From the NCBI GenBank assembly GCA_964187785.1, contig OZ076409.1, forward strand, positions 63,862,001 to 63,926,000: a DNA stretch of 64,000 bases, read 5' to 3'. Position numbers and translations under genes: made by a program. The notes under the pieces were generated by a model. The model did not search any database. It saw only the letters and a list, made by a program, of their open reading frames with translations, and was not told the origin of the DNA. Source of the DNA: Amphiscolops sp. MND2022 (taxonomy: Eukaryota). Each line of letters begins with the position of its first letter. The first letter of the stretch is position 1. Positions 1-64,000 of this stretch are shown here, piece after piece.

Positions 1-713
1 GACGAATTGTCGCTTTACTAAAGGCCCTGTATGTTCCACCGGATTTCGGCTTGAGAATTTTGTGAAGGTCATGTTCTTTCCGGATTGATAACGTCTAAGT
101 CTGATAAGCAAACTGTCCATCTTGCTCTGTATTGCTTGTGATGTCCTCTGTTCTGCATGAATGGAGGCAAGAATTAATAATCGATTTTTAGTGTAGCTTT
201 TACCATCCAGGTGAAAGCAGAATTTTTAAATCCCAATGGTTTTTCCAATTGTGCATTTGCGATTTGATGTGTGGAGAACTTTTGATGATGTTTTCCTCCT
301 CCATCCAATCCATTTCGATTCACTGTTTATCTTGCATTCTTTTCGATTGCATTTCTTTTCCGCATATGACTCTCTAGTATTCCATCATCTTTACGGAAAT
401 GATGTTTTCTGGGTCGTTGCTTCATCGATTGATATTTTTGAGACTGCTCATCATATATCGTTCATGAAATTTTGTTCCGTTCCCCAAAAATTCCGGGTCT
501 CTTTGTGGGCTGCTTTGAAGAACTCTGCTCGCAGGTGTTCTGGTCTGTCTTGTTAGATCTTTCCATCTTTGCGAGGATCAGACTCTTCAGATCACTTATC
601 TCTGACTGGAGGACTGAGAACTTTCGTTGTTATGTGTCCTTAATCTTAGTAATTTGAGTTGTTACGTCGATTTCCACAGAGACTTCATCAGTAGCAGCAT
701 TAGTGTCTGACAT
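1..713 (-). pseudogene. Degenerate gag-like N-terminus of a second LTR retrotransposon (runs off window)
   Basis: Minus frame from ATG at 713 reads MSDTNAATDEVSVEIDVTTQITKIKDT*QRKFSVLQSEISDLKSLILAKMERS with a stop. It has coiled-coil character like the SEIKNLLL segment of the large element and lies downstream of a TGG-initiated PBS-like site at 910. Confidence 0.35.
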
Positions 714-910
714 TATAACGTTTCCTTCAGTTGATCTATCAATTTCTGAACCAAGTTTTTTCCCTTCCTGAGTTTTCTATCTTGCTTTACTCTCATGTAA
801 GGAAGAAATGATGGAGTTGGTAAATGGCTTGAGTTAGAGTTAATTCGATAAAGAAGTTTTGCATTTGTGTTTTGTTAGTCCGTTTTCTGTCTAATATAAC
901 TTTACTCCCA

Positions 911-1568
911 TGTAAAACCAATCGCTCAAGATATCCTTAGCACATTAGTTTATGCTGAGTTTTACAGTACAGATATGAAACTATTATCAAAAGCACTTTG
1001 AGTCAGTTGTTTGTAAGTGACGATAAAAAGGCGAGGAATTGTTGCACAATTTGGTACAAATCCATACTTCATAGTTCGAGCAACTTGGGTTGGAAGAGTT
1101 GTAAACGATGCAAAGGCGATGATATAAAGGTTCAAAAGGTAAATAAAGAACAGAGGTCAGGCGATGGGAATCAGTTGAAAACGTCAAGTGATACCGAGAT
1201 AATATAAAAATGAGTTGCGATTTCAAAGGTAGGTTTGGCAACGTTTTGTTAAGTGGTCACAATGGTAAAACAAGTCTTGATGATTATTCAGTGATGGCTG
1301 CGTCTCCTTTGGCGAATCTTGCTTGTCATAATCGGATGGTACGACGCAATCCTTATCATCCTGACTCCATTTGTCTAATTCTGGGTTGGTGGTAATTGCT
1401 AGTCACGTGATGGTCGGTGGTGTGAATTGCGGCTGAATGGTGAAACTGATGTAATATCTATATATCTGATTAACTTTATGTGAGTCATCAGTATATATGG
1501 CTTTGCGAATTACCAGTGGCATCAAGGCATTTTCTGTAACATGATGTAAAAACAAAGAAACTTTTACA
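911..1568 (-). mobile_element. Possible 5' LTR
   Basis: Bounded by TGTAAAA (911) and TTTTACA (1562-1568) and followed on the minus strand by TGGGAGT. The second LTR is not in the window, so the boundary is tentative. Confidence 0.3.
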
Positions 1569-1814
1569 TGAGTTACATAAGGTTCCAAAAAACATCTAAT
1601 AGTCATGGTCATATAAACAATTTTCCTCACTGATGGGTTCACGATGGATTGTGAGAATCTGAGGCGTGGTGATTCATGTATTGATGCAAAACAGCACATT
1701 TACTCGCCTTCAACTTAATGAATTACACCAGATTATTTTTGCCTGTGCTTTTCAGGACAAATCGAGGTTGGTTTAAACCATCGATGAATTTGAGATAGCG
1801 TTCCCTTTCTGCTC

Positions 1815-2255
1815 AAACAAGTGGTAGTAACAACGGGTGCTCAAAAACGAGGGACACTTTTTGCTCGAAAAGTATGATTTCTCAGGTGAAAACATGGAAA
1901 AAACTGAAGAGAACCCTTTGGCCAAAGTGAATTCTTTTGAATGGTGCCCTACCCGAAAAAAAAAGCTAAAGAGAAGCCCTTCGGTCCCACATAGTTTCGA
2001 GGATACGGTAAATTTATAAAATTACTAAAGAGAAGCCCTTCGGTCCCACATAGTTTCGAGGATACGGTAAATTTATAAAATTACTCAAAGGAACACACTT
2101 CGTCCTTTTTGGGAACCCTTTGGCCTCTTTGGGTACCATTTAGAATTTGGGCGTAAAAAAAGTGTTAAAAGTGGACTATGCAGTGTGCGGTCTGGGGTCC
2201 AAAGGAAAAAACTGTAAAAGTCGGACTCTTTTTGTTACAAAAAGCGCCTACTAAT
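1815..2255. mobile_element. Family A non-autonomous element (Helentron/DINE-1-like), diverged copy
   Basis: Starts AAACAAG and ends AAGTCGGAC...AAAAGCGCCTACTAA like other family A copies. Confidence 0.5.
1966..2085. repeat. 59-bp perfect tandem duplication
   Basis: CTAAAGAGAAGCCCTTCGGTCCCACATAG...AAAATTA occurs at 1966 and at 2025. Confidence 0.95.
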
Positions 2256-3324
2256 GAGAAATATTAATTTCCGTTACTTTTCATGTAAGCACTGCTTCGT
2301 TCTGGTCTTCATTTGTCTAGCTCTGGCAAAGACGCAATATTTGGACAACCATGATGGTTGTTGATGAAATGACGCTTTCAAGCAATTGAATTCAAAAACT
2401 AAACAAACTTTTTGATATTATATTTTGATATTTACTCGATTGCCAATGGTCTTGGTTTTTATGAAGGTTTCAAAAATGAGATTTCCAGTGATGTAATAAC
2501 GTATAAAAGTAACAGTTCGCTGGAATGAAATTTTCCACATAAAAGATTGACGAGTCACTTGCTAACAAATTTGGAAACTAGCGGAAGTCAGGATTTTAGC
2601 CAGTTTCCTTACTTTCAATCAGTCATCAGTTATGGACTAGTGAAACCGTATATATTTTTCGTGATTGTCTCTCGAAAAGCTAAAGATAAATTTGCAGTCA
2701 TGAACATCAATCTCTACACACATTTTAATTGTAGGGCGGAAAAATGCTGGAAAAATACCCAGCTCTAAATAGAAGCAGTCATTTTTTGCGCTTTTACAGC
2801 AAGATTTCTTGGACAACGTATGAAGTTGATCTTGTTTGTTCTCTGATGCTATTGGAAGATTACTAAAGTGGTTGATAAAGTCTCCATGCGTGTTTTTTAT
2901 TCCGGTTTGAAGCTTCTTATTTTTGATGAATGTTTTGAGAATGATTAATGTTTGAAATTTCGTGATTTTTCCTTGCACTTCTCGGGTTAGATTGTTGTGA
3001 AAAATGAAGGGATTTTGGCGTTCAGTAGATTCCACATATTTCAATTTTGAGAGTGCTGTGATACGTGCGCAGCAGATGATACAAACTCCTCACTTTGCCT
3101 TAACGGATTCAACGGAAAATTTGTCGAACACATAATTAAAAATACATTGAAAGCAGAACCAATGAATAAAAGTGTTAACCCACATTTGTCACTGCAATGT
3201 TTCGGCAACTTTCTCTTGAAAACATTGTAAGCTTAGTATAGAGACAAACAGAGGACCTTTTTGGACTAAACTGGACTCTTCGTGGAACTTTTTTTGGTAT
3301 AAACTTTTCTGTACTCACTTTTTT

Positions 3325-3660
3325 AGCCATGCCTCAGTGTTCCAAGCCATGATACCTTGCCAAGATCCATGGCAAGTTTCTTGCTAGCCTTGCCATGATC
3401 ATGCCATGATTTTGGTAAAGATACCATGACCATGAAAGATCGTGCAAAGGCTGACCATGTTCTTGACAAGGGTTCTATAGTAGCAAATGCGATTTTTTTG
3501 GAAAATTCTGCACTCAACCTTTAGCTATTCATTTATATTCATTTAGATATCTCACTCAGATCAAAGACAAGCGTTCCATGTATCATGATTTGCCATATTC
3601 TTGACAAGGGTACCATGGTTAACCATGATTTAGCATGATCATGGCAAGCGTTCTATGGCT
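3325..3660. repeat. CCATG/CATGAT/CTTGCC-rich degenerate repeat
   Basis: Many copies of CCATGAT, CTTGCCA and TCTTGACAAGGG in both orientations. Confidence 0.6.
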
Positions 3661-6600
3661 TCGAACACTGTGGTAGCTTTCCTCTCCTCAAATGCAACTA
3701 ACGCAGTTGTTTGGTGCTCTAACTTGGAAGTGTTAGTTATGGGACCTACTTTGTTATTGGCGTAAGAGTCTTCATAAATGCCACAGCATAACTCGGAGCA
3801 GTCATTCATATCACGAGCTGTTTTCTCAGCCAAAATGACTGCTTTTCCTTCATCGGCGATTGCAGATAAATCGACCTCATGGTTCTCCAAATAGTCGAAG
3901 TCACACGAAGTCACATCTGCACTGGATAAGAAAATCTTTGTGCATGTAAAAAATAATAGTATGTTTGTAACATAGACAGGAAACTTGAGCAGACAGGTGC
4001 AAATCATTTCTGAGAAAACGTTGTGTCACGTGATATACTTCAATACTTCATTTTTAAATCAGAATAAGTGAAAAACAGGCTGTATATGAGGTTTATAAAA
4101 ATGAATCAGGTTTAACTTCATAAGAAACTTGTATATTTACGTGTAACAATGTTGTCTTGTATGAATTTATAGTATTTTGACTTTCATCCACTGTCTTTTT
4201 TCTGGTAACCTCGATGTGGGTGACTTATTTTATATTTGCCGCTTTTCAAGTGCATTCTAAATTTTCAGAGGAGTTTGCATCAAGTGATAGACTTGGTGTT
4301 AGTTTCAACGAAACCAGTCGTGCCTTTGTTCAAGCGTTCTGTTGATTTCTCAAATTGATTTATCCTATTTTTTCTATTGTTAGTACAAGGTTTTCTGGAT
4401 TTTCAGCTAAAAACCATACTTTCGTGTAGCGATTGTGAGTTTAAAGTGAAAGCGGAAAGATGTCTGCTGTCGGAGATATCTGCGAGCAAGATTGTGAAAA
4501 TTTTGTGTTTATTGACACTTTCTGTTTTTAATAAATTGATACTACATACTACGGTATATTACAACGATGGCACGCCTGGCTCTGAAATTATGGTACTCGC
4601 TGTGTCGTGAACTTCATGCAAAACAAACATTGCAGCATGCTGTGGAAGACAAGCAAAAGAGACATGAAAGACTCTTTTTTAGTTCGGTAGTAAAAGTGCA
4701 AGAAAGCTTTTATAGACACCATCAGCAATTGAATTACTCGATGCTCTTTCTCTTCTGAAGCTTGATTTGAATGGAAACGAAAAGCAGCGAGGTTGCCCAC
4801 TTTTCCGTTGAAACTTGGTTCTTGGTTAAGAATTACTTGTTTGCAGTAGACCAGCTTAAATTACTTTTGAGGAAAAGACCTTAAATTTCAGTATTGTATC
4901 ATTGAGAGACAAAACGCAAATCATCCGTGCAAGCGCGGTCGTCATAACCATTCCTACCACATAAAAATTTCCACGCTTCACATCCTTGAAACTTCTAAAG
5001 CTTCCATTTTGAATATCCAGATGTGAAAAACTTGGATCAAAGTTGATTTCCTTTGATAATTCGGTTTTGCTTTAGATGCGCATTTTCCAACACTCCGAAT
5101 TTTAATCAAACGAAAAGCGGCTTCCCAAATGGCCGCACTGGAAAGAAAGAGTAAAGCCAAGATTGTTCCAGCAGAAAGTTTAAACTAAACATTGCTGAGT
5201 GTGTCCTTGGATAACGGAAAACAAAGGACAACCCATTATAATCAATTCTGGGAACCCTATGACGTCGTAATAGTTGACTTTTTTGTCTTGTGAATAGCTC
5301 AACCTATATACTTTCACTTTCTTTGAAATTTCCTTCATATATCATGAAACTGATCAGACTCGCTTTGTTCCAGGGTTCGTTATCTTTGCTAACACACCCA
5401 CAGCAACTTGTAAGATAAAGTTTTGATAGAAAACGAATACTGTCGTTTGAGCGATTGATGAGTGACGGATATGTGCTTTCCTACTAGCTTCAGAAGAGTG
5501 AACCCAGTGTCTGACATCTCAGCAGAGTTGGAACCAAGCACGTAATTAAATGTTGCCGGGCCGGCCGGGCGGGCTTATAGCCATGCTTTTTCGAGCTTGA
5601 ATGGTTTCGGGCCGAGTGTAATAATTCGGAAAATAAATCGAAAATTTGTACATTAAACTGGGCTATATAATTTCCACCAGTGCTCAAAATGATGCTCTTA
5701 TTCGCGCAGCTCCTAGAGCCCAGATGTCGGCCAAAAAACTGTCTGATGTTGAATTTTGGAATTCTGTTGTAAAAATGGGATTTTTGAATTCTCATGATGC
5801 TTATACCTGACCTGATTATCATTTACAATTTACTTTCCGGTATCAAATTCATTTTCGGTAAGTTTCGTCGGGTATTAAAAATGTTCCAAAATATCGGGTC
5901 GTGTTAGGATTTTTGAAAAGGGCTCGGCCTCAAGCAGAAACGTTCAATAGTCTGAAGAAGGTGCTACAAAAAAACTTTACACAAAGGTGAAAGAACTAAA
6001 AAGATGAATGAAAGTTTGAGAAAAATGAAAACCTGCATTTTTGGCAGAAACCCGAAGGCGTCATACTTCATGACGAAAACTTTGATGGTACAAAAAGAAG
6101 CCTACACCTTGCCTCACTTTGTGAGGGAGAATGGTTTTCCCATCTGTTTTCTGTTTTGAGTTCTGAGAAAACTCAGCTAGAAGTTGGAAAAAATGGAAAA
6201 AAAATCATAAAATTTTTTCTTTTTTTCTTTACCTTATTTGTTCAAAAAAAACGAGAGCGAAAAAAATTTCGCCGTCATTTTTAGCCTAACACATAGCCTA
6301 CAGAAGCCTCGTAGAATTACCGAAACCATGAACCCCATATTTGGTCTCGGTCATGAGATATAGGAGATTAAGTTCAAGAGAACCAAGAAATTTTTTTAAA
6401 AATTAAGTATTTTTGGCAGTCAAAAGTAGCGCTTTTTCAAAAAACCCATTAGGCCGAATTTTCTTTGAATTTTTGTCGACGAAAACGTAGCCTAGGATCT
6501 TGTGCAACTTTTAGCGAAGAATGGTATTCAATAGTTCATATCTATTCTCGGGTTCCAGAAATTTGCCACACAAGTTTGAAAAATTGGCAGATGTCACGAA

Positions 6601-6942
6601 ATCTTCGAAAAAAACGTCACTATATGGGCACCTCGCAAAGCTCGAGCCAATAAGGATTAGAAAAGATTTCGAACCTTTGGCAGTCAACGTCAGGCTGTCA
6701 GTTATCTCAACATTGTTTTAGAATTGACTGGCCAAAATAAGGGGTTCGAGAACTGAAAAACATAAAAACCGACAACAACTTAGGTCAAGATATCAGTTTT
6801 CGAGCATTTTCATAGTCGTGAATGACCAAAAACAAGACTTTTGACATCAACAGAGCAACCTGCGTACATGTGAAAACAACTCAATCGAAAACGATGAGAC
6901 AATTATAAGTTGAAATCTTGTAGAACCTCGGCATGATTTCAG

Positions 6943-8358
6943 CATGGCTGTAAAATATCGTATCGCGCTACTTTTGTCATCAAGCGATAGATAATCGATA
7001 TCGGAGCTTCCTAACGATAGATTTATTGATATATCGAAAACACGCTCAACTATTTTCATTATATAAATCTTTGAAAGACTTCATAATTGAATACTCAACA
7101 ATACAAAATAGAAAAATTCAACTTTCCAAGTTCATGGGGGTTGTGCATTTTCGATAGTCGGAGAAGACAAATTTTGCCCGACTGAATAATCTCAACTCGA
7201 ATCGATGTACAGGATATCCAGCTCACGTTGAAATCGTCATTTTTCAAGGTAACATTGACTAAACTTGCTTCTGCATGAGATTGACTTTTCGTATCATCAA
7301 TAATAACTTCTTTTGATAAAATTGATATCGAACTATTTTGTCGACCTGAAAGTTCGAGGCCTGTGATTTTGTTGGCTATACCGAGTTCAAAATCTGGAGA
7401 GTGGGAAAGCGAAGTTGGGCCCGATCTAATATGCCTTTCAAGTCCCTCATAAAATGTTTGCATGAAAACACTCGAAATCAGCGGTAGGGAAGTATTAATT
7501 GCAAGTCAAAGTGCCACTTTTTCAATATTGAGTCCGCGCAATCATCTTCATTGCTCTCATTTGGCCCAATACCAGGATGTGCCAATACAACTTTGCCAAT
7601 AAAATTTGTCTCGGAGTCAATTTTTACAAGGATCCAAAAACTCGTGCAATCGACACACTATGAACACTTAACTGATTTTCGTTTCAATTTTTGAAAATAC
7701 TCGAAATCACACTTAATAAATTGAACTTTAGTGTTTCCAAAACATTTGAATTCAATTTTGTTAATTATACGTGATTTGTGTGATTTTAATAGCAGAAAAG
7801 TTTCCTCCCTGATCAATATGACTTGCTTGTTTATTTAGTCTCGCTTCGAAGCTCATTTCCTATTGATCAACGAAAGTAGTACTTGGTTCATGCAGTTGTA
7901 CAAATTTCGCTTCACAATTTCTATCATCGCTTGTGTGATTATACGCCTTGCGTTTTCTTCATTCAATCCTTCGACTGTTTGCGTTCTTCATTTCTCATTC
8001 TGATTGTTATGGAAGATGTAAACTGAAACAGTTGATCAAACAGACTTGGTTTCAGCTCTCGACTTTTTTCCATTTTGCCAAAGATTATGATGTATTGGGT
8101 CAGCTATGTCGTATTTGATTTTAAACCAATACTGGGATAACTGAAATCCAGGGCTGTAAAATCGATTATCGAATTAAGGATATACCGATATATCGCGATA
8201 AGACTATTTGCGATCGAAATTCTATTTTAATGGAACGCGCCATACGATATAACGTTATATCGTATGGCGCGTTCCATTAAAATAGAATTTCGATCGCAAA
8301 TAGTCTTATCGCGATATATCGGTATATCCTTAATTCGATAATCGATTTTACAGCCCTG
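6943..8358 (-). mobile_element. Non-autonomous hAT DNA transposon
   Basis: Terminal inverted repeats (TIRs) CATGGCTGTAAAA (6943) and TTTTACAGCCCTG (ending 8358). Perfect 8-bp TSD GATTTCAG at 6935-6942 and 8359-8366. Confidence 0.85.
7095..7463 (-). pseudogene. hAT transposase C-terminal (dimerisation domain) remnant
   Basis: HSPDFELGI motif. With one frameshift it reads WISCTSIRVE(R)LFSRAKFVFSDYRKCTTPMNLE, matching the hAT 'S..VERLFS' motif. Confidence 0.75.
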
Positions 8359-8624
8359 GATTTCAGTTATCCCAGTATTGGTTTAAAATCAAATACGACA
8401 TAGCTGACCCAATACATCATAATCTTTGGCAAAATTGAAAAAAGTCGAGAGCTGAAACCAAGTCTGTTTGATCAACTGTTTCAGTTTACATCTTCCATAA
8501 CAATCAGAATGAGAAATGAAGAACGCAAACAGTCGAAGGATTGAATGAAGAAAACGCAAGGCGTATAATCACACAAGCGATGATAGAAATTGTGAAGCGA
8601 AATTTGTACAACTGCATGAACCAA
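7883..8624. repeat. 742-bp spacerless near-perfect palindrome (371-bp arms)
   Basis: Centre GATATAAC|GTTATATC at 8253/8254; I saw one mismatch, near 8070/8437. Confidence 0.95.
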
Positions 8625-8887
8625 TTCACCCAAACAGTAGCCTTTCTTTCGAGGTATAGAAATGTTAAACTTCTTATTAGGACATCAAACAATAAGTGAA
8701 ACGAATTGCAGGTAATAGTCGTAGAACAAGGGAAACCATTTTACCCCATATAGTAGTACTTCATTCAAGACGTCAAGTTTGGTAAGGAAGAACCAAGTGA
8801 AGAGCAAAAAAGAGCACCATAATAAATAGAAAAAAGACCGTAGGAGCTTTCGGTAACAAATACGCAGTGAGCAATTGGCACCAGCTT

Positions 8888-10009
8888 CAGGTGCCAATAT
8901 CAAAAATTGAGCAGCCTAAAATTAGACCTATTATCGGTTGCTACCGCAGTGGCTTTAACTTTAATTATAGTCGCCAAATAGACGCGGATTGTGATTGTTC
9001 ACCTACTGATGTAAATACTTTTCAGATCAATTTTAGCAACTAACAAGGCCAGTCGCAAAAGACGCAGTAATGAAATATTTTCATCAAACCCCCGATTCTG
9101 ATAGTCAGTGAAATGTGTCTGTGGTAAAGTCTTGAAACTAACGGGACATTTGAGGCAGCATACATCTCTGGAGCCTGTCTTGAGAAATGAAACGAGATGG
9201 TCTGGTAACTTTCAGATGGTTGACCGGTACTTGAAAATGGTAGACGCGTTATCAAAACCGGAAATTTCTAACAATTCGACAGTTATGGATGACATACCAA
9301 CAGCAAGGGAAAATTCAATTCTCGGAGAAATACATCAAAGCATGCAGAAATTGAACTCGGTCACACTGGCTCTCCAAAAAGAAAACACTGACATTTCTGA
9401 TATTAGAATACTGTTTGATGAAATTATCAAAGATTTTCCTGGATTGGCGTCGCATTGTGGAACAGAGTTTCCAATTGTGCACAACAAGGATTTCGAAAAT
9501 GCGCTTGTAAAAAATTTAAACAACAGGGAAGAAGATTTGAAAGACATCGAAAAGGACGCATTTGCTCTTTTAAAATGTTCAAACGGGCAGCCACGATCGA
9601 CTGTCACTGCCAGTTCTTGTAGTGATTTTGCTAAAGACCTCCGCAAGAAAAGAAAATTAGAGCGAAAATTTTCAGAGTACATGAAAGTCAATTTCATTCT
9701 TCCAACCTCAAACCTAGTGGAGAGATTTTTTAGTACCGCAACTTACGCATACAGTTGTCTGAAAAGAAAATTTTGCCATACAACCTGGAAATGCAGCTTT
9801 TTTTGAAGCTGAACCAAAGATTTTGAGACGAAAAACTGGTATCATCCGTATTGTAACTGTGTAGATATTAGTCTCTCAGGACTGTTTTAGATTTGCAATT
9901 AATTGCAAATAATTGCAATTATTAGGTTTCCTAATAAGCAATTAAAATTAATTGACTTTTAGCTTCGGAGTGTTTTCAATTAAGTGCATTTAATTTTTGA
10001 TACCCCCTG
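8888..10009 (+). mobile_element. Internally deleted hAT DNA transposon
   Basis: Imperfect TIRs CAGG..TATCAAAAATT and AATTTTTGATACCCCCTG. 8-bp TSD ACCAGCTT (8880-8887) / ACCAGCTC (10010-10017). Confidence 0.75.
9108..9806 (+). pseudogene. hAT transposase, 5'-truncated, frameshifted at C-terminus
   Basis: Motifs LRNETRWSG (TRW), TLALQKE and LPTSNLVERFFS (hAT dimerisation). Confidence 0.85.
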
Positions 10010-11299
10010 ACCAGCTCCTATAATGCCTACTCTCATAATGTCAGCAGGTCTAATCACTTCACATACAAATTTCAGAAAACGTTTATCGGCAAAAATAAAA
10101 GAACAGAATTCAGGGAATCATACCCTAACAAATCAAATGAGGATTGTTCAGAAATATGAACAGTGCAAATTACAAACCAATATACCCCAATCAGCTTCGA
10201 ATATCAATCAGAAGAAGAAACTCTATTCAGTTCTCAATGAAAGTGTAAATATTTATCGAGTTTAATTTCAGACTTCCCTGCTGATTCAGTGCCTGCATTT
10301 TGTCTGAAAAACATCTTTGGAAGCTATTTAGCATTCCCGTCAGTTATGACAGGATCGTCGCCTCTCGAAATCTTATTGGTTTCGCTGTGTAACACCACGA
10401 ACAATTCCTAATAAAAATTTTTGTGATTTGAAAAACTTCTAGTAAGAAAAGTTTTATGAAAAACCTCAGTGTTTTTAATTTCAGCATCTGAATCCATAAC
10501 GAATTCTGATTCATCTGACAAAGTGAAAACTTCTAATACAAATGTTGCAAAAAAAGCGCAGTGATACCGTGTTGTTTTCGTATACCGCTACAACACAAGA
10601 TGTCAAAAAATGAACTTTTCAGTACAAATAAAAGAACCTGAATTTATGATCTTTCCCGATGAATTTGCCTCTTAAAAAAGAAGCGAATTGCCGAAACTAC
10701 CTGAGGATGTGATCTTTTAGGCTAAAAAATACGGTCTCTCAACTGAAAACATCGGAAAACCAAATCAATGATTCTCCAGTGGAATGGAAAAAACTTTTAT
10801 GAAAAGTCGAATAGAGCCGTAAAAAAACTGTAAATCTTTTACACCAAAAAGAACACCCTTAAGACTAGGAAAATATATTTTCTAAACAGAACGTGTCTAA
10901 CAATCAATCATTAGGAAAAATAGTGTTAAAAATTCCATCGGTGAGTCACATAGTTTCAAAAAGCCCTTCGGTCTCACCTTCAAATTTCCAAGCTTTACAC
11001 AATTGGTCCAGCGCGGGACTTGAACCCCCGTATACGGAGAGAAGCTCACCGAACACGTAAAGAAATCCGCAATAACCGTTAGGCCATGTCGCATATGAAT
11101 TGTGAAGTTATAGAAGTTATTACAGAAGGTGGTGGAGAAAAAGCAAAACATTCATTGACTAAAACTAAGATCTTTGGTTCCTGGAGAAAACAAAAATAAG
11201 GCATCAGCTGATGCCGAAACAAGCAGTGAGTATGGATGCGAAGATGATGTTACGAACGGAGTAGCAGTAGCAGATTTGCAGTTTAAACTGAATGTCGAA

Positions 11300-11802
11300 T
11301 TTTAGTCGGTGCTTTTCTCAAGAAAAGAGTCGACTATAGTCATGGCTTTGGATTTTTTTCAATATTGGGAGATTCTTGTTCAACTTAACTGAACAGCTTT
11401 TTTATTTTCAATACTTTATCATACTTCGTTAAAACTTTTTTTGGCTCTGTGCGTTTTTTTTTCCGAAACTTTCATTTGGGTTTTATAGCGGTTTTATAAA
11501 CTTTTATAGCTTTCATAGCGGATTTATTTCGGCTTGAGAAAAGGTAGTTTTCGAGCTGAAAGTTCTTTTCTTGGCGCCATGAGACTTTTTCGGAAAAAAA
11601 TGAAGTTTTCTTCGGAAAAAAAATTTCGTTTCCAGTTGGGGGAAATGTGGTTTCCGAGTCTTATGGTATACTTTGGGTTTTTCGGAACTGTGAATGTGAT
11701 GAAAGTTTAAAAAAGTGTTCTTTGTATATTTTGTATATTCAAGATCTTTGTATATTCAAGAAACTTGAGCAGGGCGCCGATTTGAGCCGGTCCCAGCTTG
11801 GT
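11300..11802. mobile_element. Family A Helentron/DINE-1-like element (inverted copy)
   Basis: TTTTAGTCGGTGCTTTT at the left end; GGCGCCGATTTGAGCCGGTCCCAGCTTGGT at the right end. Confidence 0.65.
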
Positions 11803-11961
11803 CACGATTGTTTCAGTAGACGCAAGTTTTTTTTCTTTCCGGAGATGTTTTATTTTTTCTGATTCTTTTATATTCAGAAGTGCCAAAATTAGTAGTTCAA
11901 CGGGTTTTTAATTCGAATGTGCGAAAATAGGAAATTCGGTATTACCACTCAGGCATATGCC

Positions 11962-12077
11962 ACCTAATTTACATTTACTTAGTTAATGGCTGAATGGTTA
12001 GTTACTGAATGGTTATAATATTATAACCATTCAGTAACTAACCATTCAGCCATTAACTAAGTAAATGTAAATTAGGT
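11962..12077. repeat. 116-bp perfect spacerless palindrome
   Basis: ACCTAATTTAC...GGTTATAAT|ATTATAACC...GTAAATTAGGT, centre at 12019/12020. Confidence 0.95.
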
Positions 12078-14052
12078 AAGTAAATAGAGTTCGAACATTT
12101 CAACTCGAACATTTGCGAGTGCCTTTTTGGATTGAGGCACTTTTGAATGTCGCGCTTATGACTGTGTACAAAGAGGCGCTTTTAACGTGAGCGTTTTTTT
12201 ACCACGATTTGCAACTTTTGTATTTGTTTTTGTAAAAAAATTACGACAAATAGTTCTAGCATCGGTTTGTTTTCGAGATTGCAGACAGGGTCTTGACCAA
12301 TGACAAATAGTCGGCCTCGGCCATTTATAGAAAAATTGACAGAGCAAAATTAAATGTTCCAGTAAAATGACGCTCGGGTTATTGTTTAGTCCAATGACAG
12401 TGTGTATGCGATTTTCGCTCTTATAGACAAAAAATTTAGTTTTTATTTTTGCCATGGAAGTGCTACTCCAGAAAGTATTGACTTAAACAGTATGCCCTAA
12501 CGATTTTAGCATTATGGTGGACGCTTTTAGTGAGGAATTCATATCGAGTTTCGTTTGTATGCAAGACCTTTCAAGATCAGGACTGATATAAAACAGTTTA
12601 ATCGGACCAACCACTGAATTTTTATCTCTCAGTGAGTTAGCACATAGTTGTGACTGTGTGAATATTTTATGACAGATCGTGACTCGTTGAGATGATTTTT
12701 GATTTTGTCAAATCAGTCATCCTTGTGGATCATTGAACTCGCTCGTTGTGATTGATCTGAATTTTGAGTTCGGCTACTTGAAACACTACATATGAGATGA
12801 GTCTTTTTCTTGAATTGAAAAAAAACATTGATTTGTGATGAAATATTGTCATGACAATTTACGTTTTTTCAAATTGATGTAAAAATAGTAGTTCGGTTGA
12901 GTTCAAATTTGATCATAGCTATTGCTATTCTGGAAAAATTGTCGATTTTCTAACTAGAGACAGAGATATGGTTTATTGAGCAAAACGAAAGGACTCGCTA
13001 TCTCATGGACCTGTAACAGTGATCTTCGTCTGTAAAAAAAAGAATCTTTTCATAAAATCGACTGTTTCAGTTACTACTTTACTAACTTACAATGCTTTCA
13101 AAATTTTCCAAAAAATCGCCTAAAATTGAGCTAATTTCTTGTGGGGAAAATCAAATACAGAAGCATGAGTGCTGAGGGGATTAGCTCAAGGCCTGCGAAG
13201 AATGCACTTCGTGGGGAAGAATTTGCAGTAAATTTTTGAGAAAAAAATGAGTTTTCAAAAGGAAGAGATGATTTTTGGGTTGAAAGTGTTCAAATAGCTC
13301 GGCAATCACAACTGTTGGTTCAAAGGCTTCTTGAACTGCCTCGCTGCTGGATCTCATTGAGTTTATAATCACGGTAACCGCAACTGCCTTCATTTTAGAT
13401 GCACCAAAATTTTTAATTGTCTGGAACCCAAGTACTCCTGCCACCCAGTTTTTGCTTTCTATCCAAATGACGTGAGAAGAAACTGAAAAATATTATAGAA
13501 CTTTTCATTAAAACTGTCCGTTCGTGTCATAAAAATAACTTGAGAAGATTTAACGGAAGCGCCGACCAAAAACTACAAAAATGGCCCAATTTTGGGACAG
13601 GAAAAAACTGGAATCGTCCTAAAAAGTCTGAAGGATAATATGTTTCTCTTTGATTCGCTCGCATCGAAACAATAACGTCTTCCTTCAATACAGGAAGTTC
13701 AACTAGTTGTAAGAATTAAACGAATTCTTTCCAAAATGAATGGAATTTGAATTAATTTTATGTCATGCAGGAAAGACGTCATCGTAGGTGACAAATGATT
13801 CAAACTACTTGTGATGCCACAACCATTGTATATTCGTATATAGACGAAAAATATCATCAAACTCATGTCATGCATTGTAACATGAAGAGGTATTGGGAAG
13901 ATCTTTAGGACGCCAGCATTGCTATGGAAACAGCACATATGAACTTTGGTGGGTGTAAATCAAAATGTTGCAAAAATTGTTTCTTTTTAGTCATTTGTAA
14001 ACTTCGATGGTCTTCAAAATATCGAAGCTTTTGGCTTCAATCGGAATGGCCA

Positions 14053-15434
14053 TTAACACCACGATGAATAATATGGATACTTTCGCAAGTGATGAATCTG
14101 GAAACCAAACTTAGCATAGTGCTGACAAAGCTCCTCAATAATCTCTGTAGTTAACGGGGTATAACGTAATTGGTTGTTACTGATTACAGTAACAACGTTT
14201 GATGCCCTTTCCAAAAAGTCACATACATCCAAAAAAGTGCACTTGACATTCATACCAAGTAATTGACTGAAACGAGAGCGCTTTGCTCGAGTGCTTTGCT
14301 CCTGGTTAATGTAGCCTTCAGATACGAAATTTTCTAAATCATCGATGTAAAGCCATTTTGATTTCAAAGCTGCCAAGCTTCTAGTAGAGATTCCTTCATG
14401 TGTGAAAAAGTTGATTTTCCCTAAACTTTCAAATGTCTTCTTAAAATAATCATATTCGTATTCTTTGGATTTGGGGATTAAAAAGGTTATTTCAAACCCT
14501 TTTCGTAATTCATCCAAAGCTTTCAGCATCAGCAAAAATGTTTTGCCAGAACCACTGGCTCCAATTATGAACTGCTTCTTTCCTTGAGATTTGACAATGC
14601 GCTGTTGTTCGGGCTGAAGGAAAAACACTTGCGTAAGGATATGCATTGACATTCGATAATTTTCCCAGTTCGTTGACTCTGGAATTGACAAAATTAGAGT
14701 AGGACCTCGCATTGATTCAGCTGCGTTATGCAAACCTAACAAAAGGACTGCCAATTCTCCATAAAACTGCCAGAATGAAATTCAGTAACCTCTGTATTAT
14801 GTTGTTCCAGTAAACGATCCCACCACATCTGCGGCAGGCCTTCTAGATCTTGTTTTCCCAAATTGTGAGGGTTTCTGACATCTTGCCTCATTTCCACAAA
14901 AGGAAAACTGATGATTTTTCTCACAGAAACCCTTGTAATTTGGTTCCAAGTGCCAGTTTTTTCAAGCAAAGTACAGAGGCTACTGATAAGCATCTCAGCT
15001 TTGTCGAGTTGTTTTTTACTATCAGTGTATCTTCGCGGTTGAAAATCCTTCACTGCCTTGCACTCAATAGCAATAATTCCTGCGGCAACGTGTACAATCA
15101 GGAAGTCAATCTCGATATTTGCAATCTTTTTCAAAGTCTCCGCGAAAACATCAGTGGGATTCAAATCATTTCCAAGCATCATTTTCCACCTTGTAGTCGA
15201 AAAGTTTTGTATAACAAAAGAATGCTGCCCTGATTTGGCAAGAAATGAATGAACCATAGCTTCTGCTGTATCTCCTTGCCTAATCGCCTCCACACTATTA
15301 CCTTCCATTGAATTAGGATAGTGCAAGATGGGTTCTGGAGGTATCATATAAGTTTGGCGATTTGTTCGCCAGCCAGAAAACTCAGTATCAACATGTAACG
15401 TTGCTTTTTGGAGAAACTGATTTGTGAAGGTCAT
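14053..15434 (-). CDS. NERD-like PD-(D/E)xK nuclease fused to a P-loop NTPase/SF1-helicase-like domain; one frameshift near 14762
   Basis: GDTAEAMV...EIDFLIVHVAAGIIAIECKA (NERD motifs), then IIGASGSGKT (Walker A) and LYIDD (Walker B). The two ORFs overlap at a T-run. The ATG at 15434 follows a TTCCAG acceptor-like site. Confidence 0.75.
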
Positions 15435-16204
15435 CTTGAACTCGAATGGAAGATTACCTGGAACGAAAACGATTAAAACTACCTGGAAAAGAAATGATCT
15501 GTTTTTACCAAGTAAAACAACATATAAGTTAATGAAGGTAATTTGTTCACAAACAACGTATACTGTACGTTTCGAACTGATATGCAGTAAGTAAAATGTG
15601 CCACCAAAAATTGATAAATGAATTTTAAGTGGCAACATGTTGTGTCAAAGTTTGTTTAATAAGATTCCCTCTCTTGCCAATATTCCAGCATGACTCAGCT
15701 TAAAACCTAAAATTGTGAAGTCGCAAGCAGAAAATTGTCATTCGAAAAAGGTACGTCGATAAAAAAGAAACGTCTGCGGAATTAGTGAACCCAGCATGTC
15801 CACAACGTGTCTTCATACTGCCTATAACCTGCCTAGATTACGCAAAAAGTATCATTTGAATATCGGAACGTTTCCTCTACAATCAGAAAAGAGTCTATGC
15901 TCTATCGTTCATACAAGAAATGAAATCGCATCAACGCATTAACGAAAATAAACACTCCAAAAATTGAGCTTCTTAAAATTTGAAGTCTTAAAAACTAACA
16001 ATGCCGCGAACACAAAAACCTTTAGAATCAATTTCAATCAGTTCTTGAATTTGGTAAATTTTGAAACAAAATGTTCAATAATCCAATATTTTGCTCAAAG
16101 AAAGTGACATATGAGAATTATCGTTTCTCTTTCGAATAACATTAAAACAAAGGCAAGATCACAAATGATTCTTTGAAAAGATTTTCGTGGGCCAATTCCA
16201 TTAT

Positions 16205-19200
16205 AAACAAGACTCCCGCTGAGCAGCGAGATATTTTCCGCCCCGAACTGTTGTTCTACAACTACATAAATTTGAGGCTCAAGAATAGCCAATGCACTAT
16301 AAAAACGAAAAGAAGTTCGAAGAAAAAAAAGCTTTGATTCATCGTAGCCCATTTTAAAGGAAACACCTAACATATTATTTCTGCGATAGCTGGCCACTTT
16401 TCCTTTTTGGCACTATGCGACTGATCGAGAGAAGAGGAAATTTTTACCAATGTTTAATGTTTGAGGTTTTCTGTAAAGGAAGTAAGTTTCCCGAGCTTTA
16501 AGGGTGACTTCTTTGTTACTTTTGATCAAATTAAACAGACGAGATTTCTTATTGATTGTGGAAATGACCTCATTTCAGTTTTTTCAGCTCTGTGCATCTT
16601 TCCGAAACTTTCATTCGGTCAAAGAGTACCCTCTTGCTTTCATAGTTGATTTCGGCTTGAGAAAGATTGTTTTGCGAGCTGAAAGTCGTGTCGCCATCAT
16701 AAAACGTTACCGGAAAAATCAAATTTTGGATTTTTTGTTATCTTGATGGGGAAAAAGTGGTTTCCTAGTCTCAGGCGTATTTCTTGAGGTAATCTGAGAA
16801 AATGGTAAACATATGAAACTAGGTCTTTTGCCATATTAGGGAAGTTGGGTAATCCCGGTTCGTTATAATATTGAACATAGTTTCACCAGAAGCGTCAAAA
16901 ATTGGAAAAAAATTGACAACTTTGGGGTCAATTTGAGGAAGTTTTCTAACATGAATCTACAGATGTCTCTTCAAAAACAAGCCTCCTTTACACCGGGTTT
17001 AGCTGTTGTTGACAATTTACACCATCGCTTCTTCACTTCACGAACCCACGAAGAAGCTCGAAACAATTTTTTGGAAGATGTACTCCGTTGGTAGTGATTT
17101 CGCTTGAAGGTTTTGAATAATAAATCTTGGACAAATGAGCTCGAAATTTACGCTTTCAAGTAAAGTTTTTGAAAGTTGTGCTCATTAACTTGTCTGATAT
17201 CTTTTCGAAACGCTGCCATTAGCTACACGTTTCAATCCTGAGCCTATGGTCTTTCTGATTGAAGGTAATTTTCGTAAAGGATCCAAAATTGGGACTATGT
17301 TGTCGAAAACAAAGAAAGTTCTTCGGAAACTTTGACACCTTTGTTGTCAACTCGATGAACTTCATCCCAATTTTCCCCAATTGCGTTATAAATATCTTTT
17401 TGTGTCAACGCACAGGTCATCAGAAGTTATACTCAGAAGAAGTTATATTCTTCAAAAGCTTTCGCGGTATGAACGAAAATTGGGATTAGTTTGTCAATCA
17501 ACGTGCTTTTTTGTTGTCCATGGAATATTGGGTGCTTTTGAGGCCAATTGGAACACAAAAATGCAGTTCTCTCTTCAAAATGGCCTACAGGAGATGCCTG
17601 GACTAGTCATTGTTGAGTGTTTAAAACTATTTTATTCAGGGAAGTAGCTCAAAAATTGTACAAAAAACTACATTGAAATGTAATTTTTTTTCAGTATTTC
17701 CAAATTTTGGGTCATTCTGAGGAAACTTTCAACCTGAAGTTAGGAAATTTGTTTGAAAAGCGTGCTTCAAACCTAGTTTTATTGTGTGGAGCTTTTGGAA
17801 GCTTTTATATTATCGAACTATCCAATCTCAAATAAAAATTCACTGAAAATGTCAGAAAGCGACAAAAATTTCGACATTTTCGCCTTTTTGCGGTCAATTC
17901 TGACTTTTTCCAACCGAAGTCGGCAAAGCCTACTGGATTACGAGTTCAATTCTGACACCAAACCGATTCAAAAAGTACACAATTTGCAGGAAATTGAAAA
18001 TTTTGAAATTTTTCGACAGCTTTTGAGTCATTCTGAAGTGTTTTTGAAACGAAACGCTGCAACGTTTGCTTCAAACAATGTAATGCATAGCTCGCTCAGT
18101 CGCTGTTGAGTTGATTGTATTGGAACTTAGGACGAAATCTCTCCAAAAATTTACAGAAATTGCATCAAAATCGTCAAAAACATTAAAATTTTGTACAATA
18201 TTAGTCAATTTGAGGCATTTTTTTTCAAAGTGAACTTATCTCGTAACGAAAGCTCACCGAAACAACAAGTTTGCCCACACCTTAGACGTTTTAACACTTT
18301 CGTCCACGAAGTCTATCGATATTTCGACAAAAATTGAACAAAAATAGTGAAAATCGGAAAATGTTTCGAAATTTTGTTTTTTTCCCATGTCGATTTTGAA
18401 AACTTTTCGATTCAAAAACTGCCTTTATCTCTTTTTTAGGCTTCCTGGACGACACATTTTGTCCTTGTTGACCCGTTTAGGCTTTACAATTGACGAAGTC
18501 TGTCCTAAATTTGAAAAACAAAATGCATAAAATCCTTGAAATTTGGAAAATTTTTGGGGTTTTCATCATTTTCGGTTTCAATTTGAGGCATTTTCACTTA
18601 GAAAACTGCAGTAAACTCTTCAGAACTTTCTTACTCCACAGCCGCCTTTTCGTTCCTTTGAGAGCCTTTTCAACGTTCCAATCGATGGAGTCTGTCGTAA
18701 ATTTGGGAAAAATGCATAAAATCTTTAGAAATTGGAAAAATTTGGGATTTTTGTCATTTTCGGTATCAATTTGGGAGTTTTCATTTGGAAAGCAGCAATT
18801 ATCACTTCGAAAAAGCCTACTAGACAACGAAGTAGTGCCATACTGAGCGTTTTCCACATTCTAATCCGCGAAGTCTATCGAAAATTTGACTAAAATTGCA
18901 AAAAAAGTTAAAAATCAGGAAATTTCAGTTTTTTGTCATTTTTGGTCGAAATTTGAGACCTTTTTCCTCTGTGAAACAATAATTATCTCTTCAAAGTAGA
19001 CTATTGGATAACGAGTTTGAGCCTTACTGAACGTTTTCAACATTCTAATTTACGATATCTATCAAAAATTGACAAAAACTGCCTTAAGCCTTAAAAAAAT
19101 AGGAAATATTCTCTCTTTTTTGGGGTCTTTTTCGGGTCATTCTGGGGTCCTTGTGGTCAAAAAAAGTCCAGAAATCTTAACAAAAACAAATCGCACGAAG

Positions 19201-19330
19201 CTAAATCTATGTGAGTTGAATTCTATGGGTAACACCCTTAAAGTTAAATATAAATTTGGTGCTTGGCAATTTTGTAAAGAAACTGTTTGATTTAAATATT
19301 TTCCTTTCCCATATGAAATATGGGCGGAAA
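16205..19330. mobile_element. Family C Helentron-like non-autonomous element (~3.1 kb) with internal degenerate tandem repeats
   Basis: AAACAAGAC + hairpin CGCTG-AG-CAGCG + subterminal inverted repeat (subTIR) TTTCCGCCC at the left; GGGCGGAAA at the right. An inverted homologue lies at 45695-47678. Confidence 0.7.
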
Positions 19331-19849
19331 TTAAAAACTAGTGAGCTTAGTTCCATCGACTTTGCTACAGTGGAAACTTGAAGTGTAACGAGAATGAAGT
19401 TATCAATGTGTTGGGGATATGGTGACGTCGTGCTGGAGGATTGGACTGCATTCATGGTTGCAAGGGGATAAAAGGGGCTTCGAAATTGGATCAAAAAGTT
19501 AGACAAAAAGATGATTTGATTTTGAATCCACCAGTTTGACGACCGGAATGTCAGGCTAAAAAGCAATCGGTCGCCTACGGTTGCTTGTTTGTCACAACAA
19601 CTACGTATTTTTTCAACGACGCCACAGAAACTGGAGATGGCTGATGAAACAAAATCCGTTCTTCGGAGAGAAGAATGGTCAAAAAGCCCGACTAGCGAGA
19701 CATAAAATCCCTACAAGGGTCTAATACTTTACTAACGCAAACGGCTTTTTCCACATCAAAAAGAGATCCTGGAGCACGCTCTGGACACCAATTTGATTAC
19801 GTGAACAAATATTTGCAATCGAAAATTTTTGCAAAGCTCCAGCAAGAAT

Positions 19850-20986
19850 GTTGAAAACGTGCCATCAAAAAATGCTTCAAAAAAGTCGAGGAAATCAAAC
19901 GTATTGACTGGGTAAGCTAGAACATCATATGATACAAAGAACAGTTGACTGAACACGAATTGCGAGCAATCCTGATGAGACTCAAGTATTGTTAGTCGAA
20001 AATTGCTACAAGCTCTCAAACATTTTGTGGAATCGAAACTACTGTCAAAAATTTTCCGACAAAAGAACCAGGCATAAAGCGATGGTTATATTGTACTGGA
20101 TCACAACCTTTGCTGTCAAAACTGAATATCCAATTCGTATGTCACACTTCAAACACAACTATAGCGTAGGTGCCTCTTACAAATAACATTGCACTGCTGA
20201 ACAAGGTAACGGTTGCCTTTTGTTCTCTGATACTGATGATTGCGGGCCAAATACAACAGTACGATTATAATAAGGGTGAGAATCAAGCATCCGTTTTGAA
20301 CCTTTACAACATCTACTGCTTTTTGAATATTTATTATAAACTTTTATTGACTGAGTAACTCTACCAAGCGTGATATTTTCTACTTAAACTTGGATGAGAA
20401 AGCAAGATCTTTGGGAACAGCCCGCATGAGGCCAAAATTTCAAAGCAAAACAAAGTGGGGCCTAAACAACACTACATTAGACGACAAAATATCTAGAAAA
20501 ATTCAAATTTTCTTCAAACTACAATAACAAAATTCATATTTTGTTGCGTAGGAAATCGGATAGTTTTTTGAGTATCCTGAAAAACGATTCCATTTCTTCT
20601 CATTAGTTCGATATCGACGCCTTGAGTTGCCTTGAGATGGCACCAATTACGATAACATGTTAGAAACCTACTATGAAACCTAAAGAATTGATGACTCAGT
20701 AGCCCGAGTGACGACGAAACCGAGATCTTCCTTGGACCAAGATGTCACAAAAGAAACACGAACTTTACTGTTGTTCAAGTCACCGGTGGTTGAGCCAATA
20801 TTACCAGTTCGGCCATGCCTGCTAAAAAACACTTTGTCCAAAACGAAGAAATTTGAAAAAACACGGAATGTCAAAACACTTAGGGGATTTTGTCCTCCTT
20901 TATCGAAATTTTCATCTTGTCAAACAAAATCAATTTATCGATGAAGATGCAACAACCAACATAATGGAATCTTTGTCGAAACCTAC
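19850..20986 (+). pseudogene. Highly decayed LINE ORF2 remnant (host site of the LTR insertion)
   Basis: Only weak endonuclease/linker-like fragments (LPWTK). It continues after the LTR element with FKDYFNKIGPIL. Confidence 0.3.
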
Positions 20987-23474
20987 TTTTACGACTTGTG
21001 TCAGGGTCGTTATTTTGAGTAGAGTTGATCCGTACTATTTTCGTCGGGGTATAAAAATACGTTGCTTCATTTTCTGTTTCTTCTACGGTATTATACCTTA
21101 CATTTTCTCCTGTTTCAGGTCTTAGAAGCTTCAACATTTCCTTCTGGGACTCCAGAAGAAGATTTTTGATCTCAGACGTAATCCCCTCCTTGGAAGAAGC
21201 TCTCAGACTCTCCAAGAAACTATTTTCTACCCTAAGAGATTATGGTCTCGACGGACCTGCCACGTCGGTATCTTGGTTCGAAGAACGAGAATTTTTACAT
21301 TTATTGGTGAAATAAAACCTTCAATTACGTTGTCTTCAGCCTCTCGCAGAGTGTTCCTCCTCTTTTGACTCCTTGTTGTTGACATATTGATGAAGGAAAC
21401 TTGTTTCTCAAAGAATTCAATTTTGTCTTTTCTGATTTTTGACAGAGTTGAGATTGAGATGAAGTTTAAGCAAGACAAGTTGAAACAACTGAATTATAGC
21501 GCTTGAAAAGGACTGAGTCCCTTAGCAATAGCAATCCATCATATTTATACCCTCCTAGCATCGTTTGAGTACGAATAAACCCCTAATTTTCCTCGAGCAA
21601 TTAGTCACTTCCTGTATTATTGATGAAAAATGCATTTTGTTCCCGAAGTTGCGTCGACTTTTCGTCAAATTTTGAGACACGACGATATTAATCTAGTATT
21701 AGTCATCAACTATGATCATATCATTTCATTCCGGCGTCCTTTCGTTTCCTCTCAAGCAGGAAGTAGATATTACTTCAGTCTGTCAAACCGGAATTATTTC
21801 CCTGTTTTACTGCTTTGGTTCGTAAGAAACTGACGCTGAGATGACGCTGACGTGAACAACTAATACCTGATATTGAATTTTCACTTGAAGAAAATGCCAT
21901 GACTAATGTTTTCATGCTAGGAAGATATAATAGAAAGATTATAGAATTAGCAACAATTTCCAAAATAATTCCAAACTGAGTGATTATTAATTAACGGAAT
22001 AAAAGCAACGGAACATAGACGCTTGTTGAACTGGAACGCTGAATTATTTAAATTACAACTCTAATCTCGGTTATTGGTACTTCGACTGAAAGTGCTATTT
22101 AGCGACATAATAGCGTTAATTTAACATTTATACACTTTAACAATACACTGTCACCAGATATTACTTCACACATATAGTAATATTCTTGAACGCAAAACAA
22201 CTGACGACGTAACGTCGACACTTTACAAATTAATCAAAGAAACAAAACTTTAAAACCTTTTATCATCCAACTTCAGTCTTACAGAACATATAGTAACAAC
22301 GTGGGTCAATCGCTCATGACACAATACATATGAGCAATGCTCTTTGTCAATCTGATTTAACGCAAAAACTTCGAACAGGTAACTGCTTGATCCTGGAGTG
22401 AACGACGACAAGCTATCGTCTGAATGAGCATTAAAGAATTACAACTTGTACATTAGGTAGTATAAAATACAAAAGCACAAACATGTAAAATTACGTTTCC
22501 AGTACAAAAATACTTCCAATCTATTTTCATTATGATCATAAACTGTGACTTTCATTTATGTTACCTAGAAAACTTCATTTTTGGGGAAAATCGTGACGTT
22601 ATTCAAATCAGTAACATCTTATCTTACGGACGGATGACGCTGATTCCGAAATCTCAATACTTTCCCTGTTAAATTAGCATTCAATTCACACTCATTCCTT
22701 GTACCAACTCACTATGATAGCGTTCGTTTTGCCATTCTGGATGGACTAAGATGGCTTATTCCGATGGATTTCGAACGTAACGCGGACGTACATATTAGTA
22801 TTAGACTTATTCTACCAATATATTGGACGTAGCGTGGATGTAAATTTGGAATGAAACCTAGCTAGCTGCCATAGCTGTGACGTCATATCGTCGTCTGATT
22901 TGGAATACTTTCTAACTATCTAACTAGTAAGTGACGGAGTGCTGACGTCACGATTATAGTAATATTTGAATGTGCCGCTAATATTTGTTTACTTAGCAGT
23001 GAGATATCGTTCTATTTTACATTAATTGCTGTTCAAAATGCAATTAAGTTGTCTTTTCTTAGAAGAGACGTAAATATTTTGGCGTGCCATCTCAAAGTAA
23101 TTTCTGTTTTAGATCTGATTGATCTTCTTTCTCAGGGAAGATTTTGGATATGTTTTCATTTAGTTCGGTCTATGATCCTTTATTCTAGGAGTGTTTTAAT
23201 TTTTAGTTTTCAGGTGGCGAAAGTTCTTTTCTGACGCGACAAAAGCGTCTTGCCGGAAATGCGTGAAATCATTTTGGCCTAATTTATTTCCTGTTCTCAT
23301 TTTCAATTAAAATTTGCGCCAAACGGACGTACATTTGTGTTTCTAGTCACAGCTTATTAAGTTTTAAAGTTGGAATGTTAAGTTACCATCTCGGGAAGCG
23401 TAGATTGCATCCATGTCCCCTCCCGATTGCAATTCGCCTGCAAGTACATCCCAAACCGGGAGCGGGTTGTGACA
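20987..23474 (-). repeat. 3' LTR
   Basis: Direct repeat of 35174-37658, running TTTTACGAC...TTGTGACA. Confidence 0.95.
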
Positions 23475-24099
23475 GGGCCACACTTCTTGGGAGAACGTTC
23501 TTCCCAGGATGACGAGGCATGGGCAACAATGTGGGTAATCTCATCCCGAGTTCTGCTGTGACGTTAGTACTTCGTCTCTCTTCAAGATCGTTCAGCGGGC
23601 TTGTGGTTCTGAAGCTGATTTTCCTGGGTGTTCCCGGCGGCGTGTTGAAGTAAGAAGAAGAGTCTTCCTGGCGTACTATTTCAAGGTATTCCGCTACCTT
23701 ACTGCTTGTTATCGACTTTTCATCGTTTGCCGAAGCTTCTACAACGAATATATCAGAGGACATGCTCTCGTCTGGGCTTTCTGGGGAGTGAGCTATTATT
23801 TTCTCAGAACTTTCCCAATGCGGGTATTGTCTCGATTCCACTGTTTCGAAGCTCGTGTAGGATTCGCTAAGTTTCATTCTTTTGCATTCTGTTTTCAGGG
23901 AGTTTAGAGAAAGGTCGAGAAATTCTTCCTCATCTGCAGTAGCATCCGCCGACGAGTTTAGTATTTCGACAACTATTCTGGGGTATTTTTGCCATCCCTG
24001 GGTAACGGGGTAGAAGCTCTTGTGATCTCGCCTTCCTCCTCGCGTGACAATGAGATGTCGGTCAACTCTCAACTCGTTTACATCTAGTTGATTATTCAT
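23383..24099 (-). CDS. Accessory sense ORF (238 aa, acidic/Ser-rich, unknown function) ending inside the 3' LTR
   Basis: Uninterrupted ATG-initiated ORF that crosses the LTR boundary at 23474. It has no signal peptide or transmembrane segment, so it is not env-like. Confidence 0.6.
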   Translation of the reverse strand: MNNQLDVNELRVDRHLIVTRGGRRDHKSFYPVTQGWQKYPRIVVEILNSSADATADEEEFLDLSLNSLKTECKRMKLSESYTSFETVESRQYPHWESSEKIIAHSPESPDESMSSDIFVVEASANDEKSITSSKVAEYLEIVRQEDSSSYFNTPPGTPRKISFRTTSPLNDLEERRSTNVTAELGMRLPTLLPMPRHPGKNVLPRSVALSQPAPGLGCTCRRIAIGRGHGCNLRFPRW

Positions 24100-24199
24100 C
24101 GTCTTTATGGGATTTCTTTTCTTTGCAACTGTCGTTCGTATTTAATTGTTCCACAATGGATTTCGGATTAATTAGGATTAAGGAGAATATTGGGATAAA

Positions 24200-24560
24200 T
24201 CCCCCCATTCTGATTGGTTAAATAATCGTTTTATTCCTTTTTAATCCTAAGTGTTGACGTTATGGCAACGTCGCGTTTTTATTGGCTGCAAATTAAATAA
24301 TTTCGTTTGACCAAAGTTGTCAACGTTTTGCTGACGTCAATTTCGTTAGCCTTTAGCTATTTTCTGAATTCGTTCACCGTTTTGATGACGTCAATATAGA
24401 TTATAGGATTAACTCTTAACCCTGATAACCTTTTTGTCGACGTTATGCCGACGTCATTTTCTTTGATTTCAGATCAACTTTAGTGTCGACGTTATGCCGA
24501 CGTCAATTTCGTTGGTAATTGGCCAACTTTTAGATTTTGTCACCGTTATGATGACGTCAA
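24200..24560. promoter_or_regulatory. Putative bidirectional promoter with six ~21-bp GTY..CGTTWTGNY(G/A)ACGTC repeats and CCAAT boxes
   Basis: Copies at about 24253, 24319, 24372, 24436, 24485 and 24539; ATTGG at ~24214 and ~24281. It lies between two divergent ORFs. Confidence 0.6.
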
Positions 24561-24615
24561 GTTTGGTTGTTATCTTCTCTTCATGTTCTGTTTTCAGATT
24601 CTTTGCTGTTTCTTG

Positions 24616-27600
24616 ATGGATTCTCATCCGACTACTGCTTCTGCTATTGATCCCGGGGCTCAGAGTGGCCATGAAACACAATGCGTGTTTTCGGAGGGAG
24701 ATGTGCATCAGAGTGACGCGGACGATATCCGTCCACGGGCAGTTGGTAAGTGCTTTTTATTCCCGGGTCCATTAAGCTTTTGTGAATGATACTACTTTCA
24801 GATAGGCTTTTTTGTTCCGTATTTTCACAGCTTAGATTTTCTTGACGCGTCGATGTTGGGAATGTACTTTCTCTTTTTTAGAGTCCAAAGTAGTATCTCC
24901 TCCTCCTCCTGGCGTAGGTTGGGATATTCCGCCTTCGACCATCTTTCCTGTGACCCCTTCTGCGGGACCAGTTCGTGTTCCTTGTGAGTCCTCTGCTCCT
25001 GTCTCTGGTGATGAGACTCCTGTCGTGTCACGCTCGAAACCTGACGTTACCTTTCCAGAGTTGCTTGCTGGCTCTTCTTGCGGAGGCGAGATGACATCCC
25101 CCCGCTGGTGGAGATGACGTCCTTGGAGCGGCAGTTCCAAGAACTGGGATCCTTGGCCAGACCTCCAGTTCTCCCCGATTGTCTTGTTTCCTGCCTGAGT
25201 TCGGGAAAACTCGGGGAAAACTCGCTCTGCAATGGCGCAATCAGAATCCAGAAAGAGAGGTAAAATTGAGGTGTTTCCTTGGTTCCTACGTACTGTCTAA
25301 TTGGTTGTTTTGTCTTCTTGGTGATTGTGCTGTCAGTAATATGACATGTTGACGTTATAGTTGCGTCCACTGGTGCGGAAAAAACGGGAACAGGGTCGTC
25401 TGGTAAGAGAAAACGACAAGTGCGCGTCCAGACAGCGAACTTGCAGCTTGCTCAGCTTACTGTGAGCGGTAATAAAACTTTCTTAATCTTGTAAAGCTAA
25501 GACTGGGGGTTCGTGTGGCAGTTCAGATGTAAATTTGGTTTGTTCTGTTGATTCTGGCGACTGTGCTGCGCAAGGTATCTCTGGAGTCAGCGATTTAGTT
25601 GTTCCTGGGACTGAACGTGCTGCAGTTGGTCCTGTTCTAGCAAATGAGTATCTGTATCATGATCGTGGCCATTATTTGCCATTGTAATGGGGCGTTATGT
25701 AATCTTTGTCTAAGTAGTTTGTTGGTTTGCTAGTATCGTAGTTATATTTTGGGTGACGTTAAGCCGTAGTCATGTCGTTTCATAGGAATGCAAGACCTAT
25801 TGTCTCGGGTGGGAAGCAGTCTGGAGGCGGTCGCCTTGCGTGAGAGTTCCGTCAGAAAGTACAGCAGTCGACATCTTTTGCGAAAAGACATGGTGGGCGA
25901 CCATCCTGTCTTTATCTTGTTTGTCAGTAGGGCCAGCAACGGGTCTTCGTCGCGCTTTCATTGCATGATCTGTAAGCGCGATGTTTCAATGCAGTCACGG
26001 GAGGCAAGAGAATTCGTCCGTCATTTTGCCGCCGATCGCCACTGGTCACGAGATGTGGCATACAGAGTACAACATGGTATGCCAGTCTTTGACCAATTGA
26101 TGAAGCCTCTCGAACTGACGTCGGAGCAGCGGGCTGAATACCTTAGCCAGGATGCAGTCGAGAAGGATGAGGGGTTCAGCTTCCCGGAGGATTTGTTGCC
26201 CGCATGCACCCGGGTTAACTCGACAATTCCTCTTTTCACCATGGTGAATTGCGTTTCCGAGTTCTGTAGATTGGGTGGCAGCTACGTTTTGCTTCGCAAA
26301 CTGTGGGGCAATTTCCGTGCCACTTTGAGACCTGACAATCCCTTATACAACCTTCGTTGGGACCTTCTTGAGACACTGGTTAGTAAGTTTTATAGTGATG
26401 AATTTTTGTGGACGTTTCGTGGTCGGCATGTCAAGTTGTTGACAGTGGAGTGAGTTGGGAGATTTGTGTTTTAATCGTTGATTTGTTGTGCCTTTTTTCC
26501 TCGGGTTCTGCGCTCCGTCATCTCTCGAGTTACTGCTTTCAATTGCTACAGCGTGCGTTTCGAAGAGCATTCAGATGGGCAGTACTGTTTCGTTCTGACT
26601 TGGGAGGGCAATACCCTACTGGACATCTGCGTCAAGGTTGAGCCCCTTGGTCAGCGAGTACCTCAGTCTGAGTTGTCGTCTTTATCGCGCATCGTAACAA
26701 GTCTGCCTTCAGCTCCCTTCCCCATCAGTATTCTTGGCACTGGTCCTTCAGTTCTACGGGTGCTCAGCGACGAGCGTAGTGATGAGCAACGGTTTGTGTA
26801 TGCACGAGAATTCTCTTCTGTTGTGTTCCTGTACTGCTATCGTGTGGCCTATCAGGAGATTTTTGGACTAATGGAGGTCACTACCATGGTCGATTTCCTG
26901 GCGATGCGTCTTCGTGGGCCTTTGCAAGAGCCCTGGATGGAGAAGTTGCCCGAACTTCGTCGCTGTGTCGTCGCTGGGAAGGTGTCCTTCAATGAACTGC
27001 GCGGGTTCGTGACGGAGCTAATGTCAATCTGGGAGACAGTCCGGGAGTACGTCCGTTACACGGGCCCCCGTCACGTTAAGTGTGAGTCTGAAAAGGTGGG
27101 TATAGATTTTGTTTCAGCGATCTATTGGTAGTCGTACAGTAGAGTATTGTCACTGTGTCGGTTGGGCCATCATGCTGTTGTTATTTAGATGCGAGGCACT
27201 GACACACTTGTATATTCCGAGACGACGAACAAGCTGCGACTGGGAATGCTGCTGCACGTTCTTGACTTGTGTAAGTTGTGCTGTTTTGAACCTTTCCTTC
27301 CTCCTTTTCCTTTTTCATTAGTGGTATAGGTCATTTAGTGACTTGGGTAAGGTGATCGTTGGTGTAGTTATGTTTTCGTCTAGGTGGCGGACTTTGCTGC
27401 TTATTCTTGGTTTTCTCTTGTGTTTAGATCACTGCACTTTCAAGAAACAACGGTCCGGGCGGGTTTATTACACATTTCATGCGTATAGCGAGGTCAGACA
27501 ATTTGAGTACTGCCTTCTGTCTCGCAGTCGCAAGTTATCAAGTCTGACCCCACTTGACGATTGGGAATCTTATATGGATTCCTCAAAGCTGGATTCTTTT

Positions 27601-28734
27601 AGGAGGGTCAGCAGTGACGATTTCCTCAACAATCACGAGTTCGGAGTCGAGTTACATCGCTCAAATACTGGCGAGGTGTGCGAATTCCGCAATCGTTGCC
27701 GCGAGTTTGTGGATCGTCTGGTTGACGTGATCTTGAGCCAGCAGGTCGTGTCTTCTGATTTCCTCCAGAGGCTTTATTGCTTATGTCCCGAGCTGCTGCT
27801 TGAAGGTGACGATCGCCACGTCTTTCGGTTATTCTCTCGTCTTGTTCGTGTGCTCGAGCGTTGTGGTTGTCTCTCTGGCTGTGATGCCCGAGCCAGTCTC
27901 GAAGAGTTCACCACTTTTGTTGTCGATGCTAGCACGCGGCATCGTGAATCAGAGAAGAGTGCGGAGCAGATTGAAGATGTCACTACTTATCTGCTTTCTG
28001 ACTACAGTTTCATGTCGCGAAGGAGTCTGGTGCGGGTCTTGGAAGTGTGTTGTTTGGTCATAGATCGTCCTCAAAAGAAGATGCCCAACATTGAAATTGA
28101 CCTGAAAGACTGTGCTGTTTCTGTTGCCGTTGTGACGTCGTCCCTGAGGTGCGTTCATAGTCTTGTGTCCTCTCCTGGGTACAAGCAGGGCGCTTTCTTC
28201 ACGCAAGGAACAAAGGAGAGTGTTCGCTATGCTATTGCTAGTAGTCGTGATTTCATGTCATGTGCTAGTTTCGATCCATGGGAGAGTGTGTCGTGTGGCG
28301 ATCGTTCGGCCTTTGTCAAACAGTATTCCTCAGTTTTTGATGCTTACTTGAGCCGCAGGAAGAGCGAAGCTACGAAACAGCTGCACAATGCAAATCGACA
28401 ACCGCGTCACGTTCGTTTCTCTGAGTCAGGTGGTTCGGGCGGGTCGAGTGTTTGTAGTTCTCCTCGTACTGTGCTGCCTGCTTCCTCGTTTGCTGTTGCT
28501 TCTCCGGGATCGAGTTCCGAGGCTGGGACGTCAGGGCAGCATACGTATACTGCTGAGTCTGTACTGGTTGCTATTCTGGGACAAAGGAAAGGGGCAAAAC
28601 CATATGGTAAAGAGTCAACTGTGAGGAAAGAGGGTTTGACAAAAGGTACAGGTAAAGATCTCGAGAAGGAGCAAGAGAAAGATGCGAGAAAGAGTTCAAA
28701 GCCGGCTAAAAAACGACCGGGTGCCAAATCGTGA
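24616..28734 (+). CDS. Spliced antisense gene inside the retrotransposon; zinc finger plus degenerate hAT-transposase-like protein
   Basis: Phase-consistent exons 25786-26378, 26505-27095, 27189-27270 and 27428-28734 give ~856 aa from M25788. Upstream exons are likely from ATG 24616 (donor 24746, acceptor 24881). It contains the zinc finger CMICKRDVS..EFVRHFAADRH and a basic C-terminal tail. The acceptor at 26503-04 is GG instead of AG. Confidence 0.75.
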
Positions 28735-29042
28735 AGCAAGTGAAATTGATAACTGAAACTTTGGCGTAGCTGATGTTTGGAACTGTAGAGATAGTTTTTG
28801 TTGTTTTTCACTGCAGCCTCATCTATTGGGTTGTATTCATTGATTATTTGTTACCTTGTTAGTAGATCGTCCTATTTAGCTGGAGTAAAAAAATTAGATG
28901 ATGGTAGATGGTTCCCCAGCAAAACAGTATAGAAGCGTTTGGAGTCGGAAAAAAAACAAGTGAAGAAAAAGGCCGTAGTATGCCAAAATTTAAATTTGTC
29001 AGGTCGGTTCGATCTGGACACTTGATAATGTCTTTTCCCTTT

Positions 29043-32000
29043 TTAGTGAGTCGTAGTCATAGCGTCGAGTCGTCTGAAGTCAGGATTTGCGTTAGGTTTA
29101 GGATTGGGTGGTAATTTGTACTTTGCTATTTTTCTTGGATTGCATCCGACAACTCTGGGCGGTAATTTCGAGTATAGGTGGACTTTCGATGAGTGGGGGC
29201 GACGTATATATGGAAATATCCCCCACGTCTGTAGTGAGGTTCGAAAAGTCCGACGACGACGACGCTACGCCATTCGTGTCTTCAGTATGATTATTCCGTG
29301 TCTGCTGCGTCATCGTTTCGTCATTTGTGTTCGCTACTTTTTGTGTCACTACTTGTTGATTGCTTTCCGCACCTCTTGGCGTCTCATGTTCGTCACTTTG
29401 CTTTCCGAACTCCATTTCCCACGAAGCTGCGTACCACCACTCGTTGTGCGACACTTTGATGTCTGGATCCGGAAGATATTCATTTGATCGTACTGTGACG
29501 TCGGACATGCGTTGTTCCGGCACTTAGGGTCGTATGCGAATTCTGTGTAGCGTTTGTGTATATCTCGTGCCAATTTTTCGTATCGTGTAATTATTATTTG
29601 AGAGCACTTTGATCACTATGCACGGTCCTATCCAGATACAGTCTTGGAATGCGAATTTTGTCAATTGATTGTCGGCTTTCGGGTTGAGTATGTAGCAGTA
29701 GTCATAGATCTTCAGTGGAGCTGCGGACGCTTTGCGGTCGTAATATTTTTTGTTTTTGAGATAAGACAGCATGATGTTGTCCTTCGCTGTCGCTCGCACT
29801 TCGTCATTTTGTTTTTTGAGTTGATCTGCTATGTCCGAGTTAGGCGTAGTTTTCCATTTTGGCTTGATGCCCAGTTTTAAATCGAGAACGTTGTAGGGTA
29901 TACGTCCGTGGAATACTGTAGATGGTTCGCAACCCAAATTTTCATGATATGTTGTATTATAGTTCATTACCGCAACTTGGACATATTTGTGCCACATTGA
30001 GCGTCTTTCTCCCGTCGAAAGTTTTAGAGCAGTTTTGATTGAAGCATGAGTTCTTTCCAAAATTCCGATCGTTTGTGCAAGCTTCGTATACGCGTGGCTA
30101 ATTTGGATTTCGAGTATTTGGGCTATTTTGGTGACAACTTCTGATCGGAATTGTGACCCTTAATCTGATAGGATCAATGTTGGCAAATATGCGTGTCTTG
30201 TCATGACATCGACAATACATCGTCCGATTGTTTTTGCTGTGCTATTCTGCGTTGGATATGCGAATAGATAACGTGAAAATACATCAATCATCGTAACGAT
30301 GTTTTGGCATCCTGCAGAGTTTGGTAGATTCGGCAAAATGTCGGTTTCGAGGATGTCGTCCGGACCTAGGATGTGTTCTGTATTGTTGATCACCTTCGGT
30401 CTGATTTGACTGCTGTTGATTCGCTTGTATTTCATGCAGTCTTCGCATTGCATTACCAACTGTCTGATTCTTTTTGCTAGTACAGGGTAGTAATACTTTG
30501 ATCGACATTCTTGGATCATTTTTGTGATCCCTGGGTGCTTTCCCATTTGTCCGTGAATTGCTTTTAAAAGTTCTGTAATCAAATGCTCGGGAATTAGTAT
30601 TTGGTGATGTGTGACTTGACCGCATTCTCCGTAGTATTTGCGCATTAGTATTCCTTCTTTGACTATGAGTCTGTTTTCGTGGACTAGGAGACGCTTTGCT
30701 GTCGGATCAGTTTGTAAGAGGTGTTTGTCAATTTCTTCCCATATCAGTTTTCTTTTGATTGCCTTGAATACTAGATTTGAATCTTGTTCGACTCTGATAC
30801 GCGCATCTTCCTTTATGGCTCCAAAGGTGTATGATGCTTTGTTTATTGGGATTGGTGTTGTTTCTTTTATGGCCAGTTTTATTTTTGTCGTCTCTTCGTC
30901 GCGCGCGTTTTGTCTGGCTTGTTCATTTTGTGAGAGGATTTCTTCTTCCGTTTCTATCGTTTCGTCGGGAAGGAAGAAAAGTTGTTCTTCATCTGCGACG
31001 TCTGTTGATTGTAAACTAACTTGTATTGGGCGGATTGTAAAGTCGTCTCGGATTTTTAGTTCAACTCATTCTTCGGGATTATGTTCAATTCGTGACAGGA
31101 AGTCAGCCGCTGGATTTTGCGTACCGACTACGTGCATTATGTGGAAGCTGAATTGTAGCACATAATCACAGGCGTTCCACAGCGTAGGCGGTATGGATTT
31201 TGTTTGAAAAAAGCGCGTGACTGACATATTATCGGTCATTACGAGTGTCGGTAGTGTCGCTTCCCACAGTATTTGACTGTATTCTAAAAATGCGTGATAG
31301 ATGGCTAGAAATTCTTTACAGTAGATTGACATTTTTAGTTGAGCTGGGGAAAACACTTTCGATCCGGATGCGACTGGAGCAAACGCTTTCTTTTTTGAGT
31401 TGAATTTTTTGTCGGTATCTTCTTCGATCATAAGTGCAAAGCCGGGGCGCGAAAACTGGCGTCCGTCATTAGGACGTATTGGCATCCTGTGATTGGTTGT
31501 TTGAGCGCCAATCCGCAGGCTTGCGTCAGCGCTGCGTTGTTCACTTTGTAGTGGTGAAGTAACTCTTCTGTGACTTTGATTTGATTGTCTGCTTTCAACA
31601 GTTTGTAGAATCCGAGCAATTTTCAGACAATCGCGGGATGTAGTTGCGATAATAATTGACAAAGCCGATGTATTTTTGTACTTGCTTTTTTGATTTTGGA
31701 AATCTCATATTTGCCAGGAATTTCTGAATTTTATGAACTTGGGGGGGGGCAATTCCCTGTAGTGTGATTGTTCTTCCAAGGAATTCTACCTCAGTCACTC
31801 CAAAAAGGCATTTTTCTATAGTTAATTTGAGTCCTGCTTGTCTGATTCAATCAAAAACGGCTCGGATGTTGCGTATCAGTTGCGTCACTGAGTTGGCGGC
31901 AATTTCGAGGTCATCCACATATTGCGCGCACTGGTCTGCTTTGATCACTTTATCCAAGTATTCTCTCATGAAACTTGAAAATGCTGAGGGGGCTCTGCTC

Positions 32001-33695
32001 AGTCCTTGTGCTAGACGTTTGTAGGCAAGCGTCCTACTTGCGAAGTTGAAGGCTAGCATTTCAATTGATCTCTGATCTGCCATTTGTAGGCAATGTTATG
32101 CCTGAGAGCAGTCTAATTTACAAAACAACTTCTTTCCAGCTAGGTGTTGAGCTGCATCTGACAAAGTGACAACCGGATGATTATTATTGATCTAATCGTC
32201 TGAGATTAATGCGTTTCTTTTTCGTAAGTCGACAAGTAGACGCAACTTGCCATTCGGCTTGCGTTGTGCGAAAATTGGGTCGTTGATATGCCGTATCTAT
32301 GCATTAGCGACAACTCAACCGTTAGGTCTTCTTTCAAATTTATTGGTACTGACAAGCTTTGCGTATAAATTGGGCGTTCGTCTCTCGGACTCAATTTTAC
32401 TTTGAAATTGTTGTTAATTCCAATGTCAAGGCGATGACGCGCAAAGATGTCGTTGTGTTCAACTATAGTTGCTTTCTGTCATTGCCTTCAATTTGAGAGC
32501 CTTCCCATTGGAACATGTCGAGGAATTTCTTTCTAGATCCTTGGTCTTTTGTTGGATCCAGTTCTTCTTTCTTGATGAGTTCACGAATTTCCTTCAGTAT
32601 TCGTCGTTGGATTGGCTTATGCTCTTCTTCGTTTACTGGGTTTTCGGGAGTGGGGAACCAAAGGTTCTTGTCATTTTGTTCGGTTTCGCTGGATTTCATG
32701 AATTCATTGACGTACATGTGAGTGTCATCAGGATCATCTAGCAACTTGAGTGCGGCGATGTCAACTGGTCGGATTTGTTTTGTGTCTTCGGGTTTGAGGA
32801 TTTGTAGTTCCGCCAGTTTTGTATGATTCTTTATTGTGTGGGGGAAATCCGTCAAATTGGTGATTCGAATGTTGAGTCTTTTATTGTGGGCGGTCGCTAG
32901 CGCTGGTGCAACGATGATTCTTGCTGTTTCATCGAATTGGGGTAGTGGTTGTTCCGCGCCAGTGACGTCATTCGTAATTGTGGTGATAGGTGTATGTTCC
33001 AATGTTGAATTGGATGTCCGCTGTGGCTATGGGTTGCTCTAATTGTGCGTTTGCGCATTCAATTTTGAAAGGAGGTTGGGGGTACTCCTTGATGACGCAA
33101 CTATCACTATTCATTTTGATGTGTTGTGATCTGATCAGGACATGGCGTTGATGAACGCGCTTGAGTCGACGAGTCCATCCATTGTTATTTCGCCGAATTC
33201 AAATGGAAAATACAGCATTCTGCGTCTTTTCTTGAGTACTATGGTCGAGTGAAGTGGTATGCATGTCTCTCCGTCTTTCTCCATTACATCCTTTTTGATT
33301 GAATTAAGTGAGGCGGGGAAGTCGTCTGAAAAGATAGGTGTCTTAGTGGAGTCATTAGTATTTTCCTTAGTTGGTTGGGACGATGATTGGTCGTCAGGGG
33401 CGTTTTCGTTCTGTTCTACTTGTGTTGCAATGGGCTGTGGTGACGAGGGCTGGTCAGGAGGGTTCATGTGTTGCTTATGGTCGCCTCTGTAGTCTTCATC
33501 TGGTATAAGTTTTACCTTGTTCGATTTGTGGATGTAATTTACTTATAGAAGCGATTGCTGGTCGTCTCAGCCAGTCCTCCAATGATGTGCCATTGCATTC
33601 GATTGTTGTATCATTTGCGTATTTGGTAGGGGGATCTTCCGTTGAATACGCCCTCGCGTCTACTGTTTCCCCGAAGCGCAGGCGCGGCGTAATTA
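29043..33695 (-). pseudogene. pol: pol (protease, dUTPase-like spacer, reverse transcriptase, RNase H, integrase) with multiple stops and frameshifts
   Basis: LVDSSA (PR), YVDD (RT), LMTDAS (RH), H..HPG..CEDC, IDVFSRY, LILSD and ERTHASIK (IN), WIGP (GPY/F). Confidence 0.95.
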
Positions 33696-33702
33696 GTTTT
33701 TT
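33645..33702 (-). promoter_or_regulatory. -1 ribosomal frameshift signal at the gag/pol junction
   Basis: A AAA AAC (33702-33696) lies immediately before the gag stop TAA and is followed by a GC-rich stem TACGCC...GGCGTA. The -1 frame is open downstream. Confidence 0.75.
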
Positions 33703-33852
33703 GAGTCGTCGACAGATGTAGCTGTCGTTGGTTGGACGGAGTTATTCGTCTTTCGTTCTTGTGTAGGTCGCGGAACGTCGGCAGAGTTGGCTTCATTCCA
33801 ACAATCTTCTGTTTCATGTGGTTTGCCGCATGTATCGCATTTGAGCAGTTTG

Positions 33853-34305
33853 CATTACGATACATATGCCGCAACGAACTAGCAAGATCTTGCTAGTTCG
33901 AATAACAGTCAATAAAAACGCGTTAGTATTTCAAATACGCGTTACGTGTTTTGCTCGTTACACAGTGTGATTTGGCGTTACGCGTAGTGATCAAAATGCA
34001 GTAAATGACTACTTTACACTCTCTACAATTACGTACTTTGGTTGGTTTCCCCTTCACACAAGAATGGAAGCATCGTTTAGAGTCATTCTTACTCACAGTG
34101 TATACCAAAATTCTTTACTGGTTTCCACTTTTCTCTCTAATTACGCTCAATGATTACAATCCGCACTTGATGATTACACAGTGCATCTCAATTCGCGATG
34201 AACACGATGCACGTTTTGACTAGAATACGGTTCGCTCTCGTTTTACTGAAAATACTTTTTACACTTGATGATAAATTCCACTTTTGCGGCATATGTATCG
34301 TAATG
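33853..34305. mobile_element. 453-bp MITE inserted in gag (CMC/CACTA-like termini)
   Basis: Perfect 22-bp TIR CATTACGATACATATGCCGCAA and 2-bp TSD TG. Excision restores the gag frame (QSAGKLLKCDTC). Confidence 0.9.
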
Positions 34306-35160
34306 TGCCTGCACTCTGGTTGGTTTGTCCGTTATTTTTCGTCGTCTGTTGCCATTTGTCTCTTTTCATTTTTCTGCATTCTGCCTTGTAATGTCCAACT
34401 TTATTGCAGTGAAAGCAGTACCCCTTTTTGGTGTTCTGCGCAGTATTGTCGACTTGTTTGGGCTCAGTCTTCGATGGAGCTGGTTCTACTTTGTTTAGAG
34501 GTACCAGAGTTACCTCGTCTGGCGCACCAAGGCCGTTAAGCCTCATTTCTCTTTCTAGGTGGAGAATGATGTCGTTGTAGGGTTTGTCCTCAAGGTACGC
34601 CTTATAAAGTACTTTCTTTACATGATCTGGCATTTTCGCGTAAATTTCCTTGTCAAGAAAATGTTGAGCTTCCGAACCGAAAGCCTCGTTTGCGGCTTTT
34701 TGGAGGACGTCCAAGAATTCGTGGAGTTTCTGTGTCGAGGGGTCAAATTTAAGCGCGTCCCATTCACATCTGGTTTTGGCCATTGATAAGTAGTCTCCAA
34801 AACGACGTTTAAAATCGTCATGATTTCGTCTAGCGAATCTTTTTTCGAGTCTTCAAGGTTACAGAACGCTTGTAGGGCGTCTCCTTTGAGTAAGGAATGA
34901 AAATATTTGATTTTCTGGATTTCCGTAAGGTGGGGGTACATTTTTATGTTATTACGGAAAAGATCTTCAAAAAACTCGAACTTTTCCGATTTTCCGTCAA
35001 ATGTTGGTAGTGATGCCGTTAAGGCTTTTGGCATCGGCAGCGCAGTGCTGTCATTCTTTTCTGATGCAAACAGAGTTCTCGCTAATACTGGGCGTTCTTT
35101 TGACGTTGGTTGGCTTTGAGACCGCGCTTTTGTTCTTTTTGGTTTGTGGAGTCGGTTAAA

Positions 35161-35173
35161 ACTCCTGTCACCA
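35161..35173 (-). other. Primer-binding site, tRNA-Leu-like
   Basis: TGGTGACAGGAGT lies directly after the 5' LTR end and resembles the complement of tRNA-Leu 3' ends. Confidence 0.8.
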
Positions 35174-37658
35174 TGTTACGACATGTGTCAGGGTCGTTAT
35201 TTTGAGTAGAGTTGATCCGTACTATTTTCGTCGGGGTATAAAAATACGTTGCTTCATTTTCTGTTTCTTCTACGGTATTATACCTTACATTTTCTCCTGT
35301 TTCAGGTCTTAGAAGCTTCAACATTTCCTTCTGGGACTCCAGAAGAAGATTTTTGATCTCAGACGTAATCCCCTCCTTGGAAGAAGCTCTCAGACTCTCC
35401 AAGAAACTATTTTCTACCCTAAGAGATTATGGTCTCGACGGACCTGCCACGTCGGTATCTTGGTTCGAAGAACGAGAATTCTTTACATTTATTGGTGAAA
35501 TAAAACCTTCAATTACGTTGTCTTCAGCCTCTCGCAGAGTGTTCCTTCTCTTTTGACTCCTTGTTGTTGACATATTGATGAAGGAAACTTGTTTCTCAAA
35601 GAATTCAATTTTGTCTTTTCTGATTTTTGACAGAGTTGAGATTGAGATGAAGTTTAAGCAAGACAAGTTGAAACAACTGAATTATAGCGCTTGAAAAGGA
35701 CTGAGTCCCTTAGCAATAGCAATCCATCATATTTATACCCTCCTAGCATCGTTTGATCACGAATAAACCCCTAATTTTCCTCGAGCAATTAGTCACTTCT
35801 TGTATTATTGATGAAAAATGCATTTTGTTCCCGAAGTTGCGTCGACTTTTCGTCAAATTTTGAGACACGACGATTTTAATCTAGTATTAGTCATCAACTA
35901 TGATCATATCATTTCATTCCGGCGTCCTTTCGTTTACTCTCAAGCAGGAAGTAGATATTACTTCAGTCTGTCAAACCGGAATTATTTCCCTGTTTTACTG
36001 CTTTGGTTCGTAAGAAACTGACGCTGAGATGACGCTGACGTGAACAACTAATACCTGATTTTGAATTTTCACTTGAAGAAAATGCCATGACTAATGTTTT
36101 CATGCTAGGAAGGGATAATAGAAAGATTATAGAATCAGCAACATTTTCCAAAATAATTCCAAACTGAGTGATTATTAATTAACGGAATAAAAGCAACGGA
36201 ACATAGACGCTTGTTGAACTGGAACGCTGAATTATTTATATTAGAACTCTAATCTCGGTTATTGGTACTTCGACTGAAAGTGCTATTTAGCGACATAATG
36301 GCGTTAATTTAATATTTATACACTTTAACAATACACTGTCACCAGATATTACTTCACACATAAAGTAATATTCTTGAACGCAAAACAACTGACGACGTAA
36401 CGTCGACACTTTACAAATTATTCAAAGGAACAAAACTTTAAAACCTTTTAACATCCAACTTCAGTATTACAGAACATAGAGTAACAACGTGGGTCAATCG
36501 CTCAATCGGTCAATGACACAATACATATGAGCAATGCTCTTTGTCAATCTGATTTGACGCAAAAACTTTGAATAGGTAACTGCTTGATCCTGGAGTGAAC
36601 GACGACAAGCCATCGTCTGAATGAGCATTAAAGAATTACAACTTGTACATTAGGTAGTATAAAATACAAAAGCACAAACATGTAAAATTACGTTTCCAGT
36701 ACAAAAATACTTCCAATCTATTTTCATTATGATCATAAACTGTGACTTTCATTTATGTTACCTAGAAAACTTCATTTTTGGGGAAAATCTTGACGTTATT
36801 TAAATCAGTAACATCTTATCTGACGGACGGATGGCGCTGATTTCGAAATCTCATTACTTTCCTTGTTAAATTAGCATTGAATACAAACTCATTCCTTGTA
36901 CCAACTCACTATGATAGTGTTCAATTTATCATTCTGGTCGGACTAAGATAGCTTATTTCGATGGATTTTGGACGTAACGCGGACGTACATATTAGTATTA
37001 GACTTAGTCTACCGATATATTGGACGTAGCGTGGATGTAAATTTGGAATGAAATCTAGCTAGCTGCCATAGCTGTGACGTCATATCGTCGTCTGATTTGG
37101 AATACTTTCTAACTAGCTAACTAGTTAGTGACGGAGTGCTGACGTCACGATTATAGTAATACTTGAATGTGCCGCTAATACTGGTTTTTTTTAGCAACGA
37201 GATATTGTCCTATTTTACATTAATTGCTGTTCAAAATGCAATTAAGTTGTCTTTTCTTAGAAGAGACGTAAATATTTTGGCGTGCCATCTCAAAGTAATT
37301 TATGTTTTAGATCTGATTGATGTTCTTTCTCAGGGAAGATTTTGGATATGTTTTCATTTAGATCAGTCTATGATCCTTTATTCTAGGAGTGTTTTCAGGT
37401 GGAGAAAGTTCTTTTCTGAAGCGACAAATCGTCGTGCCGGAAATGCGTGAAATCATTTTGGCTTATTTTATTTCCTGCTCTCATTTTCATTCAAAATCTG
37501 CGCCAAACGGACGTACATTTGTGTTTCTAGTCACAGCCTATTAAGTTTTGAAGTTGGAATGTTAAGTTACCATCTCGGGAAGCGTAGATTGCATCCATGT
37601 CCCCTCCCGATTGCAATTCGCCTGCATGTACATCCCAAACCGGAAGCGGGTTGTGACA
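35174..37658 (-). repeat. 5' LTR
   Basis: TGTTACGAC...TTGTGACA, adjacent to the PBS. Confidence 0.95.
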
Positions 37659-37663
37659 CCTAC

Positions 37664-37900
37664 AGTAATGAGTTGACAAAAAAACTGACTTTCCCAAAAC
37701 TGAAATATCAAAGCCAGCTATGGAAGGCAGAATAAAGAGAAGTTTTCCAAAAACGAAAAAACTATAGATGCTAAACTCAAACATTACTTCTGGATACTAG
37801 GCCGAACACCCTGAAATTCAACCAATATTCAAAACTCTGAACAATGACACATTCAAGGACTACTTCAATAAAATTGGTCCCATTCTGTTGAAAGTGCGGC
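37664..37900 (+). pseudogene. LINE ORF2 remnant (endonuclease-RT linker)
   Basis: NNDTFKDYFNKIGPIL resembles the 'FN.FF..IG..LA' motif of CR1/L2/Jockey-group LINEs. Confidence 0.4.
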
Positions 37901-37995
37901 GACGAGAAAACTTAAAAAACTCACAGTGAGTACAAAGTCAGAGACAATGGTGTTGTATCGAACAACTATTGACGAAATCCGGTAATAGCAAATGA

Positions 37996-38485
37996 AAACA
38001 AGACGGGAACGTCTAAAGTCGGCGCTATATCTAAGGCTCAAAAAGCGCAAAACTTTTTTTTGAAAAAAACTTGAATTTTTTGAAATTTTTTCTTTCAGAA
38101 AATGTCGCATAGTGCCAAAAAATGTAAAAGGGGGGATCCTTTGGGCTTTATTAACATATATTCTGTTGCAAAATATCAAAAAACTCGAAAGAGGACTTTT
38201 TTGAGACATTAAAAAAGTTTCGAAAAAGTCACACAATGCCGAAAAAAATTGAAAGGTGGGACCCTTTAGTCTCGTCCGGTTTTGTAGGTTACGTTTAAAA
38301 AGTAAAAAATGAAAGGGGGCCCTTTTGCACTAGTTTCCGCTGACCGGACTTGGCCTTATGGTAGTAGTTTTAGTAGTTTTGATTGTATGAAAATTGGACC
38401 AATCAGAGTGAGATTGTAGTCTGACGAAAAAAAATTAGCCACTGTAAGAGTCGGGCACTTTTAACTAGAAAAGCGCCGACTAAAA
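37996..38485. mobile_element. Family A Helentron/DINE-1-like element
   Basis: AAACAAGACGGGAACGTCTAAAGTCGGCGC ... AGTCGGGCAC..AAAAGCGCCGACTAAA; subTIR AGTCGGCGC/GCGCCGACT. Confidence 0.75.
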
Positions 38486-38895
38486 AAAACGGAGCTCAAG
38501 TGACAACGCGTTGGATAATCCGATAATGAAATGTTGGTCACCAGTTAACGAATTTACTTAATTGATCTTTTGAACGAATGTTTTTAACACAATGACTGGG
38601 TACTTTTTTTCTATTTTTTTATCCGGCACTCAAACGCTAGCAAGTTCCTCAAGATACCGCTTTTGGTTGATGATACGTCCCAGTGGAGGTTTGTGGAGAA
38701 GCCAACACAAAAAACGACTGTTTGAAAAAAAGTAGTTCTGAAAAAAAATTACTATGCCGCGAAAGATTGAATCAATTTGCAAACAAATTCGTAAGCCGAA
38801 GAAAAACAAACGGAACTATCTACAAAAGCCTTGAAGCCTATACACATAATATATACATAAATACATATATGTATATATATATATATTATATATAC

Positions 38896-39660
38896 AACTG
38901 AAGGCCATGGTAGCAATTCAAGGTCCTCGTTTTTGAACCAGTCTGTCACAATACACGCCTTATGCGCTGGAGCCGATTCTTGTTGAAATAGCATGGTGTC
39001 TGGAAGGTCCATGTGTTGTTTGAGAATGTTAACACTCGAAAAAATTAGGTAACGTTCGACTGTAATAGTTGCGCCTTGTTGAAGTACCTCAAAGGCACCG
39101 GGTCCAGTAGCCAAAATGCAGCCACAAACCATCAATTTTGGCGGATGTGTGACTGTTTTTATCGTGAAATTGGGACTATATCGTTGCCTTGCCTTTCTCC
39201 GTATGTAGTTAGCACCGGAATTACGTACCTGCCGAAACGTAACGACCGATATATTTTTGTAGGCATTGCAGGAATCTAATTTTTTTTGACGTTGAACTTC
39301 TGTAGTAAGTGCTTTTTTGAGTGGTCTCTTTGCCGAAAGCCCAAAATCATCAACCGAGAGCCTTCTAACAGTTCTTGCGATGACTTGGATGCCCATCACC
39401 TGCAGTGGATGTGTAATGCGGTTGGATGGTAGACTTGAACTTGCCATCAATCGTTTCCTGCTTCAGTCTCAGATCATTTCGTGCCGACGTAATGCGCTTT
39501 CTGTCACATTTAGCACACGTGGGGGAGTTGCAGGAGTCAGGAGTATTGCTTCTATACCTTTTGATAAAATTTTGCACCACACAACTTGAAATTTCCAGTG
39601 TCTTTGCGATGGTTCTCTGTGGGTATCGCAAAGTCAATAATGCAATACTTTGACAACATG
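38896..39660 (-). pseudogene. Tc1/mariner transposase remnant
   Basis: HTH QRTIAKTLEISSCVVQNFIKRY; KTVTHPPKLMVCGCI, LFQQESAPAH and LELLPWP; truncated at a TA-rich tract (38850-38895). Confidence 0.9.
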
Positions 39661-39677
39661 TGTGTTCTTAGAGGTGA

Positions 39678-39877
39678 NNNNNNNNNNNNNNNNNNNNNNN
39701 NNNNNNNNNNNNNNNNNNNNNNNNNNNNNNNNNNNNNNNNNNNNNNNNNNNNNNNNNNNNNNNNNNNNNNNNNNNNNNNNNNNNNNNNNNNNNNNNNNNN
39801 NNNNNNNNNNNNNNNNNNNNNNNNNNNNNNNNNNNNNNNNNNNNNNNNNNNNNNNNNNNNNNNNNNNNNNNNNNNNN
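39678..39877. other. Assembly gap (200 N)
   Basis: Run of N. Confidence 1.
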
Positions 39878-40780
39878 AATCTGCTCACTTTCACGATCTT
39901 AGATGATCATTTTCTCGATTTTTCTAGAACAACTCCTCAAAATGATGAATTTAAAACTATTCATTATAGTCGCTAGTAAAGCTGAAACCCCATTTTTTTC
40001 AATGTTGTTCTAACGCTTCACACCTCTATTCATGGAAGTACTCGCACTCTTGTCATTCTAATTGCAGTTGCAGATTTCAAAAAAAATATTCTTGGTAATC
40101 CTTTGTTTGAAAAAGATGTAAAATCTCTTGATATTGAAGATATGTCTCTTACTTTTAATACTCCTCATGAATCTCGTGTGAACACTCTTCCTTTTAGAGC
40201 TCATAAAAAGATTATCCTTACTTCTCTTAGATCTATACCATTAAAGTTAAATTTAAAACATATTTTAAACCGAACGCCTCTCAAGTCATTCACTTCCCAT
40301 TTCAACCTACCCTTCCCTTATCTTTTCATACCTCTGAAAATGAAATCATATTTCCATCAACCCCACATCCATATTTTGTTACTCGCTTCAACTCCACCTT
40401 TAATTCATTTTAAAATTTTCTTTAAACTTCCACCTTTAAGTTTATCAAAGTAGTAAAACCGAACCCAACAGTTGTTCTGTTAAATTTCAAAAAACTACTC
40501 ACCACTCAGCGATCGTATCACCAGGATACATTGGTTATATTGAAGTCTCTGCAAATAATATTAAACCACCACAATACAAAGTTAATGACGTCAATTCCTT
40601 GATACACACCATTTTTCATACATACTACCCTAATCTTTCCGAACCGAAACCTCCTGTTCGTTTTTCTTCCCTTAAACGATCTAATGTTGAAATTAATAAT
40701 ATGCAGCCTCTCAAATTTTAAATCGTCCTCTTCCATACTCCTATTAACGAGGCGCCTGCTAAACAACGGATAATTTTCGC
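39878..40780 (+). pseudogene. Gypsy-like pol fragment (protease C-terminus to pre-RT region)
   Basis: NILGNPLFEK (protease ILG motif) and GYIGYIEV..KVNDVNSLIHTIFHTYYP fragments, with stops. Confidence 0.45.
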
Positions 40781-40796
40781 TAAAAATGTAACGCAT

Positions 40797-40858
40797 CACC
40801 ACGGGTTCGAACCCACTTCATCGTGTCTGCCATGTAGACTCACTACCAACTGAACCAA
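40797..40858 (-). repeat. tRNA-derived segment (A and B boxes), SINE-like
   Basis: TGGTTCAGTTGG ... GGGTTCGAACCC; no complete cloverleaf. Confidence 0.55.
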
Positions 40859-42342
40859 AGTAACTAATATAGGTACTAAATCAAGTTGATGGTGATCGTG
40901 GAGATTTGGCAAAATAAGTTCGAAAAACGCAACACAGAATATGATTTTCCTCCCACATTCACAAAAAAGTTGTGGGGCAGAAAATGATAATTGAAAAACA
41001 AGCCAGGAATGTCATAAATCGCCACTATACGCGAGGCTCAAAAATAGCACAAGGACATCGAAGGGTCAAGTACTTTTTTACAGTATCCAAAAAATTTAAA
41101 CGTTGGACTGAACTGGCGCGGTAAAAAGGGCATTTGGGACTTTTTCACCTCCAGTTTGTTGCAAAATATTTTAAAAATGATGGAGGGACTCTTGGAGACA
41201 TTAAAAATCTTCAGAATAAAAAATCTTCAGAAAAATCTTCAAAATAAAAAACCTTCAGTTCAGTTCCTTGTGCCAAATATTCCAATTTGACACCCTAAAA
41301 TTTCGTAGAACTTTGAAGAGCTATTTTGGTCAGTTCGTGTGGATTTAAAAAAATGACTTGTATAGTCGCGTTTCATTTCATAAAGCCCCGATTAATAAGG
41401 GTAATGATGAATTGACGATCAAATATGCAAAAAGTCTTAATGAAAATTGAATAGTTCGAGTCATAACAACTTGTTGGTAGAGGCACTGACCTCGCTCTTC
41501 ATAAATTCAGATGCTTTCTATCCTTACCCATCCGTGTACGCGAAGGAAATTTTGTCACATATGATGACTCGCTCTTTGTTTTGCAGCAATTTTAGATGAA
41601 ACAATCCTTGATCAGGTGCTCATTACAAAATAAATGTCTCAAAACTCAGGAGAAAGAAGGCAAGGATATAATTTTTGTAGGGTTGCTCACAACCATATAT
41701 CGTAATAAAGGCTTCTATAAATAGGATATAGATACAGCTGGTTGCTTCAGATGGTACATATAAAAAATGAGCCTTTTAATATTAGATGAGTTATATTTTC
41801 ATCATGCTGGCATAAAAAAATTGACCCAATTACAGCAACGGTCCCCAAGTACATGTTTTGTTTCTTGCATTGCATTAAACATTATAATTGGTTTCATAAT
41901 CTGAACAAACGTGATAAGTTACTCAACTGACCAAATACAGACTCTTAATGATGATCAACATTTTCTGATGGCGTCGATAACTGGGAGACTTTTTTTACAG
42001 CTGCGGCAGCAATAAAAACACTGGCTGTGCAGAGAAATTTATCCGCTATCGCCATTTAAAGTGTGTTCTAAGTGGGAATCAGATAGACGGCATTTTTCGG
42101 CAGGAACAAGTTATTAAGATCAGCAGATACAACCCTCTATAACGTTAAGTAGGTTCCATACTGTTATTTATGAATTGGTGTCCTGATTGTAAAGAATGAT
42201 TTGGACTGAGTAAAAACTAGCTCGAAACCTGAGTTGGTATGGATGTAATCAAAAATTGCTTGAGAAAACATCATTCAAAGCACTTTATATTCAGTTTTTA
42301 AACCAGTTTTGTAGCTTGCTGGCATCACTGACTACATATTTT

Positions 42343-42838
42343 TATTCGGCGCCTTTTCCCTTAAGGAAAAAAGCCCGACTATTGCAGTGAGTAGTTTTTT
42401 TTCAGTTGACAATCTCGCTCTGAGTGGTCCACTTTTTTTACAATCTTTTGTTCATTTGTTCAACTAATTTTCTGAGGAGCAAGAGATCGTGGATTCGATT
42501 CTCGCACTAAACCACAAATTTTTTTACGCTTCCAAAAGTAGAGGCGAGATCAAAGGGTCCCCCCTTTGGGTTTTCTTTTCGGCATCATGCGACTTTTTTT
42601 CGAAAATTTTTGAATTCTACCAAAAGGTACCCCCTTGCATTGTTTTTGAAGTTTTTCGTTTGTAAAAACATTTAATGAGCCTAAATGTCCTCTTTTTGAG
42701 TTTTTCGGCATTATGCGGCTTTAAAGAAAAACACTTTTTTTGAAAAAATTTAATTCTTTCCAAATGTTTCCAATAGTTGTTCCTTGAACATTTTTGAGCC
42801 TTAGATATGGCGCCGACTTGGGACGTTCCCGTCTTGTT
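42343..42838. mobile_element. Family A element (inverted copy)
   Basis: Ends GGCGCCGACTTGGGACGTTCCCGTCTTGTT. Confidence 0.75.
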
Positions 42839-42999
42839 ACCACTAATTCCCGATTTGCAAAGTGTTTGCAAACTTAGGTTCCCTCAGACCCAGTGTTGAA
42901 ATTTTGTACTCTTGACAGACTAGTTGCTTTAAATATCGCAACACCATTGCTCGAATAGCAAGGTTCAATTTCATCTACCTTGCAAACTGTCACAGAAAA

Positions 43000-45130
43000 C
43001 AAATGCCCAGGCCCAACAATAAAATGTCCTCTTGGATGTAGCCCCAAAAAGACAAAAGTTCAATTAACTTAAAAATGACGGGCGGCGGAGTAATGCTTAT
43101 TGTACTTTTGAAACAAACTCCCAGCTCAAGGTGGACTTAAACTTCTACGATGAACCAATTTTTGAAATACTATGGGTAAAAATCGCTGTGATCTTTCGAC
43201 ACTAAAATAATTTCGAAGTTAACTTACAATCTCTTGGAAAAAACGATATGACTTACTGGAACAATAAATAATCAACCATGATAATGTCTCTTGTGAATCT
43301 TACATGAGAACAACGCTTATGAGGGACTATAACTTGAATTAAGTCATTCCGCTGGATACGATAGTGATGCCGTATGGTTTTTTTACAGGCCATACACTGT
43401 CGAAGCTTATCAACACATGAATGCAAGTGTCCTCTTGACACAAAAAAACCATATTGAATTCAAAATACCTGAAAAAATTGCAGATGAGAAAGGTCTTGTT
43501 TTTGAAATTCCCTTCAAAACTGATCTTTTCGGGTTGTGTTCTGTTCAAAGATGTAAGTGCTGGTAAACATAATAGCATGAAACTATCGCGTTGACAACCA
43601 AAATAGCTAAAGGATTCAACGGTGAAAAATCTATCAAGACTGAAGTGCAAATGATGTTTTCATAGAGTCTGTTCATCAGCTATCAAGTGCCGTGGAAAAG
43701 CATGCTCTTTTCAGAAAGTATTTTTTGAAAAACTGAAACTATTGAAAGCGGCTTGGTTTTACAAAGAATAAAAAACTACGTGGACGGCAAATGGCCGATG
43801 AAAAAACTCCAGAAACTCATCATTGTTTAGCAGAAAGTATGGAAGAATTCTGTTTCTCAAGGCTCGGGATCCTTAAGACATTGTGGAACAAAAACATGAC
43901 TGCTTACGCAGAGAGACGAGGGATTCTCACACCGTGTCAGCTTGGTTTTCGATCGTATTTTCCTGCGCAAGATGCTAATTCGTGTTCTTTTGAATCAATG
44001 CCACGTGAAATTGAAAATAGAATAGTCCACGCTGCCCAAGTGATCCATAAAAAAATTGACTCGCTATCACATTTTATCCTTACGAAGAACTGCATTACCT
44101 AAAAAATTCACCTTATAGAAAATACCAGTAGAAAATTTCGAACAAGTCGATTGCACAAGTTTCAGTAAAAGGTGTTGCAAATGAACAAAATCAACTGGTA
44201 CTAGGTGATCCTCTAGCAACCGTCATAGTACCGTTGTTTTTCAACATGTATGTGAATTATTTTCAAGAAGAAACAAGTGAAACTGCTCACATTTTACAGT
44301 ATGCAAACGATTGTATACTTCCTAGTAAAAAGACAAAATCTGAGATTGATCTTGCAGTGTTACAAGACAATATGTATAAGTTAGAAAACAACTTTCGACT
44401 GAATAAATGTAGCTTGAATTAGATTGAAACAATCTTTACTTTCTTCTTCAAAATGCCATTAACGCCACAACAAATTAGAGTCAGTTACTGTAGGCACCGC
44501 CTTAGTGAAGAAATCAAACTTAGAGGATTCCATTTAAAAACACCTCGGACTCCAAACAAGTTTGAAATATGCTGAAATATGGCCGTTCGTATAAAAACTG
44601 TTGAAAATATTCGGTATCGGTAGCCGACAGGAGTGCTGCTTATGAGTTACAAGCATTTGTGATGAGTCTTATGTACTTTTTCTTCAAAGTTAGTTCTTCT
44701 TTATTGCTCTCACTAGATTAGAATTGGGCTCTGAAAAAGTGTGGTTGGAATACCAAGACATCGTAGAAATTGAGAATAAAACAAAGGTACAGTTAGTATA
44801 TGACTCTTGATTGTGTTCAAATACCTGATCTACTTTTTTTCAGTAAATTATGATAAGAAAAATTCTTTTAAAACTATTTGAAAGTGGTTACAGCAACATC
44901 TCAATGCAATTCCGGTACGATCCAAGTTATCTGATTGGGTATTTTTGATGTTTCTATTTTGTTTTTTTTTCACCGTAATCCAATAATGTGGAACTCACTG
45001 CCGCTACATTGCGAGGTCCAAGTGTGACTTCGCAGTTATTCAAAAGTTGATTGAAAATTCATCTGGAAACGTAGTCAAATGCTATTCCGATCCAACCAGC
45101 TGGTTCATGGCGAAATTTCAGCATCAAATA
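43000..45130 (+). pseudogene. Decayed LINE (endonuclease/RT) remnant
   Basis: GGGVMLI, CQLGFR, GDPLATVIVPLFFNMYVN (degenerate GVPQG..LF motif) and QYANDC (YADD). Confidence 0.75.
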
Positions 45131-45694
45131 AACCTCATCCTTTGTTGATTTCTCCGTTATATTCGATAAAACTAAGTTTGCCTTTGCATGAATTATTTAC
45201 AATTTCCGTAAGACAAGCGTCAGTTTTACCTATGCAAAAATGTTTTCTCTCTCTTTAGGAATCTTTCTCCGAATACAGTTCGTGAAAAATTCAATAACAT
45301 TTTTATAGACTAGTAAAATTCTCCCTTTGTAGCTGAAAAAGTTTTGTACATGTGACAAATATTTTGATTTGAATTTTGTCTTTTTAGGCAAAAAAGGGGT
45401 GATATTTTGAATGCTACTCTACTCCAATTTACTAATGACGATCACTTTTTGTTTTCAGAAAAAATATACTTTTTCCTGGGCTCTATCAAAAATGAATTTC
45501 ATGCTCTATCGAATACATGGCATGCAAATTTTTAATCTCTAGAATGTCCTGTTTAAGGTTTCGTTTCAAAATCTTAGTGATACTTTTGCTGAAAACGCGT
45601 GAAGATTCAAAACAAGATACTTTTGAACGTTTTCGAACTTTGAACTTAGCGTACAAGCAAAAATAGTAGTTAAATGCATAATTTCTGATTTTAT

Positions 45695-47678
45695 TTTCCG
45701 CCAATATTTCATATGGGAAAGGAAAATACATAAATCACCTTTTTTTCAATACAAATTTTGCCAAGCACCAAATTTATATTTACCTTTGAGGATGTTACCC
45801 ACAGAATTCAACTCACATAAATTTAGCTTCCTGCGATTTGTATTTGCAGAGATTTCCGTACTTTTTTTAGTTGACCCAAAGAACCCCAGAATGACACAAA
45901 AATAACCCAAAAATGACCCCAAAAAAAAGTTTGCAAAAATTTCCAATTTTTTATGTTTCAATGCAATTTTAGTCAATTTTACTAAAAATGTTGTGGACAA
46001 GAATGTTTAAAACGTTCAACAAGACAAGAGTTCGTTTCTCAGTAGTCGTTTATGAAGAGATAAATGTGGTTTTTTTGGGAAGAATTAGACCCAAAAATGA
46101 CAAAAAACCAAAAATTTCCCAATTTCTAACGTTTTAATGCATTTTTTGTCAAATTTTCAATAGACTCCGTGGATTAAAATGTTGAAAACGCCCGATATGG
46201 CACTAGAGCGTTGTCCAGTGGGCTTTTTCGAAGAGATGAATGCTACTTTCTAAATGAAAAAATCTCAAATTTACACTCAAATGACAAAAATCCCAAAATG
46301 TTCCAATTTTCAATGATTTTATGTATTTTTCCCAAATTTTCGACGGACTTTGTGGTTTGGAACATTGAAAAGCGTCAACAAGGAAAGAATGTGTTGTCAA
46401 GTAGGCTTTTACGAAGAGTTTATTGTGGTTTTCTCAGTGAAAATGTCTCAAATTGACACCGAAAATGACAAAAAACCTTACATTTTCCAATTTTCAAGGT
46501 TTTTATTCATTTTTGTTGAAGTTTCGACAGATTTCGTGGATTGGAATATTTCAAACGGTCAAGAATAAGAACGTTGGTACGTCCAGTAGTCTTTAATGAA
46601 GAGATAAATGCAATGTTCTGAATGAAAATGTCTGAAAATTGAAAAATTTGGGATTTTTGTCATTTTCGGTGTCAATTTGAAAGATTTCAAGCATTTTTTC
46701 AAATTTTCGAGAGACTTCGTCAATTGGAACGTTGAAAATGGTCAACAAGGAAACAATCTATGATGGCGAAGCGAGCTTCAGCTCGCAAAACTCTTTTTCT
46801 CAAGCCGAAATCTGCTAGAAAAGCAAGGGGTACGCTTTGACAAAATGAAAGTTTCGGAAAAACGCAGAGTCGAAACCAGAGCCGCATTTGCGGTAAAGGA
46901 ATCGGCTTAGGTCTTTTCCCTTCTGACTCGCTCGAATCCCAGTCATACAAATTCATTGAAATTGCACATGTAGGACCATATAATGGTGTAGAAAATGACT
47001 AGAAAATTTCGAATCGTATGGAGTTTTTGAGAAAATCGAAAAAAGTCGAAAAATGGCTGTTTGGCCATTTTTGGGTTAATTTTGGCTGTTTTTCACATTC
47101 TAGTCATACGACTTTGATGCCTTTGCCCATGCAGGGCCCCTTTGGGTGTAGAATGACTGCAAAGTTTTATGAAAAGCGTATGGACAGATTTTGAGAACTT
47201 TGAAATTTTCATGAAAAGGTCGGTAGAAAAAAAACGACAGGATTGCATAGGTAGTCGAAAAGTTCCGACTCCTAAAAACCGAAAGGAGTTAAATTCTACA
47301 ATCAATAAGAAACCTCGTCAGATCCAGGTGATCAAAATAACTAAGAAGTCACCCTCGAGACTCGGGAAACTTATTTCATTTACAGAAAACCTCAAAAACA
47401 AAATTGCGAAAAATGTTTTTCGAAATTTATTTCAAAATATTTATTGAATTTTTTCTCTTCTCTGGGTAAGTCGCATAGTGCGGAAAAAAACGAAAGTGGC
47501 CAGCTATCGCAGAAATAAATTAGCGGTTTCCTTTAAAATAGACTACGATGAATCAAAGCTTTTTCTTCGAACTTCTTTGCGTTTTTATAGTGCATTGGCT
47601 ATTCTTGAGCCTCAAATTTATGTAGTTGTAGAACAGTTTGGGGCGGAAAATATCTCGCTGCTCAGCGGGCGTTTTGTT
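45695..47678. mobile_element. Family C element (inverted relative to 16205-19330), containing a nested family B copy
   Basis: Homologous termini TTTCCGCC... and GGGCGGAAAATATCTCGCTGCTCAGCGGG. Confidence 0.7.
46873..47275. mobile_element. Family B Helentron-like element nested in family C
   Basis: AAACCAGAG-CCGCATTTGCGG ... CCGACTCCTAAA. The equivalent site at ~16580 is an empty T/A run. Confidence 0.75.
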
Positions 47679-49099
47679 GTATATTATTTTCAGTCCATAT
47701 TTCATATGGGAAAGGAAAATATTTATTGTATGTTTATCTCAGAATTATCAAACAAATTGTTTGCATTAACCATTAAAAATCAAACTTTGTTCTACAGATT
47801 TTGAAAATATTTCCTTCAGATTTCGGTCTTTTATTCGAGTCCTCTTTTATTCAAAAATCACATTTCACAATCACGGATCCAATTCATTTATTCCAGTACT
47901 GTACTTTAAAGTGTTTGAGCGCATTTCCCAGACAACGTTTTTCCCCGACCGCATGAAGTGTCAAAACCGCTGTAGATAAGTATGTTAGTAGTCGGTGATG
48001 TCGAAATTTCGTTCGTGCAAAAAGTTTCAAGAATAAAAGTACTCTTTGTGTACCTGGCGGGAATACAGAACATCGTACCATTTCCCTTTATCATTAATGT
48101 CGTTGGCTTTTCGAAGAATTGCCTAATTCTTAACGCCTATCTTGGTGAAATGGTTTTCCTGATTTTTGCAGTTGATGCCAGAAGTATCTTCTACCGTCTC
48201 AGTACTTTAATTAACGTCATACTGATTCTTTCAATTTCCAGTCACGTAACCCGGAGATCCGACCACGGAGTGGATTACATACAAAAGAAAGAATGCATTC
48301 AGGATGCTAGAAAATGGACTTGGAGTTTATTGATCCATTAGGATGAGGAAACATTCCCGACCATTTCTCACAAGCATAGCAATGACCTAGGGATAATCAC
48401 TTTTCATACGGCAAAATAGAATGTTATGTTTGAAAGCAGTAGTTATATACGGTTACTTGAGAATACTATTCGATATAAGTAACCTTTCATCTAATTCACA
48501 ATGGCAACTTATTTGAATTCTAGACATGGAAAAACTTTCCGTGCAATGCCGCTTCATTTCTACACTGAAACATCAATTATCCGCAACCTCTTTTCACCGC
48601 CACGGAAACAGTGACACGCTTTTCTTGTTCAGGTCTAACGCGTCTTGTTTGAACAATCCGCTTCATTTGGCGGAAAATGTCAAGGCTATTGCTTGAATGA
48701 AAATCAAATAATTCCCTAAAAATTTCCAACGAATATTCTGAGTTTGCTTACTAGGTATCGAAGTCATAAAAACATCAAAATTAGGTATACTTCAATAAAA
48801 AGCTTACTATATTTGACTTTCCGCCTGATAAAGTTGATAGGTAACTTCATTTGTTCAAACCAGGTGCAAAGTCTTCAACAGTTTCATTAAACGTGAACAA
48901 ATCCACAAACCCAACTTGTTCAACAAGATCAAATTCAAATGATACTTTGGTAAGAAAACATTAATCTGTTTACTTGTACGGAGAATGTTATTTTTCGCGA
49001 TATTTTTCAAACTGCAATCAGTGACTCAAATATTTGACTTTTTGATTGCAAACGTTGCTGCTATTTAATATCGAATTTAGTTCAATTAGTTCAGATTGA

Positions 49100-49700
49100 A
49101 ACATTGCCCCTATGGGCATAATTCATATTACCTACATTCGCTTGAGATTACTGACGCAAATGCACACAAAAATTCAAAACTACATTCCAGAGGCAATGAA
49201 GCAGAAAGTACATTCAGTTATCCCAAAACAACAAGGATCAACAAGGATGAAGTTTTCGGTCAAAGGTTGTTACTATTATGGTGACCTTTAGGACAAACGA
49301 TACACCCTCGGATACATAAAACTTGTGTTGAAAATTAAAGACGAAATGCGAACCCACGCCTAGCGAACAAACTAATGAATTTCATGGTTAAATTTAGGAA
49401 TAACTCAGAACGTCCCTAATAGTGCTATCCAGTGACTCAAAAAGTACTCAACAATATTTGCCACGATGGCAAAAATCCCACGCGAGCGCATGTTCTGGAG
49501 AAATTACAATACTTAATTCCAGTTATCCCAATTAAACCATAAAGCTGATTACCGAGTACAGTACAGACCGAACATGCTTTAACCACTACACCATGCTCTC
49601 CCACAAAAGGGTAGTATGGAGAAAACGGACTTAGCACACAGTGAACACAAAATTTATTTAACCGCCTGGGTTATGACCGAGTCGACAACTTCTCAATTGG
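49100..49700 (+). pseudogene. Possible very decayed retroelement integrase fragment
   Basis: Only weak H..H and TTP.SP..G-like remnants. Confidence 0.25.
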
Positions 49701-50275
49701 CTAGCGAAAACTGAATAATATCAAGTTAATGAGATTCTGATCCGTTTTTTATGTGTCCTAAAACTAGTTCAATATAAAAAATATTTTTTACTCCAATCTT
49801 TGACCTTGCGAATGTTTAGAATATCAATGTTGCTCAATTTTCTATTATAATTTTGATTCTTGATGTAGTTTCATTTTGTTTTTCAATTGATTTTTTTTCA
49901 GCTGTTTTAGAGAAAAGGTTTGAGAGAGAAACGGTTTTGAGAGAGATAAGGTCCTTTTCCTGTGAAAAGCTAAGATTGAATGAGATTATCGAAATTGTAT
50001 CATTTATCGCTTCCATGATGTTTTCTGATTAACAGGAAACCGACATTTTTTTTACAATATTTCGAACGACGCACAATTTGTGAGAGTTTTGCAAAATGTA
50101 TGCATTTTTTGTACCATTCAAGGCTGAAACTTGCAAATCTTACAACAATCTTATGAGTTGGTGTCAAATAATGCATTTTTTTAAACAAAAATATTTGTAT
50201 TTTATAAAAAATGCGAATTTTTCAACTAGGGATACCACTAAGCTGGGGATGAAGGACTACCTCAAGGCCCAACAA

Positions 50276-50341
50276 TGGCTGAGCAAGATTCGAACCTGAT
50301 CTCGCCCCAGTAGAGGCCCAAAACTATAACCACTACATCAT
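50276..50341 (-). repeat. tRNA-derived segment
   Basis: TGATGTAGTGG ... GGTTCGAATC. Confidence 0.5.
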
Positions 50342-51266
50342 GTTCCCTTCAACGGTGGTACATTGCCACGTTCATCATCATGTAGACAGCATGGAAAAAA
50401 GTGTGTTGATAAAGTACAAAACTAGATTATTTTCTACTGAAAGACGTAGCAGTGCAGCACCGAATGGTAGTTGTTACTGTTAGTTTCATCAAAATGAAAT
50501 ACAGCATCAGGTTCATGGGTTATACAATATTGGTCGACTAGGACTACTTTCTAGGCTCACCCAAGGTCGACGACAACCCATGACGTCATTGACAGGGGTG
50601 GGCGGGGTATTGCCGTTAAGTACGTACGAAGAGTACAAAGAGTATTCAAAATTGCGTATAGCAGCTGTCATTGTTACTGTATTCTGTATTCTACATACTG
50701 AGCAGCTCGTCAATAACGTCTCTGTTCACTCTATGTAAACATTCAATCAATCAAACCCTGCAGGCCCTAATTTGAAAATAATTCAAGCCCTAATTATCTA
50801 AACTTGCTATCAAATTAATTAAAACGTCAACATTAGTAATCTCTGTCATGATCAACTGTTGATGAACGTTTTCTAGAGTGAACAGTTGATAAGATGGAAA
50901 ATTTTTATTACAACTAAGAGTGAGGAGAATTTCAGTGTACAATTTTATATTATTTACAGTTTAAGTAAGTACATTTCGGGCTGAGTAAACAGGTGTGAAA
51001 GTGTGGCCGGATATGTCCCTTCCGCTCAACAGATAGAGCAAATGAGGCACGAACTGTGGCTTATAGAGGTCAAGTTTCAGAATTCATTAGAACGAAGTTC
51101 CCAAAATGACAAAAAAACTTAGAGAACTTCTTGCAAATTGATAGCAATATTTGAAACTAGGTTCATTTTTACCGAAAATCATTTCAAAACGGAGGCCATC
51201 TCGAATAAACAGGCTGTATTCCGCCTTTACAATTTACAACGAATTCAATTGAAACGGCTGGGTTTG

Positions 51267-51795
51267 AAACCAGAGCCGCATATGCGGTAAAGGAGTCGGC
51301 TTAAGTCTTTTTCCTTCTGACTCGCTTTCGTTCGAATCGTATGGACAGTTGTTGAGAAAATCGAAAAAAAATCGAAAAATGACTGTTTTTTGGCCATTTT
51401 TGGGCTAATTTTGGCTATGTTTCTCACATCCCAGCCATACGATTTTGATGCCATTGCACATATAGGACTCTAATATGGTGTAGAATAACTGTAGAAAATT
51501 TCGTTCGAATCGTATGGACAGTTTTTCAGAAAATCGAAAAAAAAAATCGAAAAATGACTGTTTTTTGGCCATTTTTGGGCTAATTTTGGCTATGTTTCTC
51601 ACATCCCAGCCATACGATTTTGATGCCTTTGCACACGCAGGGGCCCCTTTGGGTGTAGAATGACTGTGCAAAATTTGGTGAGAATCGTATGGACAGTTTT
51701 TGAGAAATTTGAAATTTTCATGAAAAGGTCGGGAGAAAAAAAAACAAAAAAAACAGCACGATTGCATAAGTAGTCGAAAATTTTTTCCGACTCCT
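51267..51795. mobile_element. Family B element with ~2 internal 172-bp units
   Basis: Hairpin CCGCATATGCGG; subTIR AGGAGTCGG/CCGACTCCT. Confidence 0.8.
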
Positions 51796-51912
51796 AAAAA
51801 AAGTAGAGCCCGAAATGAGTTAATAACAGGTTATTATTATTAATTGAGCGGGTGGGGTTTGCACAAGAGGGGTCGAAATCAAACGACTACGAACAAGGAT
51901 AAAAAGTAAAGG

Positions 51913-52708
51913 TCACCAGTAGGGGTGCAACTCGTCGTCTAAGGTGTTAGCTCTCCAGAACGAAAAAAGTGGCGAGTAGAGACCTCCCGGATGTCTCACT
52001 TGATTGACTTCATCCAAATTGGACACAATCGAGTAGTTATACCCATCATTGTTGTCCCAGTGTTCTCTGCCGTTCTCCAAGAAACAGCAACAGAATTGGA
52101 TTTTGTGGTAAGTATGCCACGAAGACGGTATCAACACCTCAAACTTGAAAGTGTCGTACATTGTTTTCACAGTGAGTCCATTGTCAACGTAGAGACACTG
52201 AATGTCGGAAGAACTTTCCCATGAATTGAAGGTTATTCTGAGAAAAACTTTCTTTTCGAATGCACAGTTTTTAACTTTCACTGTACCACAGAACTGTCGG
52301 GGACCTTGGAAATGAACATTTTCCAGACTCACAAAACGTTTCTCCAACGTCTGTCGGAACTGCAGGTAGTTGGCGGCAGGTTGGGTAAACGCAAATCGAA
52401 AAATAGGTTGTGAAGAATCATCTGAAATGTCATCTTTCGATAAATCTCGTTCTGCTTTCTCGAACTGCTGAATCTTCTCCATCAGTTCTTCACTTTCATT
52501 GAACTCTTTGATTTTGGTTAAAGGTTGACCTACAGAGTCCAAAAACCTGACACTTTTTCTCTTTTTTGATTTCTGTTCTGATATCTTCAAGGGTACAGTG
52601 GGTTTCAAGATTCCGATTTTATTTAGCGTTGTTTCTTCATGTGACTTCGAAGTACCTGAGCGGTCGAAAACTTGTGAAAGAAGTCGCGTGTCCTTCATTT
52701 CAAGAACA
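51913..52708 (-). CDS. PPP1R3: Protein phosphatase 1 glycogen-targeting regulatory subunit (PPP1R3B/C-like), terminal exon with RVxF and CBM21
   Basis: GILK, KSVRF (RVxF), FTQPAANY, VSLENV, GTVKVKNCAFEKKVFLRITFNSW, WDNNDGYNY and a terminal PYW. Confidence 0.93.
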
Positions 52709-54010
52709 CTAAAACAATTCAAATAAAATTCAACGAGCCAACATTGATGAAAATCGGGTGTTACCGAACTTGAATGGTAAACATAGAAAAAAGCTGGGCA
52801 TTGCAAAGTTCAGTTCGCGTTGGAAAACTCAGTGACGACATCTATGATCGTAGTCTAAGTACATCCAATGAAAAGCGCACATCATAGAGAATTTCAGATC
52901 TATTTAGGAGCAACCAACAACCTTGAGCTGTTATCACGGAAAACTGTGCAAAAATATAGGTTTCCATCCAAAAATTTCTGTTTAGCAAACCAGAAGGAAT
53001 GAAACAAATGACGAAACTAGTTGTTGGCTTTCACTTCAGTTGCAGCCAGCCCATTTCAGTTTGAAATATTTCAAGTTTTAAAGCTTTCCGGTGCATTCAT
53101 GAAAAAATGTCCACAGATGATAAACTATCGTATTCGATCAGAACAAAAACAACGAAAACATGTAAAATCAAAACATTTTGCACCGAAGTATAATACTAAG
53201 CATGTTAGCACCTGATGTTACACGGCCCGCTTAACAACACATTCAACAGGAAAATGGTTTCATGCTCACTTTGCATGTGAAAGTCTCTCTTCTAAACACA
53301 GCATGAAAAAAGTGCATTCATTACACAACTCACTTCAAATTTACACGCTTAGTCTTTTTATATGCACTTTATGATGTTATACGTCTCGACTGTTTCAGCT
53401 TTTTGCGTCTACATATATAGGTACTAAAACCAGTTCACTTACAGCTAGTCTTGAAGATATGATGACAAACCTCTAGACATTTTGCGAAGAAGCTTTGATA
53501 TCCAAAATTTCATCAACTTTCAATACTAGAGTTAAGTGATCAAATGAATTTTGGAAAGCTTCTTGCAATTTTTCTCTGTGTTGTTCTTAAAACAGAAAAG
53601 ACTACCGAAAGGTAGTAGTTGAGCAGTTCCATTGGGTCCATAAAAATAAAAACGAAAAGGTATTTTTTGGCAATTTCTTAGATCAGATCAGTCAAGTTAG
53701 GCGCTACACCAGTAAATGGTACGTCACTTCACTTTGTGCCTACATTCAGTGCACTGCCGGCATATGAGAGTGACTAATCACGTTTTTTAAACGAAAATAT
53801 TAGCGTAAGCGGGAAGGTTATCATCACTCAGTCGTGTCACTCACTAAAATTTTGCAACTTCATTCCTTAACCCTAATTAGCATCGATGCTTCTGAGCAGC
53901 TTATCTTTTTCAACTTCTGAATCGTTTTACCAGTAGCCCCTACTCTTTAGTAGAACTTTTGTTTCACAATTTGCCGGTACCGTGTTGGATATGAACGGCA
54001 CAAGGATAAG

Positions 54011-54821
54011 AAACCAGAGCCGCATGTGCGGTAAAGGAGTCGGCTTAGGTATTTTTTTCTGAAGTCGAAAAATGGCCCTTTTTTTGACCATTTTTGGGCT
54101 AATTTTGGCTATGTTTCTCACATCCCAGCCATACGATTTTGATGCCATTGCACATATAGGACTCTAATATGGTGTAGAATATTTGTAGAAAATTTCGTTC
54201 GAATCGTATGGACAGTTTTTGAGAAAATCGAAAAAAGTCGAAAAATGGCTGTTTTTTGGCCATTTTTGGGCTAATTTTGGCTATGTTTCTCACATCCCAG
54301 CCATACGATTTTGATGCCATTGCACATATAGGACTCTAATATGGTGTAGAATATCTGTAGAAAATTTCGTTCGAATCGTATGGACAGTTTTTGAGAAAAT
54401 CGAAAAAAGTCGAAAAATGGCTGTTTTTTGGCCAATTTTGGGCTAATTTTGGCTATGTTTCTCACATCCCAGCCATACGATTTTGATGCCATTGCACAAA
54501 TAGGACTCTAATATGGTGTAGAACAACTGTAGAAAATTTCGTTCGAATCGTATGGACAGTTTTTGAGAAAATTGAAAAAAGTCGAAAAATGGCTGTTTTT
54601 TGGCCATTTTTGGGCTAATTTTGGCTATGTTTCTCACATCTCAGCCATACGATTTTGATGCCTTTGCACACGCAGGAGCCCCTTTGGGTGTAGAATGACT
54701 GTGCAAAATTTCGTGAAAATCGTATGGACAGTTTTTGAGAAATTTGAAATTTTCATGAAAAGGTCGGGAGAAAAAAAAACAACACGATTGCATAAGTAGT
54801 CGAAAATTTTTTCCGACTTCT
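54011..54821. mobile_element. Family B element with ~4 tandem 172-bp units
   Basis: Period of 172 bp (ORF ends at 54099, 54271 and 54443); same termini as the 51267 copy. Confidence 0.85.
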
Positions 54822-55091
54822 AAAAAGAATTTTTCTACGACGTTGAGAAATGTTGGTTTCTCTAGCGAAAAACGATTTTTTTCCAAAACGTACTTTTTGG
54901 CAAAATCCAATTTTCTCAAATGACAGTGACCCATATAAAACGGCAACCCTATACCCTTACGTCACAAAACCACAAGACATGCTGTTGTTACTACAAGTCC
55001 CCGCGTAGAAATAAAAGTTCCTGGGAGGGTTTTCTTACACAGGAGTGAGCGATAAAATTTGAGGTGTCTTTCATTCGGGGGATACCTTATG

Positions 55092-55745
55092 AAACAAGAC
55101 GGGACCGTCTAAAGCCAGCGTTTTGCTTAAGGCTCAAAAATCGCAAAGTTTCTGAATTATTCTTCGGTGGCTTTCAAAAAAGTTCCGTAAAATCTTAGAC
55201 CGGAGAATATCAGAAGCCCATCTAGCTCGAAAAATGCTTTTTCAATTTTGAAACGTTAAAAATTTGAAAATGATAAAAATTCGAAAAAAAAATTACAGTG
55301 CCGGAAAACCTAAACACAGAGGCGAAGCGGTGCTTCGCAACACATGACGAAGACATCTATTATTTTAATATGCGTATATATTATTTTAATCGCATGCGTA
55401 TATATTCAACAGTTCAACTTTGTTCAATAACGTCCCTATGGCACAGTGGTCAACACTTATGCCGTGCAATCGGCAGGCTGCAGGTTCGAATCTCTCTGGG
55501 GTTTTGGCTTTTATCTAAAAGGCGCTCATTATGAAGTTGACTATTGTGGAAAAAAAAACTTACTTAGCTGGACTGCAATGCACATTGACTTCGTCATGTG
55601 CAAAAAAACTCAAGGTCAGCGTTGCCACACATTGACCACTAGACCAAGTGGCGGACCAAACACGCGGCGTGAACAAAGTTGAGATACATTCTGTGGTCTG
55701 ACGAAAAAAGTCACTGTAATAATTCCTTTGTAAATAGCGCACTCA
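55092..55745. mobile_element. Family A element with internal tRNA-like segment (55437-55503)
   Basis: AAACAAGACGGGACCG start; TGGCACAGTGG..GGTTCGAATC inside. Confidence 0.6.
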
Positions 55746-56295
55746 AAAATAGTTTTCCATCGGATTTCTTGCAATTCGAAGCTTGTACTCAATTTTTCTT
55801 TTATGCAGATCGTAACCTTGAATAAATCTAAATGTACAAGATGATGACCCGGACATTCCCGTTTCAGACAATCTCCCATTTCAACACGCGCTTTCGTGTT
55901 CCATTCTCTTTTTCGTAAGGACTACCGATTTAAAAGCAGATGACTCTCAACATTGGAAAGTCATGAGGTCAAGAATAAACCACAAGTGTATCGTTTCTCT
56001 CTCGATCCATTTCATTTTTAGTTCACATGTCTCGTCCTACTTATTTCATTAGAGAAACGGCTACTTTTGACAGGCTAGCGGCCTAATTATTTACCATGAT
56101 ACGGATATATCAACTACCTAGAGCGGATCGAAATGACAACGTTACATCCGAACTTTCTAATCGGACATTATACATTCCCAAGAAATGACCATGGCATTTT
56201 CTACTGACATAATAAGCGGCTTGAATTTATAAACAGTTATACCCGGCTTACACCATCTCTGAATGCCAAGTAGAGAAAGAAAACATTTGACTCAC

Positions 56296-56572
56296 TCGTT
56301 GTCCGACTGGTCATCTATCAATAAGTCCGTGTTTTCTGTCAGAGTCTCAGTCGAATAAGAGTTCTGAGAGAGAGCAGAAACAGACACTTTGGAGAGAGTT
56401 TCGCTAATTTCTTCCACATTAGGACTTGTGACTTTGGGTGAGTCGGCATCTGAGATGGGCGTTGAAGCAACTTTAGTTAAGGTGACAGCGGCAGTAGTTG
56501 AATTGTGGTCATTGTTGTAGTTAATGTGAGGTGAGTTCGAATTGAAAATTAGGTCATCGTTTAAAACAACAC
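56296..56572 (-). CDS. Inferred exon 4 of the PPP1R3-like gene (Ser/Thr-rich)
   Basis: TTTTTCAG acceptor, GTGAGT donor, open frame; its phase 2 end matches the acceptor at 52708. Confidence 0.7.
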
Positions 56573-56867
56573 CTGAAAAAAGTAAAGCCGAAAATAGTTC
56601 CCACTTTTAATAAATGGTTGCATAGTGGAGGCTTTTCTAAGTCCCAATTTATCGAACCTTTTACAGCCAGACAAACAGTTTTTGAAATGAATCAAGGTAT
56701 CACATAACAGAAAGGTGAAAAATTGGAAAACATTTCAGACAAATCAATCCATTCTTGATTTCAGTTTTTGAGCCAGAAGCTTCAAGTTTTGAGTAGGACT
56801 AAAAATGACTCAGGTAACGTACTAAACTACATGCAATACAGTAATAGTAGTATGGTGTAATACTAGC

Positions 56868-57070
56868 CTGGAGAAGCATGTACAGTAGAGCTCCAGTAAT
56901 GGTCCGAGTTTAGAGTCAGCATTGAGTCGACAGACCCATTGGGTGATGCCACTAGTGTAGATATTTCTTCGCTAGATGGCGTCAGAGTGTCCAAAGGGGG
57001 CTCTGGATTCACCCACATGGTACTGGCCGATACTCGCATCTCGCTGTTTATTATAGCTGCAGGCCAATAC
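56868..57070 (-). CDS. Inferred exon 3 of the PPP1R3-like gene (GC donor)
   Basis: TTCAG acceptor and CAG|GCTAGT donor; phases 2 and 1 are consistent with its neighbours. Confidence 0.55.
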
Positions 57071-57205
57071 CTGAACAACATTGTTCAGTTAAGTTCCATG
57101 ACTTAGGTTAAGAACATATGCAAACACGATCACTATAAAAGAACAATACTTTGATTGAAAAGATTCCATGATCCAGCAAACAGACATCTACTCAAAAATA
57201 TCTTT

Positions 57206-57635
57206 AAACAAGATGAGAACGTCTCAAGTCGGCGCCCTGCTCAAGCTTCAAAAAACGTAAAGTCTCAAATATGCTCACAGAAAGCTTCCCGAAATGTCGC
57301 AGAGCGCCGGTTAGCTTAAAAGAGAGGACCCCTTAGACCTATTAAACAAGTTTCTCGAATTTAAGAGTGTGAAAACCGAAGGGAAAACTTCATCGCGAAG
57401 CCAGTCTAAAACTAGGCCCATTAGGACTTTCTAGATAACTAGAAACATCAACAAGTCTATGAAGTAGTATAAACACCCACTGAGGTTTTTCGGAACAGCG
57501 CCTTTTAGACTGGCTTCACGATGAAGTCACTGAAAATTGGAAAGAGTGGACAATTCAGTTCAGTAAAACCAAAAAAGTTGCCTCTGTAAGAGTCGAGCAT
57601 TTTTGTATTTCAAAATAAGGAGCGACCGGCCTAAA
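57206..57635. mobile_element. Family A diverged copy carrying a MITE
   Basis: AAACAAGATGAGAACGTCTCAAGTCGGCGC start. Confidence 0.55.
57387..57527. mobile_element. 141-bp MITE-like element
   Basis: 25-bp TIR ACTTCATCGCGAAGCCAGTCTAAAA (24/25 match); no clear TSD. Confidence 0.65.
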
Positions 57636-58554
57636 TTCTTGAGGCGTTAAGAACGTAATTATATTTTGGTCTTTCGGACATAAAACAGCCGTTTAAAATA
57701 CATCAAATGACCACCTAACGACATTTTGGCTAGTTTTTAGTCGGTCCTTTTTATATAATAAAAGAGCCCGACTATTAGTCAGTTTTTTTTAAAAATTTCC
57801 TTTGAGACAGACCCGAAAGCGACGAAAATTTTGTTCAGTTTGTTCAACTAAATGAATACCTCGGAAAAGCAACTAAGTTAGTGTAAAGTGTCCCCCGTTT
57901 CATTTTTCCTTTTTTAACATAAAATACAAAACCGAATGAAACTAAAGGGTCGTCCCTTTAGACTTTTTTCGGCACTTCGAAACTTTTTTTAATGTCCCAA
58001 AAGGGTTCCCCTTCAACTTCTTTCGATATTTTGCAGAAAAAATGGATGTTAAAAATACCCAAAGGCTCCTTTACATTTTTAGGCAATGAGGCTGTTCAAA
58101 TCTCACTTTTCGTCTGATATTAGGTTTTCTCAATATAAATCCAATGTTTTTCAATACTACCAGATTTTTGATGGAGGAGGCTCTGCAGCTTGCAGCGATT
58201 CGGCACTATCTCATCTTTCAGTTATAAAATTACAATTATAAAATTATAATAAAATTTATTATTCTTCTCAGTTAACTGTCCAGTAGCTACACAATCAAGT
58301 GTCTCTGATTTATAATGAGTTACTTACTGCACCATTACATTGAAGTCAATATTCTTTTGTTGGGAAGTTTCTCATTCATACGAAAAAAAAACAAATTTTC
58401 GAAAAAAGTCTCACAATGCCGAAAGGGGTTGAGTTTTATGAAGTTTGCTTTTAATCAAGAAGTATTGTTTTGGAATCATGCTGAACAATTTCCAGGAACC
58501 TTTTTGTTGGGTCTAGATACTTCACTCTATTATGTTTATACAGCATATTAGTTT

Positions 58555-59333
58555 AAATAAGCCGGGACCGGCCCAAGTCGGCGCCATATCCAAGGCTCAA
58601 AAATAGCAAAAGGACTTCCAAATGTCAATCTCGAAAATCGAAAAACCAAAAAAATGGACCGAGTGGTGCGCCGGGGCCCGCTAACGCGAGCTCCTGGCGC
58701 GCTAAAAGGGGGGGGGCACTTCTGAAATTGTCAACATTTTTGTCGCAGTTGAAGGGGGGACCCTTTGGCGAAAAATTTCGAAAAAAAGTCTCACAATGCC
58801 GAAAAACAGAAAGGGGGGACACTTTGGGATTTTTAAACACCCATTCTGCTGTAAAATATCAAAGAAATTGAATGGGGACCCTTTGGAGAAAAAAAATTAG
58901 AAGAAAGTCTCCCAATGCCGAAAAACTGAAAGGGGACCCTTTGAGGTTTTTCAACCTCCATTCTGTGGCAAACTATCAAAAATTGAAGGGGGGAAAATTT
59001 TTGTTTTCGGAAAAAAATCTCACAATGCCGAAAAAATTGAAAGGGGGACCCTTTGGGATTTTCAACATCCATTCGGTCGCAAAACAGCAAAGGGGGGACC
59101 CTTTGGGGAAATTTTTTTTCCGAAAAAAGTCTCGCAGTGCCGAAAAAAAATGAAAGGGGGGACCCTTTGGTCTCGCCTGGTATGGTATGTTACGCGGGAA
59201 AACCTTTTTGGTTCAGTTCACTAAGCCAAATGGTGCAATTTGGTGCAATAATATTTTGTAGAACTTCTAAGAACTATTTTGGCCAGTTTGTGTGGACTGA
59301 AAAAAAGTCACTATAATAGTCGCGTTTCACTTC
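58555..59333. mobile_element. Family A element with internal tandem subrepeats
   Basis: GCCCAAGTCGGCGCCATATC start; repeated CTCACAATGCCGAAAAA..GGGGACCCTTTG units. Confidence 0.75.
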
Positions 59334-60260
59334 AATTAATTTTGTAATAAATGATACCACCGGGCTCAGAATTTTTCCGACTGTAGTTTATTTTCAAATT
59401 TTCTGTTTGTTAATGCCTTTCATTGTTCAATCGAGTCTATGCAGTTTTGTAATAAATGAATAAACGTAATAAATGAATTGTTTTTTCAGTGATGACTTCA
59501 GTGTAGTGAGATTGTCTGCAATCGGTTTGGCGATTATGCCCAAGTCTTTGCGATAGGTGTTGCCTGGTTGGGATTGAATCAATTCCAGGGTATGCACTGA
59601 CCTGATGTTGGCTTCTACTTTCTACTCTCGTGTTGTAATATGGTAGCTCACTCACAGTTGGCGGTATACAGAATAATTTGGCCATTTCATCAGGGAGTTT
59701 CACATCTGAAGAGGTGAAACATTCATGCAAATTGTCAGGTCTGATCGAATTGATACTGGGTCCGATGAGCTGTTTTCCACATTTCGAACTGATCTTACAG
59801 ATTCTGCATCCCTCGATAGTTTTTGATTCCACCATTGTGACAATGTAAAATCTTGCGTAGAGACTCATTTTATCCTAGAGATAGATCTTGTTCACTTTTG
59901 TTTTCAGGACGGTGTGCGTGAGGAAGATTTGTTAGAAAGGATTTTATTGTTCTTCCCACAGTTAAAATTCCAGTAGCTAGTACAATCAAGTCTATGAGTG
60001 GTTCTTTGTTTCGTATACTCCTACAGGACCGCCTTCAAGAAAAATTTCAAGCCTGAATTTTTCTCGGGGAAAAAAACTCAACCAAAAGTGCATCTACAGA
60101 TCTGAAAATTAGTTCATGCCTATATACATCAGGGATTCTGAAATGGCAACTTCATGATGAGTATTTCCGCAGATTTCTTGGCAAGGTAAAAAAATCAAGA
60201 CCAGAATGCCTCAAAATGTCAAAAACGGAGCCGAGCCGTTTGCTCTTGTATTCCTAGAAT

Positions 60261-60779
60261 AAACAAGCCGGGAACGGCCCAAGTCGGCGCCATATCTAAG
60301 GATCAAAAATAACAAAAGGACTTCAAAGTGTCAAGTATTCTCTACTACAGTACCCGTTTGAGGAAAAATTGAAAAAAAAATCCGATTTTTTTGAATTTTT
60401 CAAATTTTTTTTGGTCTCCCGTAAGTCGCATAGTGCCGAAACATGTAAAATGGGGCCCTTTGGAAGTTTTTTAACATCCATTCTTTTGCAAAATAGACAA
60501 AAAAATGTAAGGTGGACCCTTTGAAGATATTTGCGAAAAAAGTCTCACAAAACCGAAAAAATTTGCACAAAAAAATTTTGGTCATGGCGGGACTCGAACC
60601 TGTCAGACCTCGAAAAAGCCGTAGTGGCCAAGTGGCAGTGAAGTAGTGTGACACAGTTTAGTGTTAGTGCCGGTTTAGTGCCAACTTATAAAATTTATAA
60701 AATCTGTCAGTTCGTTGGTCTTAAAAAAAGAAGTCACTACTATAGTCTGCGTTTTTCTTCGAAAAGCGCCGACTAAAAA
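60261..60779. mobile_element. Family A element
   Basis: AAACAAGCCGGGAACGGCCCAAGTCGGCGCC ... AAAAGCGCCGACTAAAA. Confidence 0.8.
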
Positions 60780-60964
60780 TGATGGAAATTCAAAGGAAAG
60801 GCCCTTTGGCCTTGGGGTAGTCTTTATTTTTCAGGCCAGAGGATAGTAAAAGGAAAACCATTCAGAATGAAAAATGATTTAAAACAGGCCTTGCAGGGCA
60901 CACGATTATTTCTGCTTTAACCTTTAATTAATGATAGAATCATTTGGAATACCAATGCACTCGT

Positions 60965-61705
60965 GTTTAATCATTATTTAGCGCACAATTAATCACTGTA
61001 CCAGTTCATACCGCCTTTAAATCTCGGACTAAAGCAAATATAACTACTATGCGTAAACGAAGTTTCGCATTCGCATTTGAATGCAGGCGAAGCTCTCGGT
61101 GAACGAATAATTAACACTCGTTCGCTTCATCTCAATAACTCGGCGTGCGAAGGCATAATTACGAACAATCGCTCGCTTCATCTCATGAATTCGGCGTGCG
61201 AATGCATAATTATCACTCGTTTGTTCCATCGCACGAGAAACGAATTGTTGTCGGCAGTTTGAGAAATTTAAATCTCACGCTTACACTCACTGCCGAACAA
61301 AATTTTTCAGCATCACTACAGAAATCTTACTGAAAAAAGTTGACATCTTGAGGTGTTAATAATATTCCTGCTATCGCAGAAATAATAATAACAGCATATC
61401 TGGAAAATAAACTTCTGTTTAATCATTATATAGCGCACAATAAATCGCTGTACCAGTTTACACCTTCTTTAATTCTCGGACTCAAGAAAATATAATTACT
61501 AAGGGTATACGAAGTTTCGCATTCGCATTTGAATGCAGGCGAAGCTCTCGGCGAGCGAATAATTACCACTCATTTGTTTCATCTCAATGAATTCGGTGTA
61601 CGAATGCATAATTAACACTCGCTCGCTTCATCGCCCGAGATTTGAATAAACTAACTGTTGTCGGCAGCTTGACTCTCACGCTTACACTCACTGCCAAACA
61701 AAATA
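60965..61705. repeat. Diverged ~450-bp tandem duplication with ~55-bp subrepeats
   Basis: TGTTTAATCATTAT..AGCGCACAAT and CGAAGTTTCGCATTCGCATTTGAATGCAGGCGAAGCTCTCGG each occur twice. Confidence 0.85.
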
Positions 61706-62054
61706 CCTGAAACTTTTTCAGTAGGTGCTCGCCTAACGAACAAACTCGGCTGAAAAAACTTCTCACGCAGAAATATTGAAAGGATGAACCTCTTTGGTTC
61801 ATCCTTTCATTTGAAAAACGAAAAAAAAAACAATAGAAAAGTTGCTGTTCAAAAGTGAAGCACGATGCTCCATGAAAATCAAAAAGAGGAATCAGCTTGT
61901 TCGAGGATGCCGGTGTTTTGTGGACAGAAAACGATTGGCCGTTCTCTCGATTGCATCTTCGAACCTCTGATTTCGAGCTCGTTGTTAATTTTCATGTTTT
62001 GAACGAAGAGAAAGTCTCAGTGAGTTACTCGGCTTCAAAAAAGTACCGATTTAC

Positions 62055-62293
62055 CTGATTGACATTCCATAGTCAAATGATGACACACTGCCGTTGCGCT
62101 CTCTAGAGTAGGTACTTTCGACACTACTGTTGTCTTTGTCTCTACTTTTCGACAGCTCAACTGAGGGTCGTGGCACCGAAGAATCACTGATTGAGGTGGT
62201 AGTAGTTTCAAGAGAGGATCCCAACACGTGTGTCGGCTCCCCGAAACAAAAGTTCTCTTCAGAAGACAGCACCGTATCCGAATGCCTTCTGGA
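62055..62293 (-). CDS. Inferred exon 2 of the PPP1R3-like gene
   Basis: TTTCAG acceptor, AG|GTAAAT donor, open Ser-rich frame, phases 0 and 2. Confidence 0.6.
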
Positions 62294-63453
62294 CTGAAAC
62301 AGGGCCCCAATAAAGTTTGTTTCATGAGAGCTTCTATATGTAAGGAGTAGTAGATGTAACGATTCGGTTCAAAATACAAGTCAGGATATCGTACAAATTG
62401 ATAGTTTCGAATAGTTATTGTGAGACCGATAATCTCATATGAAAATACACGATTGAATTGAATGTTTAGGTGGATAGTATTTAGTGAAAATAAGATGTAA
62501 AAATATCAGATATCTACGATGTAAGAGAATCACGATCCTAAATTCTATTTAGGGGAACCTTTATAGACTATATAGGTTCTCGTAAATAGAGCGTTATAAA
62601 CTGGCCTGGTAGTATACTATATAATACAGTACCGTACCACGTCTGTTAATAACGTTTGAAGAACAAAAATTGATTCTCAGAAATCAAATATGAATTTAGA
62701 ACCATTAGTCACGCCTCAATAAAACTCTCAAATCAGAATTTAGACACAAACGCCCTTCTGAAAAACAGTCACGATAACACAATTCAAATGAAAACTAGAT
62801 ATCCGTGGATTCTGAACTTCGAACTCGGACCAAGCAAAAAAATGATTAAAGCAAAAGAATTTTTCAATATAATGAAATAGTAGTTGGAAACTGCATGATT
62901 CTCCACTGTAACGCACTCGTTTTTGGCTTTTTGTATACCTGGGCCAGAATTTTGACAACACTAATTAGGTAATTTTGAAGCCGCAATGAAAAATTATGTC
63001 GTGATTCCATTAGCGGTTCGAACTGGCGGTTTTTTGGAAAACGCGTTTTTGGAGTAAGCCGAGTATCAAAATGTTTTTTTTTCATACAACGCACAAAAAA
63101 TTATTGATTTTCATTGCATAGGCTAAATCTAGCCATTATCTAATCAAGTGAAAAGACGAGAAAGAGAAGCTACTAAAAAACAATCACTTCGAAAAAACCT
63201 ATTCAATGGATTCGGAATTAGCGGTGTTCCGATAAGTAAAAAAAAAGCGATGTCAGAACCCTGCCCCAAGCCTACTAATCAACATCAAGTATTAACCCGC
63301 CACTTTACCTTCAACTATTAATACTTTTAAAAAGAATTTGTTCCGAAGTTGGTGCCTGCAATGCAGACAGTGTGGGCTGTTTGTTTATAAAAAATTCAAC
63401 ATTAAAAATTGAAAAATTATAGATGGAAGGAATTTTAAATATTTTAAACTTAC

Positions 63454-63780
63454 TTCGAGGTCAACATTTTTGCCTGATACAGGAGGAAAAGAATGACAAG
63501 TGGTCATCGAACTCCCTCGACTAGAATTGTCGTCTTTACCATTCGATTCCTCTGAACATGTTTCTAATTGGGTTCTACAGCTTTTTGAACTGGTTTCTGT
63601 TAGTGAGGTACTGGGTATGTTTATATTGGGTCCTTTCGGGCCAACAAATAACCCTCGGGCTTTAGCCTCATATGACATTTGCTTGGTTCGCAGTGAAATT
63701 CTATGCGAATGAAGCGTAGCATACGTGGTTGGCGCTACTGTGAACGAGCAACCGGGAATTGTGTTACTCCAACAGACCAT
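63454..63780 (-). CDS. Inferred first coding exon of the PPP1R3-like gene
   Basis: ATG at 63780, GAA|GTAAGT donor, phase 0. Confidence 0.55.
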
Positions 63781-64000
63781 CTGCACTCATAAATGCATCG
63801 CCAACTTGTAGTTTTGAGGGCAATAACACACTTTGAACCTTTTTGACATAACTGCTAGAAAGTGACCCTTCTGCTTCCACTACATCTGAAATAAAATGTG
63901 CTCGGAAGAGTAACTTTTCCTGCCTCAGATAAAACATTGTCTTTAACCTGGTATCAAGTTGGTCATCACGATAGATGACATACCAGTTGACTGTAAACTC

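Follow-up and report, generated by a model that had tools for sequence, protein, structure and literature searches.

A large family of Ty3/Gypsy retrotransposons in Amphiscolops sp. MND2022 carries, on the strand opposite gag-pol, a spliced accessory gene whose protein very probably derives from a hAT DNA transposase, to judge by its predicted fold, and is quite probably catalytically dead, to judge by alignment and model together. The best overall explanation—to which we give a probability of roughly 0.55—is that a hAT gene was captured and is now an accessory regulator of its own element.

The window analysed (64,000 nucleotides; contig OZ076409.1, positions 63,862,001 to 63,926,000) contains one such element, 16.7 kb long, with a 5-bp target-site duplication (TSD) and LTRs that are 95.8% identical over 2497 columns. 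Its parts, in window coordinates, are these:

20982..20986 and 37659-37663, no strand: left and right copies of the TSD, CCTAC, read directly from the sequence
20987..23474, minus strand: 3′ LTR, ~2.49 kb, 95.8% identical to 35174-37658
23383..24099, minus strand: orfM, a second accessory ORF, low-complexity, in the same sense as pol
24130..24597, no strand: conserved stretch of non-coding DNA that separates the two divergent accessory genes, containing CCAAT boxes and, at 24253-24558, six copies of a 21-bp repeat
24598..24745, plus strand: first coding exon, acidic, ATG at 24616 (acceptor AG in 35/40, donor GT in 35/40)
24844..24851, no strand: palindrome GACGCGTC within the first coding intron, a candidate cis-site
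24882..25259, plus strand: Ser/Pro-rich exon, clearly coding to 25085, with 25086-25259 putative
25361..25468, plus strand: short exon; the intron that follows, 25469-25550, is confined to the near subfamily
25551..25643, plus strand: short exon (acceptor AG in 14/14 near copies, donor GT in 38/40)
25786..26378, plus strand: core exon A, which encodes a C2H2-type zinc finger and a helical domain
26475..27095, plus strand: core exon B, predicted to hold RNase H strands and the first part of the helical insertion domain, with no conserved catalytic Asp
27189..27270, plus strand: core exon C
27428..28734, plus strand: core exon D, encoding more of the insertion domain, extra helices and a hAT C-terminal region that lacks the Glu helix
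29050..35173, minus strand: gag-pol, decayed, with DUF1759 gag, CCHC knuckle, RT, RNase H and integrase
35174..37658, minus strand: 5′ LTR, from comparison of the LTR pair

The carrier is assigned to Ty3/Gypsy by its TG..CA LTR ends (the left TG is eroded), its short TSD, and a primer-binding site adjoining the 5′ LTR. The order of its pol domains—protease, RT, RNase H, integrase—is also that of Ty3/Gypsy (PR-RT-RH-INT in intact relatives). The last codons of orfM fall within the 3′ LTR. The ORF has no Pfam match, but it has a homologue in 38/40 clade-1 loci (pN 0.25, pS 0.74), and at the same position most loci of the other clades have an ORF of 217–351 aa. An Rfam search of 20900-37700 returned no match.

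The accessory gene lies between pol and the 3′ LTR and runs from the ATG at 24616 to a stop at 28734, with at least seven introns and a product of ~1,050 aa. Its splice junctions are conserved across copies, which at the level of sequence confirms the gene model and the spliced antisense gene perceived in the sequence-only reading. Donors 26378/9 and 27095/6 are GT in 39/40 and 40/40 other copies, respectively, and acceptor 27188/9 is AG in 40/40; the intron of junction 27270/27428 has GT at 27270/1 in 33/33 of the copies that possess it, and AG at 27427/8 in 32/33. Third-position periodicity in column conservation ends at the intron edges. Two of the junctions originally proposed, 27095/27189 and 27270/27428, are therefore borne out by conserved GT and AG. 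For the third, 26378/26505, the donor stood and the acceptor did not: 26504/5 is AG in 1/40 copies, and what had been taken for an acceptor mutated from AG to GG is coding sequence. The real acceptor, 26474/5, is AG in 38/40 copies and AA in the window copy, and so the core comprises 866 codons rather than ~856, although it is indeed free of stops. The exon 25551..25643 also has non-canonical sites on both sides in the window copy (TG at 25549-50, AT at 25644-45); with three such sites, this copy is evidently decayed.

At the front of the gene, a conserved acceptor precedes the first coding exon, and a non-coding exon thus likely lies upstream of 24598. This coding exon has pN 0.26 and pS 0.68, and first exons are 19–29% Asp+Glu in 8/8 copies examined. 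The Ser/Pro-rich exon has a conserved donor-like site at 25085; the part up to this site, 24882-25085, is free of stops in 31/32 rows, and the frame through the entire stretch is kept in just 14/32. At the other end, core exon D closes with a disordered basic tail, a possible NLS.

We examined 80 genomic loci, the top search matches rather than a random sample, and in all 80 the accessory gene stands tail-to-tail with integrase. All 80 thus show the arrangement that defines an aORF-3R, an antisense gene located between pol and the 3′ LTR and kept in most copies. None of these loci holds a free-standing copy, the flanks of the gene run on into retrotransposon in the aligned copies, and no annotated or longer, fused form of the protein turned up in a search. 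Three clades share the position, and their integrases are just 40–60% identical. The core exons are under purifying selection, as read from substitutions in 36 pairs of 9 copies (pN 0.19–0.26 against pS 0.72–0.80); the checks once suggested, of dN/dS and of presence across copies, accordingly gave pN well below pS and 80/80 loci. An intact core beside a riddled gag-pol, as first described, is true of the window copy, whose pol contains as many as 9 stops, along with several changes of frame, and whose accessory core has no stop. It is not true of the family: over 40 copies integrase carries 51 lesions in 20,289 codons and the accessory gene 59 in 27,847 (p = 0.39), and the contrast is thus peculiar to this copy, because the accessory gene decays as fast as integrase. 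In 54 pairs with integrases at least 95% identical, accessory exon D is 48–99% identical (44/61 rows kept, 17 left out as broken or short matches). Comparison of the copies shows, as far as genomic sequences can, that the accessory gene diverges fast and is swapped between near-identical integrases.

The hAT origin is argued from an AlphaFold model of a single-frame relative, 23–35% identical to the window exons (pLDDT 88.9, pTM 0.75). Hermes was its best match in all three fold searches. With Foldseek, 9/9 matches at E <= 0.001 were Hermes, at probability 1.00; in a structure search of 48,161 chains Hermes came top (Z 12.1, 402 aligned, rmsd 5.7), followed by ISCth4 (6.5) and RAG1 (6.1); and six Hermes entries set against the model gave Z 12.1–13.3. 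The match is moderate (TM 0.25–0.37 by query length, rmsd 5–6 Å, 9–14% identity), with model residues 186–687 aligning with Hermes 133–609; in the model, as in Hermes, an alpha-helical insertion domain divides the RNase H fold. The named ESM Atlas neighbours at 0.90–0.94 are mostly hAT-derived, the nearest named clusters being ZBED5, FAM200, GTF2IRD2, ZNF862 and C17orf113. The hAT likeness originally suspected is, in short, supported by the predicted structure and by these neighbours. Core exon D folded alone gave pLDDT 59, no fold match and an Atlas best of 0.81. Sequence searches were negative: Pfam returned no family above cut-off for the window exons, for 65 relatives of exon D, for 20 distant relatives or for any of 13 full-length members; PDB sequence searches gave no match; genome searches with PF14291 and PF25431 scored nowhere, even on the controls, and so carry no weight; an HMM run against 108 ORFs from 40 host hAT loci matched none of them; and hhalign against host hAT elements did no better than a reversed control, the profiles in both of these last comparisons being shallow.

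The CxxC..H-x5-H finger reported at the outset is present in 27/29 exon-A rows, and zinc ligands are kept in 27/29, 12/13 and 16/18 rows. The motif, CxxC-x14-16-H-x5-H, is modelled as two strands and a helix; it has no Pfam BED match, and the fold searches barely covered this region. Catalysis by Hermes requires D180, D248 and E572 (PMC2533014). With positions assigned by secondary structure and motif analogy rather than by residue-level superposition, the DDE triad is not conserved in the accessory family: column 231 is R, Q, E, V, H or K; column 289 is Asp in 4/57 rows with a letter; strand 1 and the post-strand-4 position have no conserved Asp; and the position of the hAT Glu helix is a predicted loop in the relative's model. 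hAT transposases have a CxxH motif after the second Asp (PMC4763223), and the family alignment has no conserved Cys/His pair of this kind in columns 314-330. The loss of catalytic motifs first seen in the window copy appears, then, to hold across the family. Other acidic columns are well kept toward the C-terminus (E597 in 75/87 rows, D618 in 73/86, D/E at 604 in 82/87), and column 657 is Asp or Glu in 57/81 rows with a letter.

What might such a protein bind? The block 24130..24597 is likely, from its sequence features, to be a bidirectional internal promoter; column conservation is 0.75–0.85 over 24120-24479, with no codon periodicity. Its 21-bp repeat occurs in 38/40 clade-1 loci and, at the same place, in 0/20 loci of other clades. 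The repeat is constant across clade 1, where the proteins differ by up to half, and so fits poorly with one target per variant. The intron palindrome GACGCGTC is exact in 50/60 loci of all three clades, at the same position every time; it occurs once in the window and nowhere else in 600 kb of loci. A search for a conserved RNA fold around it found none.

The history we propose begins with an ancestral Ty3/Gypsy element that would have acquired a hAT transposase gene together with its introns, antisense to gag-pol. Kept as an accessory gene, it would encode a protein predicted to hold the zinc finger and the transposase fold, with the active site lost. Transcription may start from the internal promoter block, 24130-24597, and the introns would survive, as the genomic RNA represents the opposite strand. 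By analogy with known systems, the odds somewhat favor a DNA-binding regulator of its own element, most likely one that activates it sequence-specifically or counters its silencing, much as TnpA serves Spm, here across transposon classes. Such a protein would bind the element's own non-coding DNA and so maintain transcription against host silencing, with the acidic, disordered N-terminus perhaps acting as an activation or recruitment domain. More tentatively, at slightly less than even odds, we entertain a fuller version: a whole-transposase module that reads cis-sites, counters silencing, diversifies in an arms race, loses introns through reverse transcription and has a lineage extending beyond the host genome. 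As part of that version, the disarmed hAT family would be a swappable specificity module on a shared Gag-Pol chassis, reading its own cis-sites. If true, a retrotransposon lineage has domesticated a whole class II transposase.

A protein of the same origin might instead serve integration, by binding cDNA ends or integrase, by tethering the pre-integration complex to chosen chromatin, or by shielding the ends. The entire transposase scaffold is kept, beyond the finger, and in Hermes that scaffold holds DNA ends; the basic tail and the swapping of variants between integrase backbones would also suit. We nonetheless think this unlikely: copies lie on all 13 large contigs, and there is therefore no single target locus; the protein would come from a separate antisense transcript, outside Gag-Pol; and the accessory variants diverge while integrase stays nearly unchanged. 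Less likely again is that such a protein represses its own element or suppresses rivals, keeping copy number down or silencing competing families. A DNA-binding protein may be a repressor or an activator, transcription of the antisense strand can by itself damp gag-pol RNA (PMC7264820), and fast divergence is also consistent with conflict between elements, but the acidic N-terminus better fits activation and the family is very abundant, with thousands of first-look candidates.

Catalysis, whether nicking or end processing, might survive in a rearranged active site, for which the kept acidic columns E597, D618 and D/E 604 would be candidates; those columns sit on helices outside the RNase H strands, the strand-1 and strand-4 positions have no conserved Asp, and Hermes needs all three of its own residues, which makes this improbable. 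It is a shade more improbable that the fold match misleads, or that the source was a host gene already domesticated from hAT, of the ZNF862, C17orf113 or FAM200 type. There is no sequence link to the host hAT elements examined, the Atlas neighbours are largely domesticated families, and many introns suit a host gene; set against this, Hermes scores ~6 Z units above the next fold, no free-standing copy occurs among the 80 loci, and a host intermediate would alter the path taken but leave the origin as it is. That a hAT element simply nested here and is carried along as a passenger we hold to be very improbable, even in a host rich in hAT elements (150 scored matches to PF05699). The window has no TIR or 8-bp TSD around the gene, as had been said—only 10 chance 10-mer pairs and a best flank match of 4 of 8—and the exons are under purifying selection. 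The gene has the same placement in LTR elements in 80/80 loci, across three clades with integrases 40–60% identical, and deep trees match, all of which upholds the early view that it was captured rather than nested.

Hermes itself (PDB 4D1Q, 8EDG, 2BW3) shares with the accessory protein a predicted N-terminal zinc finger and an RNase H core into which a large helical domain is inserted. In the accessory protein, by contrast, DDE and CxxH are not conserved, an acidic N-terminus and C-terminal helices are added, and its gene has neither TIR nor 8-bp TSD and resides in a class I element. In position the gene resembles the antisense ORFs of plant Ty3/Gypsy elements (Grande gene23, RIRE2, Retand TRP28/PF04195), which also lie between pol and the 3′ LTR. 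These have their own promoter, are kept in most copies, and are thought to encode nuclear regulators (PMC7264820, PMC11963269). Their origin is not established, and their dissimilarity to other elements is said to lend no support to nested-element origin (PMC7264820). The Amphiscolops gene differs in having a traceable origin, a ~1,050-aa product and at least seven introns, and a Pfam search found no PF04195 match to its protein.

Spm TnpA and the VANC proteins of VANDAL elements offer a possible functional analogy: fast-diverging accessory factors encoded by the element, with a repeat array in its non-coding DNA. Both serve plant DNA transposons. Catalytically degenerate transposases serve as transcription regulators, and TnpA is of transposase descent (10.64898/2026.08.24.746577); the words 'retrotransposon', 'LTR' and 'gypsy' do not occur in the preprint. 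The tandem repeats to which VANC proteins are directed vary from one related element to another (PMC5735166). As regards such differing targets, the 21-bp array is clade-specific yet constant within clade 1, and the palindrome is common to all clades. The plant mobile domain is common to Gypsy and MULE elements, that is to class I and class II, but it is not a transposase, and its MULE copies were captured from host genes (PMC5418596). A literature search with little cover of subscription journals and none of Repbase turned up no LTR retrotransposon reported to carry a gene derived from hAT.

DAYSLEEPER is a host gene domesticated from hAT. ZBED5, FAM200, GTF2IRD2, ZNF862 and C17orf113 likewise re-use the transposase scaffold with no transposition; these are fixed host genes, whereas here a second kind of mobile element, present in very many copies, would profit. 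What antisense extra genes do in LTR retrotransposons, and where they come from, is an open question; a 2020 review saw no support for descent from nested elements (PMC7264820). The present family would be a traceable case in which a DNA transposase was domesticated by another transposon class and not by the host, and the path by which transposases become transcription factors would then cross from one transposon class to another. It also offers a varied panel of proteins that are candidates for sequence-specific DNA binding, along with candidate sites, and a many-copy natural series for precise intron loss beside a reverse transcriptase. In a distant clade the core is one uninterrupted frame of 870–918 aa. 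The intron after core exon C is precisely absent in 7/40 copies, and such precise losses might arise when the element's reverse transcriptase copies spliced antisense mRNA.

A complete LTR retrotransposon, oriented along the window's minus strand, contains the accessory gene. The LTRs of this carrier, ~2.49 kb each, are 95.8% identical to one another; a CCTAC duplication flanks the element on both sides, and a primer-binding site adjoins its 5' LTR. Pfam finds pieces of gag, RNase H and integrase in the window copy, and in intact relatives pol is arranged as protease–RT–RNase H–integrase, which makes the carrier a Ty3/Gypsy element. The interval from integrase to 3' LTR holds the antisense gene, a non-coding block that is conserved, and another ORF, on the sense strand:

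20987–37658, minus strand: carrier retrotransposon
23383–24099, minus strand: low-complexity second accessory ORF, subject to purifying selection and oriented divergently to the hAT-like gene
24130–24597: conserved non-coding block, with CCAAT boxes plus an array of 21-bp repeats
24616–28734, plus strand: accessory gene, with core exons A (25786–26378), B (26475–27095), C (27189–27270) and D (27428–28734)
24844–24851: palindrome GACGCGTC, ~30–35 nt upstream of the first coding intron's acceptor

In the window copy of the second ORF, codon periodicity shifts near 24000, which may point to a change of frame there.

We compared the accessory gene with 40 further copies taken from its own genome, the top matches of genome searches. 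Homology stops at the proposed introns, which vary in length while the exons do not, and third-position periodicity ends at the intron edges. The donor at 26378/9 is kept in 39 of the 40 copies, and the donor at 27095/6 and acceptor at 27188/9 in all of them; the intron 27271–27427 is precisely missing from seven (L021–L027), in which reading runs uninterrupted through the junction codon. The acceptor placed at 26504/5 by the sequence-only reading falls in coding sequence, with AG there in only one copy of 40. The true acceptor lies 30 nt further upstream, reading AG in 38 of 40 copies and AA in the window copy, and the core is therefore 866 codons long rather than ~856. Four shorter 5' exons contribute ~180 residues more. 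The window copy is decayed, since three of its splice sites are non-canonical. At 25086–25110 a donor-like site reads GC in 15 near rows and GT in 17 far rows; after it comes a C-run that varies in length, and downstream of this the frame is unstable. The stretch 25086–25259 may contain an intron, or reflect alternative splicing or slippage.

Searching 1.84 billion representatives with a profile yielded 310 matches and an 890-aa single-frame relative, and the genome contains a whole clade of such relatives. Their core is one open frame of 870–918 aa in 12 of the 14 loci fetched, and exons A, B and D of the window align to these 12 in order and in one frame (E 1e-16 to 1e-30), which confirms the splicing from genomic sequence rather than from RNA. 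In two protein-collection relatives, homology stops at the same exon A boundary, suggesting that the intron at this boundary is ancient and that the single-frame clade has lost it. The two relatives match the Amphiscolops genome at most at 39% and 33%, and the family thus likely occurs in other organisms too.

The accessory gene is real, conserved and under selection. Its core exons have pN of 0.19–0.26 and pS of 0.72–0.80 (36 pairs of 9 copies), with synonymous sites near saturation. Stops and frameshifts number 2.1 per 1000 codons in the core and 2.5 in integrase (p = 0.39), and both genes are open in several relatives; the contrast drawn earlier between an intact core and a riddled gag-pol is thus an accident of the window copy, not a family trait. 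Accessory and integrase trees have three deep clades in common, and the identities correlate at 0.88 (946 pairs; 44 of 61 rows retained). The accessory gene varies far more than integrase within clades, and it has been exchanged between backbones. Between L084 and L093, loci of other clades, integrase is 99% identical and exon D 62%; L090 shows module exchange along with them. Compared with clade-1 copies L033 and L040, the window integrase is nearest L040; the window accessory gene groups with L003–L020.

The protein has no Pfam match and no PDB sequence match, and neither HMM nor profile links it to host hAT elements. Exon D folded alone was uninformative. The full core of the single-frame relative L086, folded with a 133-row alignment, gave a confident model (pLDDT 88.9, pTM 0.75), and all nine Foldseek matches at E ≤ 0.001 are to the hAT transposase Hermes (probability 1.00, best E 5e-5; TM 0.25–0.37 by query, 0.34–0.54 by target). 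An independent search of 48,161 chains also placed Hermes first (Z 12.1, 402 aligned, rmsd 5.7; model 186–687 on Hermes 133–609), ahead of ISCth4 (Z 6.5) and RAG1 (Z 6.1); six Hermes entries gave Z 12.1–13.3. ESM Atlas neighbours are hAT-derived families at 0.90–0.94. Descent from a hAT transposase, as first proposed, is well supported by the predicted structure.

Hermes is reported to require D180, D248 and E572 (PMC2533014), and also a CxxH motif (PMC4763223). With positions placed by secondary structure, without superposition, the family alignment has no conserved Asp in strand 1; after strand 4 it has Gly in 46 of 57 rows and Asp in four. The CxxH motif is absent from the alignment, and the segment corresponding to the Glu-helix region of host hAT proteins is shorter and a predicted loop. 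The zinc ligands are kept. Catalysis has likely been lost, in agreement with the sequence-only reading; the predicted Hermes-like fold and the missing motifs together place the protein as hAT-derived, yet outside the active hAT transposases.

What, then, might it do? The parts of the protein are a zinc finger, a scaffold of transposase type, an N-terminus that is acidic and disordered, and a basic tail. We favor, at roughly 0.55, sequence-specific binding of the protein to non-coding DNA of its own element, by which it would keep that element active. The gene would be transcribed from the conserved block; its introns would persist since the genomic RNA is of the opposite strand, and their precise losses would stem from copying of spliced antisense mRNA. 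Candidate binding sites are the clade-specific 21-bp array and the first-intron palindrome. The array is constant across clade 1, which counts against a one-variant-one-target scheme. Of 60 loci (L001–L040 and L081–L100), 50 have the palindrome in their first intron, and it occurs nowhere else in these loci; it is shared by clades with proteins only 25% identical, and might serve as a branch point, be bound by a dimeric DNA-binding protein, or act as a signal for RNA dimerization. Directly upstream of it, the first coding intron of L081–L094 has a small hairpin with a palindromic loop and one apparent compensatory change.

Of the other roles such a protein might have, integration or end-binding is a distinctly weaker candidate, and repression weaker still. 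Residual catalysis is improbable; slightly more so is an origin by way of a host gene, or a misleading fold match. That the gene is a passenger insertion is scarcely credible: integrase lies tail-to-tail with it on the opposite strand in 80 of 80 loci, though these are top matches and may have passed over rare free-standing copies, and the window search bore out the earlier report of no flanking TIR with an 8-bp duplication.

Plant Gypsy elements carry antisense extra ORFs in the same place, flanked by pol and the 3' LTR; their origin is described as unknown and a nested-element origin as unsupported (PMC7264820). The Retand TRP28 domain is given no known role (PMC11963269). Transposase-derived regulators are reported from DNA transposons and hosts (10.64898/2026.08.24.746577; PMC5735166), and the plant mobile domain is described as common to Gypsy and MULE elements but is not a transposase (PMC5418596). 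Passages of a giant-transposon review (PMC6431247) and of an Arabidopsis atlas of element products (PMC13547354) contain no comparable case, nor does the wider literature searched, within incomplete coverage.

Elsewhere in the window are:

14056–15644, minus strand: pair of ORFs, the first of which has weak, sub-threshold matches to P-loop NTPases
38755–39462, minus strand: ORF with a weak Tc3-type HTH
45900–47700 and 51200–54740: arrays of 172–184-bp repeats, some inverted relative to 16200–19300
51916–52809, minus strand: fragment of a host gene encoding a CBM_21 domain (E 1e-27), similar to a glycogen-targeting phosphatase subunit

Perfect, spacer-less palindromes at 7883–8624 (arms of 371 nt) and 11962–12077 (arms of 58 nt) are possibly assembly artefacts or foldback elements.
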